From a virus, in UHGV virus genome UHGV-1351772: a DNA stretch of 64,000 bases. The stretch is one strand, 5' to 3'. The translations under genes were made by a program, and so were the position numbers. Positions 1 through 64,000 of this stretch are shown here, piece by piece. Position 1 is the stretch's first letter. Every line of letters begins with the position of its first letter. Under the pieces are notes generated by a model. The model worked only from the letters and a program-made list of their open reading frames with translations. It searched no databases and was not told where the DNA came from.

Positions 1-3000
1 GTTAAGACAGGCGATAAAATGGTGTTAACCTTAACGAAAACCGATTTCGGTATCGATAAGATGGATAACACCATGCCGATCGCTAAACCGGTAACAAAAG
101 CGTTAGCGAATGTGCTGAAAAATAAAAGTGTGAAGGCGCACACGCATACCACTGCCGATTTGGATAATGTCCCGATTGGTAGCGCAACGGTGGACGGTAT
201 CTTACAACTGTGGGATGCGATTGATACCACGAATGATAAAGCCGTCACATCACGCCAAGGGTGGCTGTTCGCAAAAGAGATTAAGAGGGTCTCTGATAAA
301 CTGAATACCCTCTTGCCCGCATGGACAACGGCCGGGAGCAAATATACCAACAATTCGATATTGCCGATCTTGTCGATGGGTAATTACGAAGGTTATGGTA
401 AAAACATGGATGCGCTCCAGATGGTTATAGGGGTACAACAAGGTAAGCTTTATGCTTTAATTAGCTCTAAATCCGCCCTTCCGGGAACTGAGGGTATTTA
501 TTACGCTGTTGCTGGGTTAAAAAACGACAAAAGTCTCGGTGAAATTTACAAAACAACTTTCCGTTATAAGCCGAAAGGGTTAGAGACGAATTATCCGGGG
601 GTGGAATTAAAAGAAATTACCGTTACTGGTACCGAAGCATTTATAGCGAAGGGCAGCGACGATAATTATTATTTAGTTAAACTGAACGGTTCAATGGATT
701 ACAGCAAACATACCGATGTCAGGTTGGTAACTTTCTCAGAATTTGTTTCAGAAACAACATGGGAATTTGTGCCTAATATGTTCATGGATCGTGTGGTCAT
801 AGCCGATAACGGTGTCTATGTTTTGCGTACGATGCTAATGGCCGATCTGAAAAACAATACTCTGGTGGACTACATTAAGGATACCCCACAACCCATGTTC
901 CGTGTTGGGTTATTGCGGCTTAATAAAACCGATCGGTTTGAACAGGTTGATTTAAGGTCTACACGAAAAATCGGTAAGTGTGCCGATTTGGTTGAACCTG
1001 GCGCGTTCGATGTAGATAATCCGAATACGAAGCGCCTTGCCTACTTCACTGCGGAAGGCAAGGCGCTGTGGACAGTGAATTTACAATTAACTAGAGGGTC
1101 GTCAAGATGGATAACGCCCGTTGTTAAGGACGGTCACTTGTTAACCGTCGGCGTGTCTGGCGTTTGTCTTGGTTTTTCTTCAACGAAAGGTACCACGTTC
1201 GGGCCATGGAATGGTGCTTATCGTCTTGACCTATTAACCGGGGAGGTTGGGTTAGAGACAACTAACGTCTTCCCAATCAAAATCGATACTACAGGCTGTT
1301 ACTTAAAAGACGGAACAAAAATAGAGCTGAAATGGAAATGGGCTACTCGAAGTTCTGGCTATATGGCCGACAATAGAATCTGTGTCGGTGATATGGTTTA
1401 TTCTTGCTGCTGTTCGACAGAAAAACAACTCGCACCATCTCTCCATTACCAGAAACTCCCAGAAGGGGTTAGTTATCTGGACTATGTTAAGTTGAGTGTG
1501 GGGTATGAGGGGCAATCTACGTTTGAATATCGGATAAACCCTGTGGTGGGTTCGGTGTGGAAACCGTCTATGACCTTCCCATTGTTCTTCCCAGGAACAA
1601 ACAAAGTATGGCTTAAACATCAAAAAACGGCTTATTTCATTGAAGCCGAATATGATAAAAATACGACTTACGGTTATCCTGGATACGGTGGTTTTGGACC
1701 AACATCCCGCCGTGTTGAAAAAACAGCGAACGAATACGGCATATTGACAAATATACCGCTGGTTGTTACGCCAGACATACCGAAAGGTCTACTAGATGGG
1801 GCTTACTTTATCGGTGCTGAAAGTAAACCATGTAAAGTTGTTTACGGTACCACTACGGTGGCTAGTGATCGGTTGTCTATCGATGCGGCAGAATGGGCGA
1901 AGTTGACTAATATTGTTCAGTCCAGCCAGTTCTCTGGGGCTTCTAACGGCAACGCCTATGAGCGGATTAGCGTAGCTAAGACCAAAAAGAACAACTACAG
2001 TTTGTCCTTTTGGGTGCTTGGTCAAACGATGTCTGGTGGTCCGCTTTGTATCGCGATAGTGAGTCTTATCTATAAAGACACTGACGGGGTAAATAAGTTT
2101 GCTTTTTACTTCTTTCAGGTAAAACCGACTATAACCAACGGGGTCATAAGGTTCGTTAGTTCGGAAGCGAGAATGATGACGTTCAGGGAAAAAGTGGCCA
2201 GTAACGCCATTAATCTCTCACCCACAGCTTTTAATGGTGAACTTAAACAACGCTACGGTCAAGTTTTCCTTTATTCGCAAGACGGACAAAAGTTCAGATT
2301 CTCAATACATAACCTGGTTGGCGGGAATCTTGTAGGATCAGAGATTTCTTTTGCTTTTGGGATAAACTTGACTAAAAAAGGAGAATGGTTTACCGGCGAA
2401 ATTCATCGGGCGCGGGGCTATACGTATACGCTGAATAATACATCTGAAGTCTATATACCCGATCTCTCGGGCATCGCGCTATTGACTTGTAACTCGGAAG
2501 ATTTAAACGAGTTGTATCTCGGTGGCGAACAGTATAGAATCTCTGATTTGTTTAACAAAAAATATACTGTTATCGATAAGATTATTATTGGCGGCGTACA
2601 AACACAGAGCGGTTGGAATTTCTATCTGACGGAGGAAACCGAGTTAAGTTTTGGAAATAAAAGATATACCGTTCCAAGATGGTCCGTTGATTTAAGCGAT
2701 GAATTCCCGACTAATCACGCTAACCAGACATTCTACGTTTATGCTGAAGTGGTCGGTTCTACTGCCCAATACCGCATCGGTTTAGAGCAGTTAGCTGATA
2801 CCTCGTCGAGACTGTTTGTTGGGACAGTAACCACTGATTCGAACCGTATTACGGATATCAGTATCGATAAAGTAAAACGGTTAGGTCGTGTAAAAGAGCT
2901 GGAAAATCATGCCTCGGTTGTTGATCAGCACGATGTGGCGCAGGCGTTCGACAGGAAAACTGGTCCACTATTAACAGTGGTTAATAAACCCGTTAAAGCC

Positions 3001-3876
3001 ATTACAGCATCTGCGAGCAAGGGTGCTGGGTATGTCGATGGTCAGAAATGGAATACGTTGTCCGGGATTACAACACGTTCCAGGTTGCCGGTACAGGAAA
3101 CCTATTCAGGTTATAAAAGTATCAGCAGGGTGGCGTATGAGAACTGCGCTGACCAGTTCTGGCAGAAAGCGGTTGCTGCGAACGTTGCAGCGGCTACTGC
3201 TTCTGAGAACAAACAAGCAGCAACCGCGAACATGAAGTGGTTGGGTGCGTATACGAAACCGACTACCGGCGAGTATGCATATCTGGCATTGAGTCTGCGT
3301 GTTAAAGTACCTGGCGATCCTGGTACTACTAACCGTCGACTGAAAATCAGGCTTGCGGCCCCGACAGGTATAACTCAAGTTCGTTACGGGCTAAATCAGT
3401 CTGGTGGTACGATGACTGAACAGACAGTAACGCTAACTGCTAACAGTTACTTGGAAAAAGAACACGCGGGATTTAAGCCAGCTGAAGAAGTCCGCCTTCA
3501 TGCTACGTTTGTCATTCCAAAAAATGAATACGATAGCTACCGGACCAAATTTGGTGCTGTTCAGCTGATTGACGTTGAGACGAACACTGTCATTAAACAG
3601 ACAGATATCGACACACCGTTTATCGTGTACACCGCCACGGAGTTAGCGGCACAATCTGGTTTGGTGTATAAAGCGGTTAAGGGTCAGTTCCATCAACTCC
3701 CGGCTCAACCTGTCGTCATTGTAACCGATGGACAGACAGGGACTACGCCACCGGTGAAAACCTCGTTTGCTGACGGGACATTAACGGTCTACGTGGCAAC
3801 CACGTACGACGCGGTTAACCCAGCACAAACCCGCGATATCGATAAGCTCCAGTTCAATCTTATGTTTACATCTTAA
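1..3876 (+). CDS. large virion fibre/structural protein, 5' end probably outside the window
   Basis: Frame is open from nt 1 (no stop before the ATG at 19); >1285 aa; lies directly upstream of a coiled-coil fibre gene; no catalytic motif recognised. Confidence 0.5.
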   Translation, partial: VKTGDKMVLTLTKTDFGIDKMDNTMPIAKPVTKALANVLKNKSVKAHTHTTADLDNVPIGSATVDGILQLWDAIDTTNDKAVTSRQGWLFAKEIKRVSDKLNTLLPAWTTAGSKYTNNSILPILSMGNYEGYGKNMDALQMVIGVQQGKLYALISSKSALPGTEGIYYAVAGLKNDKSLGEIYKTTFRYKPKGLETNYPGVELKEITVTGTEAFIAKGSDDNYYLVKLNGSMDYSKHTDVRLVTFSEFVSETTWEFVPNMFMDRVVIADNGVYVLRTMLMADLKNNTLVDYIKDTPQPMFRVGLLRLNKTDRFEQVDLRSTRKIGKCADLVEPGAFDVDNPNTKRLAYFTAEGKALWTVNLQLTRGSSRWITPVVKDGHLLTVGVSGVCLGFSSTKGTTFGPWNGAYRLDLLTGEVGLETTNVFPIKIDTTGCYLKDGTKIELKWKWATRSSGYMADNRICVGDMVYSCCCSTEKQLAPSLHYQKLPEGVSYLDYVKLSVGYEGQSTFEYRINPVVGSVWKPSMTFPLFFPGTNKVWLKHQKTAYFIEAEYDKNTTYGYPGYGGFGPTSRRVEKTANEYGILTNIPLVVTPDIPKGLLDGAYFIGAESKPCKVVYGTTTVASDRLSIDAAEWAKLTNIVQSSQFSGASNGNAYERISVAKTKKNNYSLSFWVLGQTMSGGPLCIAIVSLIYKDTDGVNKFAFYFFQVKPTITNGVIRFVSSEARMMTFREKVASNAINLSPTAFNGELKQRYGQVFLYSQDGQKFRFSIHNLVGGNLVGSEISFAFGINLTKKGEWFTGEIHRARGYTYTLNNTSEVYIPDLSGIALLTCNSEDLNELYLGGEQYRISDLFNKKYTVIDKIIIGGVQTQSGWNFYLTEETELSFGNKRYTVPRWSVDLSDEFPTNHANQTFYVYAEVVGSTAQYRIGLEQLADTSSRLFVGTVTTDSNRITDISIDKVKRLGRVKELENHASVVDQHDVAQAFDRKTGPLLTVVNKPVKAITASASKGAGYVDGQKWNTLSGITTRSRLPVQETYSGYKSISRVAYENCADQFWQKAVAANVAAATASENKQAATANMKWLGAYTKPTTGEYAYLALSLRVKVPGDPGTTNRRLKIRLAAPTGITQVRYGLNQSGGTMTEQTVTLTANSYLEKEHAGFKPAEEVRLHATFVIPKNEYDSYRTKFGAVQLIDVETNTVIKQTDIDTPFIVYTATELAAQSGLVYKAVKGQFHQLPAQPVVIVTDGQTGTTPPVKTSFADGTLTVYVATTYDAVNPAQTRDIDKLQFNLMFTS

Positions 3877-3916
3877 CGCCACGGGACAAGGACGTCTCGG
3901 ATTAAGGAGAGTGGCC

Positions 3917-5116
3917 ATGGCCTCCATTGTATACCAATACCCTTTAGATTTAACGGGAAGCCTAACCTCTAACGCCGTGGAGCGTCAGATTACGTTAGGT
4001 ACAGGTAAAGTTAACCGTGCGTTTGCTTTTCCTGACGGACCGTTTTATGCTGATACGTTCCGCTTGCGGGTTGCTAACCGACCCGATGCGACGTATGAGC
4101 GCGGAACGGACTACGAGTTGATTTTTGCACACCCGGCTTACGAGAAATTGACGAAGAACCGGGAAGTGGTAATGGCGGTTGTTGTAACGAACACCGCGAT
4201 TCCGACCGATATCACGGTATCAGCGCAAGTAGTCGGGGGCCCGCAGTCGGCAAACGTGCCCGCGATAGAACAGGCGATTGCCGAGCTGAATCTCGATAAT
4301 CGAACTGTTGGCTTTAAAGACTTGCGAAATGTTCCTGATACATTTCCTTCGGCACCAACGTATAAAGACGTCGGCGATATTTACGGCTTCGAATACATTA
4401 TTACGGTGCTCGCTGGCATCAAAGATGCGATAACGGCGGGCGATGCTGTACAGCTTGAGAACATCAAAGCGATTCTCGAAAGCCTGAAAAACGATTTCCT
4501 GGACGCGCTGAACGCGCACATTAACGCCACGGGTAACGTCCACCATCTGGATATTCATCAGGTTAACGGGTTAACAGAAACGGAGATCCGTGCACTGATC
4601 CGTGATGTGCAGTCTGCTATCGATGCAACCATTACTGATATTAATGCGTTGAAGAAAGCAGACGAAGCGTTAGGAAAACGTATTGATGCTGTTGTCAAAT
4701 CTTTGGAAGCGTGGAACGACCAACTTAACATCGTTGCCCAAAACTACCAGAAGATGGCACTGGCAATGGCGAATCTAAACTCGCTAGTGTTACAGTTACA
4801 GAAAAATATCAACGATCTGAGCACCAAACTCAACCAAGCGATTCAGCGCATTGCTGCGTTAGAACAACGGGGTAATGAGTCCGATCAGAAAATTGATAAT
4901 CTGCAACAAAACCTGGATGCGCTTAAACAACAGGTTGCGAATAACACGAACGCAATCAGTCAGGCGAATCAGAACCTACAAAACCATATTGCGGCGGATA
5001 ACCCACACACAGGCTATCTCCACAAGAAATACGGTGGTGTGGTTCAGGCTCCGGTGCACGTTAACGCTAACTTGACGTCCCGTGATGACGTTCAGGCAGA
5101 AGCGGGTACGAGATAA
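3917..5116 (+). CDS. fibrous virion protein with a long C-terminal coiled coil (tail-fibre-like)
   Basis: AGGAGA RBS 6 nt before the ATG at 3917 (track start 3911 is GTG flush against the RBS); heptad-like Q/N/L-rich segment (NLQQNLDALKQQVANN...). Confidence 0.5.
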   Translation: MASIVYQYPLDLTGSLTSNAVERQITLGTGKVNRAFAFPDGPFYADTFRLRVANRPDATYERGTDYELIFAHPAYEKLTKNREVVMAVVVTNTAIPTDITVSAQVVGGPQSANVPAIEQAIAELNLDNRTVGFKDLRNVPDTFPSAPTYKDVGDIYGFEYIITVLAGIKDAITAGDAVQLENIKAILESLKNDFLDALNAHINATGNVHHLDIHQVNGLTETEIRALIRDVQSAIDATITDINALKKADEALGKRIDAVVKSLEAWNDQLNIVAQNYQKMALAMANLNSLVLQLQKNINDLSTKLNQAIQRIAALEQRGNESDQKIDNLQQNLDALKQQVANNTNAISQANQNLQNHIAADNPHTGYLHKKYGGVVQAPVHVNANLTSRDDVQAEAGTR

Positions 5117-5183
5117 CTTTATTACAGGAGGAACTATGCTTATGGGCGTAGTCCTCCATTCTTTTTTATTTTAAGGATACGTG

Positions 5184-5579
5184 ATGGCGATCAGTGTTAA
5201 AAATGTACGTGACCGAATCACCAACGTAGAGAACCAAATGGCAACTGGCCCACGTGTTGATCCGCAAGTTGCGTCGAAAGCACATAATGCCGCCGACACT
5301 TTTTCGGGTTGGACGCCAAGTCGGTTAGACTGCGGGGGGAGTTGCAGCTGGACGTGCTCAAACGGTTGTACGCATGGCTGTACGAGTTGTTCGGGCACCT
5401 GTACGTCAGTGTGTGTAGGTAGCTGCTCCTCTGCGTGCGGTAACCAGTGTACTGGATGTAGTTCAACATGTTCCGGTGGGTGTTCTGGTTGCAGTGGGAC
5501 CTGTGGGGGCGCTTGCTCGGGCCGTTGTTCTACGGGTTGTTCTGGTGCTTGCTCTGGTGGCTGTTCTGGCCCAACCTAA
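5184..5579 (+). CDS. Cys-rich precursor-like peptide 1 (leader plus about 80-aa Cys-periodic core)
   Basis: AAGGA RBS then ATG at 5184; about 50-aa Cys-free leader, then DCGGSCSWTCS followed by C-x3-C repeats of small residues (about 21 Cys). Confidence 0.6.
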   Translation: MAISVKNVRDRITNVENQMATGPRVDPQVASKAHNAADTFSGWTPSRLDCGGSCSWTCSNGCTHGCTSCSGTCTSVCVGSCSSACGNQCTGCSSTCSGGCSGCSGTCGGACSGRCSTGCSGACSGGCSGPT

Positions 5580-5589
5580 GAGGTGAAAA

Positions 5590-5988
5590 ATGGCAATTGG
5601 ATTACCTGCGCTACAAGCGCGGCTAAATAACATTGACAACACTGCATTGAAGAATACGGGTGCAGTACAAAACTATATTCGTGGGAAAGCGACGAACAAC
5701 GCAGACTTATTCGGTGGGCAAGCTCGCAACCACTATGACTGTGGTGGGAGCTGTAGCTGGACCTGTTCGAGCTGTTCTGGTGGTTGTACAGGGAACGCAT
5801 CAGGCGGCTGTGGTTCTTCCTGTTCTGCAAACTGTGTATCAGGTTGTAGTGCAGGCTGTAGTGGATGTTCGAATACCTGTTCTGGTGGGTGTTCAGGAAG
5901 CTGTACGGGGAGTTGTTCTAACTCGTGTGTAGGAAACTGTTCTGCAGGCTGCTCAGGTAGTTGTTCTGGTGGGTGTTCTGGGAGGTAA
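5590..5988 (+). CDS. Cys-rich precursor-like peptide 2 (paralog of peptide 1)
   Basis: AAGAGGTGA RBS; same architecture with conserved DCGGSCSWTCS junction and CSGx repeats. Confidence 0.6.
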   Translation: MAIGLPALQARLNNIDNTALKNTGAVQNYIRGKATNNADLFGGQARNHYDCGGSCSWTCSSCSGGCTGNASGGCGSSCSANCVSGCSAGCSGCSNTCSGGCSGSCTGSCSNSCVGNCSAGCSGSCSGGCSGR

Positions 5989-5990
5989 TT

Positions 5991-6197
5991 GTGATTAGCC
6001 TTAAGAACCTTCGTGATCGGTTAGTAACAGCGGAAGGGTATATTACGACCGCTAACGCAAACAACTATATTGCAAACCAGGGCACCGTGTCCTCAACCAA
6101 CAACCTTGCCGGTTTACCTTTAAGCCATTATAACTGTAACGGCGGATGTAGCTGGTCGTGCAGTGGTAGCTGTAGTAAAGGTGCGGGGGGAAGGTAA
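5991..6197 (+). CDS. Cys-rich precursor-like peptide 3 (short paralog, GTG start)
   Basis: GGAGGT RBS overlapping the stop of peptide 2; in-frame GTG at 5991; leader ISLKNLRDRL resembles peptide 1 leader ISVKNVRDRI; core NCNGGCSWSCSGSCS. Confidence 0.45.
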   Translation: MISLKNLRDRLVTAEGYITTANANNYIANQGTVSSTNNLAGLPLSHYNCNGGCSWSCSGSCSKGAGGR

Positions 6198-6346
6198 CTA
6201 AGCCCTCCAGTGGTAGTATGTCTATTACGCAATACCCGAGTTAATCGTACGGGTTTACTGCTGAGTTTCAAGTCACCGGTAGGCAATGGCGCGGTGGGTT
6301 CTATACCCTGAATGTCCGTTTGACCGTGAAATAAATGGAGCAATCA

Positions 6347-7234
6347 ATGAAGAATGATTTACATTTAGCGTACAAAACAATTTTCAATCATCCACTTCAC
6401 ATTTCTTCCCCTGATTCCGTACGTGCACACTTAGCAGATGAAGTTCGTCTGCTGACTCAGTTGCCGGGCGAATGGCCTAAAGTGCGCGGACGTTTCTTTA
6501 CCGATCGTAAAAACTATCGTGTAGAAAATACGTTTAAGATTCGTGATCTGACGGCAGAAAGTGTAGTGGTCTTTACCGGTGACTCCGAGTTGCGTGGTAA
6601 ACTGGTTGCGGGTAAATATTTCTTTAGTGACGGGATTTTGAATAACTCCGTAGATATGGAATTGTTCTTTACCCCATTTGAAGAAATGGGCGCAAAACCG
6701 GTTGCCCGTCGTTGGTGGTCACCGGATTACTTAGGCTCGTTCCCGTATTTCTTTACCCTGGTAACACCAGAAACGAAGAACTATTTCGATACGGAATCGT
6801 ATATCGAAATTGAAGGGTACGAAGCGTTAGGGATTAATTGCTTAGCGGATTTAATGGCGTATAGCTATAAGTTCGTGTGGGATCGTGAACGTTCCGTGTG
6901 GGTTGCCCTGACGGATGAACACGAAATCACAAAACGCATCCGTAAGCCTTGGATGCAGCATTTGATTCAAACACGTATTGGCGAGCATCCGTCAACAGAA
7001 GCGGATCTGGCAAAACTCGTTAGTTTCTTAATGACGAAAGTCACGTTAACTGACGAAGAGAAAGCAGCAGTGTCGGCGGTGTTGGACCGTAACGTAACGT
7101 TAGCGGATTTAGAACGTTTAAATGTCCGTTATAAAGACCTTAACCGTATTTTGGAAGCGTATAACTCTCCATTTTTGTTAACCCCTGGTGCTAACGTAGA
7201 CGACGATCCTTTGTTCGCCATTGATTATATTTAA
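6347..7234 (+). CDS. hypothetical protein, member of the Cys-peptide/radical-SAM operon
   Basis: GGAG RBS before the ATG at 6347 (track start 6335); co-oriented between precursors and rSAM genes; no motif recognised. Confidence 0.55.
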   Translation: MKNDLHLAYKTIFNHPLHISSPDSVRAHLADEVRLLTQLPGEWPKVRGRFFTDRKNYRVENTFKIRDLTAESVVVFTGDSELRGKLVAGKYFFSDGILNNSVDMELFFTPFEEMGAKPVARRWWSPDYLGSFPYFFTLVTPETKNYFDTESYIEIEGYEALGINCLADLMAYSYKFVWDRERSVWVALTDEHEITKRIRKPWMQHLIQTRIGEHPSTEADLAKLVSFLMTKVTLTDEEKAAVSAVLDRNVTLADLERLNVRYKDLNRILEAYNSPFLLTPGANVDDDPLFAIDYI

Positions 7235-7255
7235 AAACGACCGGAGTCACCTGCA

Positions 7256-8179
7256 ATGACAACCAATGCAGAACCAAGGTTATCGAATCGTTTATACGAT
7301 AAACCCACCGTATTGTCCGTAGTCGCTACGTCCAAGTGTAACCTGGACTGTAGCTTCTGCGGTGGAGCCTATTACATGAATCGTGAAGATTCTCCGCGAG
7401 AGTTTCAACGTGAGCGAATTTTGGAAGCGCTGGAAGCTAATCCAACCATTACCGAAATTCAGTGGACGGGTGGTGAGCCATTACTGGCAACCCGTAAAAT
7501 TGAGGCGTTTGTTGACGAATTAAAAGTGATTCGTCCAGAACTCAAACACCAGTTGTATACCAATGGCTTAAAGATGCGTAAATCGCATCTCCCGTTGCTA
7601 AAACAGTTTGACAATGTCTACGTTAGCATCGATGGGTTTAAGTCGTCTGAGCGCCCGTTTATGCGCTTTATTGACGAAGGCTGTTACGAAGCACTGGAAA
7701 CGATCTACGAGCTGGATAATGTCCAGACTTGGGGTGTCCTGACACGGGACCGTTTAGGGGATAAACGCTGGCACGAAGATATTATTCAGCTGCACAGCGC
7801 GATTTACCATTACGGTTTCCGTGCAATGACGTTACTCTTAGATGCGAAAATGCCAAAACCTTTATCGCCCGACCACGTCATGAACTTTATTTACGGCTAC
7901 TATCAGGTTCAGGACAACATTGAACGACTGAATGTAGTAAATGGTCGTGAATGCGGCTTTACAGTAAGTAAAGTGTTTGAAGAAGGGTGTAACGTTTGCA
8001 GCGAAAGTCTTTGGATTAATGCAGACGGTGGTGAGCACCAACTCCAGAATGCACCTAACGTTCTGGAATCGGGGTGTAACCAACTGGCCTTCTCTATCGG
8101 TGTAGAAGCGTACGAATATATTCGTCGCGTAGTGATGGCAGGGCGTAATAGAGGGGCGGCAAATGAGTCAAGTAAATGA
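7256..8179 (+). CDS. radical SAM enzyme (putative peptide maturase)
   Basis: C-x3-C-x2-C (CNLDCSFC) near the N-terminus, GGEPLL SAM-binding motif, extra C-terminal Cys (CGF...C-x2-C...C) suggesting a twitch/SPASM-like auxiliary cluster. Confidence 0.8.
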   Translation: MTTNAEPRLSNRLYDKPTVLSVVATSKCNLDCSFCGGAYYMNREDSPREFQRERILEALEANPTITEIQWTGGEPLLATRKIEAFVDELKVIRPELKHQLYTNGLKMRKSHLPLLKQFDNVYVSIDGFKSSERPFMRFIDEGCYEALETIYELDNVQTWGVLTRDRLGDKRWHEDIIQLHSAIYHYGFRAMTLLLDAKMPKPLSPDHVMNFIYGYYQVQDNIERLNVVNGRECGFTVSKVFEEGCNVCSESLWINADGGEHQLQNAPNVLESGCNQLAFSIGVEAYEYIRRVVMAGRNRGAANESSK

Positions 8180-9485
8180 ATTCCCTAAGCAGTTAACGTA
8201 TCAGATCGTAACCAACCTTTCGTGTAACCTGGACTGCGAATATTGTTACGAACGTAAGTACCCACGTAACAACAAAGCAGCGGATATTGTTGATTTCTTG
8301 CACGCCTGTTTTGAACGTGATAAAAACGAACCGAATGTTGAAGTTATTATCGACATTATCGGTGGTGAACCGTTCATGCAGCCTAAACTGCTGCTGGCTG
8401 CGTTCGAAACCGCTGAGCAGTTGTGCAAAGAACACAACCGTCCGTTTATGTTTAGTATCTCCACGAACGGGACCTTGTTAGATCGTCCGTTGAACCGTGA
8501 GATTGTAGAACGATGGAAAGACAAACTTTCGGTTGGGGTTTCGATTGACGGCTTACCGGAATCCCATGACCGTTATCGTATCTTCACAACGACACGCCAG
8601 GGTTCTTACGAAGCCGCTGTACGTGGCTATAACTACTTAAAAGAGGTTGGCATTGCAGAACTCGGCGTAAAGGCGACCTTTACGTTAGAAACGCTTCCGT
8701 TCTATGCTGCGGGGATGAAGTCATTAATTGACATTACTGGCGGTGGGACAATTTCTGGAAACGTAACTTTCGAAGACGTTATGCCACGTAGCATGGCGAC
8801 GTCAATCGCTTTACAGATGATGGATGTGATAGATTATTGGGTTGAGAAAGGATTACACACCAACCCACGTAATATCTTATCGCACATCATTCCAGAAGGG
8901 TTGGATTTCGATACGATTTGGGAACCGAACTGGCGTGACCAGTTACTGTATAATGACACCGTACGGTTGAACCCAGAACGTTTACGTCCGTTCTGTGGGA
9001 CGTTAACGCACATGACGTGCTTAGGATTTGACCGTAAGATCTTTGGCTGTAACCGCTTTATGTCAACGGTAACGTCGCGTTCTGCGGTGTTTGAGTTGGT
9101 AGGTCGGGAATTCGTCAGTCTGGACAACGGTAAATTGTTAGAAGAGATTCAAACGCAATATACCAACTACCCAGAGACCTGTTTAGGTTGTCCGATGAAA
9201 CACGCTTGTGGTAGCTGCGCGGCGGCTTCTTACGAGAACGGGGAAGGAACGTTAGAAGACCGTAAAGCGTATCACGCTGAACGACGTCAGTGTGGCTGGA
9301 CGACAGCGAAACTGATGGTGGCGGAATACTGGAAACAGAAGATGGGTACGACGTCAGCAAAAGCGTTCCACGACACGAGTATGTGTTATTGTCCACGCTG
9401 TGTTCGTGAACGTGCCCAAAAGGAAAAATTATTAAGAGAAGCCAAAGATGAAACCAATTCTGATCAACAATATTACGAAGCGTAG
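8163..9485 (+). CDS. radical SAM enzyme with C-terminal SPASM-type domain (putative peptide maturase)
   Basis: CNLDCEYC (C-x3-C-x2-C), GGEPF motif, C-terminal CLGCPMKHACGSC (C-x2-C-x5-C-x2-C) plus further Cys; start overlaps the stop of the preceding rSAM gene. Confidence 0.85.
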   Translation: MSQVNEFPKQLTYQIVTNLSCNLDCEYCYERKYPRNNKAADIVDFLHACFERDKNEPNVEVIIDIIGGEPFMQPKLLLAAFETAEQLCKEHNRPFMFSISTNGTLLDRPLNREIVERWKDKLSVGVSIDGLPESHDRYRIFTTTRQGSYEAAVRGYNYLKEVGIAELGVKATFTLETLPFYAAGMKSLIDITGGGTISGNVTFEDVMPRSMATSIALQMMDVIDYWVEKGLHTNPRNILSHIIPEGLDFDTIWEPNWRDQLLYNDTVRLNPERLRPFCGTLTHMTCLGFDRKIFGCNRFMSTVTSRSAVFELVGREFVSLDNGKLLEEIQTQYTNYPETCLGCPMKHACGSCAAASYENGEGTLEDRKAYHAERRQCGWTTAKLMVAEYWKQKMGTTSAKAFHDTSMCYCPRCVRERAQKEKLLREAKDETNSDQQYYEA

Positions 9486-10020
9486 AATTCGACTTCTGGA
9501 TAAGTTTCTGGAAAACAGTAAGCTATTCGGTTGCTATGTGGTGATTAACGGTGAAGATTTTACCGATGACGTAAAACGCTTGCTGATTCGTCACGGTGTG
9601 ACTGTAATCATCCCAATGTACTGCACCGAACTTACTGACCTGTCGGTCGCGGAAATTGAAAAACGTAACCCAGGGTTTGAAGAACGGGTATTGGATTTCC
9701 CACGTCACAAAATTGCGTTTCTACGCCGCTCTTTAAGCGAACCCAGCGCAGAATCTATCACTGTGTTGGCATTGTCCTTCCCCGGCATTACTATCTTCGC
9801 AACACGTAACCCGAACTCACCGATTGATGGGTTTTACGATGAGCGAGAGAAATTTAATACCGTGATTTTTCCTGAGCTAACGCCAGAAGAATGCCAGGGT
9901 ATCCGTATCGATTGGGAATCGGATTTCGACACAAGATTCCGTCATATCGATTTTGAACTGTTAATCGAATTAGGGTTGATTAAAGGAGACGATGAATGTC
10001 TGCTACTGGTGAAGGCTTAA
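9448..10020 (+). CDS. hypothetical protein (operon member)
   Basis: Long ORF whose start overlaps the rSAM-SPASM gene end; no motif recognised. Confidence 0.5.
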   Translation: MKPILINNITKRRIRLLDKFLENSKLFGCYVVINGEDFTDDVKRLLIRHGVTVIIPMYCTELTDLSVAEIEKRNPGFEERVLDFPRHKIAFLRRSLSEPSAESITVLALSFPGITIFATRNPNSPIDGFYDEREKFNTVIFPELTPEECQGIRIDWESDFDTRFRHIDFELLIELGLIKGDDECLLLVKA

Positions 10021-10667
10021 CGAAAGAAGAAATCCGTCGTCGTTATTTTGCGCACGATTTACCGATTGACCGTCATGGTAACTACATGGAGAAAATCGGT
10101 AGCGAAGATCACGGCCGTACAGGGTTTTGTGCGTTACTGCACTATAAGTTGATTGATGGGATGTCTGATCGCGAAGCATTGGAACAAATGCGTAACTACG
10201 ACATGTCTGAAATCGAAGCACGGTTTACGCTACAGAAAGCGAAAGACTTTGTTAACGACACGTTGGGGATTGACCTGGAAGAAATTCGTACAGGTTTACG
10301 TTCCACAGTGCGGTACATCTTTACCGATGTTCAGAAAATTCTAAGCGCTTTGGAATTCCGTTATCAGGATGCACGCTATGCTGAGATTCAGGTAGGTGAT
10401 TTCACTTTCCAGGCAGATGAGAAGTCACAGGTAGCACTGAGTCGTTATATCCAGTCAGAAACTGCGCCAGCGTATTGGTTAACGGCTAACAACACCCGTA
10501 TCGAACCGTTTACGTTAGAACAGTGCAAGACGTTGCTGGCAGCAATCGTTGAGCGCGATCAAAGACTACACCACGCAATGTCTGAGCAGAAAAGAGAAGT
10601 CAGAGCTTGGGCTGAAGCACGTGATTACGATTCAATTAAAGCGTTTGCGTTAGAGCAAGGGCTGTAA
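9996..10667 (+). CDS. hypothetical protein (operon member)
   Basis: AAAGGAG RBS 7 nt upstream; last gene before a bidirectional terminator. Confidence 0.55.
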   Translation: MSATGEGLTKEEIRRRYFAHDLPIDRHGNYMEKIGSEDHGRTGFCALLHYKLIDGMSDREALEQMRNYDMSEIEARFTLQKAKDFVNDTLGIDLEEIRTGLRSTVRYIFTDVQKILSALEFRYQDARYAEIQVGDFTFQADEKSQVALSRYIQSETAPAYWLTANNTRIEPFTLEQCKTLLAAIVERDQRLHHAMSEQKREVRAWAEARDYDSIKAFALEQGL

Positions 10668-10688
10668 TCGACAGCGAAAAAAAATAGT

Positions 10689-10725
10689 ATACCTACCTCC
10701 TATTACGGGAGGTAGGTATTTTTTC
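10689..10725. terminator. bidirectional rho-independent terminator between convergent genes
   Basis: Perfect 11-bp stem TACCTACCTCC / GGAGGTAGGTA flanked by an A-run upstream and a T-run downstream. Confidence 0.7.
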
Positions 10726-11256
10726 TTAGGACGTAAAACCGTCCAGCTCACCGTTGGTGGTGGCCAGGTCAATACGATTATCAACAACTTTCGGCGTAAT
10801 TACGAAAGTTGCCATTACACCCGGTTTATATCGGAGGTTCTTTTCAGTAACGGTACACGTTACCGTACGCAGAGTGACGTTATCATGTTCGTCTTTCTGG
10901 TCTTCGGTGTTGTACACAACGTCGCCTGGTGCGATAGCATCGTTCGGTTTAACTTTATTGATGTAATATTGTAACCAAGCGCGCAGTTCATTTTCTTGAA
11001 CCCAGCGAGACAGATCGTCAGTTAGTTCAATACGGCCTACAACACCCGGTTCCAGACGATCGTAATGCAGTTCGATTGCGCCTTTGAAATTCTCAGAACC
11101 CGGTAGTGCAGTCATGGTAACTTTGGTATTCTTACCTTCGCCTTCCAGCGCAGTAGGGAGACCAAAGGACACTTCTTTATCAGTTACCTGATGTGGTAGC
11201 TCAGTGTTAGCAGCATTATAAAGCGCGACCAACATCATCTGGTTAGTAGCTGCCAT
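10726..11256 (-). CDS. hypothetical protein, small-protein paralog family (member 1 of 6)
   Basis: 176 aa; shares with 11323..11853 the pattern NTK(V/I)T(M/L)TA...(S/Q)NFKG...HY.RL and the C-terminal ELDGFT. Confidence 0.6.
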   Translation of the reverse strand: MAATNQMMLVALYNAANTELPHQVTDKEVSFGLPTALEGEGKNTKVTMTALPGSENFKGAIELHYDRLEPGVVGRIELTDDLSRWVQENELRAWLQYYINKVKPNDAIAPGDVVYNTEDQKDEHDNVTLRTVTCTVTEKNLRYKPGVMATFVITPKVVDNRIDLATTNGELDGFTS

Positions 11257-11304
11257 TATCTTAAATCCTCAATAGTACGAGTTAAAGAAATATCGGGGAG
11301 GTTA

Positions 11305-11314
11305 CCCCCCCCCC
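11305..11314. repeat. homopolymeric C10 tract (G10 on the minus strand), intergenic
   Basis: Ten consecutive C read directly; lies about 50 nt upstream of the minus-strand start at 11256. Confidence 0.9.
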
Positions 11315-11322
11315 GACTTTAA

Positions 11323-11853
11323 TTATTCTTTAGGAGACGGTGCGGTGAAGCCATCCAGTTCACCTTCCAAACCGCTCAGTGCTACTTTCTCAGGAGCCGG
11401 AGGAGTAACTTTATACGTCGCGACAGTACCAGGCAGGAACTTCAAGTGGCCAGCCACAACCGTTACCACGTAAATGGTTTTGCCTTCTTCTTCACGGGAA
11501 ATAGTTTGCAGGTCGTTTTCACCGAACTCGTCATCGGTGTACCCTTTCTCAGCCATGGCTGCGTTAACTTTCGCCAGGATCTTCGTTGGTGAATCGAAAT
11601 CGGTAGTAGGTGCAGTTACTTCAACTTCACCAACGATGTCGCAGGAAAGACGAGTATAGTGGAATTCTTTCTCGCCTTTGAAGTTCTGGCTTTCTGCCTT
11701 GGCGGTCAGAGTAATTTTAGTGTTGCGGCCAGCTTCTCCGGTGAACTCAGCGACAGCACTAAAATTAACATCATTTACAGTCAGCTTAGAAGCAGTTTGG
11801 TTGTTTTTAGCAATTACAATCTCGATAAGCTGCTGTTGAAAAGTTTTAGCCAT
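11323..11853 (-). CDS. hypothetical protein, small-protein paralog family (member 2 of 6)
   Basis: 176 aa tandem paralog of 10726..11256. Confidence 0.6.
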   Translation of the reverse strand: MAKTFQQQLIEIVIAKNNQTASKLTVNDVNFSAVAEFTGEAGRNTKITLTAKAESQNFKGEKEFHYTRLSCDIVGEVEVTAPTTDFDSPTKILAKVNAAMAEKGYTDDEFGENDLQTISREEEGKTIYVVTVVAGHLKFLPGTVATYKVTPPAPEKVALSGLEGELDGFTAPSPKE

Positions 11854-11992
11854 TGTTTTACCTCGTAAGTAGTATGGGTGGTTTGCATAGTATTGTTCGG
11901 ATTATAGAAGTGTTGTTAATAGTTATGACAGACAGCAGTAAGGGTTGTCTGTAAAATTATTATTTTTTAACTTTTTATAGAAGGGTGAAAAC

Positions 11993-12472
11993 ATGCTAAA
12001 ACGTTTTCTACTTGTTGTAACTGCAGCACTTTCGTTGGCAAGCTGTGCCCTACAACCCACCGCTAACGGTCAATTCTCGACTGTACCCGTAGAGCCACAC
12101 GACATGGTTATTTACACCTGTATGGGTGTAGAGCAAGATTTTGTAAATTATAAACCTGTCGTCAATTCGACTAACCTAATGTTAGGCTCAGTAACTGTAA
12201 TCGATACTGGTGCTAACTGGGTAGCCACCTGGCCAAATGGTAAGATTGAGTCACCCCAACTTTATAAAGATCTATTAGGTAAAGTTAATGGGAATATCGA
12301 TCCTATCACGGGACAACGTTACTACCGTGTAAATGGGTTACTTTCAAAAACACCAACATTTGCGTATTCTACTTTAGAATATAAAACGGGTGATGGTAAA
12401 GGCATTACTTTCTTCCACTGTAAGGAAGGTGTAGCTCCTGACACTGGAACAATGCTCCATCCTGCGGAATAA
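11993..12472 (+). CDS. putative lipoprotein (moron-like; candidate superinfection-exclusion factor)
   Basis: Signal peptide with lipobox LASC (MLKRFLLVVTAALSLASC); isolated plus-strand gene with AT-rich upstream region and its own terminator. Confidence 0.6.
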   Translation: MLKRFLLVVTAALSLASCALQPTANGQFSTVPVEPHDMVIYTCMGVEQDFVNYKPVVNSTNLMLGSVTVIDTGANWVATWPNGKIESPQLYKDLLGKVNGNIDPITGQRYYRVNGLLSKTPTFAYSTLEYKTGDGKGITFFHCKEGVAPDTGTMLHPAE

Positions 12473-12480
12473 TAAAAACT

Positions 12481-12520
12481 ACCCTACTCCTTATCGGGAG
12501 TAGGGTATATTCATTTTAAC
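12481..12520 (+). terminator. rho-independent terminator after the lipoprotein gene
   Basis: Stem ACCCTACTCC / GGAGTAGGGT followed by a T-rich stretch. Confidence 0.5.
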
Positions 12521-12590
12521 CGCTAAATCGTGCGTAAAACGCGTTCTAAGCGTCTTTATACAAATTAAGGTATAAACACCTTAGAAATAG

Positions 12591-13106
12591 TTAAATCTCG
12601 ACTAAGGCGCTCCAATCGATTGGTTTTTGCTTAACAACCTTCACAGTGCCACGATTTGGTGACCAGAAAGTAATGTTAGGCTGGTTACGAACGTCGATGT
12701 GTAACCAACTGATGTCACATTCAATAAAGTGAATGAACGGAAACTCGTCGGGGTTAGCAGCGATATAGTCGTGAACCTGTTTTACGGTGCTATCCAACAA
12801 CGTTGCATCAATGGCGTTACCGAATTTGTGCTGACTTCCTGAATCGGCGTAAAGCTGTAACGCACGTTGTTTATAACTACCACCCTTAGGCTTTTCTTGA
12901 TTAATAAAGAAATCTAAGGTTCTTAGTCCGCGTTGTTGTGAAGCGGTTGAGTTAATCACCATTCTACCGAAACGATTACGAATCTGTTGTAGCGAAATCA
13001 TTAACAACGGGTTCATAAACCGGATTGCAGAATCGCCGTATTTGGCAATATAAGACTGTGGTACTAACTCTCTGAGTTTAAAATTACTCGGATTTGGATG
13101 AAACAT
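12591..13106 (-). CDS. peptidase M15-like peptidoglycan hydrolase (L-Ala-D-Glu endopeptidase-type lysin)
   Basis: Zn-binding signature SQHKFGNAID (S-x-H-x-x-G-x-A-x-D) and downstream WLHID, as in M15 phage endolysins. Confidence 0.65.
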   Translation of the reverse strand: MFHPNPSNFKLRELVPQSYIAKYGDSAIRFMNPLLMISLQQIRNRFGRMVINSTASQQRGLRTLDFFINQEKPKGGSYKQRALQLYADSGSQHKFGNAIDATLLDSTVKQVHDYIAANPDEFPFIHFIECDISWLHIDVRNQPNITFWSPNRGTVKVVKQKPIDWSALVEI

Positions 13107-13758
13107 CTTCCCTCCCTGACAGAAAAGCGCGTTTGATGTTCAGGTATTTGACATTAACGGGTTGTTCTGTGGTGATATCAATACGTTCGTGGTTAGGGAT
13201 TGCAGGTTCCTTAAACTCGCGAACGAATAAATAGTTTCGATTGTAATCTAACGTACGAAACGCGTTAGTGCTGTAGGATGGTTTTGCATTAGGATCTACG
13301 TAGGCATCCCAGCCGAATTCAACAACGGCCTTATAAAATGTTTGGCAGATATAAGGCGAGATTTCCAACGACTGCATAATACGCAGGAATGTTAAGTCAG
13401 AGAACTCTTTATCGATAATACGCGAAACGTTACCACCCGGTGTCATGGGATAGCTACGCTCCGTGTTACATTTTTGATAGAGTAAGTCGTGAATACACGC
13501 AGCCGGTGCCCAAGGCCCGTCAGGATGGAAAATTCCCTGTAAGCGTTCGGGTATCGACGCTAAGTCCGTTACGAACCCTTTCGGAGCGGTTAACCACAGT
13601 TGCGTGTCAGGTAATACACCGGTTAAATAAACCGCACGGTCTAAGTGTACGTGGTCGTGATAAATCTCACGTAACGTAAACGGATAATGGTAATCCTCCG
13701 TTAATACAAACCACTTATTATCTAAACGTTTATATTGAAGCTTTTCCATTACCCACAC
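13084..13758 (-). CDS. DUF1353-like protein
   Basis: Motifs GFVTDLASIP and IHDLLY recalled as typical of DUF1353. Confidence 0.45.
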   Translation of the reverse strand: MWVMEKLQYKRLDNKWFVLTEDYHYPFTLREIYHDHVHLDRAVYLTGVLPDTQLWLTAPKGFVTDLASIPERLQGIFHPDGPWAPAACIHDLLYQKCNTERSYPMTPGGNVSRIIDKEFSDLTFLRIMQSLEISPYICQTFYKAVVEFGWDAYVDPNAKPSYSTNAFRTLDYNRNYLFVREFKEPAIPNHERIDITTEQPVNVKYLNIKRAFLSGREDVSSKSE

Positions 13759-13865
13759 CTTTCCTTACAAAAACCAGAAGAATTCTTGCCCACGTTTTTC
13801 GTCTTTACGTTTTCGACCAGACGTTAACGCTTTCCACAATAACACTAAGAGTTTAGCAAACCAGT

Positions 13866-14456
13866 TCATTTTACTAACCCCGCTTTCACCGCATAATCTG
13901 CCATTTCTCTGAACACGCGGCCGTACCAGCCGTAGGTGTATTTCTCGTTTCTCTTACGTTTTTCGGAGATTTCCGTGTAGTAAGTTACTTGGTGCGAGAT
14001 TAACGCAAAGATTAAAATGCTTAACCCTTTATCTTTACGGTATTTCAGATACGCGTTCAACGCGCCCAGCGTTTTAGGCCCCATTCCACCGTCAGCATCG
14101 ATGTCCGCGTAGAGTTTACCTTCGTTGTTCAACACGTTGAGAATACGCTGGAGCGATTTCACGCAGTTGGCACGACCTGCGTTAATTCCGAAATCAAACA
14201 TCCGGTCAGCCAGTAAAGGCGAGATAGCAAAAATCTCATCGAGTTTGAGTTTCTTCCACCAACCACGATCGTAAATGTCAAAAGCTTGAACACGGGTAAG
14301 GTCTTTCATTTTCCCTTTATAACCATACTCACGTGCAGTCGTTACCGTGATACCGTGGTTCGTTTCTGCACCTAAGTCGTCAGGGTCGTTGACGTACCCG
14401 CCTTCTAAATCCGTTTTGGATTCAATAATACCTTCTTTAGTCCAACGTTCAGCCAT
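13866..14456 (-). CDS. GH108-family lysozyme-like protein with C-terminal peptidoglycan-binding domain
   Basis: N-terminal EGGYVNDPDD...ETNHGIT signature (GH108-like); C-terminal region resembles PG_binding_3. Confidence 0.65.
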   Translation of the reverse strand: MAERWTKEGIIESKTDLEGGYVNDPDDLGAETNHGITVTTAREYGYKGKMKDLTRVQAFDIYDRGWWKKLKLDEIFAISPLLADRMFDFGINAGRANCVKSLQRILNVLNNEGKLYADIDADGGMGPKTLGALNAYLKYRKDKGLSILIFALISHQVTYYTEISEKRKRNEKYTYGWYGRVFREMADYAVKAGLVK

Positions 14457-14474
14457 TTTGTTTAACTCCCATTT

Positions 14475-14517
14475 TACACAAAAAAGAAAAACGTTGGGTG
14501 GGTTTTACCCCACCCAA
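14475..14517 (-). terminator. rho-independent terminator (minus strand)
   Basis: Stem GGGTGGG / CCCACCC followed on the minus strand by a T-run. Confidence 0.6.
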
Positions 14518-14520
14518 ATC

Positions 14521-15018
14521 TTACTTGGATTTTCGTGCACGAGTTGTACGTGCTTTAGCTGCTTTTGGCGCAGGTTCAGCATCTTCAGCAGTTTTACGTG
14601 CAACGCGCACCGTAAAACCGCCTACCCAGGTTAAACATTCAGGGCGGAAGAAAATACCGTGTTCGATTGCGCTACCGTCTAACGGTAACTCGCCGACCTG
14701 CTCTACCCACACGTCGTCTTCTGTAAGGGTTAGGCTGTACTGCTCGTTAATGACGGGCAGTAAGTCAGCGGTAGTCGTTGCAGATTCTACCAACAGCTTC
14801 GGTAATACGTTCAGGAAATATAAACCTGCGTCAATGCGGTTATACTGGAACGTTTGTTCGTTAGTGTAACCGAGATTCTTAATTGACGCAACCGTAATTT
14901 CGGTATTGTAAGTACCGGTGGTCACAACCGGATCGCCCAGCGTGACTTTGGCGGTGTCAAGCTCAGCGTCTGGGTTAGCCTTTTTAATAAGGTCGAAGAT
15001 AGTTTCTTGACTGGTCAT
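14521..15018 (-). CDS. hypothetical protein, small-protein paralog family (member 3 of 6)
   Basis: 165 aa; N-terminal (I/L)xxLI(K/N)...TxxDV pattern and ADLL..IN..Y.L block shared with 15032..15880. Confidence 0.55.
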   Translation of the reverse strand: MTSQETIFDLIKKANPDAELDTAKVTLGDPVVTTGTYNTEITVASIKNLGYTNEQTFQYNRIDAGLYFLNVLPKLLVESATTTADLLPVINEQYSLTLTEDDVWVEQVGELPLDGSAIEHGIFFRPECLTWVGGFTVRVARKTAEDAEPAPKAAKARTTRARKSK

Positions 15019-15031
15019 TACTGTAATCCTC

Positions 15032-15880
15032 TTAATCTAAGAATCCCGGTAAGACCGAATTAGTTTTAGCTAATTCAATCTTCGACTTTGGACGATCGGT
15101 ACCGTTAAAATGGATTAACAGATTACCGGTCAGGTTAGAACACAACGGGCTGAGCGTCAGCACCAACACACGTGTGAACTTCGTATTTGCGCCTTCGAAA
15201 CCTGCGGTAGGACCATCGTAGATAACCTTAGCACCGTACAGGTTATTAGCAGCGTTCTTAGGTACACTTACCCATTTCTCGTCAACGACGTTATCCAGCT
15301 TAGTAGCTAACTCAGCCAGGTCGACGGTGTCGTTAATGGTAATCGGATCGAGGTAATCTTTTTCTGCGGTGAAGTCAATTGGGTAAGAATAAACTGCAGC
15401 GTTACCTTTCTTAGTGGACGGATACTCTACCAGGTTTTCTAATTGAGTAACAGGTAACAATTTAGCCAGATCAATAGGGTCGCGTAGCGTGAGTGTCACC
15501 TCGCCACACCATTCGTAGGATTTCTCGTTAGCGGTAAGCTGATGGGTTTCACCTTCAACTTTCGCATCAATGATATCCGACGGCAGAATATTTAAATCGT
15601 ATTTTGCGTTGATTGCATTAAGCAAATCTGCAGCGGTTACAACACCGTCGTTACCGAATACCAACTCACCTGTTAGGTATTCGGGCAAATTACGACGATG
15701 ATAAGTCACAGTTAAAGTAGTAGACTCATCGCCTTTGAGTTTAGAAGTCAGAACCACCTGGGTATCAACCCCAGTACCAGTAGGTTCGCCGATATCAACA
15801 TCACTGAAGGTCAATGGCGGAACAATATTGTTTTCAGTGTTGATGAGTTTTAGCAGTTTCTGTTTTGACGTAAGAGACAT
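15032..15880 (-). CDS. hypothetical protein, small-protein paralog family (member 4 of 6, extended)
   Basis: 282 aa; LTFSDVDIG and AADLLNAINAKYDL blocks. Confidence 0.55.
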   Translation of the reverse strand: MSLTSKQKLLKLINTENNIVPPLTFSDVDIGEPTGTGVDTQVVLTSKLKGDESTTLTVTYHRRNLPEYLTGELVFGNDGVVTAADLLNAINAKYDLNILPSDIIDAKVEGETHQLTANEKSYEWCGEVTLTLRDPIDLAKLLPVTQLENLVEYPSTKKGNAAVYSYPIDFTAEKDYLDPITINDTVDLAELATKLDNVVDEKWVSVPKNAANNLYGAKVIYDGPTAGFEGANTKFTRVLVLTLSPLCSNLTGNLLIHFNGTDRPKSKIELAKTNSVLPGFLD

Positions 15881-15984
15881 CGCGTTAACTCACAATAAGT
15901 AAAAAGGTTTAAGAGGTTGTTTTACATCCCTCAGCCAGCATAGGAATAGTCGAGTAGAGAGTAAGCAAAGTAGTGTCAAAATAA

Positions 15985-16040
15985 CAAAAAAGAAAAGGGA
16001 AAGAAAATTAATTCCGCTATAGACCGAAGCCTATAGCGGA
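15985..16040 (-). terminator. rho-independent terminator (minus strand)
   Basis: Inverted repeat TCCGCTATAG / CTATAGCGGA followed on the minus strand by a T-rich run. Confidence 0.55.
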
Positions 16041-16046
16041 GTGAGA

Positions 16047-16478
16047 TTAACGAACGTTGTGTGCTAAGTACATCAGGGTCCGGGTGTCGATATCACGAGA
16101 AGTTTGCGACATCTGACTCAGTAGAGTGCTGGCAGTAGGATCGTTGTAAACACGACTTAACCATTCGTCAACCATTTCTGGTACAGTGTCGACCAGAAGC
16201 GGATAGTTAAGATTTTCCAGTGTGTATTCAACGAATTCGTGCATCAGATTCTGGTCACGATGCATAGTGTCACCTAACTCACCTACAGGGTACTCTTCGC
16301 GAGGACGTTTACCCCAGCTACAGATGTGCATGTAGTTAGTATTCACAATTTCCTGATATTCTTCTAACTTAACTAAATCGAAATCAGTATTTGGACGACA
16401 GAAACCTGCTAAAACGCCCAGAGCAATAGGGTTGTTACGAATGTAGTTACGGATATCATCTTTTAATACGAAAAACAT
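16047..16478 (-). CDS. hypothetical protein (paralog of 17698..18126)
   Basis: 143 aa; N-terminus L.DDIRNYIR..P..VLA resembles 17698..18126 (LRDYIRQYPASIPVLA). Confidence 0.55.
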   Translation of the reverse strand: MFFVLKDDIRNYIRNNPIALGVLAGFCRPNTDFDLVKLEEYQEIVNTNYMHICSWGKRPREEYPVGELGDTMHRDQNLMHEFVEYTLENLNYPLLVDTVPEMVDEWLSRVYNDPTASTLLSQMSQTSRDIDTRTLMYLAHNVR

Positions 16479-16494
16479 TTTAATACTCCTTTAG

Positions 16495-16530
16495 GTAAAA
16501 ACAATAATAGAGGGGTGAATTGTCACCCCT
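16495..16530 (-). terminator. rho-independent terminator (minus strand)
   Basis: Stem AGGGGTGA / TCACCCCT plus T-rich tail on the minus strand. Confidence 0.55.
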
Positions 16531-16554
16531 TAGATGAATTTAGAAAGTCATCAA

Positions 16555-17676
16555 TTAACGAAATTTTTGACAAGCAGGGCAATCGCAGCCTGCGCCAGAA
16601 GATATTTCTCTAAAGAGAGCATCGAACGAATGCTCATTATTTTTAAGAAAACGAACTGACCACAAGTCACGCAGATGAGTTTTTAACTTTCCGATAATAC
16701 CGGGTTCATAGTTGAGTAGAATGGTAAGTGTATTGTCTGTGTAAGTCCACTGACGGACTTTCTCAGGAAACCAACGAGCGATATCACGCATAAACGTATC
16801 GGCATCTTCTTTCCCAATAGTAGTGATTGTCAGAAGACGTAGACGATTGTCAACAATCTCATTAATGAGGTTGCTAATTTCTTCGTCAAGAGCAGCGTCC
16901 CACCATTTCCATTTAATGGTGAGTTTTTCGCCCTCGAGTTTAGTCTCTACTTTGGTAGGATAGAAAGCTGTCAAGGTATCATTAATCGCTTCGGCTTCTG
17001 GACCAGTGTAAGTAAAGGAATACGGTTCTTCGAACCATTTAATAACGTCAGGATCATTATCAACAAGCACAGTTAGAGTGCCGTCGACATAATTAGACCC
17101 ACGAATTTTCTCTTTGTATTCGTGAACAGCACTACGCATGACTGCATCTGCGTCTTCTTTTCCGATATCACGAACCGAAATAAGTCGAACGGCGTCTTTG
17201 ACGATCAGAGCAACGACGATGCGAATAGCTTTCATGATCTTAGGATCGAATTCCTTCATCCTGAAAGCTAACATGTCGTATTTTTGACTAATGTATAAGG
17301 CATCGGGATAGAGGATATTTAATGCCTCTTTAATTTTCTCGATCGTTTCAACATCATATTGATTTACGTATGTCGAGTCTTCATTGTTTATAGACCACTG
17401 CTGCTCTTCGACTTTCGGTTGCTCTGTCTCGGCCGCTTTTACCTTGGCGTTCTCGGCTACCGGGTTGAGTAACTCACCGATTTCCACCGCAATAGTGTCG
17501 CAAAGATAATCGTTGCAGTGAGTCCAGTAGAACACGATGCTTTCATCGTTGACCTGCTCTACACGGAAATGTACACCTTTATCCAGGAATATGCGATAAA
17601 GTTGATCAAGTAACTGTGCTTCAGGAACCGGACGGATTTCAGTTTTAACGAGCGGAGTAATTTCGATATTAAACAT
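16555..17676 (-). CDS. hypothetical protein with internal repeats and C-terminal Cys cluster
   Basis: Two internal repeats (IGKEDADAVMR... / IGKEDADTFMR...); C-terminal GAGCDCPACQKF. Confidence 0.55.
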   Translation of the reverse strand: MFNIEITPLVKTEIRPVPEAQLLDQLYRIFLDKGVHFRVEQVNDESIVFYWTHCNDYLCDTIAVEIGELLNPVAENAKVKAAETEQPKVEEQQWSINNEDSTYVNQYDVETIEKIKEALNILYPDALYISQKYDMLAFRMKEFDPKIMKAIRIVVALIVKDAVRLISVRDIGKEDADAVMRSAVHEYKEKIRGSNYVDGTLTVLVDNDPDVIKWFEEPYSFTYTGPEAEAINDTLTAFYPTKVETKLEGEKLTIKWKWWDAALDEEISNLINEIVDNRLRLLTITTIGKEDADTFMRDIARWFPEKVRQWTYTDNTLTILLNYEPGIIGKLKTHLRDLWSVRFLKNNEHSFDALFREISSGAGCDCPACQKFR

Positions 17677-17697
17677 GTCATTTTTCCTTTTGGTAAA

Positions 17698-18126
17698 TTA
17701 GCTGTAATTGTGCTTAAAGAACTCTAAAGCACGCTGGTCGTTTGTAATCGCCGTTGTGGACATTCGTTTTAACGCCTGTCGGCAGTAAGCGTCGCTCAGA
17801 ATACGTTGCTGCCAAGCGTTGACTATTTCCGTCACTGTTTCCCCTTCTACAGCAGTGTTAAGTTTATCGAGGCAGTGTCGCCCTAACAGAAATGCAACCG
17901 CATAATCTGTAAACATCTCGGTGCCGAAATCCCCGTCGGGATAATCGCAACGTTTACGTACTGACGTTGCGGTAATGGAGTTATAAGCGGTTTTTATTAT
18001 CTCGTGGAACTGTTCCACCGTTAAGATGTTAACGTCAGTACCTGAAAGCGTAAGCGAAGCCAGTACAGGAATACTGGCTGGGTACTGACGGATGTAATCA
18101 CGCAAATCTGAATTGAGCGTTTTCAT
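17698..18126 (-). CDS. hypothetical protein (paralog of 16047..16478)
   Basis: 142 aa; N-terminal similarity to 16047..16478. Confidence 0.55.
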   Translation of the reverse strand: MKTLNSDLRDYIRQYPASIPVLASLTLSGTDVNILTVEQFHEIIKTAYNSITATSVRKRCDYPDGDFGTEMFTDYAVAFLLGRHCLDKLNTAVEGETVTEIVNAWQQRILSDAYCRQALKRMSTTAITNDQRALEFFKHNYS

Positions 18127-18874
18127 TCATGAACCCTTTTGTTTTTATCCAATATAAGCAATTTGCACCAACCTGAACTGGCTCGATCCTATCAAGTTCT
18201 TCCATCAGAGCCAGATAAGTTTGCCAAACGGTTTGACGTTCGAAGAAAAATGATGTTGTGCCATTAGACCTAAGACATGCACGTACTAAGTGCTCGGTTT
18301 GTGAAAACTGAATATTAACGTTGTTCAGGACACGTTGAATAGTATCAGAATCGTAATGCGCGAAACGATCTTTGTGTACCAGAACCATCTCTATAGGCGT
18401 GGAATCGTCATTGACTGAAAAAGGTTCGTCAATGCGAATAAGGTTATTCCGGTGAGGTACTCCATCGTAACCGAGCGTATAGACATCCATACCTTCCCCC
18501 GGGTTACAGTCGAAATACTCCAGAATTTTATCAGCGTTTTTCTCCGCCGAACGTTTAAAGTAAACAATATAAACGGTATGACTAATCTTCTCAACTTCGT
18601 ATACTTTTTCGGAGAACGATCTGAAAATTGCCATGACGTTTAATCTTCCTTTGTCTTTAGCAACGTAACATGCAACTAAACACGTTGCTTCACCACGAAG
18701 AACATCGTCAATGAACTCTTTTGCTCGTTTTAATTCATCCTCGTTAAAACCACCGATAGTGAGCTCATTCCCATAAATCTGATAAGCAAGATGTGGAGTA
18801 ACGTTTTTCAGGAAACTCGTAATGATGTGCGTGTATGCCCAAAGACTACTATTCTTAAACTCGATAGTTTTCAT
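18098..18874 (-). CDS. hypothetical protein
   Basis: 258-aa ORF overlapping the downstream gene start by 29 nt. Confidence 0.5.
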   Translation of the reverse strand: MKTIEFKNSSLWAYTHIITSFLKNVTPHLAYQIYGNELTIGGFNEDELKRAKEFIDDVLRGEATCLVACYVAKDKGRLNVMAIFRSFSEKVYEVEKISHTVYIVYFKRSAEKNADKILEYFDCNPGEGMDVYTLGYDGVPHRNNLIRIDEPFSVNDDSTPIEMVLVHKDRFAHYDSDTIQRVLNNVNIQFSQTEHLVRACLRSNGTTSFFFERQTVWQTYLALMEELDRIEPVQVGANCLYWIKTKGFMNENAQFRFA

Positions 18875-18918
18875 TTTATTTTCCTTTTGGTTTTACAAGC
18901 TGAAGCGTTAATTTACGC

Positions 18919-19413
18919 TTAGAGGTGTTTTCCGATAACTTCCGAAACTAATTCGTAAAGGTCATCGTCACTGCACACGTCTACGCTAATTCCGATATCG
19001 ATACTACGACTGCGGAACCCTACTTTGAGCGTTTTACCGAATTCGGTTTGTAGGGCTTTATAGAGTCTATTCTTATCTTCTTTAAAGAGAGGAACAGGTA
19101 GTCTAACAGTGAACTTGTAATGTTCTTTCGAAACAAGTTCGTTAGAATAATTAAAACGTTTAGCCACACGAGTTCCGATAATCTGTGTTATCAGCTTAAA
19201 CATTTCTTCGTCGCTATACGGTGTTGCACCATAACCGATATCAATAGAATTTCTACGGAATCCTGCGCAGAATAATGCACCGAATTGCTCACGGAATTCT
19301 TTGTGTAGAATATCTTTTTCTACGTCCCACAGCCCGTAACCCAAGTCAATCGTGAATTTGTATTTTTCTTTGTCGACTAATTCGTTAGTGTAATCAAGTC
19401 TAGTGAAGTTCAT
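18919..19413 (-). CDS. hypothetical protein with internal tandem duplication
   Basis: AGGAGA RBS before the ATG at 19413 (track start 19464 is GTG inside the upstream hairpin); two homologous halves (YTNELVDKEKYKFT / YSNELVSKEHYKFT). Confidence 0.55.
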   Translation of the reverse strand: MNFTRLDYTNELVDKEKYKFTIDLGYGLWDVEKDILHKEFREQFGALFCAGFRRNSIDIGYGATPYSDEEMFKLITQIIGTRVAKRFNYSNELVSKEHYKFTVRLPVPLFKEDKNRLYKALQTEFGKTLKVGFRSRSIDIGISVDVCSDDDLYELVSEVIGKHL

Positions 19414-19442
19414 GGTATATTCTCCTAAAATGGTTTCGTTAA

Positions 19443-19490
19443 GTGAGAGTAACTGAACTCTCACCTAGGTAATATATATCTGAAAATATT
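19443..19490 (-). promoter_or_regulatory. conserved promoter-like motif with 5' hairpin (copy 1 of 4)
   Basis: Minus-strand reading: AT-rich, CAGATATATATTACCTAGG, then hairpin GTGAGAG/CTCTCAC directly upstream of the RBS of 18919..19413. Confidence 0.5.
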
Positions 19491-19494
19491 TTTA

Positions 19495-19797
19495 TTAAAA
19501 ACCCGCAATAAAACTGCCTAGCGAGACACGCTGTAGGTATTTGGGCTTACGGGCCAGGTAACAGTTCTTAGGATTACCTATTGCCATCTGCGCAACTGCA
19601 CGTTCTAAACGCGGTGCTTCTAAGATGGCACGATAGTTCCCTTCGTAATGCATTAACCACGCACACTCTTCAACGAAACGTTTTGCTTCGCGATAATCTA
19701 ACGTACGAATTAACTTCTTGCCCCGGTATTGTTTTACATCACCGTTTTGACAAAATACAATAGTTTCACGATTCATTGATAATCTCCCAGAATTCAC
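19495..19797 (-). CDS. hypothetical protein
   Basis: 100-aa ORF in a compact minus-strand small-gene array. Confidence 0.45.
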   Translation of the reverse strand: MNSGRLSMNRETIVFCQNGDVKQYRGKKLIRTLDYREAKRFVEECAWLMHYEGNYRAILEAPRLERAVAQMAIGNPKNCYLARKPKYLQRVSLGSFIAGF

Positions 19798-20107
19798 GTA
19801 CTAAATTACTTTTATAGCCTTCAACCTCGGCACGACAACCTTTTGAGATTTTCTCAAGCAGTGCCAGGCCACCCTCTTTAGATAGCTTACCTTCGCAGAT
19901 CAATTCAGATATTGCACAGAGCTTGTAATAAAGTTCCCATTGTTCGGAGATTGATTTCGACTGTACCTTGATCAGTTCATCTTGCGTAGCAATAAGTTTT
20001 TCACTGATCTCGCAGACATCGCATTTCTTACGTTTAAAGAATTCTATTAGTTTAAAAACCACTGTCACCTCCTCTGGCAATCCAGGTCGCCACACGCACA
20101 TGGGCAT
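19766..20107 (-). CDS. hypothetical protein
   Basis: 113-aa ORF in the small-gene array. Confidence 0.45.
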   Translation of the reverse strand: MPMCVWRPGLPEEVTVVFKLIEFFKRKKCDVCEISEKLIATQDELIKVQSKSISEQWELYYKLCAISELICEGKLSKEGGLALLEKISKGCRAEVEGYKSNLVREFWEIINES

Positions 20108-20363
20108 CTTGAAAAGATGAGATTAATAAGATCACACCACCTAACGTACGAGGTACGCGTAAGGCTTCGAAACGTCGGCAGTAAGAGCGTACACAATACT
20201 CGGAACCTAAGATAACGATTTCGCAGTATTCTGAACGAATAGGCAGTAGTTGAGAAACGAGTTTATCGCACGTTTCTTTGTTGTCTTCTAATAACCCGCC
20301 TCTGAGAATATAATTGACAATGTTCTCAGGTACCGATGTGTTCGCGATTTTATTTTCCATCAT
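20052..20363 (-). CDS. hypothetical protein
   Basis: 103-aa ORF in the small-gene array. Confidence 0.45.
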   Translation of the reverse strand: MMENKIANTSVPENIVNYILRGGLLEDNKETCDKLVSQLLPIRSEYCEIVILGSEYCVRSYCRRFEALRVPRTLGGVILLISSFQDAHVRVATWIARGGDSGF

Positions 20364-20761
20364 TAAACTCCTATTGTGATCTCCGTAATGTGCATTCTTC
20401 GCATCTCACGGGTCATTCTGTCCATTGCTCGTTGACACTCGAATAAATTGTCGTAGTATTTCTGGGCGGTAACATTGAATAAAACTCGACCATCTTTCAA
20501 TTGTTTAGCAGCGACTCTTATAGTTTCCGATTCAAACAACCGACCGCCACCCCTACCAACCTTAACCATAACGTCACGAATAGTAACGTTTATAAGTTCA
20601 CCGTTAGGGGAAGTCACAACCTCCGTATACCAGTCGCCTTCTTTAACGACATATTGTACCCTTTTACCGCACAGCCAGTTTTTAACTTTCTCGTTAACAA
20701 ACAGTTGGACTTTTAATGACAAACGCCTTTTTAAGTAAACTAAACGTATCATGTAAATCAC
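20363..20761 (-). CDS. hypothetical protein
   Basis: 132-aa ORF. Confidence 0.5.
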   Translation of the reverse strand: MIYMIRLVYLKRRLSLKVQLFVNEKVKNWLCGKRVQYVVKEGDWYTEVVTSPNGELINVTIRDVMVKVGRGGGRLFESETIRVAAKQLKDGRVLFNVTAQKYYDNLFECQRAMDRMTREMRRMHITEITIGV

Positions 20762-20795
20762 CTTATCTCCCTCGGTGTTCCCGAGGGAGAGCTAA

Positions 20796-21077
20796 TCACA
20801 GTTTCTCTTCTATTGTATCTAATCGAACTAACGCATCGTGACTGACTTTCCGTGCGTGTCCGATTGTCCCACCGAGGGCTTTTGTTGTTGGGTCTAAGGT
20901 ATTCAGACGGTGATACTGATAATCGATATCACGTATACAACGCGCCTGTTGTTTTACCATCCGAATTAATTGTCGTTTGGTTTGACGATTGTTACTAAGC
21001 TCCTGCCGTAATCGCGTGTTTTCTTTATAAAGCTCCTGTTGACGTGAGTTAATTAAACCCAACAACCAATCTAACAT
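20796..21077 (-). CDS. hypothetical protein
   Basis: 93-aa ORF, basic, predicted helical. Confidence 0.45.
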   Translation of the reverse strand: MLDWLLGLINSRQQELYKENTRLRQELSNNRQTKRQLIRMVKQQARCIRDIDYQYHRLNTLDPTTKALGGTIGHARKVSHDALVRLDTIEEKL

Positions 21078-21079
21078 TT

Positions 21080-21595
21080 TTACCCCCGGTGCAAGAAAAT
21101 ACGGTTAGTGTTTTCGAATTTCGGTTCTGTCCACTCCAGTTCCCAGTAAGCCTGGTTAATATCGCGAGACGTGAGTTTCAAATTCGAAACGCCGGGGATT
21201 TCGATCTGCTGCAGTAAATTAATAATCGTCACCAGCTCTTTACGAGGACGGTTCCAGATAACTTCAAGATACTCTTTCAGACGCTCTGGGTAAGCAACGG
21301 GGCGAATATAAACTAGCCCAGTGGGATACTCAATTGCTGAGGGTGTTCTTGGCACTAACCAAACCCAGTCTTTTAATAGCGGCCCTGAGTGGTAGTTAGA
21401 GAGTTGAGTAAGCGCATTTGCGACCGAACAACAACGGAAGTAGGTGATATCCCAATCGTGTTCATGGCAATTTCGCGCAACGATAACTTTTAAACGGTCA
21501 ATAGGTTTACCGTCGATGGTCGTAACACCAGGTTGATTCGCCAGAATCTGACGTTCACGTTTAGTATAAAGATTCATGTTAATATTTACTGACAT
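21080..21595 (-). CDS. hypothetical protein
   Basis: 171-aa ORF; GGAG RBS upstream of the start. Confidence 0.5.
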   Translation of the reverse strand: MSVNINMNLYTKRERQILANQPGVTTIDGKPIDRLKVIVARNCHEHDWDITYFRCCSVANALTQLSNYHSGPLLKDWVWLVPRTPSAIEYPTGLVYIRPVAYPERLKEYLEVIWNRPRKELVTIINLLQQIEIPGVSNLKLTSRDINQAYWELEWTEPKFENTNRIFLHRG

Positions 21596-21621
21596 TTAAT
21601 GCTCCTTTAGGTAAATGGTGT

Positions 21622-21631
21622 GGGGGGGGGG
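21622..21631. repeat. homopolymeric G10 tract (C10 on the minus strand), intergenic
   Basis: Ten consecutive G read directly; about 27 nt upstream of the minus-strand start at 21595. Confidence 0.9.
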
Positions 21632-21646
21632 TAGGTTAATGCTTCG

Positions 21647-22489
21647 TTATTTAAGATTCTGAATTTCTCTCATCTCGTTACAAAACTTATCAAACAACTG
21701 GGCGTATTTGTCAATGTGATTTTCGAACTCCCCAAAAAGGTGGCGTGAAAGGCGTTCGCTGACTTCCTTTTCGTATTTCTCGAGAACGTGTTTAAAAGAT
21801 TCACTGTCTCTCTTAATTTTCTTCGCATGGGTTTCCAAAGTTTTAAGAAGTCGTGGTTCGTTTTTGATCAGGAGATGCAAGTCACCTTTAAGATATCTGC
21901 TTTGATAAATCATTATTTTGGCGAGCTTGTATTCACCTTTCACAACACTGATAAGCTCATCAGCACCGGCTTCTGTAATGTTTTCAACGGTAAATAGCAG
22001 AATATTTTCGCCCTCTATATCTTTCAATAGTTGATTTATAGGAGCTCGATAAGCAGTATATTCATTGCTCACTTTAAGCATGTTGTCTTCAATCACATAC
22101 GTGAATTTATCGCTGAAAAAATGGTATAGTATTGGTCCAATTTTATCTGCTTGTTTGGGGGTAAGTGGGAACTCCTTTGTGTAGTAAGCGTTGCCTTTCG
22201 TAGTTGGCTTGTCCTTTAGCCCACAAGTCGACTGTTCTGGTAATTCTGGATCTTTAGACACCTCAACAGATCGTACTAAAATATCCGTAATCGCACTAAT
22301 GAGTTTGTTAGGAAAATCGACATCACCTTCTACCCAGAAAATGTTAAATGATTCTGATTTAACTTTATAGTAAAAGGTGTACGTTTTTTGTAGTTCAGCG
22401 ATTTCCTTAATTTGTTTTTCAGTAGGGATAGGGGAGATCTTAAACCTGCTGATGACTTTTTCTTCTTCGGTGAGTTCGAACTGTAACAT
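21647..22489 (-). CDS. hypothetical protein
   Basis: 280-aa ORF. Confidence 0.5.
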   Translation of the reverse strand: MLQFELTEEEKVISRFKISPIPTEKQIKEIAELQKTYTFYYKVKSESFNIFWVEGDVDFPNKLISAITDILVRSVEVSKDPELPEQSTCGLKDKPTTKGNAYYTKEFPLTPKQADKIGPILYHFFSDKFTYVIEDNMLKVSNEYTAYRAPINQLLKDIEGENILLFTVENITEAGADELISVVKGEYKLAKIMIYQSRYLKGDLHLLIKNEPRLLKTLETHAKKIKRDSESFKHVLEKYEKEVSERLSRHLFGEFENHIDKYAQLFDKFCNEMREIQNLK

Positions 22490-22500
22490 GTTATAGTTCC

Positions 22501-22944
22501 TTAAATCATACCTGGGAATTCGAAATCGATTTTATCTAAAAGTTTGTAGTCGTCTTTTAGTTGAAGCATTAGCGTATTCTTAAACAGTTCAAGTGAACCG
22601 ATAAAGTAAGCCGTATAGCAGCTACCACGAACAGAAGAGGAAAGACCCAAGTCTCTTAAACACTGTTTCAAGATTTCATGTTCTTCAGCGGTACCGAAAA
22701 GTTGGAAATTGATAACGGTAATCTGTTTATTAATGATTGCCGATAACCATTCTTTAATTCTTCTCGTGGTTATACGTTCTTTGAAATCACTAGCTTCTGG
22801 CAACCAGGTAATGTGAACAAACGGTGCATCGTAATCCACGAGAACTTTCTGCTGCCAACGTACTTGCATCAAACCACGAATACGATTTGCTAACGTTTCA
22901 GAATCACAAAGTAACATAATGCCGTTGGTAGTATTTGGTTTCAT
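22501..22944 (-). CDS. hypothetical protein
   Basis: 147-aa ORF. Confidence 0.5.
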   Translation of the reverse strand: MKPNTTNGIMLLCDSETLANRIRGLMQVRWQQKVLVDYDAPFVHITWLPEASDFKERITTRRIKEWLSAIINKQITVINFQLFGTAEEHEILKQCLRDLGLSSSVRGSCYTAYFIGSLELFKNTLMLQLKDDYKLLDKIDFEFPGMI

Positions 22945-23792
22945 AATTGTCCTTCCTTCTTAATGTAATCTTCAACCAACTTATCAAACACGATTTTTAT
23001 CTTCTCGCGTTCTTCTTCACCCAATTCACCGGAACAGGTTAGTCCGTTTATCTTCCCATACCGTAACTCCAACACATATTTCAACCGATGACGTAAGGCT
23101 TGATCAAAATGCGTTGGAATATAGATCGGTTCGAAATTGTGCAATAAAATAAAATTGTCTTCGGTGTGTTTAGGGGGTTCGAATTTTACTTTATCTAAGA
23201 TAGTAAGCCAGCGTTGTCTGTCGACTAACCGATCGTCCCAATAAACAGGTTTTGTTTTAGAGGGGGTAAATGTGTTGTAGTTACTGGAATCGGAGATACG
23301 GAAATTTGCTGTGACATAAGTCTTCGTGAGTAACGAGAGAAGACAAATCGTTCCTTCTTCGGAGTAACTTAAACCCTCGTCGAGTATGTCCTTAGCTTTC
23401 TTGAAGTAGTCCTCAATATAGTTTTCAGCAATTGGTTGAATCTCTACTTCTATAGCGCTAATTTGAGGCCCGTCTATCCGTAAAGGAAATTTTAGTTCAC
23501 CAATATATTGCCTATCCGATGTATAAGCACGCGTAACAATAGGGTACGTAACAGGCTTAGCCAAATGACGATATTCACCAACCCTAATGACTGCGGAACG
23601 TCCAAAGTCACCTTTATTCGATTTTGAAAAACCGTAAAGGTCTTTTAGATACTCTAGATACTGACCATCCGTCATTTCATCGGTATTAAATTCACGAATG
23701 TATAGTCGATTAAAAGATCCTTCTGTTTGTTCGTAGTAATAACCAGGGTCCCTATTTGCTAGAATGTGCGGGAGATAATACGGGTGATACAT
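22941..23792 (-). CDS. hypothetical protein
   Basis: 283-aa ORF; AAAGGAGGA RBS upstream of the start. Confidence 0.55.
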   Translation of the reverse strand: MYHPYYLPHILANRDPGYYYEQTEGSFNRLYIREFNTDEMTDGQYLEYLKDLYGFSKSNKGDFGRSAVIRVGEYRHLAKPVTYPIVTRAYTSDRQYIGELKFPLRIDGPQISAIEVEIQPIAENYIEDYFKKAKDILDEGLSYSEEGTICLLSLLTKTYVTANFRISDSSNYNTFTPSKTKPVYWDDRLVDRQRWLTILDKVKFEPPKHTEDNFILLHNFEPIYIPTHFDQALRHRLKYVLELRYGKINGLTCSGELGEEEREKIKIVFDKLVEDYIKKEGQL

Positions 23793-23820
23793 CTAATCCT
23801 CCTTTAGGCTATAACTAATG

Positions 23821-23870
23821 GAGTGAATGTAAATTTCACTCTCTCCTAGGTAATATATATCTGAGAAAAA
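23821..23870 (-). promoter_or_regulatory. conserved promoter-like motif with 5' hairpin (copy 2 of 4)
   Basis: CAGATATATATTACCTAGG on the minus strand followed by hairpin GAGTGAA/TTCACTC; sits between a terminator and the gene start at 23792. Confidence 0.5.
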
Positions 23871-23908
23871 ATATAAAAACCGTAGGATGGACTAAGTCCA
23901 TCCTACGG
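23871..23908 (-). terminator. rho-independent terminator of the tailspike transcript (minus strand)
   Basis: 12-bp stem CCGTAGGATGGA / TCCATCCTACGG followed on the minus strand by a T-run. Confidence 0.7.
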
Positions 23909-23914
23909 TTTAAA

Positions 23915-26041
23915 TTAAATAACTACCCAGCTTTTACCATCAGAGCCAATCTGCATTAGCGTAATACTTTCATTGGTCTCAATGGGTTTGGCAAGACCTT
24001 CCGTCCCACTCTTTGGAGTGATGAGAACGTTTGAGTTTTCCGGTTTAACGATGATCTTACCAGCCTTATTTGCCACGATCTGTATATTTCTACCCACACT
24101 ATATTCTAGATCAGGAATAGTAAGTTGGCCGCCACGGTTGGTGGCTGGGAAATACACATAAGACGACACATCTTCCTCAGATAACACTATACCACCAGAA
24201 TCACGATTGACCGAGATCTCAAACTTAGAAATATCGATATCGTAGGCAGTAACTTTCGTAATATCCGTCAGAACCAATTCGTTCAAATTGGTCTTAGCTG
24301 TACTGTTCGCCAGATCAAATGGGGTACCTTCCGTACCGTCAAGCACAGGCGTGACTTTGATTTTATTGTCACCCGGATAAATGATTTCAAACGTATGCCA
24401 GTTATTATCGTACGCACCAAAAGATCCTAATTGCACATTCTGCTTTTTATGATGCATCAGATAAAGATTCGTACCGTCGGTCTGTAAGAAAAAAGACATT
24501 AAGTACGGGTTCGTATCAGCCACACCAGCGTCAGCAAGTGTAGTACCAGAAGGTAGGTCGGACGCGGAAATACGCCAATAAAGTCCTAATCCGAAACGAT
24601 CTGCTGCTAAATCACCTTTTAGTCTAAAAGTAACGGTCAGACGTCCACCGTAACGTATCATGTCCGCAGCAGATGTCATTGACTTAGTTACATTCCAAGG
24701 TTTCATCGTTACAGCCTTTCTTAATTCGACGAAATGCCCGTTTCCATCCTCAGAATCTTGCACGGTTACGTTACAATCAACGATATTGTTCCAACCCTGC
24801 CCTTTCAGGGAACCATCTCCACGACGTCCGTTATAACCCACAGACTCTACTAATGGGGTATAGCTTCTTACCACATTCATATTGTCTTTGAGCTCTTTAG
24901 TGTCGTTCTTCGTCAGGAGCATTGCACCATTCGCTGTTCTTGATAATATCTCAGCAGCTATTCTCTCTGAGATAATACCGCGTCGTGCCCAAGAACTGAA
25001 ATGGCTATTCCTTGTTTCAGACGTCCAGTTTTTATTACTACGGGTGGCAGCACCGTAGTAGGCAGCACCAGCGATATCAGGATCGTCAGTGGGATCATTA
25101 GTCGGTACACGTTGGCCATTATCGTCGTACATGAATGGAACAAAAAAGATATTTTTTTGTTCATTGTTACGATAATTACCGTATATGGTTTCATATTGAA
25201 CAGGATATTTTTCCTTCCAATAGTAGGTAGTGTCCCCGCAGATCCATGGTACTTCGGCGGTGTCGTACTCGGGCATCTGAGAGAGATGGTCAGAGAGATC
25301 AGTTCGGAAACGCTCTACCATTGCCATAAATAACGCTGGTTGTTGTGCGTAACCTACTTTAGTCAGATCATACTCCCCCTGCATCCACACTACAGCCAAG
25401 AGTTTATTTTTAGGATTAACGTCCAGAGCTTTTTTGGTCCGGCTAACTAAATCTTTATAAAGAGGTTTTTCCACCCCCCATACCGATGACGTCGCAGAGG
25501 CTCCTGTGGCTTCATCGAAGGTACCTTCTGCACCACCCGTGAAAGCAGAACCGCCGCGTGCGCAGGGTACTAGTAAGATACCAGCGTTGCTAGGAATATA
25601 CGGGAGAAGACGCTTCGCGATGTGTAGACCTTGACCCACACATCCGTATTCACCTTTGTCCAAATTGGCTTTGGGGTGCGAGAATACGGACATATCTTGC
25701 ACGTCGTGCAGACAGTGATCCGCTGGAATGACGTCGTTATACTTACAATCAGCACCATTAGGCGTTACCTTCGCACGGCGCGCCATTTGTTTAATCCGCG
25801 GATCGGGAGCGTCCAACGTCGCTGGTAAAGGCAATCCTTCACCATAACTCATCGCATTAGATTGCCCGGCTATAGGGATCACGAAGTAATAATCCGGTTC
25901 CGTCACCCCCCCCCCTTGAAGTTCTGCAATATCAATTTTATATTCTTTTTCTTCCTTAGAAAGGAGAACTACCGCACCTTTGAGATCGCCAGAGAAATTG
26001 TCGAGTTCATGGATACGTTTCTTTCCAATTGGTTGAACCAT
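23915..26041 (-). CDS. tailspike/tail-fibre protein with sialate-O-acetylesterase-like (SASA/SGNH) domain
   Basis: GGAGGT RBS before the ATG at 26041 (track start 26053 is TTG); N-terminal 40 aa homologous to the N-terminus of the 1519-aa fibre; GQSNAM esterase motif. Confidence 0.65.
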   Translation of the reverse strand: MVQPIGKKRIHELDNFSGDLKGAVVLLSKEEKEYKIDIAELQGGGVTEPDYYFVIPIAGQSNAMSYGEGLPLPATLDAPDPRIKQMARRAKVTPNGADCKYNDVIPADHCLHDVQDMSVFSHPKANLDKGEYGCVGQGLHIAKRLLPYIPSNAGILLVPCARGGSAFTGGAEGTFDEATGASATSSVWGVEKPLYKDLVSRTKKALDVNPKNKLLAVVWMQGEYDLTKVGYAQQPALFMAMVERFRTDLSDHLSQMPEYDTAEVPWICGDTTYYWKEKYPVQYETIYGNYRNNEQKNIFFVPFMYDDNGQRVPTNDPTDDPDIAGAAYYGAATRSNKNWTSETRNSHFSSWARRGIISERIAAEILSRTANGAMLLTKNDTKELKDNMNVVRSYTPLVESVGYNGRRGDGSLKGQGWNNIVDCNVTVQDSEDGNGHFVELRKAVTMKPWNVTKSMTSAADMIRYGGRLTVTFRLKGDLAADRFGLGLYWRISASDLPSGTTLADAGVADTNPYLMSFFLQTDGTNLYLMHHKKQNVQLGSFGAYDNNWHTFEIIYPGDNKIKVTPVLDGTEGTPFDLANSTAKTNLNELVLTDITKVTAYDIDISKFEISVNRDSGGIVLSEEDVSSYVYFPATNRGGQLTIPDLEYSVGRNIQIVANKAGKIIVKPENSNVLITPKSGTEGLAKPIETNESITLMQIGSDGKSWVVI
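25906..25915. repeat. homopolymeric C10 tract (G10 in the mRNA) inside the tailspike coding sequence
   Basis: Ten consecutive C read directly; encodes GGG plus the first base of Val at codons 43-46, at the junction between anchor and enzymatic domain. Confidence 0.9.
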
Positions 26042-26076
26042 TGTAACCTCCAATTTTTAAACCAATACTCTTCCGG

Positions 26077-26349
26077 TTAGCGCGACATACCGTTCTGTGA
26101 TAAGGCAGTACCAACGATAAGTTTAACCGGGGTTTGTTCTTCCGTAATAGGGATTTCATCGAGATTGTTGATATCAATAGTAACATCATGGACTTTAGGC
26201 ATTGTTACCAAGATAGTCAACATTACCACCGATGCTTTTGTGGAAGTATCCGCAACGTGATATTTAACGTCCAGTAATTCGTTACTTTCAGATAAGTAGA
26301 GCATTTGCGGATAGATTGTTATCGATGTAAAAAAAAATACCAACACCAC
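26077..26349 (-). CDS. hypothetical protein
   Basis: 90-aa ORF between fibre-module genes. Confidence 0.4.
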   Translation of the reverse strand: MVLVFFFTSITIYPQMLYLSESNELLDVKYHVADTSTKASVVMLTILVTMPKVHDVTIDINNLDEIPITEEQTPVKLIVGTALSQNGMSR

Positions 26350-26363
26350 TTAAGTTTTAGCCA

Positions 26364-26879
26364 TTAATGATCTCCGAAGGTTAATGCACAATTATCTGCG
26401 GTAACGATTAAATCGTCGTCTTTTGTTACTGCGGCTTCTTCACCGTTACCGAAAACCAGAACAGAGAATTGACCTTTATAACCTAATGAACCAGGCGATA
26501 CCTGCAACGTTACCGCGTCTTTTCCTACAGTAAATGAATCATCTGTTAGATCTTCAGCTTGTAAGTTACTGCCACAAGCTGCGTTAATCGCTTCGATTAA
26601 ATCGTGTGTGGTAAACCCTTCCCCGGCTACTTTTACCAGAATAGGTTGCTGGTTTAACCACCGCTCTGCGGTTAAACGGTTGTAATAGATCTGCAACGTT
26701 CTGTTTCCAGGACGCTTAATCTTTACAACGGCAGTGGTGTCACGATTCATCTCTTCAGTAGGATTTACGTTGCTGAACTCAACCTCGTTTTCTTGCAGAT
26801 CGAGCTGAAGGTCGTGGTTGATCAGCGATATAACCATGTTAGTTGAAGTTAATGATAAATCTGGTGTGAATTGCCCCAT
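26364..26879 (-). CDS. hypothetical protein, small-protein paralog family (member 5 of 6)
   Basis: GGAGGT RBS before the ATG at 26879 (track start 26894 lies in the RBS); N-terminus FTPDLSLTS...ISLINHD parallels 33100..33660. Confidence 0.55.
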   Translation of the reverse strand: MGQFTPDLSLTSTNMVISLINHDLQLDLQENEVEFSNVNPTEEMNRDTTAVVKIKRPGNRTLQIYYNRLTAERWLNQQPILVKVAGEGFTTHDLIEAINAACGSNLQAEDLTDDSFTVGKDAVTLQVSPGSLGYKGQFSVLVFGNGEEAAVTKDDDLIVTADNCALTFGDH

Positions 26880-26977
26880 AAAGTTTACCTCCAACGGTTA
26901 GGGGAGTCATAAAATGTTGGCTAAAACATTTCACCCCTCCCCCGATTATGTTTTCAAGCACTATGACTTGAAAATAA

Positions 26978-27481
26978 TTAGCTAATTCTCAAATCACGTA
27001 GTGCGCCTGTTGACTTCATCACGTTTTGGAACGCAGCGCTGATGTTATTAGTCCAGTAATAATGCTGACCGTTAATAACTTGCTGGTAAGACAGCGCGCA
27101 GGTGTTGCCACCTAAGTTTACAGTGATGTTAGAGGCTCTGCCGCCTTGTAAGTAAACCGCTAAAGTAGGCTTTGCGTTAGCAACTACCGTCGTTAACTGT
27201 AACTCGATACCTACTAAAGTTCCCACCCCGCAGTTACCAGCGTTTTGAATGGTTCCCTGATTTTTCTGGTTTAACGGCCAGCTTGGTCCTACTGCGCCCC
27301 ATTTCTTACCTAAAGAATCGCTATATGCAGCGGTTGCAATTTTACAGCCCATAGATCGTCCCACCATTTGACTCATCATAAAAGGTCTACCCAATCCTAA
27401 TTTACTACCCGCAGCGCTCATCCATTGTTGGCCAGTTTCATTCCTAGCTGAAGATCCGACCCATCCTGACGCTACCCCCAT
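26978..27481 (-). CDS. glycine-rich protein (short paralog of 27498..28280)
   Basis: GGAGGG RBS; N-terminus GWVGSSARNETGQQWMS matches GWIGSSAKAEAGNGWMS of the neighbour. Confidence 0.55.
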   Translation of the reverse strand: MGVASGWVGSSARNETGQQWMSAAGSKLGLGRPFMMSQMVGRSMGCKIATAAYSDSLGKKWGAVGPSWPLNQKNQGTIQNAGNCGVGTLVGIELQLTTVVANAKPTLAVYLQGGRASNITVNLGGNTCALSYQQVINGQHYYWTNNISAAFQNVMKSTGALRDLRIS

Positions 27482-27497
27482 CTACCCTCCTTTTTAA

Positions 27498-28280
27498 TTA
27501 AACACGTGAACCGTATATTGCACCTACTGCGTCCCATCTTGGCGCATTACCAGTAACAGCTGCACCAGCTGCTCCGCCGTTATATTCTGTACCGTTACCT
27601 TGAGTATTACATCTTCCTCCACCAGCACCGACATTACCACCCGAACCGCCTGTATATGCACTAAGAGACCCCTCACCAACAGATCCTCTACCAGGAGCGG
27701 AAATAGTACCAGCAGCCGCACCGGAACTCATATGAGAGGAAGACCCACCAGCACCGAATGGGCGACCACCGCCACCACCAAATATTAGTCTACCCCTGTT
27801 ACCGCCGCCACCGCCACCACCGCCTCCGGCAATAGCGCCACGGTTGGTTATACGCAGTCTGTTTCCTATTCCGTTCTGTATTGCGGTTCCACCTGCACCG
27901 CCTGGTGAGTTAGAACCGCCGTTGCCTCCTCTGCCGTATACTGTAACCCCAGGATTGATGATGAGGGTAATATACGAATTTGGAAGATTGCTAGGGAACT
28001 CTAAACAAGGAACCCCGCTACTATAAGACACTAAATCCCCTGTAATGGTCACAACGACAGCAGTAGAGCCTATGGAACGTAAATAGTTAATAAGCGTATC
28101 TTTATTGTAATTGTGATTAGCCCCGATCGAATACTGAGCCTCTTTTGATTTTCCCGCCAATTGCGACATCCAGCCTGGGACCGGCACACCAAGTGTGCGC
28201 ATCGCGCCAGACATCCAACCGTTACCAGCTTCAGCTTTTGCTGAAGAACCAATCCATCCGGGAGTCGCTGATACAGACAA
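27498..28280 (-). CDS. glycine-rich protein with poly-Gly segments (possible fibre-associated structural protein)
   Basis: Probable TTG start at 28280 after AGGTGG RBS (the track ORF runs to 28331 with no RBS); G9 and G5 runs plus GGxGG repeats. Confidence 0.5.
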   Translation of the reverse strand: MSVSATPGWIGSSAKAEAGNGWMSGAMRTLGVPVPGWMSQLAGKSKEAQYSIGANHNYNKDTLINYLRSIGSTAVVVTITGDLVSYSSGVPCLEFPSNLPNSYITLIINPGVTVYGRGGNGGSNSPGGAGGTAIQNGIGNRLRITNRGAIAGGGGGGGGGNRGRLIFGGGGGRPFGAGGSSSHMSSGAAAGTISAPGRGSVGEGSLSAYTGGSGGNVGAGGGRCNTQGNGTEYNGGAAGAAVTGNAPRWDAVGAIYGSRV

Positions 28281-28337
28281 AATAACCACCTTATAACGTA
28301 CTTGTGAGTCAGTGAGGGGGTTTCCCCTCACTGATAA

Positions 28338-31300
28338 TTATAACTTGGTCTCAATTATCTCCGACAACTCCTTTATTGCCTCAATAAGTAGAGCTATTTG
28401 GGCAGAGTTAGAGACCGTCAAAACGTCCTCACCATTAGCGTCTTTATAAGTAGAAACTGCTTCAGGTAACACTTTTTGTAAGGTCTGCGCTACAACACCA
28501 GCCTCACGATGAACATTAGTGGATTTAAAGTTCTCCTTTTTGTCGTATATTAAACCTGACAATTTCTTTACCTTCTCCAATGCATTAGTTATTGGAGAGA
28601 AATTACTTTTCAGTCGGGCGTCTGATCGTATATAAACGTCGTTAAAGTTACCGTTTCCACCACAAACCCAAGTACCGTCGTTTTGCAAATAAGCATTACC
28701 GTCAGTGCCATTATCAGTACGTGAGTTGTTTATCATGTAAAAGCCAAATTGACTGTTACCTAAACCACCAACAAAATATTTCCTATCAGCATGGTCTTGT
28801 CTTAACAATGCCTGAGCAGAACTAGTTCCTACCTTATTAAGACCAAAAATAACGTTATGGTCTCTCATGCTAATCCAAGAACCTGAGTTGCTGTTAATAG
28901 AATATCTATTTGCATAAACCCAAGTATTGGTTCTTATATCTCCGGTAACGTTGAGAGGTTTATTGCTTTGAACAGCCCCACTCGTAAAGCGTAAAACATG
29001 AGCATTATTGGCGTAAACATCTAGAACACCATCCCCGTTCTGCTTAAGGCCGGTGTCATTATCCCCTAAAACTATAGAGTTCCCGCCTAAAGCATTAGGG
29101 GTTCCAATACCCAATGCCCCATTCAATTGACCGCCAGATAATGGCAACGCCCCAACATCCGCAGCAGTTGGCTTGTTTCTCGTATTGTACACGCGACGCC
29201 AACCTGGTGAGTAAGCATCGCCGTTAAATACGTAGATAAACTCCGCATTAGTGAGTGCGCCGGAGACGCTCGTCGTTGTGGCGGTCGTTATACGGATCGT
29301 GTAGTTGTTTGTGCTATTGCCATTACTAATCACTTCTATAACGGCCCCAGCTAACGGAATAGCCCCACAACCCGTCTCGCTGTGTGGTATGTGCGCACTA
29401 GCGGCATAAGCCCACGCACAACGAGCAACCCACGATCTTGTGGTAAACGCGCCGTTATTTTTCAATAACGTCACTAGCTGTGCTGTAGTTATTGCAGCGC
29501 CATCAGCGCCAGTTTCTAACCAACCACTAGGCGATGCCGGGCAACCTATATCGGCAGGCCCTAACGATATATTTCTAGTGCCGTCAAATGCGATACCGTT
29601 AATGGTACGAGCTGTCTGCAACTTTGTGGCCGTGGCTGCGTTTCCGGTAGTCGACTGATTACCCGTCTGGTTTACACCAGGTAAACTGATGTCTTTAGTA
29701 CCATCAAAAGCCACACCGCCTATATTTCGCGCAGTCTGAAGTTTAGTCGCTGTCGCAGCATTACCTGTCGTATTCTGGTTGCCTTGCTGGTTAACCCCCG
29801 GTAAATTGATATCCCCAGTACCGTCAAACGTAACCCCACCAATTCTGCGAGCGGTTTTCAGTTTCGTCGCGGTAGCGGCGTTGCCGGTAGTATCTTGATT
29901 ACCTGTGGTATTTACGCCAGGAATGCTGTCACGGGCAGTATAAACTTGTGCCCAATCTGACCACGGCGCATCCGCTGTATCACGTCGACTACGAATATAA
30001 ACGGGTGCGTGCGCACCACTCGTCCCCGACCATCCGATTAACAACTCACCTTCACCTAGCGCAGTAGCGCCACCCAAATGCAGTAAGTTACCATAAGCGG
30101 TAGGATAACCGTTATTGTAAACTTCGTACATCTGAATACCAGGCGTACCTTTGTTTGAACCGGTTAGTGCAGTAACCCGACCACGACCCACCAAGGTGTT
30201 GATATTGATGTCAGCAGAACCATCGAATCTCACACCGTTAATATTTCTGGCAGTTTGAAGTTTAGTGGCTGTACCGGCATTACCCGTGGTGTTTTGATTA
30301 CCTTGTTGGTTAACACCCGGGAGGTTAATATCACCACTGCCGTCGAAAGCGACTCCACCAATTCTACGTGCGGTCTTTAATTTCGTTGCGGTTGAAGCAT
30401 TGCCGGTTAACTCGCCTGCTAACCCTTTTGCAAAGGTCTGTTTTTCTGCCCAGGTGTGTGCTGCATTCAATACAGGCATCTGGCGCGGTGTAATCGTACG
30501 ACTACCTTTCTCACCAGCGATACGTACTGCAAAGAATCGATAGTTGGCAGTAGACACCGTACTACGCCAAACCAACATACTCCGGGCTGAGGATGCGCCA
30601 TCTGATGGACCAACCAGAATGCTAACTAGGTTACCGTCAATAACACCCCAATCCATTCCCGTAGGAATGTTTTTCATGGTGTTAAGCGGCGTACAGATTA
30701 ACTCACCTGGTTTAAAGTCATAGGTTTGCCAGTCTAAAGGATCAACATTCGCACGTTCACCGCCGATACCTAATACCAGCGGAAGCGAATACGATGTGAA
30801 AACCTCACGCCAATCGCTCCAAGCGTTACCCGTACGGATACGTTGGAATTTACGACCTTTAGTTTCTACACCCGTACCGTATGTAGTATAATTCTGTTCG
30901 ACCCCTGTACCGTCTAAGCGTAAGGTAACTTCACAAACACCTAATATGGTTTCACCAGAAGAACCGGTAAGTGGGCCATTAGTTGCTTCACCAGTGACAC
31001 TGAAACGTCCCGGTTTAACGAGATCGTTAAAATTGGCTTTAAAGAAAGCACCGTCAGTCTGATAACCAACCTGAATCCAATCTTCCCATTGCGGGTTTGA
31101 TGAATCCCACGTTGCGGTCAAACCACGAACATACATCGTACCACGACGTGTGGTGTATCGTTGCAACCGTCCGAAAAGACCACCTTCCATTACTTCTAGT
31201 ACGCCTTGCGCGCCACCACCTTCTTCAGGGTAATGTCTGCTAAAAACAGCCAGCGAACTGGACGAGTTTCGCCAGTTACCCATATGCTCAGCGCCACCCA

Positions 31301-32897
31301 GAGAGTTCAAGTCTATAGAGGTAGATAACGGACGTACACCAGTAGTTACCATTCTCCACGGTGACCAGGGTCCATTGGCACCATTCCACGCACCTGACAA
31401 CATACGGTTGTACACGTTACCATTACGACAGGTAAAACGTTGCGCACCGCTGTAATTACCGGCTTTATACACTTCCAGATAACCGACCGCACCGTCTTCT
31501 GGGAAGTGTTTTGCCATCGACGCATTGGTTGACGTCGACTTAGCCCACGTTCCTGTGTAATTGGCATCTGGAGCAAATGTGTTAATATCGGCATCCGCAG
31601 GCATTTCACCACGGAAACGCAGATAGGTGTCAGGCGATAGACCGATATTGCGGGCAAACGTTTCTTTATCTGGGATATCAGCGCCGTTAGAGTTTTTCTG
31701 TAACGCGCTATTCGCTTTATCTACAGTGGCTTTTAATCCCAAGAAATTGATGATATCCGCAGTTGTCCCTTTCGCTAACAGGGTTCTGGCTGTTTCTGTA
31801 AAGTCAGTTAATCCGACTTTATTAGCACCGGTGAAATAGGGGAGCTTGTTTGCTGCGGATGTGACTGCGGCAATAGCGGTGAGTAGCGGACTGATAGGTT
31901 GCTTCTGCGCAAGTTTCTCAGTAATCGTAGTCGCGAAGTTAGGGTCATTACCTAACGCCTCGGCTAATTCCGCTAAGGTATCTAACGTTTCAGGTGAAGA
32001 CCCAACCAATTCCGCAATCGCGGCACGCACCCAAGCCGTTGTGGAGATGCTCGTGTCGTTTGAATCTTTCGGGGGTGTTGGTGACGTCGGCTTACCCGTA
32101 AAATTCGGCGAATGTTTGTTAGCCTTTAACTGTAGTTCGTCATTCAACTGCTTAACTGTAGACGGTGTAGCAGCCTCCGTCACGGATTCGCTAGTCAGGG
32201 TATTGTTAAGTTTAACGATACCTTTACCAGTCGTACTAGCGTCGATTAAGCCCTGTGCAGCGATTTTCTCCGCACGCAGTGCAGCTGATTCCGAGCGCGT
32301 AGCTGCGCCTTCTGAGCTTTCTTTATCTTTCGTGACCTGCGCAGCAACCTTTTCCACTGCGCCCTTACTGGCCTCAACTGAAGCTGCGGTATTTGCGATA
32401 CTGGTAGCCGTCTGTTGTACTTGCCCGGCTTTTTGCGTAACCGTTTCTGCTTTCTTAGTTACATCAGCCGCTGCAGCCGTCACCGATTGTTCGCTTGTAG
32501 CGATAGCTTGAGCTTTCTCATTTACCGACTGTAATACAGTATCTACGGCAGTTTTCGCGGCTAAAACTTCAGCGTGTTTTTTGCTAACCTCAGCAGTTTT
32601 AGTGGCAACGGTTCCCGCTTGCTCGCTAACTGTGGAAGCTAACGTGTCAGTTTGTTGCTTCGCTGTTTCTGCTAAGTCTTTTGCTTGTGTGGCTTCTGTT
32701 GCAGACTGTTGCGATTTGGCCGCCGCCGTTTGTGCGTCAGCAACCGCGTTTCTGACGGTGTCAATATCCGCAACAATCTCGCGGACAGGTAACTGATAAT
32801 CCCTTTCGTCTTTCGAAAAAAGTAAAACGCCTTCACCGATATCCCCGGTGTATGGACGTAAATCGTGTAAACGAATTTTCTTTACCGCTTTAGCCAT
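28338..32897 (-). CDS. long tail fibre protein with C-terminal intramolecular-chaperone (peptidase S74-like) domain
   Basis: 1519 aa; repeated TGNAxTATKLxTAR(N/R)I(G/N)GVxFDG units; C-terminal SDARLKSNF motif typical of self-cleaving chaperone domains. Confidence 0.75.
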   Translation of the reverse strand: MAKAVKKIRLHDLRPYTGDIGEGVLLFSKDERDYQLPVREIVADIDTVRNAVADAQTAAAKSQQSATEATQAKDLAETAKQQTDTLASTVSEQAGTVATKTAEVSKKHAEVLAAKTAVDTVLQSVNEKAQAIATSEQSVTAAAADVTKKAETVTQKAGQVQQTATSIANTAASVEASKGAVEKVAAQVTKDKESSEGAATRSESAALRAEKIAAQGLIDASTTGKGIVKLNNTLTSESVTEAATPSTVKQLNDELQLKANKHSPNFTGKPTSPTPPKDSNDTSISTTAWVRAAIAELVGSSPETLDTLAELAEALGNDPNFATTITEKLAQKQPISPLLTAIAAVTSAANKLPYFTGANKVGLTDFTETARTLLAKGTTADIINFLGLKATVDKANSALQKNSNGADIPDKETFARNIGLSPDTYLRFRGEMPADADINTFAPDANYTGTWAKSTSTNASMAKHFPEDGAVGYLEVYKAGNYSGAQRFTCRNGNVYNRMLSGAWNGANGPWSPWRMVTTGVRPLSTSIDLNSLGGAEHMGNWRNSSSSLAVFSRHYPEEGGGAQGVLEVMEGGLFGRLQRYTTRRGTMYVRGLTATWDSSNPQWEDWIQVGYQTDGAFFKANFNDLVKPGRFSVTGEATNGPLTGSSGETILGVCEVTLRLDGTGVEQNYTTYGTGVETKGRKFQRIRTGNAWSDWREVFTSYSLPLVLGIGGERANVDPLDWQTYDFKPGELICTPLNTMKNIPTGMDWGVIDGNLVSILVGPSDGASSARSMLVWRSTVSTANYRFFAVRIAGEKGSRTITPRQMPVLNAAHTWAEKQTFAKGLAGELTGNASTATKLKTARRIGGVAFDGSGDINLPGVNQQGNQNTTGNAGTATKLQTARNINGVRFDGSADININTLVGRGRVTALTGSNKGTPGIQMYEVYNNGYPTAYGNLLHLGGATALGEGELLIGWSGTSGAHAPVYIRSRRDTADAPWSDWAQVYTARDSIPGVNTTGNQDTTGNAATATKLKTARRIGGVTFDGTGDINLPGVNQQGNQNTTGNAATATKLQTARNIGGVAFDGTKDISLPGVNQTGNQSTTGNAATATKLQTARTINGIAFDGTRNISLGPADIGCPASPSGWLETGADGAAITTAQLVTLLKNNGAFTTRSWVARCAWAYAASAHIPHSETGCGAIPLAGAVIEVISNGNSTNNYTIRITTATTTSVSGALTNAEFIYVFNGDAYSPGWRRVYNTRNKPTAADVGALPLSGGQLNGALGIGTPNALGGNSIVLGDNDTGLKQNGDGVLDVYANNAHVLRFTSGAVQSNKPLNVTGDIRTNTWVYANRYSINSNSGSWISMRDHNVIFGLNKVGTSSAQALLRQDHADRKYFVGGLGNSQFGFYMINNSRTDNGTDGNAYLQNDGTWVCGGNGNFNDVYIRSDARLKSNFSPITNALEKVKKLSGLIYDKKENFKSTNVHREAGVVAQTLQKVLPEAVSTYKDANGEDVLTVSNSAQIALLIEAIKELSEIIETKL
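29560..29940 (-). repeat. tandem about 120-nt coding repeats within the fibre gene (three copies)
   Basis: Nucleotide and protein repeats (TATKLQTAR..NG..FDG) read directly. Confidence 0.7.
30180..30410 (-). repeat. second block of the same fibre repeat (two copies)
   Basis: Same repeat unit as 29560..29940, separated by about 240 nt of unique sequence. Confidence 0.65.
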
Positions 32898-33099
32898 GAT
32901 ATTTAATTCTCTATCGGGAGCTAAAAGATCTGAGGAAGTGTTTTACCCCTCAACATTTTTATAAGCGGATTATTATACTGGTTTTAATCCATCATCTTCT
33001 AACGTGAAAGTGATGCCCAACTCCGCGCTTCATGATTTGGGATTGTTAAGTTTTGATAAAAGTTTGCTTTGGCCTCCATTACCGGTAAAACGGTCAAGT

Positions 33100-33660
33100 T
33101 CATGTAGCCGGGTTTTCTTCAACTGAGTCGTCATCTGGAACCTCAAAGGTAAGAACAGCATCATCACCAATACAGAAGATCGCATCATCTTCGTTTGCTA
33201 ATGCTCGTTCTGTTGTATCGAATAACGTTACCATAAACGCATTCATCCACGCAGGAGAATCGTCAGCAACGTTAACAGCAATGGGTTCGTTACCTAAGGT
33301 GATATCTGCAGCACGTAAATCTTCGGGTTGTAAGTTCGTTCCGCAGAATTCATTTACAACACCTAAAATGTCACGAAGGTTGTCTTCAGTACCGTCTAAC
33401 GAAATCAAAATAGGTTCAGACGCTAACACTTCGTCCGCATCCAAACGGTCGTAATAAACAACCACAGAAGCACCATCAGGTTTCCTGATTTTTGTAATCT
33501 CTGTCAGTGTGTTACGACGCGAAGTGGTCGGGGACGGGTTTGCCATAGTGTTGCTAATACGGATTTCGTTTAGAGACAACCGTGAACCGTTATCGTGGTT
33601 GATTAAAGCGACCACCAATTCGGCTGAGGCCAGACTTAAATCAGGTACGTAAGTAGTCAC
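33100..33660 (-). CDS. hypothetical protein, small-protein paralog family (member 6 of 6)
   Basis: Probable GTG start at 33660 after GGGAGG RBS (track start 33693 runs into the terminator hairpin); paralog of 26364..26879. Confidence 0.5.
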   Translation of the reverse strand: MTTYVPDLSLASAELVVALINHDNGSRLSLNEIRISNTMANPSPTTSRRNTLTEITKIRKPDGASVVVYYDRLDADEVLASEPILISLDGTEDNLRDILGVVNEFCGTNLQPEDLRAADITLGNEPIAVNVADDSPAWMNAFMVTLFDTTERALANEDDAIFCIGDDAVLTFEVPDDDSVEENPAT

Positions 33661-33671
33661 TAAAACCTCCC

Positions 33672-33720
33672 AGATCAAAAAAAAATAAAACACCTACCGC
33701 CCATAGAATCGGGCGGTAGG
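33672..33720 (-). terminator. rho-independent terminator (minus strand)
   Basis: Stem CCTACCGCCC / GGGCGGTAGG followed by T9 on the minus strand. Confidence 0.65.
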
Positions 33721-33746
33721 CGGTCATTTTACAGCTAAATATCAAA

Positions 33747-34121
33747 TCAGACCGTTAGTTCTCCACATAACTCAACGTCGATACCGAACGTCATTCCCAC
33801 TTCTTGAAGTTTGTTCGCCAGTAGGTGACGATGACAAAACTTACCTGCGGGACAATAGCACATCAAAACCAAATCTTCGTGTCTAAGCAACGAGACCAAC
33901 GTTTCGGCATCGGTATCTAACAGTCGTTCGAGTTTGTACAAATACTTTACCGTGTATTCACGCTCAGCGGCAGCGTCTTGGGCAGAATTTTTATACGCCA
34001 TTAAGAAATCCCAGTCGGGGGCGAGTTCCTTTCGCCCTGACTTCACAGTGATATCCACTGCGTGAAATCCTTTTTGCTTAGCTAACCGCCACTTAGCGAG
34101 TTGTAGCGTCCAGATACGCAT
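33747..34121 (-). CDS. DUF488-like protein
   Basis: C-terminal CYCPAGKFCHRHLLA resembles the conserved C-x-C...CHR motif recalled for DUF488; low certainty. Confidence 0.4.
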   Translation of the reverse strand: MRIWTLQLAKWRLAKQKGFHAVDITVKSGRKELAPDWDFLMAYKNSAQDAAAEREYTVKYLYKLERLLDTDAETLVSLLRHEDLVLMCYCPAGKFCHRHLLANKLQEVGMTFGIDVELCGELTV

Positions 34122-34321
34122 TAGGAACGAGTCTGCGATTCAGCCATCAGCGCACAACTTTTTACAGCCTGTGCATGAAGCTCTGTACCTGGTGTGTAAT
34201 CCTTTATACAATCCTGATACAATTCACGTTTTGTTTCTAGAACACGATTATCGTACTCAGCACTTGCTAGTGCACCTGCGATAAGGATAAAAACTAGAAT
34301 CGGCAACCAAATTTTCATCAT
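34121..34321 (-). CDS. small membrane protein
   Basis: 66 aa with N-terminal hydrophobic helix (IWLPILVFILIAGALASA). Confidence 0.45.
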   Translation of the reverse strand: MMKIWLPILVFILIAGALASAEYDNRVLETKRELYQDCIKDYTPGTELHAQAVKSCALMAESQTRS

Positions 34322-34527
34322 CCATCTCCCATACGTTTAGCGTATTCCGTACACGCCATTACTAATTCGGCGTAACGTGGATTATCTACAGTAGTACCTG
34401 ACATACATTCACGGTAAAGGGTCTCTCTACGTGATTCGTCAGACGTCTTAACGTAGAACATCAGCATCGATACAATCAGCGCAGTTGAAACAATTGCCGA
34501 GATGATATATCCGTCATTTATTTTCAT
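34318..34527 (-). CDS. small membrane protein
   Basis: 69 aa with hydrophobic helix (YIISAIVSTALIVSMLMFYV). Confidence 0.45.
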   Translation of the reverse strand: MKINDGYIISAIVSTALIVSMLMFYVKTSDESRRETLYRECMSGTTVDNPRYAELVMACTEYAKRMGDG

Positions 34528-35044
34528 CTATAAAACACCATGGTTCTGGATAAAACTCTGTAAGTAAATCAACGTAAAAACTATGTAAATTTGTTAGTGT
34601 TATAACGCACCCTAACAAATCATGCTCAGTATGGTGATAAATCACTACAGATGTTTCTGATACCCGTTTAACATGTATATGGCCCACGTCTTTAATGCTC
34701 TGATACAATCGTCCGAAATCGACCGTACCGACAGCATCAGATGAATCCGTAACCGAGTACCGTATACGTGGGGTTTCATTATTTACTAACGAAAGAAATT
34801 TCTCCACACTTTCAGCATGGATTTGTTCCATAAAGGATAAGTGTGGGAACACTTCTTTACGTAACGCGCTGCTTGAAATCTTAGCAAAAACCTGACGTTC
34901 CGTTAAGCGCATTAACTCGCCCAATTTCTTCAAGTCTTTGTTATAATTCAGAAAAGCAACCACCTTTTCATCGTGCGTAATAGGCGGCCATTCGACCGCC
35001 TTTGCCCGACGTTGCTTAAACCAACTCGCAAGTCGCGCTATCAC
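34514..35044 (-). CDS. hypothetical protein
   Basis: 176-aa ORF. Confidence 0.5.
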   Translation of the reverse strand: MIARLASWFKQRRAKAVEWPPITHDEKVVAFLNYNKDLKKLGELMRLTERQVFAKISSSALRKEVFPHLSFMEQIHAESVEKFLSLVNNETPRIRYSVTDSSDAVGTVDFGRLYQSIKDVGHIHVKRVSETSVVIYHHTEHDLLGCVITLTNLHSFYVDLLTEFYPEPWCFIDENK

Positions 35045-35046
35045 GC

Positions 35047-35739
35047 TTAGTAATCCTCTTCCTGATTCACTACCGATTGGATACGGGATGCGACTTCGTT
35101 AGTGTCCAGGTCAGTTTCGTCTACCTTATCCACAAGTTTCTGTACTTTACGTACATGTGATTCGGTAATATCAAAACGACCACGATCAGCTAACAGCAAC
35201 GTTACCATGTCCTTACGTGTAACCATCAGTTCTTCTTCAGGTAAGTGTAAGGATTTGTCTAACAGACCCGAATGCATGAAGTTTTCCAGTAAGCGTTCTT
35301 CTCCCTGGTCAAAATCATAACGTTCATTAGGTGCAGCAACGAAAGCATAACCGAAGTAGTTTTCTTCCGTCTCACGTAGCGACTTGATGATTTTGTCACC
35401 GTGTTGACAGAAATCACTTAACGTGTAGTCGTCAAGCGTTGCCACGATGGTTTCTGCTTGCACGCCGTTATCTGTTTCGTACAGATGCGCAACCCACAGT
35501 TTCCAGTTACGTGGCTCGTCAAACAAACCACCGATTAACATATCGGTAGCCGCCATGCGCATACGCGGTGACGTTGTAAATTGGAAACCACGACCTGCGT
35601 ACGGACCGATAGGACGAATAGAACTACCGACGAAAGTAATGCGGTTTAGCGCATTTTCAGCAATGGTGTGCGCAGTACGGTTAGCAGCGGCTTTCGGGTT
35701 ATACTTTTTGTTACGCGGTTTCTTTTGTTTGGTAGCCAT
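35047..35739 (-). CDS. hypothetical protein
   Basis: 230-aa ORF with basic N-terminus. Confidence 0.5.
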   Translation of the reverse strand: MATKQKKPRNKKYNPKAAANRTAHTIAENALNRITFVGSSIRPIGPYAGRGFQFTTSPRMRMAATDMLIGGLFDEPRNWKLWVAHLYETDNGVQAETIVATLDDYTLSDFCQHGDKIIKSLRETEENYFGYAFVAAPNERYDFDQGEERLLENFMHSGLLDKSLHLPEEELMVTRKDMVTLLLADRGRFDITESHVRKVQKLVDKVDETDLDTNEVASRIQSVVNQEEDY

Positions 35740-36221
35740 TATTTATTCTCAACTAATACTGTGTGGAATGCTTTATAAAGAGCCTGTCGTGCCTCAATTA
35801 ATACTGGACGATTAATCAAGCACATGTATCCGATTTTCCAAGACCAGTAAGACGTGTCATCGGTATTTAACCCGTAATCAGGTTCAAGATATACCAAATC
35901 AGTGTATGCATCTGGTATATAAAGACGACACAAACTAAGATTCCAGAAATTCGGTAAATCCGATTTTGCAAGTTCACTCATTAGCCGCATTGGAATCTGT
36001 CTTCCAATAGCGTCCGTTGCAAAAACGATATGCAGATTTCCAGGTGACTTAGAATACATACCGTGACCTTCACAACTCCACATTGTCGCCAGGTGCGGAT
36101 GGTCGTTGATTAGTTTACAGGTATCACGAACACCTTTTTCAATATAGCCGTTTTTAACTGCAAACTGAGCACGCTCTTTAAATGACGCTAATCTTTCTGC
36201 GTCAACGGAAAATTGAATCAT
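35739..36221 (-). CDS. hypothetical protein
   Basis: 160-aa ORF. Confidence 0.5.
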   Translation of the reverse strand: MIQFSVDAERLASFKERAQFAVKNGYIEKGVRDTCKLINDHPHLATMWSCEGHGMYSKSPGNLHIVFATDAIGRQIPMRLMSELAKSDLPNFWNLSLCRLYIPDAYTDLVYLEPDYGLNTDDTSYWSWKIGYMCLINRPVLIEARQALYKAFHTVLVENK

Positions 36222-36724
36222 GACGGATTCTTCCCTAAAATTATCTCGCGCATTTCCAGATAGGTGTCAAACGGCACCACGGTGTCTTTATAACGTAGCG
36301 TTACGTAGGTTACAAAATGTTGGGGTGCCAGGAAAGGACGTTTTGGTGACCCGTCGTGATTGTAATACTGCTTCGGACGATATTTGTTGAAAATATCTTC
36401 CCGTGGGAACAATGATTTCTGAATAACCACTTCCCAACGGTGTGGCGTTTCCAAGAGCCCAATACGGATCAGCATACCGTCTACCCACCGGCTCATGTTT
36501 TCGGTTAATACGAAACTGACGTGGTGGTGCTGTACCTCTGCTAACGCGACTTCGGGTTCTTTATCCAGTCGCATTAATACCGCAAACAGTGGGCGATAAT
36601 CAGAATCGTACAAGTCACGGAAAGCAGTTTTCTCACGCTGTTTAAACAACTCAACAATTTCTTTAGATTCGAAGTAATTCATTTTGAAATCCCCAATTCG
36701 TAAGTAACTAAATCGAACAAACAC
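36218..36724 (-). CDS. hypothetical protein
   Basis: 168-aa ORF. Confidence 0.5.
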   Translation of the reverse strand: MFVRFSYLRIGDFKMNYFESKEIVELFKQREKTAFRDLYDSDYRPLFAVLMRLDKEPEVALAEVQHHHVSFVLTENMSRWVDGMLIRIGLLETPHRWEVVIQKSLFPREDIFNKYRPKQYYNHDGSPKRPFLAPQHFVTYVTLRYKDTVVPFDTYLEMREIILGKNPS

Positions 36725-37074
36725 ATTTCCAGCATCGCTTGATACAACGTGTGTTCCCCATTACCCACAAAACCATTGTTCAACATTTTATACGTATCTA
36801 TTCCAAACATCGTCTTTACGTCTATAGGACGTTTTTCGAGAATACGTAATAGCGATATTTCCATTACAATCCAATAAGCAGGCTCAACCTTAATTCTGAA
36901 TAACGGATTGATTTTACTTATTGTTTTATCCCAAATATTAAACCAGCGAACCCATTCTGTGCTATTCTGGGGTTTACGCAATCTAAGACGCGTATACGGT
37001 GAGTTGTTATATTGGTCGATAAATGTCTTAATGACATCAGCTTTTCTTGACATTATACCTATTATTGCGGTCAT
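36679..37074 (-). CDS. hypothetical protein
   Basis: 131-aa ORF. Confidence 0.45.
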   Translation of the reverse strand: MTAIIGIMSRKADVIKTFIDQYNNSPYTRLRLRKPQNSTEWVRWFNIWDKTISKINPLFRIKVEPAYWIVMEISLLRILEKRPIDVKTMFGIDTYKMLNNGFVGNGEHTLYQAMLEMCLFDLVTYELGISK

Positions 37075-37120
37075 CTCTATATTCTCCTAATCATTAAAAT
37101 AGCCGCAGTTGTAAAAAAGA

Positions 37121-37642
37121 CTACGGGTTAAAAGGCAGCGGTTTGCAATCCCGCTTTTTCAACTCCTCTACTAACTCAGGTAATGTACACCAACGTTTAA
37201 ATTGGTTGTTAGCTTTAAAGTGGCTGAGAATCTCCTCAATGCGCTCAATAGACCACTTCCCTTTCCCTACGTTGTCTAGATCCTTACGTACCGAGAGCGT
37301 CTCAATGGTAAACGCTAACTCTGAACTATCCGAGTGGTCGTACAACAATCTTACTGGTGTTGGTTGGTGTAGCGTAACACGCCACCCTGACTCTTTAGCC
37401 CAGTAGACGTCTTTAATTCGACCGCTGACGTCAATTACGGAACTGATATAAGTCCAATCACTATCCAGTTTGTTCTTTTCGGCGGTTAATGCATCTTCTA
37501 ATCGTAATGAGTTAGGAGACGGAATCCACCAACCGTACTTACCGTAATAATCGTCTATTACAGTAATACCTTCGTAATACAGATATTGTGTTTTTGTATT
37601 AACGAATATTTCATCGCCAATTAAGACAGCGTTTATCTTCAT
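37121..37642 (-). CDS. hypothetical protein
   Basis: 173-aa ORF. Confidence 0.5.
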   Translation of the reverse strand: MKINAVLIGDEIFVNTKTQYLYYEGITVIDDYYGKYGWWIPSPNSLRLEDALTAEKNKLDSDWTYISSVIDVSGRIKDVYWAKESGWRVTLHQPTPVRLLYDHSDSSELAFTIETLSVRKDLDNVGKGKWSIERIEEILSHFKANNQFKRWCTLPELVEELKKRDCKPLPFNP

Positions 37643-38130
37643 CGTAAGTGTTTCCTGTAAAATAAGTCGTACGTTTGTGATGAAGCTGTATCAATAGAAC
37701 CTACCAATGGCATAATTTTCTTTTCTGATATTCCGGTTGCCCAAGCAGCTCGCGCAAAACCTCCGCCAGAACCCGTTGTCCAAACCGCATTTTTATTTAT
37801 TACAAACGTTTTAAACTTATCTGCTACTAATGTCAGCCAATGTGTTTCTTTAGCCGTAAAAATGACGATTTGATCGTATATTCGCTCTTTTTCGATAAGA
37901 TCCGCAAGCAAGGGCTCAACCTTCTTACGTTTATCCTCGTCTAAATATTCTTCTATAGCAGCGGTAATCGACATTTTCCAAAACTCGGTGTCCAGTACAC
38001 GTTCGCCCGTGTAGAAAACAAACTTGTTTTTGTGTTTATGCAGTTTGGGCAATTCTTTAACCGTACCAGCATAATCCACAAGTCGGTCAGCTAAAATGTA
38101 ATCCTTTGTTACCAATACCGTTGTCATCAC
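37639..38130 (-). CDS. hypothetical protein
   Basis: 163-aa ORF. Confidence 0.5.
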   Translation of the reverse strand: MMTTVLVTKDYILADRLVDYAGTVKELPKLHKHKNKFVFYTGERVLDTEFWKMSITAAIEEYLDEDKRKKVEPLLADLIEKERIYDQIVIFTAKETHWLTLVADKFKTFVINKNAVWTTGSGGGFARAAWATGISEKKIMPLVGSIDTASSQTYDLFYRKHLR

Positions 38131-38135
38131 ACACC

Positions 38136-38178
38136 TCGAAGAAAAATAAAAGTACCCTCTCTCCTAACGGAGAGAGGG
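38136..38178 (-). terminator. rho-independent terminator (minus strand)
   Basis: Stem CCCTCTCTCC / GGAGAGAGGG with T-run on the minus strand; identical stem recurs at 39202..39225. Confidence 0.65.
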
Positions 38179-38185
38179 GCACTGC

Positions 38186-38455
38186 TTAAATCTTACGGCT
38201 GCTACCGTAGCAGCCACAACCGGCTGTCGTTTTCGCAGCACTGACAGGCGCTAACGCAGCCATCGTACCATCGGCCTTAACAATGTGTAAGTTATTTACG
38301 CGAGTCAGACCTTTAAAGGTAATCTTCACACCCTTACGTAAACTCTTCACATCAAATCCGTCGAGTTTGAGTGTTTTAACTTTTTCAGGTTTACCTTCTT
38401 CGTAATAGGAAAGAACATTACCTGTACGTTTTTCAACAATATAAATCTTACCCAT
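38186..38455 (-). CDS. hypothetical protein
   Basis: 89-aa ORF downstream of promoter-motif copy 4. Confidence 0.5.
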   Translation of the reverse strand: MGKIYIVEKRTGNVLSYYEEGKPEKVKTLKLDGFDVKSLRKGVKITFKGLTRVNNLHIVKADGTMAALAPVSAAKTTAGCGCYGSSRKI

Positions 38456-38478
38456 TTTAGATTACACCATTTAGTTAA

Positions 38479-38515
38479 GTGAGAACTCTCACATAGATGA
38501 AATATATCTTAAAAT
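38479..38515 (-). promoter_or_regulatory. conserved promoter-like motif with 5' hairpin (copy 4 of 4, diverged)
   Basis: AAGATATATTTCATCTATG followed by short hairpin GTGAG/CTCAC on the minus strand, upstream of 38186..38455. Confidence 0.4.
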
Positions 38516-38525
38516 TTTTAAACCG

Positions 38526-38948
38526 TTAACTGAACAAAGCAATGTTAACCGACTTACCAGGTAGCGGGAAATGCTGTAGTTCTATTGACTGAAGTTTCCT
38601 GTCAATAGTCAGTATTTCATCAACGTTGGGCGTAAGACGGAATACGGCGCGTGGTAGCGTGAAAGGTACGTTCGTCGAGCAGTTGTTTAACAGTAACTGA
38701 TCCTGAGAATAGTCAATTTCTACCACCCTCGCAATTACCCAACGTTCGTGAATCTCGCCACCCAGCGGTGCAGTTAGTGCCCGTTGCAAGCGCTGTGAAT
38801 TCGTTTCATCGGTATTAGTGTGGTTTTGGTTCGACATAAGTTTCCCCAAACACGTACGCAGATTCTGTTTCAAGCGTCGGTTTAGCGACACGCCACTTCC
38901 ATGCACCGGTTTCAGGATCTTGCCAGGACAACAAAAGAGAACCCTCAC
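38526..38948 (-). CDS. hypothetical protein (true start possibly 38837)
   Basis: 140-aa ORF overlapping 38815..39132 by 134 nt; an internal ATG at 38837 would cut the overlap to about 23 nt. Confidence 0.4.
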   Translation of the reverse strand: MRVLFCCPGKILKPVHGSGVSLNRRLKQNLRTCLGKLMSNQNHTNTDETNSQRLQRALTAPLGGEIHERWVIARVVEIDYSQDQLLLNNCSTNVPFTLPRAVFRLTPNVDEILTIDRKLQSIELQHFPLPGKSVNIALFS

Positions 38949-39132
38949 AGATTTCAGAGGTATCGACCTCAGGGTGGAACAGCATGAATTCGTTTTCGTT
39001 GTCGTCCACTACGACGAATTGACCTTCTTCTACCCTTTCGAACTTAGCAACGCCTACTACAGTTGCTGGCTCGCCAACAGTAAATACCATTTCTTGTTTT
39101 GGTAAATCACGGTGAATCGCACTTAACCACAT
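38815..39132 (-). CDS. hypothetical protein
   Basis: 105-aa ORF. Confidence 0.45.
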   Translation of the reverse strand: MWLSAIHRDLPKQEMVFTVGEPATVVGVAKFERVEEGQFVVVDDNENEFMLFHPEVDTSEICEGSLLLSWQDPETGAWKWRVAKPTLETESAYVFGETYVEPKPH

Positions 39133-39185
39133 TTAAGCTGTTCCTCAATTAATTTTGTTTACGTGTGCATAATTAGACACGAAAC

Positions 39186-39225
39186 CGTAAAAATAAATAC
39201 TCCCTCTCTCCGTTTGGAGAGAGGG
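39186..39225 (-). terminator. rho-independent terminator (minus strand)
   Basis: Stem CCCTCTCTCC / GGAGAGAGGG, loop GTTT, T-run on the minus strand. Confidence 0.65.
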
Positions 39226-39230
39226 TAAGT

Positions 39231-39737
39231 TTACAGTACGTTTTCTTCTCGATCGTCTACTAAAATCGAAGTAATCACATAACGCGCTAAACGACTGCGT
39301 GCTTCTTCCGTTTCTTCTTCAGAAGGTAACTGTTCGCCCGCAGGTGCACACAACGTTAGCCCAGACTCACGAAGCTGCTCGGTATAGTCTTCCACAGCGC
39401 TGTCGAACGTACCACGAATACCTGCTACCGCATCCATAATTTCGTCGTTCGGAATAATGGATTCTTTTAGCACGGCGTGAGCATCCGTAGGCTCCACCAT
39501 TTGCAGGTTCTGTTCTACCAACAACGCCTGTTTCGCTAAGCTGTCGGTGATAAAGCAAGATAGAATCTTTTCGAAATCGTCTAACGAGAATTCGGTGTCT
39601 TCAGATGCCCCGGTAATCAATTGCCCGTAGCGATTAAAGAATTCTTTACAACGTGTTTCGTAGTCAGCTTCTAAGTCGCGAACACCGAGATCAAAATCGT
39701 GCTGCTCCAGCTGATTAAAATCCAGAGTCTCTTTCAT
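39231..39737 (-). CDS. hypothetical acidic protein
   Basis: 168-aa ORF. Confidence 0.5.
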   Translation of the reverse strand: MKETLDFNQLEQHDFDLGVRDLEADYETRCKEFFNRYGQLITGASEDTEFSLDDFEKILSCFITDSLAKQALLVEQNLQMVEPTDAHAVLKESIIPNDEIMDAVAGIRGTFDSAVEDYTEQLRESGLTLCAPAGEQLPSEEETEEARSRLARYVITSILVDDREENVL

Positions 39738-39775
39738 CTCTAAGTCTCCAGTTAAGAGGTCATATTACCTGCTGG

Positions 39776-40003
39776 TTAGAGTGCCAACGTTAACCCGGTA
39801 TGGGTTTCTACTGAACCAACACCGTCACGCGCTTTTGCTTTGGCGATGAGTTTGTCAATCACGCGCTGATGGCTACGAGTAATGACTTTACCTGGATAAC
39901 CGATAATCAGCACGTTCTCAGTATTAATAACCGCCGAGAATTCGTTATCACCTGCGACGTAAGTAATCTTTTTGTCTTTGGTTACAATACGTTTGATTTC
40001 CAT
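39776..40003 (-). CDS. hypothetical protein
   Basis: 75-aa ORF. Confidence 0.45.
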   Translation of the reverse strand: MEIKRIVTKDKKITYVAGDNEFSAVINTENVLIIGYPGKVITRSHQRVIDKLIAKAKARDGVGSVETHTGLTLAL

Positions 40004-40012
40004 TCAATGTCC

Positions 40013-40786
40013 TTAAAAGATAAAATGGCCAGTTAATGCTTCTACTTCAACACCAGGCATCGCCGGTGGTGCTGAGTATGGAAAAGTAAGACGCACGGCT
40101 GCACCCTTTAAATACGCAATACGGCAGTATGTGGTTAAGAGTGCATTCCCGTAAGTACAGTCGTTATAGAAGAAACCTTCGGTGGCAAACGTCTTTTCGT
40201 TGATTTTCGAATAGACTAAGATACCTTCAACTTTACCGTCTTTACGACAGCACAGCCCTTCGGCAGCCCCAATCGCTAACAAACCCAGGCAGTACGTATC
40301 CAAGCTGACATTAGCCACCTTAGGAATCGTAAACGTTTCTTCTAATGTTAGAGATTCAATATCATCTACATCAGGTAAATCGGTACGAACTTCAGGTTTT
40401 TCAGTAAACGTCAGCTCATAGTCGATAGACGTCGGTTGCATACTCAAAAACGCCATTAACTGATCGCGACGTTTTAGGTCGTTGGCAGGGTAGGTGATAT
40501 CAAACACCTCCACACTTAACAAACGTTTGAGTTGTGCGAAATTGATGTTCTTCTTCGCAAACACAACGATTGCTGACATGTAGAAAATCTTACCGTCAGT
40601 GCGGCCGGAGAAGATTCCTTGTAGCTGATTCGTGTTCGAAAGAATAATAAAGGTCGGATCTTCAGATTCGCGAATGACGTCCTTTTCCAGTAACCCTTTC
40701 CGTACACGGGTTAGCGAAACCATTTTGCCATCCACACCAATTGCTAAATGGTCATTACGATAATCGTGGATATCCACTATGCGCAT
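40013..40786 (-). CDS. hypothetical protein
   Basis: 257-aa ORF; start abuts the dam stop. Confidence 0.5.
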   Translation of the reverse strand: MRIVDIHDYRNDHLAIGVDGKMVSLTRVRKGLLEKDVIRESEDPTFIILSNTNQLQGIFSGRTDGKIFYMSAIVVFAKKNINFAQLKRLLSVEVFDITYPANDLKRRDQLMAFLSMQPTSIDYELTFTEKPEVRTDLPDVDDIESLTLEETFTIPKVANVSLDTYCLGLLAIGAAEGLCCRKDGKVEGILVYSKINEKTFATEGFFYNDCTYGNALLTTYCRIAYLKGAAVRLTFPYSAPPAMPGVEVEALTGHFIF

Positions 40787-41601
40787 TAGAGCACTCCCAG
40801 TAATTCAGTCACCGTTTTCCGAGCGGCACCAGACGCACCCATATAGCGACCAACCTCAATACTGCGCCACTCAAAACCGTAATAAATTTCTCGGGTGAGT
40901 AGGGTGTCTGCATTTGACAGCACGACGCTGTTGCCACGTTCCACCTGCTGCTGTAGTAACTTGGCTAATTCCCGATGATCCGTTTGTGAGAATTCTTTAC
41001 GGTGGTATTGCGCATGTTTCGCGGTATCCGATAACGGAATATAAGGAGGATCAGCATAAATCACGGCATCCTCAGGTGTCCGCGCTAAGACAGAACGAAA
41101 GTCCTCACAAACAATTTCCAGATACTCAACTTCTGTGCAACGTTTAGCCCAATCCCGAATTTCTTCTAATGGATAATAAACGCCGTTCGGGTAACGTCCA
41201 AACGGAACATTGAACCCACCACTACTGTTATAGCGACACATCCCATTATAACCATGACGCATTAAGTATAAAAACATCGCGGCACGTTCAACCTCGGTCA
41301 TCGTTTTACCGCTATTAAACAGTTCACGACGTTCCATATACTTTACAGTGGCATTACCGTCTAAGAACAACGGTTGCGATGCAGCGATCAGTTCTTCAGG
41401 CTGTTCACGCGCAACACAAAGTAAGCGTATCAAATCGGGGTTAGAATCCGATAGAATATACCGGCTGTAATTCGTATTTAGGAAAACAGACCCTGCGCCC
41501 ACAAACGGTTCTACAAAGGTTGTACGTTTAGGTAAGACCTTCTGTAATTCACCCAAAACGCGTGTTTTCCCACCCATCCATTTAATTATCGGTTTCCGCA
41601 T
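40786..41601 (-). CDS. dam: DNA adenine methyltransferase (Dam-type, GATC-specific N6-adenine MTase)
   Basis: Near full-length colinearity with E. coli Dam as recalled: KWxGGK, VEPFVGAGSVFLNT (SAM binding), LYLxRxGYNGxCRYN, catalytic DPPY, LxSNxDTxLTRExY. Confidence 0.9.
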   Translation of the reverse strand: MRKPIIKWMGGKTRVLGELQKVLPKRTTFVEPFVGAGSVFLNTNYSRYILSDSNPDLIRLLCVAREQPEELIAASQPLFLDGNATVKYMERRELFNSGKTMTEVERAAMFLYLMRHGYNGMCRYNSSGGFNVPFGRYPNGVYYPLEEIRDWAKRCTEVEYLEIVCEDFRSVLARTPEDAVIYADPPYIPLSDTAKHAQYHRKEFSQTDHRELAKLLQQQVERGNSVVLSNADTLLTREIYYGFEWRSIEVGRYMGASGAARKTVTELLGVL

Positions 41602-42580
41602 TATATCCGCCTTGTAACGATGACACTTCGTCGACTAACACCAATTTGACATGATTTTTCTGACGCTCCCAACTGACGACGTTTTCGTCACGCACTAAAA
41701 CAAATTCGTATTCGTAGGGGCGAAATTTAAATAATTCGACGGCCAGGTGCCTGAATGCAGGGTTGTTATTGAAACACCCTATCTCTAATGGTGCCGCTGT
41801 TGTCGATGCAATTTGTAGGGCACGATACAACAAAGTCCGTCCGATACCACGACCCCGATGTGTCTCACTTACCGCAATGGCTTTTAATTCACATTCGTTA
41901 AGATTACGCAATTTAACTTGCACCGCGCCCACAATATCGTTGCCGTCCATCCAAACGTAAGTATGGTGGTTGACATGACGTACTAACTCCACCAACGTTT
42001 CGACTTGTGGCATGATTTGACGTGAGCGACTCACAGGGTCAGCGTTGATGTTTTCAACGACACTCGTACCCAAAAGCAACATAAGCTGTTCGCGTTGTGT
42101 GGCGGTTAACTCTTTATAAAAATCACCGGAGATGTTCTTCACGTTTGTTGGTAGAGCGATATCCAACAACGAGCGTGTACCTAAACGATACGTAGTGTGG
42201 GTGTGTCTAAATCCTAAGTCATTAAGCTCAGCGATTTCTTCTACACCACTGGCGATTCGATTAAGGTACGTAAAACCGGTATAGTCGAGTACCAGTAGCA
42301 GGTTCAGTTTGTTCAAACAACCCGGTACAATTTCATGCATGTACAAGCAGTGTAACGTTGGGTCGCCGTAAATGTGTTTTGTGATGATAAACCCTTGGAT
42401 TGTTTTTCCTTTTTGTAAAGAGAACGTATTCAGTTCACTATTGCACAACGCCTCACGAATCACCGCGCCGTTAGGGCCCGATAAACATGCCTGAAGTTGA
42501 GGGTTGCGAATATCTCTACGTGCTAACCGACCTACTGTTAAATCCGTGGCGGTATGTTTTATAATCTTCATAAAAGCCAT
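41582..42580 (-). CDS. GNAT-family N-acetyltransferase with N-terminal extension
   Basis: C-terminal acetyl-CoA-binding motif IAVSETHRGRGIGRTLL (R-x-x-G-x-G). Confidence 0.55.
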   Translation of the reverse strand: MAFMKIIKHTATDLTVGRLARRDIRNPQLQACLSGPNGAVIREALCNSELNTFSLQKGKTIQGFIITKHIYGDPTLHCLYMHEIVPGCLNKLNLLLVLDYTGFTYLNRIASGVEEIAELNDLGFRHTHTTYRLGTRSLLDIALPTNVKNISGDFYKELTATQREQLMLLLGTSVVENINADPVSRSRQIMPQVETLVELVRHVNHHTYVWMDGNDIVGAVQVKLRNLNECELKAIAVSETHRGRGIGRTLLYRALQIASTTAAPLEIGCFNNNPAFRHLAVELFKFRPYEYEFVLVRDENVVSWERQKNHVKLVLVDEVSSLQGGYNAETDN

Positions 42581-42625
42581 GTTAATTACTCCTTAAAAGG
42601 TCGTCTCAAAACAATACGCTAAAGT

Positions 42626-42662
42626 TGTAAAAACAAAAAAGAAAGGGGAACCGAAGTTCCCC
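42626..42662 (-). terminator. rho-independent terminator (minus strand)
   Basis: Stem GGGGAAC / GTTCCCC, loop CGAA, T-run on the minus strand. Confidence 0.6.
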
Positions 42663-42674
42663 AATTATTAAACA

Positions 42675-43346
42675 TCATGCAGAAGGGGCAGAGTTTGTAA
42701 AAGCAAGATTGGGTGTCAAGCCAGCTTTCCCTAATTTTTCATACAGGTAGTTGAAAAATCTGAGATGGGCATCGTAGTGGCCAGCCGCTACTCGCTGGCC
42801 GTAAACTTCTACCAAGTCAGGCGAAAACTTAATATGGCAGTTTTGTCTAGAGAACAAAGGTTGTTGCACCCCACCCTTAATTAAGATGCGATACTTTTTA
42901 CCGTCGTCTGTTACGGCGTGAAGAATATTTGTACTGAAATGGAAATAGATAGAAGGGTTAAAACACAACCAGGTGGCGGCATTGATTAGCAAGTCAGCTA
43001 ACTTAACAGCGATTTTGTCAAGTTCAGGCCCTTCAAACTTATGCATTAACCGCAGAAGAATTTCAGTAATAACCGTGCCTGTAAGTAATTTGTCTCTATT
43101 GAGACCAGGTGCAACCGCCAAAACATCACCATTATAAGTGCAGACAAGTGTGAATAAGTTGAAAGGCTGGTCTTGATAAAGTTCGAAAACCAGGTCAGTA
43201 TACGGGCTAAAAGTTAAGAATTTCACCCCGAGTATTTCATTAACGCAGGGTAAAAGCTCAACTTTCACAGGCGGTTGTGCTTCGTTAACTTTAGTCTCGT
43301 TCTTTACAGTTTCTTCAATTACGGTTTTACCAATTTTCGGTGGCAT
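42675..43346 (-). CDS. hypothetical protein
   Basis: 223-aa ORF. Confidence 0.5.
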   Translation of the reverse strand: MPPKIGKTVIEETVKNETKVNEAQPPVKVELLPCVNEILGVKFLTFSPYTDLVFELYQDQPFNLFTLVCTYNGDVLAVAPGLNRDKLLTGTVITEILLRLMHKFEGPELDKIAVKLADLLINAATWLCFNPSIYFHFSTNILHAVTDDGKKYRILIKGGVQQPLFSRQNCHIKFSPDLVEVYGQRVAAGHYDAHLRFFNYLYEKLGKAGLTPNLAFTNSAPSA

Positions 43347-43367
43347 GATAATACTCCTTCAGGTTGA

Positions 43368-43727
43368 TTAGTGCGTTGCGGTGTTAGTGATAAAACGCAC
43401 ATTCTTCGTGGTGCGTTTAATGGACGTGTTTGCAACGTAGTCCAACGCTGATTCTACGTGAACGGTTACTGAGCAACGACCCTTAACGGAATTAAAACTA
43501 ATCTGGTATTTCAGACGAATCGCATCAGCAACTTTCATCATAATCGGCAAACTTAAACGTTCTGAGTGATCGTTCTTAATAGACGAGATAACAGGTTGTG
43601 AAACTTTCGCAAGCTGGGCAAGTTCACGCTGAGTAATGTCTTTTGTGGTCAAATGACGAATTACGTAAGACAAGTGAAGACCGAATTTACGTTTTGCCAG
43701 AACGATGGAATTGTGATTGTAAGCCAT
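43368..43727 (-). CDS. helix-turn-helix DNA-binding protein (putative transcriptional regulator)
   Basis: HTH-like segment ITQRELAQLAKVSQPVISSI; first gene after promoter-motif copy 3. Confidence 0.5.
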   Translation of the reverse strand: MAYNHNSIVLAKRKFGLHLSYVIRHLTTKDITQRELAQLAKVSQPVISSIKNDHSERLSLPIMMKVADAIRLKYQISFNSVKGRCSVTVHVESALDYVANTSIKRTTKNVRFITNTATH

Positions 43728-43762
43728 TGTAAATACTCCTTTAGGTTAACAAGTCGGTGTAA

Positions 43763-43810
43763 AGAGTTAATCATAACTCTCACCTAAGTAAAATATATCT
43801 GAGAAAAAAT
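43763..43810 (-). promoter_or_regulatory. conserved promoter-like motif with 5' hairpin (copy 3 of 4)
   Basis: CAGATATATTTTACTTAGG on the minus strand then hairpin AGAGTTA/TAACTCT; immediately downstream of the terminator at 43818..43841. Confidence 0.5.
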
Positions 43811-43817
43811 AAAATAT

Positions 43818-43841
43818 AGGTACCACCGTTGGGTGGTACCT
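43818..43841 (-). terminator. rho-independent terminator hairpin (minus strand; T-tract runs into the promoter motif)
   Basis: Stem AGGTACCACC / GGTGGTACCT, loop GTTG, followed by T-rich run on the minus strand. Confidence 0.65.
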
Positions 43842-43847
43842 AAGCGG

Positions 43848-44471
43848 TTAGTTTGCTAAAATGTGCGTAACAATCTCAGCGGCTTTCAAACGGTAATCGT
43901 CATTCTGCGTTACTGGTAATAATGCGTGAAGACAACCACCTTCTGTTAAGATGTGATGCGCGAAACGATAATGGTCGCGTAGGCCATCCCAACATTGATT
44001 GTCCATTAGATACTTAACCGTAAGTACCTCATCGTCCCAATTCTTACCTTGTTCTTCTACACGTTTCTTAAATCGCGCTAACGCTGTTGGGTAATCAACA
44101 TCAGTCCAAACATAAAGGTCGGGTGCGTGGAAATGACGAGTTAGCTTACGTTGGAAAACTACGTCCTTGCCATCTGTCCCCTGATAAACAATCGTTGAAG
44201 GGCAAAAACGATCGAAAATGACGACATCGTACTCGTCAACAACATGGTCTAACGTGTGAAGGAAGTCATCACACATTGCTTCAGCAATTTTTGTTTTCGA
44301 AGCAGACTGTACAACCAAGCTACGTGCACGAATACCCGCCTCGGTTTCAGACGTCGGATGGTTCCGAATACACACTTTTAATCCTGCGGACTCCAACATC
44401 GCTTTTACCATTTTACACAACGTTGATTTCCCAGAAAAATCAGGACCATCAATAGACACGGTCTTAAGCAT
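43848..44471 (-). CDS. tmk: thymidylate kinase-like dNMP kinase
   Basis: P-loop IDGPDFSGKSTL and DRF..S..YQG motif resembling the Tmk DR(Y/H) and YQG signatures. Confidence 0.6.
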   Translation of the reverse strand: MLKTVSIDGPDFSGKSTLCKMVKAMLESAGLKVCIRNHPTSETEAGIRARSLVVQSASKTKIAEAMCDDFLHTLDHVVDEYDVVIFDRFCPSTIVYQGTDGKDVVFQRKLTRHFHAPDLYVWTDVDYPTALARFKKRVEEQGKNWDDEVLTVKYLMDNQCWDGLRDHYRFAHHILTEGGCLHALLPVTQNDDYRLKAAEIVTHILAN

Positions 44472-44502
44472 TATTGTTTTACCTTTACGCGCTTTTAGAT
44501 AA

Positions 44503-44525
44503 AAGGGGTGTAAAAAACACCCCTT
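44503..44525 (-). terminator. possible terminator hairpin
   Basis: Stem AAGGGGTGT / ACACCCCTT with moderately T-rich flanks. Confidence 0.4.
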
Positions 44526-44533
44526 AGTTTTAC

Positions 44534-45148
44534 TTACAATTCAAAATATGTGGAAATTAAGCTCTCAAGGTTACGTTCTTCGTACACTTCCTTACTCGTA
44601 GGGTAACCGACGGTATGGTATTTCGCTGTAAAAGAAATGGCCTTGTTTGCAACGACGTACCGGTCATCGATACTCACCTTTTCAGGATGCTTGAGGCTGA
44701 GCGTGACGGTACGTATATGGGTCACCTCAAAATCTTTGATGATAACGCGATCTCTGTGTCGTGAGATAGCAAAATTGCTACTGCCCGCCACGAACTCCTC
44801 ATAACCGCCGACCAATTTAAGAGCTGCTAAACATGCAGTATAAGCGGGATATTTATCAGCCAATAGTTGTTCTTTTGTTACAAAGAGTTTATAGTCTTCC
44901 TCATCGCGAAGGTATCTCAGCAATAATTGGGAACGGAATTTCGACAACAGTCTTTCGTACTGCGATTCCCAGAGTTTTCCATTTTCAGTGAAGAGATGAC
45001 CAACGGTATACTTTAATTTCTCACCTTCATAAATCAAAAGCGAATTTTTCGAGACAAAGCCCGCATTCTTTCTATTTTCGCCAATTTCATTTTCAGCAAC
45101 TTCAACTAAAGTGTAGTTGTTAGGGAGTTCAAAGCGCTTAATTTCCAT
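44534..45148 (-). CDS. hypothetical protein
   Basis: 204-aa ORF. Confidence 0.5.
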   Translation of the reverse strand: MEIKRFELPNNYTLVEVAENEIGENRKNAGFVSKNSLLIYEGEKLKYTVGHLFTENGKLWESQYERLLSKFRSQLLLRYLRDEEDYKLFVTKEQLLADKYPAYTACLAALKLVGGYEEFVAGSSNFAISRHRDRVIIKDFEVTHIRTVTLSLKHPEKVSIDDRYVVANKAISFTAKYHTVGYPTSKEVYEERNLESLISTYFEL

Positions 45149-45227
45149 AATTTATCTCTCTTTAAATTGGTGAGTTACCGACTCACTACGGTTGTCACAT
45201 TGATAATATCAATCTGTAATAAAATTT

Positions 45228-45268
45228 AGGGTAAAAAAAAGAAACCCGCCCCTACCGTTAAGTAGGGG
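45228..45268 (-). terminator. rho-independent terminator (minus strand)
   Basis: Stem CCCCTAC / GTAGGGG followed by T8 on the minus strand. Confidence 0.55.
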
Positions 45269-45275
45269 TAAGGTT

Positions 45276-45881
45276 TTATTGGTGATCAACAATCGGACCA
45301 CTCCACACTTCTGACGTTTGTGGTGCGGTGAGGTTAGCAGCCTGTGCAGACGTTACGCACAGCAAGACTAACCCTTGTTTAGCAAGATAGTGTTGCATTC
45401 TTGCTGCCTCCACGGAGGTGTCCACAATAACGAGCTCAGCGCCACGTAGAAGCGTTAGAGCCGCTTGTCCCTCCTGTGGCGTGGTTAAAGCATCACTGTC
45501 GTCCAGAATGCGTTTAAGGCGGTTATACGCCAACCCAGTTACATTACTCCGACCTGCACGAAGATCGACAACCATATTGTTGTATTCCCCCACCACTTGT
45601 TGCGTCGAATTGGGATAAAATCGAAACGCGGCACGGCGGCGTTTACGACGCACCTCAGAAATCGCGCGTTGTAAAACTAGTAAAACGTATTTCGGTGCCG
45701 CTTCGCTATTCGGACGACGCATCTTGGCTAAACGTGCAGCTAAATCCAAAATTTTCGTTAAGGGATAGCGATGTTTAAACCCGTCGCGTTCAATAGTAAC
45801 GCCACGCTTAGGCAACTTGCCCGTTTTGTTGATATACGATACTGTAATCAATAGTAATGAATCGAGAATCATCTCTGACAT
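45276..45881 (-). CDS. hypothetical protein
   Basis: 201-aa ORF. Confidence 0.5.
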   Translation of the reverse strand: MSEMILDSLLLITVSYINKTGKLPKRGVTIERDGFKHRYPLTKILDLAARLAKMRRPNSEAAPKYVLLVLQRAISEVRRKRRRAAFRFYPNSTQQVVGEYNNMVVDLRAGRSNVTGLAYNRLKRILDDSDALTTPQEGQAALTLLRGAELVIVDTSVEAARMQHYLAKQGLVLLCVTSAQAANLTAPQTSEVWSGPIVDHQ

Positions 45882-45895
45882 TACAAGGCCCTCTC

Positions 45896-46267
45896 TTAGA
45901 ACCCCTCAAGAACAGCTTTCACAAATTCATAAACTGTGCGTCGGTGTTCTTCAAGCGGATAAACAAACTTAGAATAATCGTTGTTCCAGACAACCGGATA
46001 GAGGTCGCCATCACAACTTAAATAGCTCTTACGAACCATGTAATAATCTAAACCTACACGGAAGTTTAACGACAGACTACCGTGTTTACTACAAACGTGT
46101 AGCTGGAGCGATTTCACACCGTCTTGAGTTGGTGATTCAATCGTTTCCGCATACAATACATCCGAACACTGTTCTATAGCGCTAACGACATCTCTGAGGT
46201 TGTTGTCTGCATCGATGGTCGCTTTTCGGAGAGCGTCGGTGTATTGCTGAAGTTCTCGATAGAACAT
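45896..46267 (-). CDS. hypothetical protein
   Basis: 123-aa ORF; AGGAG RBS lies inside the 3' end of the upstream ORF (94-nt overlap). Confidence 0.5.
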   Translation of the reverse strand: MFYRELQQYTDALRKATIDADNNLRDVVSAIEQCSDVLYAETIESPTQDGVKSLQLHVCSKHGSLSLNFRVGLDYYMVRKSYLSCDGDLYPVVWNNDYSKFVYPLEEHRRTVYEFVKAVLEGF

Positions 46268-46806
46268 CCTGCTAATCTCCTGTCTCTACCGTATGGCAGA
46301 GGAAATGCTTTGTGTTCAAATTCTGCAACGACATACGCAGGATAGAACAAAAGGTATTTATAGAACGTAGACAACGTAACGTTTTTCTGGGTGGCTAAAA
46401 AGTAATTAAGATCGGGGTTGTCTGGAAAAGCAAAATGCAACCCTGTGTATACCTGACCTTTATACTCCCCATTAAAGGGTGTGACTGCACATCGTGGGTG
46501 TGTCGGCTCGACGTGTAACCAACGACTTCTTACGTGATAAACGCCACGGACTGTCGCGTTTCGTGTTTTACCCAAATAACGGCAACGGATATTCTTTTCC
46601 CACGCCGCACGTTGAGTGGGTGAACCCAGAGAAACAAACCGCGTTAAAGCTTCAGGTGTAAAGTAATCAAAAATGCCGGTCGGTAAACACCAACACGCTT
46701 TATCGATTCGTACCACTCTCCAACCAGGACGAAAACCCACAGCGTAACGCTCTACACCAAAAGTATATCTAGACCCGTCATGAAACGGTACTAATCTTGC
46801 AGCCAT
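46174..46806 (-). CDS. hypothetical protein
   Basis: 210-aa ORF. Confidence 0.5.
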   Translation of the reverse strand: MAARLVPFHDGSRYTFGVERYAVGFRPGWRVVRIDKACWCLPTGIFDYFTPEALTRFVSLGSPTQRAAWEKNIRCRYLGKTRNATVRGVYHVRSRWLHVEPTHPRCAVTPFNGEYKGQVYTGLHFAFPDNPDLNYFLATQKNVTLSTFYKYLLFYPAYVVAEFEHKAFPLPYGRDRRLAGCSIENFSNTPTLSEKRPSMQTTTSEMSLAL

Positions 46807-46807
46807 T

Positions 46808-47275
46808 TTAGATTTCCTTTATCATTTCCCTGCATTCGGTACGGAATCCCATTTTCTCATACAAGGAGATAGCTTTAACGTTGTTGTCTAACACATCCAG
46901 ACTCATCCAACCACAACCTTTGGACTTTCCGTATTCACGAACTTTGTCCATAAGCGCACGTCCTACCCCTTGAGAACGTGCTTCGGGAATCACATAGTAG
47001 TTCCCAATATAAACAAATGTGTCCTTCGAGCAAGAACCTATTGAGAACGTCATGAAACCCAGAAGTTGTTCGTTGTCATCCACGGCACACGCACAGAGAT
47101 AATCTTGGGGCCAAATCTCTTCTAAGTGTTCAATTGGGTTGAACGTGTCGCGACCGGTTAACTGACTAATACGCACTTTCTCTTCTGCGAACAACATGTT
47201 GTGCAGTTTGAGTACCTGGTCGCCGTATAACTTTCCGTATTTACTGTCGGGTTTGAGAATAATAGTGATACGCAT
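46808..47275 (-). CDS. GNAT-family N-acetyltransferase
   Basis: Motif ARSQGVGRALMDKV (R-x-x-G-x-G-x-x-L) and ISLYEKMGF; 155 aa, typical GNAT size. Confidence 0.65.
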   Translation of the reverse strand: MRITIILKPDSKYGKLYGDQVLKLHNMLFAEEKVRISQLTGRDTFNPIEHLEEIWPQDYLCACAVDDNEQLLGFMTFSIGSCSKDTFVYIGNYYVIPEARSQGVGRALMDKVREYGKSKGCGWMSLDVLDNNVKAISLYEKMGFRTECREMIKEI

Positions 47276-48408
47276 TATTTAACCTCAATCAGTGACAACC
47301 TGCACCACTCCAGTAACCCTTCCGCAACGCGCACTAACGAGGTAGTAAACGCATCTTCTAAACGCAGTGCGTTTTTATAACGTACGGTAGCGTCGCGTAA
47401 CTCCCGCCCTTCAAGCGACTTAAGTTCCTTACGCATACGCTGAATTTCGTCATAAATTCCTGTATACCCTACACTACGTCGTTTCGCACCACGCTGACGT
47501 AACGCTCGGATAATGTTTCTAACGGCGTCGAGTGCTGAACCGATTTCGTGCAAGTTCAGAGATTTGATTGTGTGGCCAAAATCACCATCGCGAGCAATCG
47601 CCCATTCAATCTTACCGCTGTCGTGTTCAACGACCACCACGTTACCTGGCCACGGATATGCTTTCACCGTTTTAAACGGATCGATAATACCAAACAACCC
47701 TGCGCTTCGTTTAATCGCCCAGTTCGTTGACCGACCCACTTTCTCCAAACCGCTCTCGGTAACTTTCTTGCTCTTACCGATTAACGTACGTGTTTTAACG
47801 GTATACTCGTTGACCATCGCATCCATTGCACTCAGGTTCTTACTGAACTCAATACATGCTTTTACGTTAGGCTTGTCTTCTAAACAAACTTTGGTTGTCC
47901 AACTTCCCGTGTCACAGTCAACCGGTTCTAAAGTGTCCTTGATACCGAGTAAACTTAAACGTGCTTCTAACTTCTGTAGCTTGCGCTCTAACGACGATGC
48001 TTTGGACGTCGCTTCTTTCAGTTCATTAATAACTTCTTTACCGGCGGCTTCCGCGAAGTCGATAAAACGTAAGGCCAATTGCTTAGAATGTTTACCTGCG
48101 AATTTTCCAGACGCTTTGGCTCCCGCCACTGCTGCTTTTCCAGCAACGCGTCCAACTCCCTTAACCGCTCTGCCGGTCGCACGCGCGACCGCTTTACCTA
48201 CCCCTGCGTAAGGCTCGGTGTCCGCAACAAATTGCGCGCGTTCCATCATCGCTGCAGACTCCAACGCAACGTGGACATCATCTAAAGCCCACCGTTTTCG
48301 GATAGCGACAACCGCCGGATAATTGTCTTTAACATTAAGCGATTCTAACTCGACCAAACGATCGTAGTCATCGCAAAGGACTTCTAAATCGGAATCTAAT
48401 GTTGACAT
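47275..48408 (-). CDS. hypothetical protein with Ala/Gly/Lys-rich segment
   Basis: 377-aa ORF; low-complexity GKAVARATGRAVKGVGRVAGKAAVAGAK region. Confidence 0.5.
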   Translation of the reverse strand: MSTLDSDLEVLCDDYDRLVELESLNVKDNYPAVVAIRKRWALDDVHVALESAAMMERAQFVADTEPYAGVGKAVARATGRAVKGVGRVAGKAAVAGAKASGKFAGKHSKQLALRFIDFAEAAGKEVINELKEATSKASSLERKLQKLEARLSLLGIKDTLEPVDCDTGSWTTKVCLEDKPNVKACIEFSKNLSAMDAMVNEYTVKTRTLIGKSKKVTESGLEKVGRSTNWAIKRSAGLFGIIDPFKTVKAYPWPGNVVVVEHDSGKIEWAIARDGDFGHTIKSLNLHEIGSALDAVRNIIRALRQRGAKRRSVGYTGIYDEIQRMRKELKSLEGRELRDATVRYKNALRLEDAFTTSLVRVAEGLLEWCRLSLIEVK

Positions 48409-48458
48409 CCTTTACCCCATTTTAAGCTAAAGCGGGGAGAAGCCCGCCCTGACTAACT

Positions 48459-49007
48459 TCATAATAAGCGTAGGTCTTCTAACCACTTAGATGCATCCGT
48501 AACATGATAATAACAAGGGATGTTCAGTGACTGTGCGTAGCGGACACCCATCGCCGTACCCCCTTTTGGATTTCCCTTTTTATCATGCTCAGCGTAATAA
48601 TAGACGGCGTCTACATGATCGTCCAAAGAATCACCGGATACAATATTTAAGTTTCGTCCATGCAACGCCCAAGCTATTTCCGATAGCTTATCAGGATTAG
48701 GGTGAAGCGATGCCACAATCCCACGATAACGGACGTCTTGTGGAATAACGCGAAAATCCACATTCGGATGTAACTTACGTAACCACAACTTACGTTCGTC
48801 AGGCAAATAGCAAATATGTGGACCTGGTTCAGTACGTGCTAACATAAACTGTAATTGGTCTGGTCCTTTGTAACAACCGCCTGACCGCGTTTCGATACTG
48901 TGCTGTTTATTACGAAGAATTTTGAACCCGCGTTGCAACACATCCAACATTTCATGCATCGTATCTTCGGGCGTTTCTCGAGAACCAATAATAGCAATTT
49001 TATACAT
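48459..49007 (-). CDS. hypothetical protein, possibly Rossmann-fold SLOG/DprA-like
   Basis: N-terminal IAIIGSRE resembles the start of DprA/LOG-type Rossmann folds; weak. Confidence 0.35.
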   Translation of the reverse strand: MYKIAIIGSRETPEDTMHEMLDVLQRGFKILRNKQHSIETRSGGCYKGPDQLQFMLARTEPGPHICYLPDERKLWLRKLHPNVDFRVIPQDVRYRGIVASLHPNPDKLSEIAWALHGRNLNIVSGDSLDDHVDAVYYYAEHDKKGNPKGGTAMGVRYAQSLNIPCYYHVTDASKWLEDLRLL

Positions 49008-49035
49008 TTGTCACCTCCATACTGAAGTTGTGAAG

Positions 49036-49081
49036 TGAAAAAAAAAGAAAGCAGGAGAGAACCTTTTCAGGGTTCTCTCCT
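49036..49081 (-). terminator. rho-independent terminator (minus strand)
   Basis: Stem AGGAGAGAACC / GGTTCTCTCCT followed by T9 on the minus strand. Confidence 0.65.
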
Positions 49082-49094
49082 ATCGGTGATGTTA

Positions 49095-49757
49095 TCACGC
49101 TTCTAAACCACTTAAAACGACGGTCTCGAGTAACGCTTTGCCCATCCAGACGTCCAACTCACCATCTAAGCCCCCTAAAGGACGTTTATTCAGTTCGTTG
49201 TTGTAATTAAGTCCGTCAAGGGTTTTATTCGTAATAATTTGCCCAATATGAAGCGGTAGAATAAATCGATTTCGTGCGCTATAAATAAACGAATCACATT
49301 CGTAAATTACCACATAGCGCTCGAGATCCTCATCATACTCAACGTGACACTGCGAGCCCGTGTCCCATGCACGCGACAAAACCATACCACGGTCTTGACA
49401 CATCTTCTCCACCGACACTTTCGCGGACTCTGCCCATTTATCGTAATTTTTAGGTTGGCCGTTTTCGAAATCGAACCAATCCAGATACTTACCGGGAATA
49501 TCAAGAAAGTCGTTCAATTGAAGTTTCGTGTAAGATATCATCACCGCGTCGTTAATATCATTGCGGTTAGTTAACTTTACTCGATACCGACCTTCCGGTG
49601 TGGGTGCGCCTATTAAAGAAACATCCACTTTCTCAGCCGAAAGCTTTTTACGTACACTGCCGCTATTACAGTAACTAACGAGGTTGAGTAAGTTCTGTCT
49701 ATGACCAACTTCAAAATCAATTACAAAAGACATACAAACTCCGCGGGGGTTAATCAC
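49095..49757 (-). CDS. hypothetical protein
   Basis: 220-aa ORF. Confidence 0.5.
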   Translation of the reverse strand: MINPRGVCMSFVIDFEVGHRQNLLNLVSYCNSGSVRKKLSAEKVDVSLIGAPTPEGRYRVKLTNRNDINDAVMISYTKLQLNDFLDIPGKYLDWFDFENGQPKNYDKWAESAKVSVEKMCQDRGMVLSRAWDTGSQCHVEYDEDLERYVVIYECDSFIYSARNRFILPLHIGQIITNKTLDGLNYNNELNKRPLGGLDGELDVWMGKALLETVVLSGLEA

Positions 49758-50149
49758 TAATACCCGTATAACGGGTACCGTGCGGTGATCTCATCACCAA
49801 CATAGAAAGTTAAACGTTGAACATTAATACTTTTATTTGCGTAGGGTACAGTTTCTAACGTTACCTTTACACTGGCAGAGCAACTACCCGGATCAACAAA
49901 CTGATATGTACGCCGTTTGATGTTTACCAAATAGTAGCCGCCTGCCGGGCACAATTCGGTTTTACCGTAATTTACCGTGGCGAACTCATCGTTTTGAACT
50001 GCAACAACTGGCTGGTCGGTAGATTTAAAAACGACGGGTTTATCGCCCGGCACTGTAGGTTCAAAACGACTAATATCGTGCGGTTTAAATTCCGCGAACG
50101 CGGAAAATGAAAGTAACGTTAGAAATAGGGTAATGACAGTTCGTTTCAT
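49757..50149 (-). CDS. secreted/periplasmic hypothetical protein
   Basis: N-terminal signal peptide MKRTVITLFLTLLSFSAFA. Confidence 0.5.
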   Translation of the reverse strand: MKRTVITLFLTLLSFSAFAEFKPHDISRFEPTVPGDKPVVFKSTDQPVVAVQNDEFATVNYGKTELCPAGGYYLVNIKRRTYQFVDPGSCSASVKVTLETVPYANKSINVQRLTFYVGDEITARYPLYGY

Positions 50150-50625
50150 CGGTCTACCTCATCAAGATGATCGCGTAGCCATGGCATCGACTCTAAGCGC
50201 GGAATCATATTCCGTGTGTTCGGCGAAAACCATAGCGCTTCACGATATTTCTTTTTGAAACGTTCCCAGTGATACGAGAAAGGTTTGGGTGTAAAACCGC
50301 GCTCTTTTAGCACCTCCTCCCAAACCAAGTCTTTAATAAAATCGTCCACTAAAATTAATACCAACACTTTCCATTTACTGCGTCGGTAGTGCCGTGTAAA
50401 AGATTTGCGGAGATCAGAAAAGTCCTCTCGACGACGAGAACGTACTGCTGGAGTTGCCTTCTCTTTAAATTGCGAACAAGGATTATGTTGTAGTATCGTT
50501 ACAGGAACTCCCCGAACACGGCCTGTACGTAAATCAACCTCGTGTGCGGGGATAACTTCAACGCAACGTAACACTTTTGCTTTATTGCCTTCCAAGCACC
50601 GCGTCTCATATTCGACACGAATCAT
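50146..50625 (-). CDS. hypothetical basic protein
   Basis: 159-aa ORF. Confidence 0.45.
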   Translation of the reverse strand: MIRVEYETRCLEGNKAKVLRCVEVIPAHEVDLRTGRVRGVPVTILQHNPCSQFKEKATPAVRSRRREDFSDLRKSFTRHYRRSKWKVLVLILVDDFIKDLVWEEVLKERGFTPKPFSYHWERFKKKYREALWFSPNTRNMIPRLESMPWLRDHLDEVDR

Positions 50626-50644
50626 TTTGGGCTCTCAACTGTTT

Positions 50645-51121
50645 CTAATAAATCTTATCCGCAACAGAGAGAAAGATGGGGGTGTTTTCAATAAAATCCA
50701 CCAAATATCCTTCTTCCGGCGGGGCGTATGACGAATCAACGTTACTGTTCGTCATACGAAAATACCGACGGGAGTCACTGGCAATAAACCATCGGTCTAT
50801 TTGGAAGCCTTTTTTGGAAAAGAAACACAGTCCGTCAATGTTTGAGGGATGCACACGACACATCACCATTTGACGATCTGAATTAAGTTGAACGTATTTC
50901 AGTAAAAAGGAACCTACACCGCTACGGCGAGAACCTTCGGCCACTACCAGATAGATAAGATTCCCCGGCTCCCAGATTGCAACCCCATGTGTAATATCAT
51001 CTTCAACGGCCAACGTGATTCTAACTGGCGTTTCCCGAATCGAATTTAAGTCTTTGACGTATTCACGTAATTCAGGAAATTTAGCGGAAATTTTGTCTTC
51101 GGTAATATCTAACTGCTGCAT
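50645..51121 (-). CDS. GNAT-family N-acetyltransferase (probable)
   Basis: Motif SRRSGVGSFLLKYV (R-x-x-G-x-G); 158 aa. Confidence 0.5.
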   Translation of the reverse strand: MQQLDITEDKISAKFPELREYVKDLNSIRETPVRITLAVEDDITHGVAIWEPGNLIYLVVAEGSRRSGVGSFLLKYVQLNSDRQMVMCRVHPSNIDGLCFFSKKGFQIDRWFIASDSRRYFRMTNSNVDSSYAPPEEGYLVDFIENTPIFLSVADKIY

Positions 51122-51801
51122 TATTGTTCCCCTATCGATAAAACGTTTTTAACAAATTCATCCCACGTGGTGTTCCCACCAGAAGTAAATAAACTGCTAA
51201 GTGGAACGTTTCGATGCTGTGGAATAATCGCATCGAGCTTCGTTACTGGAACTTCGCTCCATAAAGCCCAACCGTACAACCCTTCCACCGTTTTTCTCTC
51301 ACCTCGTAGGGATGGCACCCACCAGGTAAACTGTATGAATCTTTTACCACGACAGATTTTAAGGCTGGTAGTAAAACCGTGGTCTAACATCCGAACGTCG
51401 TCAAACTTACAATTAATCGAGAAAAGACCATAACGGGCAAGCAATCTCCTTATCTGTAACATTAGGTCGTTTTGGTATTTGTTCAGTGTGACAGTGTCTA
51501 CAAAAACCTGTCCCTTCCCGACCCCAAACCCTTTCTTTTCTAAATGCTCCGCCATTAAGGCAGACGTACTCCCCTCTACACCCGGACAATCTAGACTGCC
51601 GGATAAAGGTACTGCACGATAATAGCGATGGAGCGTCTCTTGAAAAGCCGCCGTAACAATTTTTTCCTCTTTAACGAAATCAACAATTTCCCCATTGGAG
51701 GTGACCAACGGTCCAACCTTCAGGTCCTGAATAGGTATCAGTAACGTTCTGGTCATTAAGCGTAATGGTTCCACAATAGCACTCCTTCTTTTAAGTCTCA
51801 C
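51121..51801 (-). CDS. hypothetical protein
   Basis: 226-aa ORF. Confidence 0.5.
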   Translation of the reverse strand: MRLKRRSAIVEPLRLMTRTLLIPIQDLKVGPLVTSNGEIVDFVKEEKIVTAAFQETLHRYYRAVPLSGSLDCPGVEGSTSALMAEHLEKKGFGVGKGQVFVDTVTLNKYQNDLMLQIRRLLARYGLFSINCKFDDVRMLDHGFTTSLKICRGKRFIQFTWWVPSLRGERKTVEGLYGWALWSEVPVTKLDAIIPQHRNVPLSSLFTSGGNTTWDEFVKNVLSIGEQ

Positions 51802-51815
51802 AGTATGTTTAAAAA

Positions 51816-51860
51816 TTGTAAAAATAAAAAGAAGTAACCTCTACCCGAAGGTAGAGGTTA
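51816..51860 (-). terminator. rho-independent terminator (minus strand)
   Basis: Stem TAACCTCTACC / GGTAGAGGTTA, loop CGAA, T-rich run on the minus strand. Confidence 0.6.
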
Positions 51861-51863
51861 ATG

Positions 51864-52442
51864 TTATTTCGTTGTTGGGCTTTCTGTCTTCGACTTAAGC
51901 TGGCCTGATTTCTCAAGCTTCTTCTCAACAACTTTTGTGGCTATCTCAAGAGACTTATAAGCCAACGTTTTAATCGGCCAAGTCGCAAAAACAACCAACG
52001 CAAAGAACGGTACCAACGTCACAATCAGAACATCTAAACTGTCTTCTGGAAAATGTTGATGCGTGTCATAACCCAGGAAACCGGTTACAACAACCGTCGC
52101 TAACGTCAGGAGGGCAATAATGAACTTCTGGGGAGCGGATAATTTCGGCCATAAGGTTAGCATGGTTTCTTTGCTAATCTCATCCCCTAGAGATTCCACA
52201 GCGTCAGTTGCCTGCTGATGGAATTGTTCTGATATTTTGCCTAAGTTATCGATTAGCGTCGGGCGTAAGTCGGAAAGAATCTTTGTTCCCGAACGGGTAA
52301 CGTCAACGTCGACGTCATCCCCATACGCCGCTTTCAAGAGTTTCGTTAACTGTTCAGACTGTTCTTTACTTAACTTTCTGTTTCCAGCTTGGATCAATAA
52401 GTCAAGTATTTCAGTGGGTAGTGCTTGTGTGCTCGGTTCCAT
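51864..52442 (-). CDS. membrane protein
   Basis: Two hydrophobic helices (FIIALLTLATVVVTGFLGY; LIVTLVPFFALVVFATWPI). Confidence 0.5.
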   Translation of the reverse strand: MEPSTQALPTEILDLLIQAGNRKLSKEQSEQLTKLLKAAYGDDVDVDVTRSGTKILSDLRPTLIDNLGKISEQFHQQATDAVESLGDEISKETMLTLWPKLSAPQKFIIALLTLATVVVTGFLGYDTHQHFPEDSLDVLIVTLVPFFALVVFATWPIKTLAYKSLEIATKVVEKKLEKSGQLKSKTESPTTK

Positions 52443-53086
52443 TATCGTTTTCTCCGACGCCTTCTCCGCCTGGAGGTCTTAGTCGACTTTTGTTTAGGCG
52501 GTAGCAGGCTGTTTAAGTTTAACAGATTTACCCTGACGAAAATATTTCCCACCGCCACAGCATCAATACTGTGCTCATCTAACGTTGTAATATCAAACAA
52601 AGCATGTTCGCGATAGAGCTTGGTCACGGCCCGAAACATATCGGTTTTATCCGTCCCCTTCGCTTCCACCCCAACGAATGATTTTACAATGATAGGATTG
52701 AAGCCGTGTAAAATTTTCTCCGGGTAAACGTCCCACAAAGTACGTCGCAACATTAATTGTAGTTCGACACCAGATTCATAAGCGGAGAGTTTTGCTCTCC
52801 GCATAAACGGTGTCTCTGTTGCAACGAAAGTTGGGCAGGCAATCCGAAGAAATTCACGGTAACAAGCTTCGAGCTTAACTAAACGATCGTCACGTTTACC
52901 GACACACTCTGCAAACGCATTTGGATGCGTTGGGTCTAATACATGCATGGTATCAGCCCAAACCACTTCGGCTTGATCGCTGCCGTATTCCCAATCCAAT
53001 ACTGCCATACCAAGATGGCTAGTACCGGGGTCTATTGCCGCGATTCTTACCATCTTATCTGGAAGTCTCGGCTCGGGTATCAACAT
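52442..53086 (-). CDS. RuvC-like Holliday-junction resolvase with poly-Arg C-terminal tail
   Basis: IAAIDPGTSHLGMAVLD (RuvC N-terminal Asp), FVATETPFM (catalytic Glu region), EHSIDAVAVG (C-terminal acidic/His region); C-terminal RRRRRRRKR. Confidence 0.55.
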   Translation of the reverse strand: MLIPEPRLPDKMVRIAAIDPGTSHLGMAVLDWEYGSDQAEVVWADTMHVLDPTHPNAFAECVGKRDDRLVKLEACYREFLRIACPTFVATETPFMRRAKLSAYESGVELQLMLRRTLWDVYPEKILHGFNPIIVKSFVGVEAKGTDKTDMFRAVTKLYREHALFDITTLDEHSIDAVAVGNIFVRVNLLNLNSLLPPKQKSTKTSRRRRRRRKR

Positions 53087-53973
53087 CAGTTAGCTGTCCC
53101 CAGGAAGAACGGTGCAGGCTGTCCGATACGAATGGTCAAAGACAATTTGTCATTCGTCTGTGCCAGGTTGGTAAACATCGAAATATAGTACAACGCCTGA
53201 ACACCGATCGCCTCGTTATAGCTGAATTTAGACCCAGTTGCAGAATCCCCGGACGCGACCTGGTCTAACCCTGAGCAGAGTGCCAGTTCAGAGATAATTG
53301 AACTACGCGGGCTACCACGCATAATGCTCGTTACGTTCATATATTCCTGAACATCAAAGTCTGTCCACGGAATAACCAGGTCAGCACCTGACTCCACATA
53401 ACGGCCATCTGGGATTGCAACGGTACCATCGTCGTCGTAATCGTAGTCCGGCAATACTTTCGGTACGGGGTTTAATTCCGTGTCTGTGTACACAAAGTCT
53501 TCGACGGTCTCAACACCGTTCTCACGCCTGATATCGTAATCGGTGGTTTTTACAGCGCGCATGTCGATGCGTTTTAAATAATACGCCCAGTATTCGCGTT
53601 TGTTAAACGTTTCCAAAGTACGAAAAGCGTAGTTCTTACGTTGTTCGTCAGACAGATCATTGTCTTTTGTACGCAGGACAAACGGAACGCGGGAAAACAT
53701 CCCGGAAGCAATAGGTTCTTTACCTACAGGCACAACGTCAGCCACCACATCAGAGGTGTCGACCATATGACCACGGTTGCCAATTGCCATGTACTGCAAA
53801 TGAGGACGCGCTTTACCGTCCGGCACTGGTGTTTGCATGAGTTTATAAAACTCATTCAGTGTGGATTTTTGCGGGTATTGCACGTCAGCACCGGTAATTA
53901 ATGCGGTAGCCAAACGCATCGCATTAAGCGTTACCGTCGAGAGTTTACCGTCGTAAACTTTGACATTAGACAT
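53086..53973 (-). CDS. hypothetical protein
   Basis: 295-aa ORF. Confidence 0.5.
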   Translation of the reverse strand: MSNVKVYDGKLSTVTLNAMRLATALITGADVQYPQKSTLNEFYKLMQTPVPDGKARPHLQYMAIGNRGHMVDTSDVVADVVPVGKEPIASGMFSRVPFVLRTKDNDLSDEQRKNYAFRTLETFNKREYWAYYLKRIDMRAVKTTDYDIRRENGVETVEDFVYTDTELNPVPKVLPDYDYDDDGTVAIPDGRYVESGADLVIPWTDFDVQEYMNVTSIMRGSPRSSIISELALCSGLDQVASGDSATGSKFSYNEAIGVQALYYISMFTNLAQTNDKLSLTIRIGQPAPFFLGTAN

Positions 53974-54493
53974 TGATTAATTCTCCTGGGCGGAACCCAT
54001 CCAACGCTAATTTCGTCACAAGAGACGCCAATTTGCGTGGGGTGGAATCAGTAAATACGACCGGAATCGTTCCTTTAAAAGACAAATGATTCGGGACGAG
54101 ACGAACATCATAAGAATCCAGCTCCTCTGAAATCGGCTCAATCATAATGTCGTCAGCACGCAGGTCAATCCCTGTTTGTGCAACGATATAATCAGCCAAC
54201 TCTTCGCTGGACGTTACTGCGCCTTTCGGTACACTCACCGGTTCATCGGCCAGGAACGTTGCCAAATCAACGCGAGTTAAAATGAATTCCTGGTTACCGA
54301 CAACGCCGTTACGGAAGACGGCAGCAACCTTTGATTCTAGTCCGTAACGTTGACGTTCTGCTAAAGTTAGTGGTTGAACGCCGTTTGCGTTAAACTCGAT
54401 GTTATCAGCAGTATAGGATAGACTAAATACGTAGTTAATCCGGTCTACTAAAATTTGTTTAGGTGCTTTCGTTAAATCGACACGATATGCCAT
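53966..54493 (-). CDS. hypothetical protein
   Basis: 175-aa ORF. Confidence 0.5.
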   Translation of the reverse strand: MAYRVDLTKAPKQILVDRINYVFSLSYTADNIEFNANGVQPLTLAERQRYGLESKVAAVFRNGVVGNQEFILTRVDLATFLADEPVSVPKGAVTSSEELADYIVAQTGIDLRADDIMIEPISEELDSYDVRLVPNHLSFKGTIPVVFTDSTPRKLASLVTKLALDGFRPGELINV

Positions 54494-54500
54494 GATTCTC

Positions 54501-56684
54501 TCACTTAGGTAGCTGGTCTAACGTAAACCCTTCGAGATCGTTAATTTTCACCTGTTCGTTTAACGCCCAGTCGTCAAGTGAAGACTTGACCTTAACAACC
54601 CCGGTGGTCGGTTCATTAATATCCACCACGACTTGCTGATTCACTCTCACACGGATACCCATGTAAATGTTCATCCGTAGTTTGATGTGTTGCGGCATGG
54701 ACAGCTCTTTAATCACCGGCGCTGCGGGAAGCACTTTGTCCGTCGTCATGTATTGGTGTCGCGTAACTGACTGTACGCCTAAGAGAGGTTCAATGATGGT
54801 AACTGTACCCTCCCCACTCATAGGGATATCCCCTAAGATTGGACAAAGCGGGTCCATAACGTCGTAAGAATCTGACCCCATCCGTGCAGCAAAATGTACG
54901 GTATACGACGAAAGCGTGGTCATTAATCGAACCATCGCGCGCTGTATTTCAGATTGCGAAATGGTTGCACGCGTTTCAAGGTTTGTTGCGGTGTTCAATG
55001 CATCGACTGCAATATCTTGCCACGTCTCTGCAGAGACCAACGTATAGTCTAACCCAAAGGTCTTAAAGAACTCGTCATAGTTACGATACTTTAACTTTAA
55101 ATCACAGCGATAATCACGATAATGGTAATCGAACAGCATTAAGCCCGCAGCACGATCGGGAATCTTACGCCGGTTTTGGCTGTAACGCCAACGGCGTCGC
55201 TTCTGTAAGATAATTTCATTAATCGTATCGTAAAGTTCGTCGGCACTGAGAATGGTCCCGACCACCTCGGTGTGGGTGTCGGTGTAGTAGTTAATCAGCG
55301 CATCGAAACGGTGTTCCCAACTCGGGATAAGATGTTGTTCCATTTCATCGAAGGGCACCCAACGTTTAATCAACACATCAAAAACGTTAAATACGGGGAT
55401 TTCTTCAAGGGCAACATCGGAGTAACCTTTATACGCCGCGTACAAAAACAGTGCCAACAGTTCTTTCGAACTTAACTTTAATGTATCGCCGTTCGTTGGG
55501 TTAAGAATCTCGTGGTAGATGTTGTATTTTCCCTTCGCTACCAAATGTACCCATTCATTAAAGAGGTTATGTGTGTATTCAAAACGCTCAATAGCTTCTG
55601 GGTCAACGGCGGTTACTTCTACGAGCTTCGTCGTTAAGTTAGGATATTGTGTCAGACTCAGTCGCGTGTCTAAGTCTTCTTGGTACTCTGGTTCGTACGC
55701 CGGGTTGTTATACGCTAACCCCACCTCTTTTTGGATTATGTCCGTAGTGGTAACAATATCCAAATCGCGTCCAGAGTCTTTCTCTGTGTAGTTTAAAGAT
55801 TGCTGATAACCGATAGGCAACGGTGTTAAGGTTGAATCGTCATCATCTTTCGGTTCGTGAATCTGCTGCGCAACATTATACCCAACCGCAGGCATTCCCC
55901 AGCCTGTCAGTAGCGCATCGATTTGCCAATCGAAGATCTCCTCTTTCCCTGAATTGCGTTCCCAGTATCGAATATTTCGATAAAGAATGAATTTTTGTTT
56001 CTGAGTCAGGTACGGCATAAACTCATGCAGTTCCTGGTGCGAAGCTAAAAATTCGGTAACGAAGAAAGAGTGTGTTTCTGTCGTATGCTGTAAAGAAGAA
56101 CGAATATAACCAATTATGCCCGGTAGCTGCGGAAACAACATGCAGTAGAAAGCTAACACAAACGCATCGTTGTGGACCTTCCAACCCTCAGCCATGTACC
56201 GGACGTGGGCTGCACGAATTCTCGCTTCCAGTCGGCTAATCAATGACGTCTCTTGTGATTCTACTAACGAACTGTCGTAGTACAAAATAGAACAATCGTC
56301 TACACGTAACGCGTAATTTAAATCGATTGGCGTAAAGACGCCGCGAATATAAACCGCGTATTCGGGATAAGTTGCGATCAACGCCTCGATATACTCGACA
56401 TTCGAACGAAAAACGTTAGAGGTCTTTTTATGACGGGACAGGTTGGCTGTCGTTAATTCTATCTGCTCTTGCGTGTCGAGCGACGTGATGTAAATGGGTT
56501 TATCCATTTCGTGACGTTGTCCTGCTAAATGCAGGTAGTATCGCCACGTACTACGGTTATCGGAAACGAAACCGCCGTTCTCGGTTATTGCCAGATTCAT
56601 CTGTTGTGCGATTGATTCTGATTTAATAATCAGCGATTTCGCCAACGCGATGTTCTGATCACGAAATATGTTAAATCTCTGCAT
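54501..56684 (-). CDS. large hypothetical protein
   Basis: About 727 aa from the ATG at 56684; the track start at 56741 would overlap the divergent plus-strand gene start. Confidence 0.5.
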   Translation of the reverse strand: MQRFNIFRDQNIALAKSLIIKSESIAQQMNLAITENGGFVSDNRSTWRYYLHLAGQRHEMDKPIYITSLDTQEQIELTTANLSRHKKTSNVFRSNVEYIEALIATYPEYAVYIRGVFTPIDLNYALRVDDCSILYYDSSLVESQETSLISRLEARIRAAHVRYMAEGWKVHNDAFVLAFYCMLFPQLPGIIGYIRSSLQHTTETHSFFVTEFLASHQELHEFMPYLTQKQKFILYRNIRYWERNSGKEEIFDWQIDALLTGWGMPAVGYNVAQQIHEPKDDDDSTLTPLPIGYQQSLNYTEKDSGRDLDIVTTTDIIQKEVGLAYNNPAYEPEYQEDLDTRLSLTQYPNLTTKLVEVTAVDPEAIERFEYTHNLFNEWVHLVAKGKYNIYHEILNPTNGDTLKLSSKELLALFLYAAYKGYSDVALEEIPVFNVFDVLIKRWVPFDEMEQHLIPSWEHRFDALINYYTDTHTEVVGTILSADELYDTINEIILQKRRRWRYSQNRRKIPDRAAGLMLFDYHYRDYRCDLKLKYRNYDEFFKTFGLDYTLVSAETWQDIAVDALNTATNLETRATISQSEIQRAMVRLMTTLSSYTVHFAARMGSDSYDVMDPLCPILGDIPMSGEGTVTIIEPLLGVQSVTRHQYMTTDKVLPAAPVIKELSMPQHIKLRMNIYMGIRVRVNQQVVVDINEPTTGVVKVKSSLDDWALNEQVKINDLEGFTLDQLPK

Positions 56685-56695
56685 CGGAGACCCCA

Positions 56696-59413
56696 ATGGA
56701 CGATATTTGTAAATTAACGGGCGACCCCGCCGTAGCTGCAATTCTTCGTAAAACTACGGGCCCAGCACCCCAGCAACAACGCGGTACGCGTAGCGAGGGT
56801 GGTTCTACGCCAACACGTCAGGAACTTGCAGGAATTGTAAGTTCGCGTATTCGTACTATCAAAAATGCGGAACGTATCTTTGATGCGTTACCTGAACTCG
56901 AAACGATTGTTACCATTGCAACTTCGAGCTTGCTGTCGACAAAAGACTTAATCAACACCACGTTGATTTACGACAACATCGCAGACATTCCAATTGACTT
57001 ACGCAATGACCTACTGACACCAACGCGTGATTATCATGATAACGTACGTCAATTACCTAAGAAATTATATCAGTGGATTTACGACGCGTTAAAAACAAAA
57101 GGCGCAAGTCCAGTGATGATAATCTCGGACAACGGATTTGACCAGTTGTTCGGTTTAGACGCCAAAGTCGCTACCGAGTCCGTACGTCATTCTCAAGCTG
57201 CCTTTTTCGAAGACCAGCTCGGTATTCTCGGCCCAATCAACGGGCAAGAAGACGGGCAACGCGTAGGTGTGGAATCTATACTGAGTCGTGTTCGTGGCCC
57301 TGTTAAAGGACCACAGTCGCTGAAAATCAATTTCAGTAACCACGATAAGATGTTCTCAGATAAGTTCGAAATGGACATCTCGATCACCGACAACCCACGT
57401 ATCACGTTACTACCCCATGCTTATCGTCGAATCGCTCATGAGAACGCACGTACTGGTCTCTACGGCCAATTAGAGCAAGCCGCATATGAAAAGCCTGCCA
57501 CACCGACAGGTGCTACGCCGTATGAAGTTAATCAACAGTTTAACGATCGTCAGCGTGACGCGGCTGAAAAAGGCTTCATTAACTTAGGCGATCTGAACGA
57601 AGCGTACAAAGGTACACCAAAAACTCAGACTTATGGTGATATTCCGATTATTTCGATGAATGAAAACAACCAAATCGAATATTTCGAATGTCTATTGCCT
57701 GCTGAGTCTACCGCACCGTTGGTTATCGGCGACGACGTTCGTAACCCTATTGGGTTTCTGACCATTATTGACGATATGGGTAACTTCATCAACTCACGTT
57801 CTTCACTTTACGGGGACGCGAACTTTATGAACTACCTTAATAACGACGGCATGACGGACAGTATTATCAACCGCTCTAATTTAGGTTTGGGTAATACCTC
57901 TCGTATAACGCCAGAGATCGCCAACCGTTTAAGTGCCCGTTGTAGCGAGATTGCTGAGAACGAATTTACCCGTGCGTTAAGCCAGGCATTGGGTGGAGCT
58001 GAAATCAGCATGAAAATTACCGAAACTTTCGGTCGTATTCTGCTGGCACGTCACCTCGCAAAACGTCACACACAGGTTGTCTATATCCCGGCTAATAACT
58101 TGTGCTACTTTGCAACGGACTTTAACGAAGATGGTATTGGGGTGTCTATCACCGAACGTTCCTTTATCATCTCTACGGTCAGGATGGCACTGTTGTTCGC
58201 AACGATGAACTCCTCAGTGTTGAACTCAGCACGTCACATGCAATACGACATTGAGTTATCGCCAGACGATATGAACGGTCAGAAAACGGTTGACCAAGTT
58301 AAATCAGATATTCTCAACTCCTATAACCGTCGTTTACCGATGTGGGGTGATATCAATGACGCTTGGTCAATGGGGGCTAATGCCGGGATTGCATTTAACG
58401 TGACGGGTAATGAATACTACGCCAGTCATAAAGTGTCGGTTTCGGACACAACGCCTGAGTATAAAGTGCCCGATCAACAAATCGATGAAAACTTACTCCG
58501 TCGTACTTGTCACATCGCGTGTGTAGACCCGGATCTTGTTTTGACGCCGGAAAACCTGGAATTTGCTTCACAGATTTATTCCAAGTCACTGCTGGTGACT
58601 CAGCAAATCGTGAAAAAACAAGAAATCCTATCTACGCCGTTAACACGCTACGTGACAAACAGTTTGCAAGCCTCTCCTAAGTTACAAGCAGAACTGATTC
58701 GTGTTATCGTTGAATATATTCGCAATCAGAATCCTAATGTAACAGGTGAAGACTTGACCAAACAGACGTCAGAGTATCTGGCGAAGTTCATCAATGGCAT
58801 GAAAGTCACCTTACCACCACCAGACACATCAGCTTCTTCTTCACAAGCGGATCTGTTTGATAAACGCTATGAGTTCATTGAGAAACTGGCGGATCTGGTT
58901 GTTACCGACGACATTTCGAATATGCTTCAGAATGAAGGTATCGAAATGCAGCCTGATGATCTCAAGACGATGATTAAATCGTTCTATACGCGTAACTGGC
59001 TGCGTAATCAAGGTATCGAAACCGATCTGTTTGATTTGATCTACGACGAAGATAAACGTGGTGAAAACGTCAAGATGATTTCTGATGAAATCGCAGCAGC
59101 ATCGAAGACGCTGATTCAGTTAGCTAAACGCACAACAGGTAAAGTTGAAACCTTAGCAAAAGCGGCTGATTTGAATCCTGAGGACGCCAATAGCTTCGGC
59201 GGGGGTAGCGACTTCGGTGGCGGCTCTGAAGACGACGGTGGCTTAGGGGGCGATGAGGACTTAGGTGGCGACGATATGGGCGGTGATGAAGACTTGGACA
59301 TGTCTGATGATGAAACGACGGAAACCGATACGACAACGGAAGAAGACGTTTCTGCTGAAGACACAGACGAGACGGATACCGGTACAGACGACAACGCCGA
59401 CGAAACTCTCTAA
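56696..59413 (+). CDS. large hypothetical protein with poly-acidic C-terminal tail (possible virion protein)
   Basis: 905 aa; GGAGA RBS; last about 80 aa are D/E/G/T-rich repeats; followed by a strong terminator. Confidence 0.55.
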   Translation: MDDICKLTGDPAVAAILRKTTGPAPQQQRGTRSEGGSTPTRQELAGIVSSRIRTIKNAERIFDALPELETIVTIATSSLLSTKDLINTTLIYDNIADIPIDLRNDLLTPTRDYHDNVRQLPKKLYQWIYDALKTKGASPVMIISDNGFDQLFGLDAKVATESVRHSQAAFFEDQLGILGPINGQEDGQRVGVESILSRVRGPVKGPQSLKINFSNHDKMFSDKFEMDISITDNPRITLLPHAYRRIAHENARTGLYGQLEQAAYEKPATPTGATPYEVNQQFNDRQRDAAEKGFINLGDLNEAYKGTPKTQTYGDIPIISMNENNQIEYFECLLPAESTAPLVIGDDVRNPIGFLTIIDDMGNFINSRSSLYGDANFMNYLNNDGMTDSIINRSNLGLGNTSRITPEIANRLSARCSEIAENEFTRALSQALGGAEISMKITETFGRILLARHLAKRHTQVVYIPANNLCYFATDFNEDGIGVSITERSFIISTVRMALLFATMNSSVLNSARHMQYDIELSPDDMNGQKTVDQVKSDILNSYNRRLPMWGDINDAWSMGANAGIAFNVTGNEYYASHKVSVSDTTPEYKVPDQQIDENLLRRTCHIACVDPDLVLTPENLEFASQIYSKSLLVTQQIVKKQEILSTPLTRYVTNSLQASPKLQAELIRVIVEYIRNQNPNVTGEDLTKQTSEYLAKFINGMKVTLPPPDTSASSSQADLFDKRYEFIEKLADLVVTDDISNMLQNEGIEMQPDDLKTMIKSFYTRNWLRNQGIETDLFDLIYDEDKRGENVKMISDEIAAASKTLIQLAKRTTGKVETLAKAADLNPEDANSFGGGSDFGGGSEDDGGLGGDEDLGGDDMGGDEDLDMSDDETTETDTTTEEDVSAEDTDETDTGTDDNADETL

Positions 59414-59438
59414 ATAGCAAAAAAAATAATTCGAGCTT

Positions 59439-59479
59439 ACTCCGACCCCAGAAGGGTCGGAGTGGCTTTTCTTTTTTTC
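59439..59479. terminator. bidirectional rho-independent terminator
   Basis: Stem ACTCCGACCC / GGGTCGGAGT, T-run downstream on plus strand and A8 upstream. Confidence 0.7.
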
Positions 59480-59777
59480 ACCACGCTATCTCGTCTTTCT
59501 TAATAGCAAGGTCTAGCATCACTCCTATTGCTAAGGGATCGTTATCGTACGCCGTCAGTTTCGCTAACAGTTCCGACTGACCTGATTTCTTGACGGCTTT
59601 CAGTAGCTCATTGCGGGCATTATAGTAGATAAGCCAGTATCTACCGTGATTGATTTTGGTGTTTGAATGCTCTAATAAGTAGCGATTAAACTCCATGGTT
59701 GCTTTGGTTTCAGGTAACTCAAAACGAAAACGTGGGCTACGTTCGTAGTCTACATTAATAACGACATATTTAATCAT
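59478..59777 (-). CDS. hypothetical protein
   Basis: 99-aa ORF. Confidence 0.45.
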   Translation of the reverse strand: MIKYVVINVDYERSPRFRFELPETKATMEFNRYLLEHSNTKINHGRYWLIYYNARNELLKAVKKSGQSELLAKLTAYDNDPLAIGVMLDLAIKKDEIAW

Positions 59778-59815
59778 TTCCTCATTCCCTCACTATAGTG
59801 GGCGGCTATAATAAA

Positions 59816-59854
59816 TTGGGGAATAAAAATAAAGGAGGAGAGCCGAAGCTCTCC
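59816..59854 (-). terminator. rho-independent terminator (minus strand)
   Basis: Stem AGGAGAGC / GCTCTCCT, loop CGAA, T-rich run on the minus strand. Confidence 0.55.
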
Positions 59855-59864
59855 TGTGGGGCGA

Positions 59865-60113
59865 TTAGACAATAGCGGCAATACGTTCTTCTAACAACAA
59901 CTTCTCTGCGGCCATTACCTCCAGTTCCGCAGTGATCAGTTTCACTTGGCGATCGTCAATGAAAATTGGGCGTTTTTCAATGAACTGTTCGCGTTCGTGC
60001 ATCCGAACTTGGAGTTGGTATAACTCCAGATTAAGCTGTTGCTTTAAACGAGCGGCGGTATCAATCTCCTTTAACTCAATTTTTGTATTACTGTAATCAA
60101 CATAGGCTGCCAT
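59865..60113 (-). CDS. hypothetical coiled-coil protein
   Basis: 82-aa ORF, helical/charged. Confidence 0.45.
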   Translation of the reverse strand: MAAYVDYSNTKIELKEIDTAARLKQQLNLELYQLQVRMHEREQFIEKRPIFIDDRQVKLITAELEVMAAEKLLLEERIAAIV

Positions 60114-60157
60114 GATACTGTCCTGTGGTGTCTATAGATTAGGGGGCACGAAGCCCC

Positions 60158-61810
60158 TTAGTAACGCACCGGTGCGGTAATTTCACCATTGCTAAGCAGT
60201 GTATAGGATACCGACGGGGTAGCCAGCTTCACAATAGCTTCAGGTGCGCGTTGGTTAATTGCTTCATAGATACCGACAATAGGTTCAAACGCATTACCGA
60301 AGGAGGAAATCTCTACGATATTGCGTCCTTTTGCAGACGGGTAATCCGCAGGCAGCTGGATAGTGTAAGTTACGCGGCAAATTTCAATAGCACGATCGTT
60401 AGATTTCAGACGGAAGTGCAGCTTACGAACAGAACGTGCAACCAGCAAGCACAGTTCGCGGAAGAAATCTGCAGCCGTGGTTACGCCATTTTCACCGATA
60501 GTGCGCGGGAACAGCGTGTCACGGAAGTATTCGAGATCGCTTAAGTTACAATCGAATTGTACAAATTTCGTACCTGGAATTCCTTTACCGTAGTTTGTCG
60601 CAACAGAAATCGCGTTATGAACCAAAACAGTGAGTGTTGCGTTAAACTGCTGACAAAACTCCACACAGCTTTGTTTCAGTGTATCCGGCTCCTCTGCCTG
60701 AGTATTGAAATATTGCAGTAGGCGCTCAGACATTTTACGGATGCGGAACACCTCATCGATCGTACGCTTCAGCATTTCTTCCGGATCGTCAATATCGCGA
60801 ATATCTTCGATACCATCGATTGCCTGGCGGGTGGCAGTATAAAATTCTTGAAGGTAAGTTTTGCTCGAATTCGTACTCACCATCGGGAACAATTTATACT
60901 CGCTTTCGGTTTTCACCATCACATCCGCTTCATCATAAACGCAATAATCGACGTCTTCATTATCGATGATTTCGTCAACCTTTTCTGACCAATTGTGATG
61001 GCTAGAATACGGTGAATTCTTGATGCGTTCATTGAGTTCTTTCGGCGTAAGAATATTTTTCTTAATCTGTTCTCTAAGTTCGTGATCTAAATAGTCTTCC
61101 ACAATTTCCACCCGGAAATGATCGATGATAGGTTTATTGTAACGTTCGACAAGTTCTTCGATAGTTTTCTCGTCGAGCTCACGCGGTTTGTTAGCTTCCA
61201 CCATAGACTGCGAAACAGTCGGTTTAGGCTGTGCCTGTTGCACGGGTTGCTGTGCAGGTTGTTGTGCAGGCTGGCCGAAGTTACCTTGCGGTTGCGGTGA
61301 TTGTTTCTGTGCCGCTGTGCGCGGATCGTAAGTTGACATTGGGATAGAACCCCCTTGTACCGCTGGTGCTGGTTGTGGACTACCATAGCCGCTGCCTGGG
61401 AAGCCAGACGCTGGCATCGCTAAGCTCGGAGACCCACCCATTGCTGGGCCACCAAAAGTGCTCGATTGCGCCATAAGCTGTTTAGCTTGCACCGCATACT
61501 GATTCGCCGTACGGAATTCCTGTTCCAGCTGGCTGTGAATACGCGGGTCCAGTGGCTGCATACCACGTCCCAGTAAGTCACTATACAGCGTCGATTTAAA
61601 AGTTGCCAGAATCGCCGATGCAGTTTCGTTATCTGGACGACGGTTGTATACAAACCACGTGGCGACGGTAACGGCATTATCCATGTATTTGTCGTCATTC
61701 AATCCAGCAGCACGTGCTTGATTACAAAGATACGATAAAAGTTCATCACGACCACTGGAGATCGTGCTATAGATGTGGTTACGAATTACGTCTTTATTGA
61801 CAGTTGCCAT
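60158..61810 (-). CDS. hypothetical protein with Q/P-rich low-complexity linker
   Basis: 550-aa ORF; QPAQQPAQQPVQQAQPKP segment. Confidence 0.55.
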   Translation of the reverse strand: MATVNKDVIRNHIYSTISSGRDELLSYLCNQARAAGLNDDKYMDNAVTVATWFVYNRRPDNETASAILATFKSTLYSDLLGRGMQPLDPRIHSQLEQEFRTANQYAVQAKQLMAQSSTFGGPAMGGSPSLAMPASGFPGSGYGSPQPAPAVQGGSIPMSTYDPRTAAQKQSPQPQGNFGQPAQQPAQQPVQQAQPKPTVSQSMVEANKPRELDEKTIEELVERYNKPIIDHFRVEIVEDYLDHELREQIKKNILTPKELNERIKNSPYSSHHNWSEKVDEIIDNEDVDYCVYDEADVMVKTESEYKLFPMVSTNSSKTYLQEFYTATRQAIDGIEDIRDIDDPEEMLKRTIDEVFRIRKMSERLLQYFNTQAEEPDTLKQSCVEFCQQFNATLTVLVHNAISVATNYGKGIPGTKFVQFDCNLSDLEYFRDTLFPRTIGENGVTTAADFFRELCLLVARSVRKLHFRLKSNDRAIEICRVTYTIQLPADYPSAKGRNIVEISSFGNAFEPIVGIYEAINQRAPEAIVKLATPSVSYTLLSNGEITAPVRY

Positions 61811-61849
61811 TATTATACTCCTGTTACGTCTTTTCTATAATTTAATTCG

Positions 61850-63625
61850 TTAACGGCCAATCTTCGCAATGTCTTCTTCGGTTGCTTGGATCAACTCGTT
61901 GAGTTTTGGATTACGTACCATCACCAGTTGGGTGTTCGTCTTCATATACGGATTGAGAATACCCGATTTGAACGGTGATGATTTCGGAATGTAATACACG
62001 TTACCACATTCCAGATGAGATGCAGAGGCATGTTTTGTCCGGTCATTAAGGTTAACCGTCTTACCGCCCTTGCTGTTACGTTTTGATTCTGTTTCTGTCT
62101 GGCTGATAGCATGGGTTGAAACCCCCAGCACCATAGACTCGGTAGAAGCGTTGAAATAACTTACACCGCCATTGCCGGTAATGTTGCGTAATACCAGGCT
62201 GGTTACAATGTCTTTATTCAACGCACTGCGTATCATGTTCGCACAAGACTCCGGTGTTCGATTTTCCGTTTGTCCCAAGTGGAAACGAATCGCTGCGATG
62301 GTAGGCGTAAAGCCACGCTCACCCAATAACAGGTAATCTGTTACGGTCAGACGTTTTCCATACATTGACGGAATATCACCTTGTTTCGTAAGGCGCGTTC
62401 TCACCATCAACTTCGTCGCGTACCAGAAGAAATCAAACATATCCATATCGTCCGGGATATCGGGATCTGACATCATTAACTCGCCACGGAATGTTGAGTT
62501 AACGTAACGTTCACACTCCGTATAGTGCTTCGTCATGCTGTGTGCCAGTTCAATATCGGACGGTTTAAGTCCAACAATACTTCTCCCCAAAATCTCCCGC
62601 CAAATTGCGGAGGAATTCAGGTTTACAACATCGTCCTCCATTGCAAGTTCGTTAATCGCGGTAAACAACGGCGGTAAAGGAACAACGTTGCCGCTTTTAA
62701 TCGCTTGCTTTCCGCAATAATAGTGCGCTGCTTTAAAGAATGCAGAAATCGCCACGAGTAATAAGTGCTCGTTTTGATCCCATCCCGCTTTATCGAGATT
62801 TGGTAAAGCCTCTGCAGGAACCGTCACTACGTACATAATCGACCGATTATGTTTAGGCTCACCTGAACTGATTACTACTTTTTTATCGAGATCGATTTCA
62901 GGTACTTTGAATGCAGGATATATCTCCACATCCACGCCAGTATAACGTTTGATGGCTTCCTTAAATCCATAACGTCCGAATAGCCAGTACATTAACGGCT
63001 TTTCGTCCGTGTCAGGATGTGTGGCGTTTTTGGCTTTAAACAAATTGTTTGTTCCGGGTAAGAACAACTCTTCTTTCTTCCCATTCACTAAAATCCGTAC
63101 CGGGTGCTTACAGAATTTTAATGACGCTTTACGTTTAAAGTCAAAATTAACAAACACCCCGCCGTGCTCACGACAGATACCCGGCTGATGAATAACAGGT
63201 GCAACATGATACGTTGTTCCGTAATAGTTCATCAACCCACCACGACGAATGAAAGGCAAGTTAATCGGTCTTGAGATTGGTCTTGAGTCTCCAGGAATAC
63301 GGAACGACGACATGACCATATACGCATCGGTATTCGCGATAGACATCACCCCACGACGCTTATCCATCCTGCTGCTCTCTGAACGAGACAGCTTATAGAT
63401 AAAAGTTTCGAACGGCGACATTAAACGAACACCCAACACGGCCAAGCCTTCAGGAACACGAGGGTTCTCTACAGGATGGTAATCTAGCTCACGTTTCAAG
63501 ATACGATGTACACGATCGTGAATACCATCTTTGGCTTGTGTATAACCGACTCCTTCCGCAATCGCACGGTTAAAGGGTACTATTTTACCACTCTCTTTAA
63601 GCTTTTTGATTGCATCTTTAAACAC
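61850..63625 (-). CDS. large hypothetical protein
   Basis: 591-aa ORF; no Walker or other motif recognised. Confidence 0.55.
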   Translation of the reverse strand: MFKDAIKKLKESGKIVPFNRAIAEGVGYTQAKDGIHDRVHRILKRELDYHPVENPRVPEGLAVLGVRLMSPFETFIYKLSRSESSRMDKRRGVMSIANTDAYMVMSSFRIPGDSRPISRPINLPFIRRGGLMNYYGTTYHVAPVIHQPGICREHGGVFVNFDFKRKASLKFCKHPVRILVNGKKEELFLPGTNNLFKAKNATHPDTDEKPLMYWLFGRYGFKEAIKRYTGVDVEIYPAFKVPEIDLDKKVVISSGEPKHNRSIMYVVTVPAEALPNLDKAGWDQNEHLLLVAISAFFKAAHYYCGKQAIKSGNVVPLPPLFTAINELAMEDDVVNLNSSAIWREILGRSIVGLKPSDIELAHSMTKHYTECERYVNSTFRGELMMSDPDIPDDMDMFDFFWYATKLMVRTRLTKQGDIPSMYGKRLTVTDYLLLGERGFTPTIAAIRFHLGQTENRTPESCANMIRSALNKDIVTSLVLRNITGNGGVSYFNASTESMVLGVSTHAISQTETESKRNSKGGKTVNLNDRTKHASASHLECGNVYYIPKSSPFKSGILNPYMKTNTQLVMVRNPKLNELIQATEEDIAKIGR

Positions 63626-63635
63626 GCCATGCTCC

Positions 63636-63878
63636 TTACGTTAGCATCCCTATAAATGCGACACCCGCCGCCAAATACGCAGGGACAGATTTAAATAGGT
63701 CTGAGCCGTCCTTACGAATGTAAGAACGCGTCTCGTAGAATTCTTTACGCGCCTCAGCCCGTGACTTCGCTTCCAATTCCTGTTGCTTGAATGCTAAAGT
63801 CAATCGCTCCTTTTCTAAAGCCATGCTCTGTAGTTGTTTCTTGTGTTCCAATTCTAGCTTGTCTTTTGCCGAATCCAA
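63636..63878 (-). CDS. small protein with C-terminal membrane anchor
   Basis: 80 aa; charged coiled N-terminus, hydrophobic C-terminus (VPAYLAAGVAFIGML). Confidence 0.45.
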   Translation of the reverse strand: MDSAKDKLELEHKKQLQSMALEKERLTLAFKQQELEAKSRAEARKEFYETRSYIRKDGSDLFKSVPAYLAAGVAFIGMLT

Positions 63879-64000
63879 GCTTTCTAATTTTTCTTTGTAC
63901 TGCTCCTCTAAACGCTGCTTAATCTCAAAGAGACCGGGAACTGCTTCTTGCCATCGAAACGCGTCCGCCGCTGCCTCGTCCTTAAATAATCTAAACGGTG

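Follow-up and report, generated by a model that had tools for sequence, protein, structure and literature searches.

We analyzed a 64,000-nt stretch of the virus genome UHGV-1351772 (hereafter the window), in which all the genes from ~10.7 to 56.7 kb lie on the - strand. Between two of these genes, encoding products of 280 and 171 aa, a short intercistronic spacer contains a homopolymer (Table 1). The bases bordering it are T on either side (positions 21621 and 21632 on the sequence ruler), which makes it an exact G10 on the + strand, and it reads C10 in the mRNA sense because the neighboring genes are all on the - strand. The sense order is the TAA stop codon of the 280-aa ORF (21647-21649), 15 nt, C10, ACACCATTT, an extended ribosome-binding site ACCTAAAGGAGCATTAA and the ATG of the 171-aa ORF (21595-21593), which places the tract 27 nt upstream of that start codon, with 26 nt in between. 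The Shine-Dalgarno (SD) motif of the 171-aa gene, 14 nt downstream of C10, is embedded in CCTAAAGGAG, a context also seen in front of other genes of the window. A sequence-only reading of this DNA had described an intergenic G10 27 nt upstream of a start codon; the sequence ruler and the ORF coordinates bear out the distance, and the position between one stop codon and the next ATG bears out the intergenic location.

Judging from its protein relatives, the identity of its structural genes, a phiKZ-type head protein and an RNA polymerase beta-like gene, the window comes from an uncultured SPN3US/phiEaH2-like jumbo phage of Enterobacteriaceae. The structural genes show ~75% nucleotide identity to those of phiEaH2, the internal head protein is of the phiKZ type (PF12699), and a 591-aa protein is 77% identical to the putative RNA polymerase beta subunit of Asesino. 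Among GenBank phages, megablast with the local 4-kb region as query gave no match, the relatives there being protein-level only. Two circular 222-kb "plasmid" relatives, from E. coli strain 98232, a urine isolate (NZ_CP173450.1), and from Enterobacter ludwigii (NZ_CP134650.1), show ~84-88% nucleotide identity to the window phage. These isolate-borne relatives indicate an enterobacterial host, and their deposition as circular plasmids of bacteria suggests a carrier or pseudolysogenic state.

As for the gene downstream of the tract, the best cultured relatives of its 171-aa product by tblastn are found in Erwinia phage phiEaH2 (57%), Asesino (56%) and Salmonella phage SPN3US (46%). The protein has no family in Pfam or NCBIfam, and PHROGs gave phrog_8180 only. 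Its AlphaFold2 model has a mean pLDDT of 80, and a Foldseek search of the PDB with this model returned only nucleotidyltransferases, none of them significant (best E-value 0.04, TM ~0.25-0.3), so that a nucleotidyltransferase function, or any other, was not retained for it. In relatives lacking the 280-aa cassette, a 147-aa gene joins the leader of the 171-aa gene directly. Upstream of the tract in the direction of transcription lies a tail-fiber module encoding a 1519-aa fiber, two gp38-like adhesins, a DUF7941 virion protein and a SASA/DUF6645 esterase.

Table 1. Coordinates of the features discussed in the text (positions in the window unless stated otherwise).
Feature	Position	Strand	Remark
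Studied tract	21622-21631	+ (G10); sense - (C10)	From the sequence ruler
Intercistronic spacer, 51 nt	21596..21646	-	Between the 280-aa and 171-aa genes
171-aa gene	21080..21595	-	Downstream of the tract; phrog_8180 match, unknown function
280-aa gene	21647..22489	-	Upstream of the tract; unknown function; presence/absence cassette among relatives
Shine-Dalgarno AAGGAG of the 171-aa gene	21602..21607	-	Within the CCTAAAGGAG context
Sister tract, sense G10	11305..11314	-	Between two 176-aa DUF7941 paralogues; G9-G12 in relatives
Sister tract, sense G10	25906..25915	-	In 712-aa SASA/DUF6645 ORF; Gly-Gly-Gly, in frame in the window
Interrupted tract, G5-A-G4	26934..26943	-	Upstream of DUF7941 gene 26364-26894; orthologous to uninterrupted G7-G13 in relatives
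Adhesin-start tract of relatives L007-L012 and L030-L037	~438-450 / 4438-4450 in relatives; window equivalent 27473-27481	-	
Promoter-like motif CAGATATATATTACCTAG, exact	23846..23863	-	Putative start of the tract-containing array
Promoter-like motif CAGATATATATTACCTAG, exact	19465..19482	-	Marks the start of the following array
Promoter-like motif, two mismatches to CAGATATATATTACCTAG	43784-43801	-	From the listing of intergenic regions
Promoter-like motif, weaker (fourth) copy	near 38509	-	From the motif search
Intrinsic-terminator-like hairpin, strong	23877..23911	-	16 pairs and a T run; ends the preceding SASA-esterase transcription unit
Extra C (CC doublet)	21634..21635	-	AACCTA-C10 in the window; AACTA-C10 in 11 other assemblies
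Extra G	11317		AAAGTC-G10 in the window; AAATC-G10 in every other assembly
Indel	17680		A5 in the window; A6 in ERR975218_10
Indel	25152		A7 in the window; A6 in ERR975218_10

The tract is real, and a chance origin can be rejected. The window holds six G/C runs of at least 6 bases, three of them of length 6 and three of exactly 10 (11305-11314, 21622-21631 and 25906-25915), with none of 7-9. Under a first-order Markov model of the window, solved analytically, 0.018 runs of at least 10 are expected against the 3 observed (Poisson P for at least three, ~9e-7). A/T runs of at least 6 are, by comparison, under-represented (35 observed vs 83 expected). The three runs of identical length agree with the earlier claim that the tract belongs to a set of similar ones.

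Long G/C homopolymers invite errors whatever the sequencing platform, and this counts for reading the tract as an artefact of sequencing or assembly (a poly-G artefact, for instance, or a repeat that was collapsed), as does a pattern of indels in the window. Comparison of the window with the same-strain Logan contig ERR975218_10 revealed no substitutions and four single-base indels over ~27 kb, the only differences between the two, and in two of the four the window has one more base, identical to that of a tract two nucleotides away. On the + strand, each of these two bases comes two positions after the homopolymer and is the same base as the homopolymer, and they could be incomplete-extension errors of flow-based sequencing (454 or Ion Torrent). 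The run at 21622-21631 nonetheless recurs, identically placed and flanked, in 11 further assemblies that several studies produced with more than one assembler (ENA scaffolds, megahit contigs, Logan and NCBI); the three tract lengths in the window (10, 10 and 10) agree with those of independent assemblies; and the sister tract within a coding sequence keeps the reading frame, with Gly-Gly-Gly as its translation. An artefactual origin is, consequently, very improbable. A small ORF or a read-through extension across the tract was rejected since its frame differs between the window and every other assembly. At the A run around 25146-25152, within the 712-aa esterase gene, the A6 of ERR975218/CYGL01 splits the ORF into 360 and 335 aa.

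Length variation was then read from relatives recovered through exact-protein look-ups and translated searches. Among 12 assemblies of the lineage, the window included, the tract is C10 in 10, C9 in one (SAMN26286646) and C11 in one (SAMN26286629); these are lengths in the assembly consensus rather than read-level distributions, and the sampled genomes are phylogenetically related, not independent. The length polymorphism that had been anticipated for the tract does therefore exist. The genomes with a long tract are 0.7-1.1% apart by substitutions over 20 kb, and against that background 2 of the 12 tract lengths deviate, a comparison of consensus values and not of indel rates. Exact-flank DNA searches of IMG/VR gave no match (one of the queries used the window-specific AACCTA flank), and GTDB genome contigs yielded none either, whether scanned for a DNA pattern or for protein.

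Beyond this lineage, more than 20 further relatives, with 88-99% identity in the 171-aa protein, have C5 or fewer, or no run at all. The sequences found at the tract position are TCACCCCACC, TTACCCCAC, TCACACCACC, TCGCCCC, CACACC, C4, C5 or no run; the short-tract relatives include both 222-kb elements, that of E. ludwigii being without a run, and phiEaH2 has C5 at this position and SPN3US none. Since the long run is limited to one lineage and its relatives have C5 or fewer, the tract is a young, lineage-specific expansion. Relatives without the long tract carry the same gene with the same ribosome-binding site, and the downstream block ACCATTTACCTAAAGGAGCATTAAATG is almost invariant in them. 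C10 lies where this conserved block with the ribosome-binding site gives way to a variable segment. By this comparison, the 171-aa gene and its translation signals evidently work without a long tract in most relatives.

The sequence-only reading had also assigned the tract to the promoter/5' UTR of the 171-aa gene, and for a promoter the data give no support. Listing all the intergenic regions of the window brought out an 18-nt promoter-like motif, CAGATATATATTACCTAG, with 3 matches against 0.02 expected, always on the - strand (Table 1). Extended to ~27 nt as TTTCAGATATATATTACYTAGGTGAGAGT, this motif is conserved upstream of genes in phiEaH2, SPN3US and all the close relatives examined; in two relatives, L001 and L002, it is at 10908 and 9328, respectively. 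In each phiKZ-like phage, the virion RNA polymerase recognizes a conserved element in front of the early operons, AT-rich and preceded by a T-rich region (PMC7598289, PMC8244752). Being conserved and AT-rich, TTTCAGATATATATTACYTAGGTGAGAGT fits this description and probably serves the entire SPN3US-like group as its early promoter, used by the virion RNA polymerase. Neither form of the phage promoter-like motif occurs in the 51-nt gap, no sigma-70-like site overlaps 21596-21646, and the nearest CAGATATATATTACCTAG copies are 2.2 kb upstream and 2.1 kb downstream of the tract. The upstream copy comes after the terminator-like hairpin (23911-23877 in the sense direction).

With no promoter signal in the gap and the motif 2.2 kb upstream, the tract is best seen as an intercistronic leader element inside an operon. 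It would be internal to a co-directional array of ~4.4 kb, from ~23860 to ~19490, with an exact CAGATATATATTACCTAG copy at either end, whose products are, in order, 283, 147 and 280 aa, then, after the tract, 171, 93, 132, 103, 113 and 100 aa. The transcript carrying it is probably polycistronic and, by the inferred early-operon assignment, early. The gap holds no terminator-like site, that is, a G+C-rich hairpin followed by a U run, and C10 was rejected as an intrinsic terminator on this ground and because the tract is predicted to be unpaired.

The missing promoter signal bears directly on another explanation, in which the tract is a functional contingency locus whose length tunes the 171-aa gene, via an undetected internal middle or late promoter or via translation initiation, and the phage population hedges between expression states. 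A long, non-random and polymorphic tract (C9/C10/C11), 14 nt upstream of an SD and in the leader of a conserved gene, is what such a locus could look like, and the existence of contingency loci in phages, some of them intergenic, has been put forward (PMC12633550). In phiKZ-like phages, middle promoters consist of a weak AT-rich motif and late promoters only of TATG (PMC7598289, PMC8244752), and both are unpredictable from sequence (PMC7598289), a point in favor of an undetected one. The gap has, however, no promoter-like signal of either the sigma-70 or the phage type, and transcription in this phage group is carried out by the phage's multisubunit RNA polymerases; the promoters known for these consist of one short element each, which leaves no spacer that could vary (PMC7598289). 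Moreover, more than 20 close relatives have the gene together with its ribosome-binding site but not the tract.

Translation initiation fares no better as the target of such tuning. We folded the sense strand from ~90 nt upstream to ~80 nt downstream with tracts of C4, 6, 8, 9, 10, 11, 12 and 14. From C4 to C14, the predicted minimum free energy is -21.7 kcal/mol at every length, the pairing probability of the C tract is 0.02-0.05, and that of the SD is 0.62-0.63 whatever the tract length; the predicted leader structure and SD accessibility are thus independent of length, which counts against a contingency locus. A hairpin of the C tract with a nearby G run was rejected, as no G run is within reach and the tract is predicted to be unpaired. 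With no G run in pairing reach and constant folding, length-dependent riboregulation is not predicted by these models. An Rfam scan of 19000-24500, at E-values up to 1, gave no match.

An unpaired tract suits a further possibility, namely that C10 is a length-insensitive C-rich RNA or DNA element, acting as a ribosome-binding-site insulator, a binding site for a protein or Rho, or a recombination hotspot at the cassette junction. The 280-aa cassette has its junction at ...ATA(A/G)C | TTAA, and the 3' junction, where the cassette comes or goes, is 3-4 nt before the C run; moreover, the equivalent position in relatives is C/A-rich (CACCCCACC, CACACCACC). An insulator is hard to reconcile with an SD that is equally accessible for C4 and C10. 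The cassette junction also occurs in relatives with C4 only, so the long tract is unnecessary for it, and the short C run is itself unconserved (CACACC, CGCCCC, none in E. ludwigii). We consider such an element to have a low probability.

The phage group carries several sister tracts, and these put the variability of C10 in perspective. In eight sibling genomes, the tract at the start of the gp38-like adhesin gene (ATG then Gn) has lengths of 8, 11, 11, 11, 10, 9, 9 and 9, the intergenic tract upstream of a 170-aa DUF7941 gene 9, 10, 11, 9, 11, 13, 10 and 10, and the studied tract 10, 10, 10, 10, 9, 10, 11 and 10. That the studied tract is less variable than its sisters is only suggestive with eight related genomes, but among the four tract sites compared it shows the smallest variation in consensus length, a further point against a contingency locus. 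It is also the youngest of the set: two intergenic G sites are retained, as G7-G13, in relatives ~16% divergent in nucleotide sequence, a divergence at which the C tract is not. The persistence of these other intergenic tracts suggests that some are maintained, and in this respect favors the contingency explanation. Taken together, we regard a functional contingency locus as unlikely, and its narrower form, a true intergenic locus setting the expression of a conserved early gene, for example by an internal promoter for the phage RNA polymerase, as more doubtful still.

The adhesin-start tract behaves differently from C10. In this gene, whose product has a Gp38_N domain, G8 and G11 are in frame and give 168/169 aa; with G9 and G10 the frame is shifted or a stop codon follows at once, and the product called for the gene is cut to 124 aa. 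The gene is thereby OFF in four of the eight natural samples. The window has at this adhesin start a short, stable ATGGGGGTA (G5). The intragenic position of ON/OFF-type tracts applies to the adhesin start and, by position only, to the G10 at 25906-25915, a site where a sister lineage has CAGGGCACG and no tract. The interrupted G5-A-G4 looks like a tract stabilized by a point mutation. The G run at 11305-11314, retained in the E. coli and Enterobacter 222-kb elements, is the 5' arm of a predicted G/C hairpin (G run, TAAC, CTCCCC) that is terminator-like, with a T-rich stretch after it. An origin of C10 as a copy of another tract, moved by recombination, was rejected because the flanks are unrelated.

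The explanation that we favor, with a probability of roughly 60%, is that C10, within its intercistronic linker, is a young, slippage-prone and nearly neutral repeat that probably plays no part in switching. A short C/A-rich stretch in the leader of the 171-aa gene, still C4-C5 in relatives, would have expanded to a long C run, and the length would since have changed by one base up or down, most plausibly by slipped-strand mispairing during replication of the phage DNA. The run comes after the preceding stop codon and before the ribosome-binding site, in what is probably an early, polycistronic transcript. Because of this position, length changes would alter only an unpaired C-rich linker, leaving reading frames, promoter spacing and the predicted accessibility of the ribosome-binding site unchanged. 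The tract would then most likely be a by-product of the same mutational process as acts on the tail-fiber module, where the G tracts are more variable.

Two observations count against neutrality. The window under-represents homopolymers and yet keeps three G/C runs of exactly 10, which hints at maintenance rather than drift, and the tract is uninterrupted, at 10 +/- 1, in genomes 0.7-1.1% apart. This constancy could reflect selection on length, or a mere mutational equilibrium near 9-10; the polyG tracts of Campylobacter jejuni have a modal length of G9 (PMC3401435). A third reservation is that the middle and late promoters of phiKZ-like phages escape prediction from sequence (PMC7598289), which leaves some probability to an internal promoter that uses the tract.

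Taken alone, the studied tract matters little, as a real and probably hypermutable repeat that has no demonstrable switching role and for which the promoter idea is dispensable. Its lineage has a broader interest, being a jumbo phage common in human-associated metagenomes that carries a family of G/C tracts of 7-13 bases. The adhesin-start tract, in frame or out of frame in natural samples, extends to SPN3US-like jumbo phages the polyG-type contingency loci previously known from Campylobacter phages and T-even phages. In this lineage, natural samples could be used to examine whether selection or a simple mutational equilibrium underlies such tracts. Were C10 an intergenic contingency locus after all, it would form, with the G tracts of the fiber module, a multi-locus bet-hedging system in a gut phage.

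How does the tract compare with known systems? A literature search on homopolymer tracts in jumbo phages found none, and the closest parallels are in other phages and in bacteria. In Campylobacter Fletchervirus, going by the account of Sorensen et al. 2021 as cited in PMC12633550, hypermutable polyG tracts are found within the ORFs for receptor-binding proteins, which they switch through frameshifts. On that account, the likeness is in G/C homopolymers of 7-11 bases, in a lytic phage, whose lengths differ between siblings, and in the sister tract at the gp38-like adhesin start, which toggles the reading frame in the present phage group. Unlike those described there, the studied tract is intergenic, among small genes of unknown function and outside the fiber genes, so no frame is affected.

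The contingency loci of T2/T4/T6, T7 and ICP1 are repeats of at least 6 bases with raised rates of +/- one indels through polymerase slippage (PMC12633550). C10 surpasses the 6-7 bases that are the least required of a mononucleotide repeat in such loci, and it lies outside any ORF, 15 nt past a stop codon and 26 nt before an ATG; a minority of the T2/T4/T6, T7 and ICP1 loci are likewise intergenic (Gomez, Barrick and Waters preprint 2025, PMC12633550). Most of the loci described there are A/T runs of 6-9 bases, the present tract being a G/C run of 10, and their validation came from reversion rates and deep sequencing, in contrast to the consensus-length polymorphism among assemblies reported here.

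Turning to bacteria, long C or G runs upstream of a gene that vary by slippage invite a comparison with promoter-spacer switches, and C10 shares with these a long slippage-prone G/C homopolymer and length differences between siblings. The C-stretch of Bordetella fim2/fim3 and the poly-G/C tracts of Neisseria porA/opc sit between two sigma-70 promoter elements, and their length sets promoter strength. No such promoter exists here: C10 does not lie between two spaced promoter elements, the polymerases are those of the phage, and the tract is inside an operon. With no bipartite promoter around it, the tract falls outside this class. The polyG/C tracts of C. jejuni belong to a bacterial chromosome; the majority sit within genes and have ON/OFF phenotypes that are defined (PMC3401435). 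What C10 and its sisters share with them is a bimodal distribution of run lengths, a mode near 9-10 and frequent +/- one changes (PMC3401435).

Follow-up and report, generated by a model that had tools for sequence, protein, structure and literature searches.

A length-variable G10 tract between the anchor and the esterase domain of a jumbo-phage tailspike gene, a candidate ON/OFF switch

The DNA analyzed, a 64,000-nt stretch of the virus genome UHGV-1351772 (the window), is from an SPN3US/phiEaH2-like jumbo phage; its receptor-binding proteins are of the E. coli type and E. coli is the putative host. All features cited below are located by their positions in the window and lie on the minus strand. 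The tailspike gene (23915..26041) encodes a 708-aa protein, with its ATG at 26041-26039 and its TAA at 23917-23915, and is preceded by a GGAGG ribosome-binding site (26047..26051). Directly past the stop codon, an intrinsic-terminator-like hairpin with a 16-bp stem and a T run (23877..23911) marks the 3′-end of the cassette, and this slot holds interchangeable cassettes. The encoded protein has, in order, an N-terminal anchor, a Gly linker, a NanS-type SASA esterase, a NanS-p-like C-terminal domain (DUF6645) and an unassigned tail of ~95 aa. The anchor module (residues 1-42, about 41 aa; 25916..26041) is recognizable in other proteins of the group. Its residues 1-41 are 34% identical over 41 aa to the N-terminus of the 1519-aa fibre encoded in the window, it is 51% identical over 47 aa to a 206-aa alternative cassette of relatives, and its motif is also present in a 731-aa alternative cassette; three other receptor-binding proteins have the anchor. 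This N-terminus is common to the group's other receptor-binding proteins and the distal parts are unrelated, the arrangement by which modular receptor-binding proteins are recognized. The tailspike probably attaches to the virion through the anchor.

The esterase domain (residues 45-366; 24944..25909) is homologous to E. coli NanS/YjhS (PDB 3PT5; E 1e-121), with the homology beginning at residue 45, extending to residue 366 and aligning the GQSN motif. The SASA family profile, PF03629, matches the tailspike with 42.4 bits against a Pfam cut-off of 24.8, and matches to PHROG 143 and to Stx-phage NanS-p proteins begin at residues 44-49; the alignments fix the boundary between anchor and esterase to within 3 residues. 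The C-terminal domain (residues 402-612; 24206..24838) is matched by DUF6645 (PF20350, E 7e-29) and by PDB 6YP6 (E 3e-36 over residues 402-612). With both the SASA and the C-terminal domain present, the tailspike is, as judged from these matches, a member of the NanS/NanS-p family. The substrate of the predicted esterase could, however, equally be O-acetylated O-antigen or capsule rather than 9-O-acetyl sialic acid. Both domains are homologous to those of NanS/NanS-p (YjhS, 3PT5; Stx-prophage NanS-p, 6YP6), with ~50% identity to the Stx-phage proteins. The N-terminal domain typical of NanS-p is DUF1737, but residues 1-44 of the tailspike have no Pfam match at E ≤ 0.01 and instead match fibre anchors. 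We considered that the anchor might be a diverged NanS-p N-terminal domain and rejected this, as no similarity to the homologue in lambdoid phage 2B8 can be seen ahead of the EPDWYY motif. Relative to the 2B8 homologue, the fibre anchor replaces the N-terminus and there are ~95 additional C-terminal residues. The corresponding junction in NanS-p has no polyG tract, and we know of no NanS-p protein that is part of a virion.

An earlier note on this DNA had located a homopolymer of 10 G at codons 43-46 of the tailspike gene, between the conserved anchor and the SASA esterase. The tract (25906..25915; C10 on the plus strand) lies exactly there. The codons read CAA (Q42), GGG GGG GGG (G43-G45) and GTG (V46), the tract ending with the first base of the V46 codon; the anchor ends at about residue 41, the NanS homology starts at residue 45, and the GQSN motif follows no more than 20 residues past the tract. 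The window has three G10/C10 matches, with 0.08 expected from dinucleotide shuffles and three or more in only 1 of 100 shuffles. There are no G or C runs of 7-9 nt in the window, the longest after the G10/C10 tracts being 6 nt; the tailspike gene itself has a G6 run. The 64 kb contain 11 homopolymers of at least 7 nt, of which just two, both in the tailspike gene, fall within predicted coding sequence: the G10 tract and an A7 run (25152..25158) that is a second slippage site. GGG accounts for 18% of the Gly codons, and no other listed Gly-Gly-Gly tripeptide is encoded by three consecutive GGG codons, with the exception of those in the glycine-rich gp38-like adhesin gene.

The other two uninterrupted tracts are intergenic. 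A C10 on the gene strand (21622..21631) is C4, C5, C6, C9, C10 or absent (CACACC) in relatives and serves as a neutral yardstick of tract instability. A G10 (11305..11314), located between two DUF7941 paralogues, makes up the 5′-arm of a terminator-like hairpin. An interrupted tract, G5AG4 (26934..26943), upstream of a DUF7941 gene, is also a hairpin 5′-arm and is G8 to G11 in relatives. The possibility that the coding G10 is likewise a hairpin arm was rejected, as there is no downstream C-run partner and the predicted fold is unremarkable.

Shortening the tract to 9 G places a TGA stop codon immediately after it, leaving a 45-aa ORF, whereas 11 G leads to a stop 16 codons further on and a 61-aa ORF. 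The TGA of the G9 frame is part of a GTGA sequence (25903..25906) in which it overlaps the GTG codon of V46, and this GTG is the start used by gene callers for a 663-aa ORF in both G9 and G11 alleles. Such alleles exist. Consensus sequences of close relatives in independent public assemblies contain a natural allelic series. A tract-free allele, CAG GGC ACG (706 aa), is common among relatives; a G7 allele encodes 707 aa; and the G10 allele (708 aa) occurs in 10 or more samples (including SRR29980956, SRR29981075, ERR2368306 and ERR11525621), drawn from at least five accession series, with the tract identical in each assembly. Homology searches with the tailspike N-terminus recovered the 45-aa and 61-aa ORFs. 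The G9 allele, with a 45-aa anchor-only ORF (P0017, P0018) and an intact 663-aa ORF, is present in at least five samples (including ERZ27287186 / ERR7738532 and ERR2368357) and in contigs as different as one of 224,967 bp and one of 7.3 kb, which come from different projects and pipelines (a MEGAHIT-style ENA assembly, Logan and an NCBI record). The G11 allele, with a 61-aa ORF (P0016) and the same intact 663-aa ORF, is present in ~10-kb contigs from two samples of different projects (ERR2368003 and ERR14760501). The earlier note proposed that slippage to either of these lengths would cut the protein short behind the anchor, and naturally occurring alleles bear this out at the level of predicted ORFs. 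No product predicted for a G6, G8, G12 or G14 tract was found in a collection of 15 billion proteins, which argues that the out-of-frame alleles are single steps from G10.

The tract differs in length on otherwise identical backgrounds. Between a G10 and a G11 allele (L036 and L016), there are no other differences in 1991 positions of the gene and 2 in 900 upstream, and between the G10 haplotype of the window and a G9 allele (L012), there are none in 606 positions downstream and none in 126 upstream. A single local 5′-haplotype (no more than 4 substitutions per ~800 nt) carries G7, G9, G10 or G11. Set against so few substitutions, at least four changes of the tract argue that its length alters far more rapidly than point substitutions build up. 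The intergenic G/C tracts of these phages also vary in length, and the A7 run of the gene has a naturally occurring frameshifted form as well. A tract of at least 9 G is kept on at least four diverged haplotypes, and in the OFF alleles (those with G9 or G11) the 663-codon ORF is uninterrupted although these alleles differ from the window by 70-75 substitutions. The presence of G9 and G11 on several haplotypes, in two cases otherwise identical to G10 alleles, is in keeping with the ON/OFF variation envisaged in the earlier note, and the invariance of the tract that would have spoken against it is not observed among the relatives.

Some observations are less favourable to a switch. In one accession series (SRR2998xxxx/SRR2999xxxx-type runs), all six samples have G10 on the haplotype of the window, which suggests that the consensus state is fairly stable. 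One haplotype (L009, L011 and L014) is seen solely as G9, which could reflect a permanent loss instead of switching. The G9 alleles of three short contigs (0.9-1.5 kb), one of them at a coverage of 2.3, may be assembly errors. Counts of synonymous and non-synonymous changes, in the manner of dN/dS, gave similar ratios in ON-ON and ON-OFF pairs and did not distinguish the lineages. A DNA search of INPHARED, with the junction and with the 24 kb around it, found no close relative, only a NanS-p match of ~72% identity and a gp38-like piece; exact-pattern scans found no matches in IMG/VR and GTDB genomes and only CYGL01000001.1 in a JGI/metagenome scan; and no relevant literature turned up under the assembly and run accessions.

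Taken together, the G10 tract is probably a hypermutable, contingency-type tract in the Gly linker of an accessory NanS-type esterase tailspike that switches the spike ON and OFF at the DNA level. It has three of the features by which contingency loci are recognized, namely a mononucleotide repeat of slippage length (about 7-8 nt or more) within an ORF, a repeat length that differs between identical or near-identical genomes and, as predicted from the sequence and as reflected in the splitting of the gene by gene callers, a change in product with length. Slipped-strand mispairing during phage DNA replication, by which a G would be gained or lost, is the presumed cause of the length changes. 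With G10, and also with G7, the frame is maintained and an anchored esterase would be made (ON). With G9, the TGA directly after the tract would limit the product to a 45-aa anchor-only peptide and, with G11, the stop 16 codons on would limit it to 61 aa; in both cases the esterase ORF, 663 codons from the GTG, would not be attached to the anchor and the virion would presumably lack the spike (OFF). As one more slip would restore the frame, the state is proposed to be heritable yet readily reversible, probably also within one clone, and populations would then be mixtures of virions with and without the receptor-modifying spike, with bet-hedging as the presumed benefit. The downstream ORF need not be silent in OFF alleles, which may be leaky or still make free esterase, as suggested by the GTGA stop/start overlap, by base-pairing between the G run and the anti-Shine-Dalgarno sequence and by the ability of tRNA-Gly to re-pair perfectly on the run after a -1 shift.

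The same slippage could, alternatively, occur without any selected switching. A GGG Gly codon in a linker tolerant of length changes would have expanded from G4 to G7 to G10, and the G9 and G11 alleles would be nothing more than loss-of-function mutants of an accessory spike that is dispensable, drifting or slowly purged. We regard this as unlikely, although several observations are in its favour. Most relatives have the tract-free 706-aa allele, so that this tailspike does not depend on the tract, which may have expanded recently and non-adaptively. The Gly-rich linker of a paralogous cassette has mixed codons at the same junction, and so the protein does not need a homopolymer. The intergenic tracts vary similarly (C4 to C10 and G8 to G11) with no frame to be maintained, and the A7 run is another route to loss of the gene: it is A6 in ERR975218 / GCA_001292545.1, which splits the gene into 360 and 335 aa. 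The interchangeable cassettes in the slot are each, for that reason, dispensable, and there is the haplotype documented solely as G9. Against this, the tailspike gene has two long homopolymers when the other coding sequence of the window has none, four or more diverged haplotypes retain the tract of at least 9 G, and the OFF alleles exhibit no secondary decay. Mechanistically the process would be the same in both readings, which differ only in selective maintenance, a point that sequence alone cannot settle.

A more elaborate form of the switch, which we consider rather improbable, has three selected states: an anchored spike from G10, an anchor peptide plus free esterase from G9, and null or low expression from G11. 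The 45-aa peptide from G9 might then cap the docking site, and an anchorless esterase, re-initiated at the GTG of the GTGA, might be released at lysis in the manner of Stx-prophage NanS-p. If so, the phage would hedge against hosts or mucus with phase-variable sialic-acid or capsule O-acetylation.

It is very unlikely that the G run is, by design, a recoding site at which ribosomal frameshifting or RNA-polymerase slippage yields a fixed ratio of full-length to anchor-only product from G10, or rescues the full-length product from G9 and G11 templates. A G run does allow tRNA-Gly to re-pair perfectly in either direction, and the energy of its pairing with the anti-Shine-Dalgarno sequence is -11.7 kcal/mol. 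In the G9 allele, the run is followed at once by the stop UGA-C, at which termination is weak, as in the prfB case, and the OFF alleles do remain intact. The marks of programmed frameshifting, a conserved slippery sequence and a meaningful trans-frame product, are nevertheless both lacking. The 706-aa alleles have CAG GGC ACG and the 707-aa allele has G7 at this site, and inspection of the +1 and -1 frames for alternative ORFs, as recommended in the earlier note, found that they close after 0 or 16 codons, with no domain encoded. That note's further suggestion of a programmed frameshift with an anchor-only product thus finds no support, the relatives being tract-free and no long trans-frame ORF being present. 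A predicted fold of -23.8 kcal/mol (z -1.78) for the 86 nt past the run is matched by 10 of 200 shuffled sequences and is not a convincing stimulatory structure. Slippage by E. coli RNA polymerase is documented mainly on A/T runs, and here the variation is directly visible at the DNA level.

That the tract is truly G10 everywhere, with the length differences introduced by sequencing or assembly at a difficult homopolymer, is barely credible: despite the three short G9 contigs, one with low coverage, a scaffold (L010) that ends within the tract and six odd single-base insertions elsewhere in the NCBI assembly of a near-identical phage, G9 is present in 225-kb and 7.3-kb contigs from different projects and pipelines, G11 in two ~10-kb contigs from different projects and an identical G10 in at least 10 assemblies, the G7 allele and the intergenic tracts differ by several bases, which is not an error signature, and an Illumina consensus is normally reliable at a 10-mer.

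The proposed switch has parallels in phages and bacteria. Receptor-binding protein genes of Fletchervirus, phages of Campylobacter, contain polyG runs 7-11 nt long (Sorensen et al. 2021, Cell Rep 35:109214, as summarized in PMC12633550 and cited in PMC10877375). There, as here, a G homopolymer in this size range lies in a receptor-binding protein gene; length changes shift the frame and, as is predicted here, vary the receptor-binding equipment among the virions of a population. In contrast, the tract described here is in an SPN3US-like jumbo phage of the E. coli type, and E. coli does not phase-vary through polyG as Campylobacter does; it lies in the linker past the common anchor of an enzymatic (esterase) spike; and it is known from natural allele polymorphism rather than from laboratory switching or a phenotype. 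In phages T2 and T4, mononucleotide repeats undergo reversible +/-1 frameshifts by polymerase slippage and have been interpreted as contingency loci for bet-hedging (Gomez, Barrick & Waters 2025, bioRxiv, PMC12633550). Those are A runs, such as the 9 A of agt and the run of rIIA, in genes for DNA modification and lysis timing, whereas here a G10 is in the gene of a receptor-binding protein. In BASEL coliphages, repeats of at least 6 nt are under-represented in tail-fibre genes (PMC12633550), which argues that such tracts are not a general coliphage habit and counts against a switch. With the polyG/C contingency loci of Campylobacter, Neisseria, Haemophilus and Bordetella (PMC8355987, PMC1891110, PMC2831843), the tailspike tract shares the mutational mechanism, the ON/OFF logic, a length of 8-11 nt, in the range of frequent slippage, and a surface-interaction gene as the target. 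It differs from them in that it is in a virus genome, copied by a phage polymerase, with infection cycles as generations.

The kind of switch is thus already known, from the Fletchervirus polyG tracts and the T2/T4 loci; what is new is a polyG tract in the receptor-binding protein of an enterobacterial jumbo phage. Experimental proof of homopolymer switching in receptor-binding proteins has so far come only from Campylobacter phages, and contingency loci as a general feature of phages were proposed only in 2025, on the A runs of T-even phages. In this case, ON and OFF alleles are already visible across many independent public assemblies, and the natural G9, G10 and G11 genotypes on one haplotype, together with tract-free controls, make the bet-hedging idea testable in E. 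coli. There is also a consequence for annotation, as OFF alleles are called as a 45-aa or 61-aa ORF followed by a 663-aa 'free esterase'. The finding raises the question of the role of a predicted sialate O-acetylesterase borne on the virion, and it bears on the stability of host range in phage therapy.

The C10 run at 25906–25915 on the + strand of the window is a G10 tract on the minus strand, located within an ORF that extends from an ATG at 26041 to a TAA at 23915 and encodes a 708-aa esterase. A GGAGG ribosome-binding site is positioned 5 nt upstream of the ORF and a strong terminator-like hairpin directly follows its stop codon. The tract is read as CAA GGG GGG GGG GTG (Q42-G43-G44-G45-V46); direct reading of tract, gene and codons confirmed the G10 run described in an earlier note, with its coordinates and codon numbers exact. 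This run is not a chance feature, as three G10/C10 runs are observed in the window versus 0.08 expected from dinucleotide-preserving shuffles, there are no G/C runs of 7 to 9 nt (the next longest being 6 nt), GGG accounts for only 18% of Gly codons and, outside a glycine-rich gp38-like adhesin gene, no other Gly-Gly-Gly listed is encoded by three GGG codons. The window has 11 homopolymers of ≥7 nt; just 2 are within predicted coding sequences, and both, the G10 and an A7 at 25152–25158, are in the esterase gene.

The window originates from an SPN3US/phiEaH2-like jumbo phage, with a portal-type virion protein ~73% identical to those of such phages and PHROG matches that include internal head proteins and an RNA polymerase subunit; the phage collection contains no close DNA relative. 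E. coli-type receptor-binding proteins are encoded, among them a 1519-aa fibre with an S74 chaperone domain and, after it, gp38-like adhesins, namely a T-even-type gp38 adhesin and a second Gp38_N protein (adhesins and fibre at 26978–28331 and 28338–32897, minus strand). Across 300–600 nt, the DNA of the gp38 adhesin is ~80–90% identical to that of Krischvirus and Tequatrovirus gp38, a sign that the jumbo phage acquired T4-like adhesins horizontally. In the 708-aa protein (Pfam matches SASA and DUF6645), residues 45–366 are homologous to NanS/YjhS (PDB 3PT5, E 1e-121), the 9-O-acetyl-N-acetylneuraminate esterase of E. coli, and residues 402–612 to the C-terminal domain of NanS-p (PDB 6YP6). 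The ~50% identity to NanS-p of Stx prophages starts at residue 45–49. Residues 1–41 show no relationship to the N-terminal part of the NanS-p homologue of the lambdoid phage 2B8 and match instead the N-terminus of the 1519-aa fibre (34%) and those of the 206-aa (51%) and 731-aa proteins, alternative cassettes in the same slot of related phages. To judge from these homologies, the enzyme is a NanS/NanS-p family member with its N-terminal domain replaced by a fibre anchor. With the shared anchor in residues 1–41 and NanS homology from residue 45, the tract lies exactly in the linker between attachment module and enzymatic body, as had been proposed. At the corresponding position, the linker of the 206-aa cassette is GGG or GGT and uses mixed codons (GGG GGT GGT or GGA GGC GGT). 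A short Gly linker is thus the norm here, and it is codon choice that makes a homopolymer of it in the esterase gene. This NanS-p-type sialate O-acetylesterase (23915–26041, minus strand) is the presumptive virion spike, with O-acetylated sialic acid of mucus, K1 capsule or O-antigen as candidate substrates, an idea that recalls the receptor-destroying esterases of animal viruses.

An exact look-up of the 708-aa protein, a sample biased by construction, returned seven independent assemblies, all with G10. In its 90% cluster, 706-aa members read ...LQG(T/V)TEPE..., a 707-aa member reads ...LQGGVTEPD..., and a 663-aa member starts at the GTG directly after the tract. Homology searches with the N-terminus recovered a 45-aa ORF (MVQP...ELQGGG) and a 61-aa ORF (...ELQGGGGDGTGLLLRDPYSRAI), identical to the products predicted for G9 and G11. 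Allele DNA was read from contigs bearing these ORFs and from contigs reached via neighbouring genes. Three loci of relatives (L026, L028, L029) have no tract (CAG GGC ACG; 706 aa), L025 has G7 (707 aa) and at least 10 samples have G10 (708 aa). G9 (45 aa + 663 aa) is present in ERZ27287186 (a 225-kb contig), ERR7738532, ERR2368357, ERR2367902 and ERZ15610544, with a second G9-type 45-aa variant (P0018) on another background, and G11 (61 aa + 663 aa) in ERR14760501 and ERR2368003. Products expected from G6, G8, G12 and G14 are absent from the 15-billion-protein collection. In G9 the stop is a TGA abutting the tract, in G11 it is 16 codons further on, and in all such OFF alleles the 663-codon downstream ORF is open.

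Tract length is polymorphic at the DNA level on identical backgrounds. The G10 locus L036 and the G11 locus L016 have no other differences in 1991 nt of the gene and two in 900 nt upstream, and the G9 locus L012 is identical to the window haplotype across 126 and 606 nt. As one 5′ haplotype (≤4 substitutions per ~800 nt) carries G7, G9, G10 or G11, at least four tract-length changes have occurred on branches with almost no substitutions.

Slipped-strand mispairing is the established mechanism for change in such tracts and, during replication, would alter the length of this one. Both neighbours of G10, +1 (G11) and −1 (G9), occur naturally, supporting the slippage-based ON/OFF switch that had been suggested. 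The state would be reversible, with one further slip restoring the frame, so that phage populations would be mixtures of virions with and without the anchored esterase. OFF alleles may, possibly, be leaky: the G9 stop overlaps a GTG (GTGA), pairing of the G run with the anti-Shine-Dalgarno sequence is predicted at −11.7 kcal/mol versus −6 to −10.6 at real sites of this phage, and perfect re-pairing of tRNA-Gly on the run would allow ribosomes slipping by −1 at the UGA to produce the 708-aa protein again.

The tract may be selected bet-hedging or a tolerated hotspot. That long coding homopolymers are confined to the esterase gene, and that the tract persists on at least four haplotypes differing by about 3.5%, argue for tolerance or selection, but tract-free alleles are common, one haplotype is seen as G9 only, and G10 is the consensus state in 6 samples of one series. 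Sequencing or assembly artefacts are an unlikely source of the length differences: at least 10 assemblies agree on G10, and long contigs built by separate projects with separate pipelines repeatedly show G9 and G11. On the other side, three contigs with G9 are short and a scaffold (L010; ERZ28628744 scaffold_14, 224,230 bp) terminates within the tract, either by chance or, perhaps, because a heterogeneous or hard-to-read tract broke the assembly. A programmed frameshift, the other suggestion of the earlier note, is not supported, as the site is not conserved among relatives (CAG GGC ACG in 706-aa alleles), trans-frame products are trivial and the downstream RNA structure is unremarkable (z −1.78).

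The esterase cassette, from ribosome-binding site to terminator (23844–26089), has 100% DNA identity among strains with immediate flanks differing by 3–10%, in one example with 28 differences per 250 nt directly downstream, which indicates that the cassette spread recently by recombination among diverged phages. The slot 3′ of the DUF7941 gene (L024–L033 in relatives; 23915–26360 in the window) holds interchangeable receptor-binding cassettes, encoding a 706–708-aa esterase, a 731-aa protein, 644 + 206 aa or 172 + 206 aa. The same ~41-aa anchor opens all cassette proteins (706–708-aa esterase, 731-aa and 206-aa) and is absent from the preceding 644-, 170- and 172-aa DUF7941-type proteins. A 75-aa ORF (26077–26304, minus strand) is homologous to the last ~80 residues of the 206-aa cassette (37% identity, E 4e-14) and is probably a remnant of cassette replacement.

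Several intergenic G/C tracts of 8–11 nt, with lengths that vary by strain, are also present in this phage group, mostly immediately 5′ of DUF7941 paralogues or fibre genes (11305–11314, 21622–21631 and 26934–26943 in the window; L009:9102, L010:3106, L025:503, L026:830, L028:289/830, L029:290/830 and L031:2333 in relatives). The C10 at 21622–21631 is C4, C5, C6, C9, C10 or absent in relatives, and the tract upstream of the DUF7941 gene, G8–G11 in relatives, is an interrupted G5AG4 in the window (26934–26943). Two of the window tracts each fold as the 5′ side of a stable hairpin (−20.6 and −26.1 kcal/mol; z −2.6 and −3.1), and T-purine-purine (TGA, TAA or TAG) follows every G run. Terminators, 5′-UTR elements and regulatory switches are candidate roles. 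The A8/A9 runs (T on the gene strand) at 10677–10684, 26329–26337, 33677–33685, 45233–45240, 49038–49046 and 59419–59426 are all intergenic and, as there are no A7 runs, have a bimodal length distribution; that at 26329–26337 varies among T8, T9 and T10 in relatives. These runs are probably the T-tracts of terminators or UTRs. In ERR975218 and GCA_001292545.1 (CYGL01000001.1), the A7 within the esterase gene is shortened to A6, splitting the gene into 360 + 335 aa; apart from this deletion, the Logan assembly of ERR975218 matches the window across 8.5 kb. The NCBI record (L039) has no substitutions relative to window 23076–29298 and six single-base insertions outside homopolymers that disrupt the Gp38_N and DUF7941 genes; these are absent from the Logan assembly and are probably errors of the record.

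By sequence-level criteria, the tract is a contingency locus. According to Sorensen 2021, as cited in PMC12633550 and PMC10877375, Campylobacter Fletchervirus phages have polyG tracts of 7–11 G in receptor-binding protein genes; this is the closest precedent. A 2025 preprint documents A runs that act as contingency loci in T2/T4 and other phages, and reports that repeats of ≥6 nt are under-represented in the tail-fibre genes of BASEL coliphages (PMC12633550). The tract would work like the Fletchervirus polyG and T2/T4 loci; the concept is already known, and what is new here is the host, the phage group and the unusually clean natural genotype pairs, which provide a ready E. coli system in which phase variation of phage receptor-binding proteins can be tested.

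Follow-up and report, generated by a model that had tools for sequence, protein, structure and literature searches.

The stretch of DNA analysed here, called the window, comprises 64,000 nucleotides of the virus genome UHGV-1351772, which belongs to an uncultivated SPN3US-like jumbo phage of ~225 kb. Its region from 23.9 to 33.7 kb is a hypervariable receptor-binding island with a terminator at each end (Table 1). Two intact genes of the island, for a long fibre and an esterase, start with the same short anchor, and remains of two more genes of this kind are present in the window alongside them.

Table 1. Coordinates of the features of the receptor-binding island, in window positions
Feature	Position	Strand	Evidence or remark
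Terminator-like hairpin, strong	33691..33722	(-)	13-bp stem and T run; just upstream of the island; closes the preceding DUF488 gene
DUF7941 paralog 1	33100..33660	(-)	Pfam PF25613, E 1e-18; phrog_2935/1037; alignment with SPN3US and Asesino
Remnant of a third anchor gene, SPN3US gp123-type small adaptor	33030..33134	(-)	Anchor HMM, E 9e-8; tblastn; deletion boundaries against L006
Long fibre, 1519 aa	28338..32897	(-)	
Fibre anchor, residues 1-42	32772..32897	(-)	
Peptidase_S74 chaperone, fibre residues 1425-1519	28341..28625	(-)	Pfam PF13884, E 4e-15
Canonical gp38 tip adhesin	27498..28331	(-)	Gp38_N and GP38 with poly-Gly motifs
Second, alternative tip adhesin	26978..27481	(-)	Same Gp38_N attachment domain, different C-terminal domain
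DUF7941 paralog 2, 171 aa from ATG	26364..26879	(-)	
Remains of a '206-aa type' anchor gene	26077..26364	(-)	phrog_33169, E 1.7e-5
Anchor-esterase fusion, 708 aa	23915..26041	(-)	
Esterase anchor, residues 1-42	25916..26041	(-)	
G10 homopolymer (C10 on the plus strand)	25906-25915	(-)	GGG linker and first base of Val46
Terminator-like hairpin, strong	23877..23911	(-)	16-bp stem and T run; directly after the esterase stop; closes the island

Each anchor gene cluster is headed by a DUF7941 gene, and the two paralogs are 34% identical. Both match PF25613 (E 1e-17 to 1e-18, model positions 3-153) and phrog_1037, the phiKZ gp127 family. Paralog 1, which is syntenic with SPN3US gp122, has an N-terminal domain and a short acidic tail with a conserved IGDDAVLTF motif; a GTG is its likely start, giving 186 aa, the length also found in the gene calls of its relatives. 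Its AF2 model (mean pLDDT 46) was too poor for a fold search, and the DUF7941 profile gave a weak match to PHIKZ127 in PDB entry 9xqd (E 0.11). The phiKZ gp127 protein has been modelled in the baseplate, and SPN3US gp122 was not detected in wild-type virions. Members of paralog family B, to which gp122 may belong, are still present in a tailless mutant and have for this reason been assigned to the head, an assignment at odds with a baseplate position of phiKZ gp127. Outside the island, the window also encodes a full-length gp127-like protein (15032-15880).

The adaptor remnant is a 34-codon ORF, MTTQLKKTRLHELDRFTGNGGQ..., in which anchor positions 1-26 are kept; compared with L006, the remainder of the adaptor gene has been lost by deletion, as has the ~1000-aa tail protein that follows it. 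In the 206-type remains the start is coupled to the DUF7941 stop (TAATG), and the frame closes after only three codons; a 90-aa ORF comes next and holds the final ~85 codons of the gene, the anchor and the N-terminal half having been deleted. The 206-aa gene is intact in L005, L010, L011, L029 and P0136. Among phage-collection isolates, no match to the island at the DNA level was found except at gp38.

A short anchor at the N-terminus of fibre and esterase

The sequence-only reading had proposed that the fibre and the esterase share an N-terminal anchor while their distal domains are unrelated. Both of its ORFs are present on the minus strand, 28338..32897 (1519 aa) and 23915..26053 (712 aa from TTG), and contain the peptides it quoted verbatim. 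The esterase start is more likely ATG 26041 (MVQPIGKK...), which has GGAGG 7 nt upstream, than TTG 26053; this start places both anchors at residue 1, and public gene calls give an identical 708-aa product. The homology extends over ~42 residues and is significant in a proper alignment. BLASTP of the full-length proteins returns a single significant HSP between fibre 1-41 and esterase 5-45 (E 9e-7; 14/41 identical, 29/41 positive, ungapped), and the 100-aa N-termini give E 3e-9. The Smith-Waterman score of the anchors is 86, against a mean of 21.5, a standard deviation of 4.2 and a maximum of 53 in 20,000 shuffles (z = 15). All remaining HSPs have E > 2, indicating that the distal parts are indeed unrelated and that homology between the two receptor-binding proteins of this genome is restricted to the N-terminus.

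The anchor consensus is M-A-x-x-V-K-K-K-R-L-H-E-L-x-x-F-x-G-D-...-V-x-L-x-S-K-D-E-K-E-Y-Q-L-P-x-x-E-L, followed by a Gly-rich linker or a coiled coil. Residues K7, R9, H11, L13 and L26 are invariant and Y34 is near-invariant across eight protein classes, at overall identities of 30-60%. The fibre and esterase anchors, with 33% identity, are the most divergent pair of the family. The esterase anchor is 50% identical to the 206-type, 55% to the Asesino and 48% to the SPN3US anchor, and the fibre anchor is 48% identical to that of the adaptor and 40% to the 206-type. An AlphaFold monomer model predicts the esterase anchor to be disordered (pLDDT 25-28). Against the PDB, the anchor profile gave chance matches only (Elongin C, MazG; E 0.3-0.5) and no structural homologue, and it has no similarity to 9xqd, the phiKZ baseplate entry matched by the DUF7941 profile. 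Between the anchor and a 12-sequence DUF7941 alignment (Goslar gp22/23/31/33/34 with the window and SPN3US proteins) no similarity was detectable (hhalign probability 0.1%), so the idea of the anchor as a mimic of the DUF7941 docking linker is without sequence support.

An exhaustive HMMER search of 1.84 billion (1.84e9) representative proteins found the anchor in only ~16 clusters, in proteins of 133 to 1494 aa and always at residues 1-45; a word-indexed protein search with the anchor profile returned short fragments only. The anchor is restricted to SPN3US-like (Seoulvirus-related) jumbo phages and is N-terminal in every case. With either anchor, tblastn finds solely the N-terminus of a 'tail fiber protein' behind a DUF7941 gene (SPN3US, Asesino, SPAsTU, SNUABM29 and others); matches of the fibre anchor in Felixounavirus (E 0.1-0.9), at the C-terminus of an early 176-aa protein, were rejected as chance. 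In SPN3US the anchor heads gp123, which consists of the anchor and a 110-aa domain and nothing more. Both gp123 (16.5 kDa) and gp124 were found in purified virions, gp123 in low copy number, and neither is marked 'Head' (PMC5694885 Table S1).

At least eight unrelated distal modules occur behind this one anchor at the same locus of related ~225-kb phages. They are a 153-158-aa adaptor followed by a ~1000-aa tail protein, the ~1500-aa fibre, the 206-aa protein, the 706/708-aa esterase, a 709/710-aa protein with FN3 and propeller-like parts, and proteins of 273, 188 and 133 aa. Modules are gained and lost at the island between close relatives. In L032-35 the esterase lies directly behind DUF7941 paralog 2, a place taken in L005 and L011 by the 206-aa gene. 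In L037 one anchor gene, that for the 273-aa protein, has no DUF7941 gene ahead of it. The modular exchange of receptor-binding proteins suggested by the sequence-only reading is well supported by this diversity and also by the body of the esterase, which occurs elsewhere behind DUF1737 or lambda-Stf-like PF08400 N-termini.

Distal modules and the G tract at the anchor-enzyme joint

Behind its anchor (1-42) the fibre has an Ala-rich coiled coil, a Phage_fiber_2 repeat and a P2 H / P1 S-like shaft, and it ends in a gp37-like part and a C-terminal Peptidase_S74 intramolecular chaperone; the repeat and the chaperone are as first described from the letters. The S74 domain presumably cleaves itself, exposing the tip that gp38 binds. 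The chaperone (PF13884) and the gp38 gene downstream of it (PF21721, PF05268) are those of a T2-type tip. A gp37 N-terminus for joining the gp36 of a T4-type long fibre was not found in the fibre, whose N-terminal 400 aa consist of anchor, coiled coil and Phage_fiber_2, and its best matches to T-even fibres span only ~380-1516. The DNA of the canonical gp38 is 77-90% identical to gp38 of T-even phages, e.g. Krischvirus RB49, and the second adhesin shares 59-63% identity with the 'Gp38' adhesin of Stx phages (P13374, 75/02 Stx, phi191). The distal modules of fibre and esterase are borrowed; those of the fibre are a P2/P1-like shaft, a T2-type gp37 tip, the S74 chaperone and the two alternative adhesins of gp38 type. 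Once the fibre has trimerised and S74 has been cleaved, its tip would bind one or the other of these adhesins, which would confer protein-receptor specificity; with two different adhesins on one fibre, the specificities may exceed two.

The esterase has the anchor at 1-42, a GGG linker, a NanS-like SASA catalytic domain at ~45-366 with a GQSN motif, a NanS-p lectin-like DUF6645 at ~402-612 and an extra beta-rich domain at 617-708. The catalytic domain matches PF03629 and PDB 3PT5 (E 1e-121), and G59, Q60, S61 and N62 are invariant in 33 homologues; the lectin-like domain matches PF20350 (E 7e-29) and PDB 6YP6 (E 3e-36). The earlier term 'esterase tailspike' is accordingly right as to the SASA esterase; the protein is a NanS/NanS-p homologue and not a beta-helix tailspike. 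In the NanS-p family the known substrates are O-acetylated sialic acids of mucus, and DUF1737 is the capsid-binding domain in phi24B (10.64898/2026.04.10.717836). The esterase has no PF08410 (DUF1737) match, its N-terminus cannot be aligned with that of phage 434, and homology with the phage 434 and Stx NanS-p proteins begins only at residue ~52; tblastn alignments to phages 434 and 2B8 (query 9-616), which seemed to include the anchor, have no identity before that residue. On sequence grounds, the protein is a NanS-p-type sialate O-acetylesterase in which the usual DUF1737 N-terminus is replaced by the anchor. Another homologue, P0014, combines a lambda-Stf-type tail-fibre N-terminus with a coiled coil and is thus a true fibre-borne esterase. 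A tethered esterase would act close to the tail, binding and deacetylating sialoglycans that carry O-acetyl groups or bacterial polysaccharide acetylated in a similar way; the mucus sialic acids known as substrates of its family are not an established bacterial receptor.

The single 708/712-aa frame depends on a G10 tract exactly at the joint of anchor and enzyme, where the fused protein reads ...AELQGGGVTEPD.... It is a coding homopolymer of more than 8 bases, and a change of its length shifts the frame. With G9, a TGA follows QGGG and leaves a 45-aa anchor ORF, and with G11 the anchor ORF has 61 aa; the esterase is then a separate ORF of 663 aa. In public assemblies the tract is G9 in four cases, G10 in six and in the window, and G11 in two. 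Of 13 public contigs in which the joint was read through, 6 have anchor and enzyme in different frames; a fourteenth contig (L020, G10) is the window's own genome and was left out of this count. The length varies on otherwise identical flanks, as read from assemblies and not from reads: L018 (G9) and the window haplotype (G10) have 0/996 flank mismatches, and L019 (G9) and L021 (G11) have 0/652 downstream and 1/400 upstream. The window contains no G/C runs of 7-9 and three of exactly 10. GGG makes up 17% of its Gly codons, and other members of the family encode the same linker with mixed codons. Three diverged relatives without the tract keep the fused frame. No match to the joint region was found in complete E. 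coli genomes, PLSDB plasmids, GTDB genomes or IMG/VR.

Polymerase slippage at the tract, for which the family-typical Gly linker would be the raw material, would switch between an anchor-fused enzyme (G10) and an anchor-only peptide (G9, G11), the esterase of the latter states being anchorless and either separately initiated or untranslated. In the G10 state, virions would carry a tail-tethered sialate esterase. The G9 state would yield a free anchor peptide of 45 aa, which might cap the site of attachment, and an anchorless esterase re-initiated at the overlapping GTGA, and in the G11 state there would be no anchor-coupled translation of the esterase. That the tract is a true contingency locus, toggling three progeny states as a bet-hedging strategy on virion decoration and host or mucus range, is put forward tentatively. 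Such a switch might be favoured if replication takes place in a proteinaceous nucleus, away from host mismatch repair, as the affinity with SPN3US and DUF7941 would suggest by analogy.

Attachment sites and alternative explanations

The anchor can be inferred to be a plug by which these proteins are held at the tail or baseplate periphery. A possible socket is the small DUF7941 protein encoded just ahead of each cluster, or else a site in whose formation that protein takes part. The reading as a whole, a shared anchor plug with borrowed distal modules, DUF7941 as a possible socket and a G-tract switch, is considered probable. A single common attachment site, as the sequence-only reading had it, is not established: two diverged DUF7941 paralogs fit two sockets equally well. 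Its dual receptor specificity is likewise not established, the esterase being a NanS/NanS-p homologue whose anchor is often out of frame; fibre and esterase at one site with dual receptors is thus something that we only infer.

One anchor family could serve two sites through paralogous plug-and-socket sets, in which the anchors of adaptor and fibre would dock on paralog 1 and those of the 206-aa protein and the esterase on paralog 2; fibre and esterase would then sit at different positions, free of competition. We regard this as possible but doubtful. The divergence of the paralogs, one per cluster, agrees with it, as do the proposal that DUF7941 domains accept a partner's docking segment and the start-stop coupling of DUF7941 and anchor genes, read directly in the window as TAATG and indicated by overlapping coordinates in SPN3US, SPAsTU, SNUABM29, L005 and L011. 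Anchors are also somewhat more alike within a cluster (50% vs 33%; 48% vs 40%), but this signal is weak, the esterase anchor being equally near to those of Asesino and SPN3US as to the 206-type, and paralog 2 translations are by eye closely similar whichever anchor type follows. The absence of gp122 from wild-type SPN3US virions and the L037 anchor gene with no DUF7941 gene ahead of it speak against two such sets and against a DUF7941 socket of any kind. The same absence means that the DUF7941 protein could be a non-virion assembly factor, which would suit an anchor that is no structural plug at all but a tag for assembly, targeting or recognition by a chaperone, common to accessory proteins of this clade, or else a neutral leftover from local duplication of the 5' gene end. 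The disorder of the anchor in the monomer model and its lack of similarity to DUF7941 or any PDB chain fit such an explanation and run against the plug. It is nevertheless improbable, since the residues kept across eight classes at 30-60% identity imply selection and not a leftover, and SPN3US gp123, an anchor with one 110-aa domain, is itself a virion protein. A conserved N-terminus with exchangeable distal parts is, moreover, the standard layout of phage attachment domains.

A further alternative, somewhat less probable than not, is that the esterase is no receptor-binding protein for infection but a mucus- or glycan-directed accessory enzyme, tethered for mucus adherence or released at lysis, in which case it would add no second host receptor. 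Its nearest relatives are NanS and NanS-p, and the phi24B homologue is a capsid-bound protein released by cleavage, with mucin use and mucus adherence as proposed roles (10.64898/2026.04.10.717836). The G9 and G11 alleles, which uncouple the anchor, point the same way. Against this stand the fused frame in the three diverged relatives that lack the tract and the build of P0014 as a fibre-borne esterase; deacetylating esterases on tail fibres, such as G7C gp63.1, are known receptor-modifying proteins. The alleles themselves could be assembly or sequencing artefacts, with the fused 708-aa protein always made. Their lengths come from consensus contigs, contig L016 breaks exactly at the tract, and L020 differs from the window, the same genome, by 8 single-base indels and 0 substitutions, which are obvious indel errors. 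This explanation is unlikely, however, as the three lengths recur across independent runs and assemblers (megahit ENA assemblies, Logan contigs), with G9 in four contigs of two haplotypes and G11 in two contigs, and as further G/C tracts in the same contigs vary from 8 to 11. Illumina consensus errors at 9-11-mers are uncommon.

The shared-plug reading offers an anchor that is short and portable, has no counterpart in the Pfam and PDB copies used for the searches, and carries very different receptor-binding or glycan-processing modules. Such an anchor could be a practical handle for host-range engineering in SPN3US-like jumbo phages, for which cryo-EM maps do not yet resolve the periphery of the tail. 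The reading also brings a question to the debate on whether DUF7941 proteins are head proteins or baseplate filaments, namely whether the small ones are sockets for anchors, and it provides an example, open to experiment, of a homopolymer placed so as to part a cargo from the module that attaches it.

Comparison with known systems

In phiKZ, gp131/133/134/135 are fibre paralogs whose N-terminal domains dock under gp130 in the outer baseplate (PMC13250141). In that chimallivirus, as here, several fibres have homologous N-terminal segments for attachment but different distal parts, and their location at the baseplate periphery is the one proposed for the present anchor. The two systems have no detectable sequence similarity, however; the anchor here has only ~42 aa, and its distal modules are imported from unrelated phages, whereas those of phiKZ are paralogs. 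The gp131-like proteins of SPN3US are a separate set (gp168-170). Conserved N-terminal adaptors are also found in the multiple receptor-binding protein systems of G7C (gp63.1/gp66), CBA120/Vi01 (TSP1-4), SP6/K1-5 and the Klebsiella depolymerase phages, where, as here, enzyme or fibre ends are exchangeable and one of them can be a deacetylating esterase. The present anchor is far shorter than theirs and belongs to an unrelated family, its esterase has the SASA/NanS and not the SGNH fold type, and a homopolymer switch lies at the joint.

The esterase shares its catalytic and lectin domains with NanS-p proteins, with ~50% identity to the homologues of Stx phages and phage 434. One of these, phi24B gp84, is a NanS-p esterase of the form DUF1737-SASA-lectin (10.64898/2026.04.10.717836). 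Both have an N-terminal module of ~50 residues, virion-binding in phi24B and putatively so here, a flexible linker and an enzyme cargo, with tethered and released forms. They differ in that the module binds the capsid there and is a fibre anchor here, in the extra C-terminal domain (617-708), which is common to Salmonella prophage versions, and in the uncoupling, by proteolysis there and by frameshift here. The NanS-p esterase thus appears as a movable cargo on different tethers of ~50 residues: the capsid-binding DUF1737, a lambda-Stf-like N-terminus and the present anchor. The fibre, with its C-terminal S74 chaperone and the gp38 gene (Gp38_N and GP38) directly downstream, resembles the T2-type tip, but it is carried on a P2/P1-like shaft and a jumbo-phage anchor instead of a gp36 joint, and its two adhesins, though different, have the same Gp38_N.

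Hypermutable poly-G tracts have been described in receptor-binding protein genes of Campylobacter phages (Sorensen 2021, cited in PMC10877375), contingency loci are known from T2/T4 (PMC12633550), and repeats are reported to be under-represented in coliphage tail-fibre genes. As in the Campylobacter phages and T2/T4, a homopolymer lies inside a phage gene and changes in its length switch the frame, but here the phage is an enterobacterial jumbo phage and the tract lies exactly at a domain joint, so that the switch would separate the anchor from its cargo and not simply truncate the protein. The architecture of the island is of a known kind, with an anchor family that is new and a junction switch that is unusual.

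An N-terminal anchor shared by fibre and esterase

The N-terminal similarity of the 1519-aa fibre and the esterase claimed by the sequence-only reading is significant in a proper alignment. BLASTP of the full-length esterase against the fibre gives one significant HSP (esterase residues 5–45, fibre residues 1–41; 34% identity, 71% positives, ungapped, E 9e-7); the observed Smith-Waterman score of 86 compares with at most 53 in all of 20,000 shuffles (z = 15). The peptides quoted in that reading are present in the window translations and, as it also held, the distal parts are unrelated, all further HSPs having E > 2. The true start of the esterase is almost certainly ATG 26041, preceded by GGAGG; with that start both anchors lie at residue 1.

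In a phage collection, tblastn with either N-terminus has its only matches in SPN3US-like phages of Salmonella, Erwinia and Proteus, at the first ~45 codons of a single gene in each genome. This gene, SPN3US_0123 (156 aa), is always 3' of a DUF7941 gene (SPN3US_0122), whose stop overlaps its start, and is followed by SPN3US_0124, a ~1000-aa 'tail-associated protein'. When a six-sequence profile was run exhaustively with HMMER against 1.84 billion representative proteins, about 16 anchor clusters were found, each matched at residues 1–45; the weaker hits, which match over several internal stretches, look repetitive and unrelated, judged by that pattern. By these matches the anchor is a real, short, strictly N-terminal module confined to one phage clade. 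K7, R9, H11, L13, L26 and Y34 are invariant or nearly so across ten anchors, S28 and K29 only within the six-sequence profile, and identity between classes is 31–64% overall. The anchor has no match in Pfam or the PDB. Its disorder in an AlphaFold monomer model (pLDDT 25–28) would fit a segment that folds upon binding or oligomerisation; alternatively, a thin alignment could cause the low pLDDT.

Locus, cargo and candidate socket

Every gene of interest is on the minus strand.

Features of the anchor locus in transcription order (window coordinates)
Feature	Position	Strand	Order
DUF488 gene	33747-34121	minus	first
Strong hairpin terminator	33691-33722	minus	
DUF7941 paralog 1	33100-33660	minus	
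34-codon remnant (adaptor gene)	33030-33134	minus	
1519-aa fibre	28338-32897	minus	
Canonical gp38 adhesin	27498-28331	minus	
Second gp38-like adhesin	26978-27481	minus	
DUF7941 paralog 2	26364-26879	minus	
Gene remnant (206-type)	26077-26364	minus	
Esterase	23915-26041	minus	
Second strong terminator	23877-23911	minus	last

The window derives from a jumbo phage only distantly akin to SPN3US: its radical-SAM genes have 72% DNA identity to those of SPN3US, and other ORFs match structural, internal-head and polymerase families of jumbo phages. Within the first 25 kb, only 6335–9485 (two radical-SAM genes and adjacent ORFs, 72–73%) has clear DNA similarity to SPN3US-like phages. Gp38 excepted, the island DNA has no isolate match in the phage collection.

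The fibre has a P2 H / P1 S-like shaft (55–64% identity) and a gp37-type distal region with a Peptidase_S74 intramolecular chaperone. Chaperones of the T2 gp37 and endosialidase type trimerise the fibre and are cut off, after which gp38 caps the tip. Both adhesins downstream have the attachment domain Gp38_N (E 3e-20 and 4e-11), 45% identical between them over 47 aa (E 2e-9). The canonical one has the classical Gly-rich GP38 domain, and its DNA is 77–90% identical to that of gp38 in T-even phages, Krischvirus RB49 among them; the second has a different C-terminal domain, 59–63% identical to 'Gp38' of Stx phages such as P13374 and phi191. The pair forms a second level of shared N-terminus and differing distal domain. 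Relatives have one or two gp38-type genes of varying length (212–277 and 167–180 aa). In relative L006 (19207), the second adhesin gene starts ATG GGG GGG GTA (a G8 run; MGGVASGW, versus MGVASGW in the window), which lengthens a G run by 3 nt in frame, again at the start of an RBP gene.

The esterase, previously called a tailspike, is misnamed: residues 45–366 match E. coli NanS (3PT5, E 1e-121), residues 402–612 match the NanS-p C-terminal domain (6YP6, E 3e-36), and none of 33 homologues departs from the GQSN motif. The N-termini of homologues are DUF1737, lambda-Stf-like PF08400 with a coiled coil (P0014), or others. Between the window esterase and the phage 434 / Stx esterases, homology starts only at ~EPDYYF (residue 52); the N-terminus of the latter, of a DUF1737 type assigned from the scanned homologues rather than from phage 434, is unrelated to the anchor. 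In phi24B gp84, DUF1737 binds capsid hexons and the enzyme is later cleaved off (2026 preprint, 10.64898/2026.04.10.717836), whereas the window esterase has the anchor instead. Because of these differing N-termini and the capsid binding in phi24B, the esterase appears to be cargo tethered by different ~50-residue modules in different phages. A bacterial receptor for the esterase, and with it the dual receptor specificity proposed earlier, is unproven.

The upstream DUF7941 proteins are obvious candidates for the anchor's socket because their synteny is conserved and they are start-stop coupled to, and co-duplicated with, the anchor genes. An N-terminal domain of this family has been proposed to take up a partner's docking segment, and the family to decorate the baseplate periphery, where phiKZ gp127 was modelled (2026 preprint); the window also codes for a full-length gp127-like 282-aa protein (15032–15880; phrog_1037, E 6e-64). 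Against such a socket count the failure to detect SPN3US gp122 in wild-type virions, the classification of paralog family B, perhaps including gp122, as head proteins, the lack of similarity between anchor and DUF7941, and one anchor gene in L037 without a preceding DUF7941 gene. In SPN3US virions, gp123 and gp124 are present at low abundance, and neither has a 'Head' mark in the virion table (PMC5694885 Table S1). The single common attachment site proposed for both proteins is unproven.

Besides 15032–15880, DUF7941-family proteins are encoded at 14521–15018, 53966–54493 and, weakly, 10726–11256 and 11323–11853; similarity is marginal (E 0.14 and 2.8) for the two tandem 176-aa paralogs. In the close relative IMGVR_UViG_3300029126_000001 (L011), a 644-aa protein (6217–8151) has DUF7941 paralog 2 C-terminal to a 470-aa domain matching tail-fibre PHROGs (phrog_13714, E 3e-181), the reverse of Goslar fusions, where DUF7941 is N-terminal.

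Exchange behind the anchor and the G tract at the joint

Modular exchange, as proposed, is directly supported by relatives' loci and by gene scars in the window. Related ~220–228-kb metagenomic contigs have the same locus with differing contents. In them the anchor heads a gp123-type domain of 110 aa, with a 1000-aa tail protein next in line; a ~1500-aa fibre whose distal end and chaperone are themselves mosaic; the 206-aa protein, with a domain of 160 aa; the esterase; an FN3 plus propeller-like protein of 709/710 aa, partnered by a DUF4376 protein; and proteins of 273, 188 and 133 aa. L006 and L007 combine adaptor, 1000-aa protein and fibre with a third anchor gene; in L029 and L036 a second anchor gene comes after a 207-aa protein; L032–35 have the esterase right behind DUF7941 paralog 2, a place taken by the 206-aa gene in L005 and L011. 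In the window, the adaptor gene retains its first 26 codons (anchor HMM E 9e-8), a 3.4-kb deletion having taken the remainder and the 1000-aa gene, and the 206-type gene retains its coupled start codon and last ~85 codons; these remnants are scars of anchor-gene turnover. The 206-type remnant contains a T9 run (minus strand, 26329–26337) and is called as 75 or 89 aa (L023, L026, L028 versus L015, L024, L017), possibly through a difference in T-run length.

The anchor/enzyme joint reads CAA GGG GGG GGG GTG, with G10 at 25906–25915. As read from assemblies rather than reads, G10 (window, its own genome L020, and L023–L028) gives the fused 708-aa protein, G9 (L015, L017, L018, L019) a 45-aa anchor ORF with TGA after QGGG and a 663-aa esterase ORF from an overlapping GTG (GTGA), and G11 (L021, L022) a 61-aa ORF. 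Tract length is independent of haplotype, since L018 (G9) equals the window haplotype across 996 flanking bases and L019 (G9) differs from L021 (G11) at 0/652 positions downstream and 1/400 upstream. More diverged relatives have CAG GGC GTG/ACG instead of a tract and keep the fused frame, which makes fusion the designed product. GGG makes up 17% of Gly codons, and elsewhere in the family mixed codons spell out the same Gly linker. The public record of L020 (CYGL01000001.1) is the same genome as window 20922–27758, with 0 substitutions and 8 single-base indels, mostly outside homopolymers; it appears to carry indel errors, because these would disrupt the reading frames of DUF7941, the gp38-like gene and the esterase.

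G/C runs of 7–9 are absent from the window, which has three of exactly 10; the two outside the joint are intergenic. Further 8–11 runs in relatives are also length-variable and often form G10-loop-CCTCCCC hairpins. One intergenic run (11305–11314) forms a G10-TAAC-CTCCCC hairpin directly after the stop of ORF 11323–11853; the other (21622–21631) lies 26 nt upstream of ORF 21080–21595 and is C9 in L022. This second intergenic tract, C10 in the window, sits at the downstream boundary of a 280-aa gene (21647–22489) present in the window, L011, L022, L023 and L032 and missing in L015, L017 and L005. Similar G8–G11 runs lie upstream of the fibre gene and DUF7941 paralog 2 in relatives.

Relation to known systems

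The earlier observation is correct and its interpretation right on modularity. The overall architecture is of a known kind; the anchor family is new, as are NanS-p esterase recruitment to the anchor and the homopolymer at the junction. Contingency loci are known in T2/T4 (PMC12633550), and hypermutable poly-G tracts in RBP genes of Campylobacter phages (Sorensen 2021, cited in PMC10877375); the tract described here instead parts anchor from cargo, an arrangement that is new as far as found in the literature.
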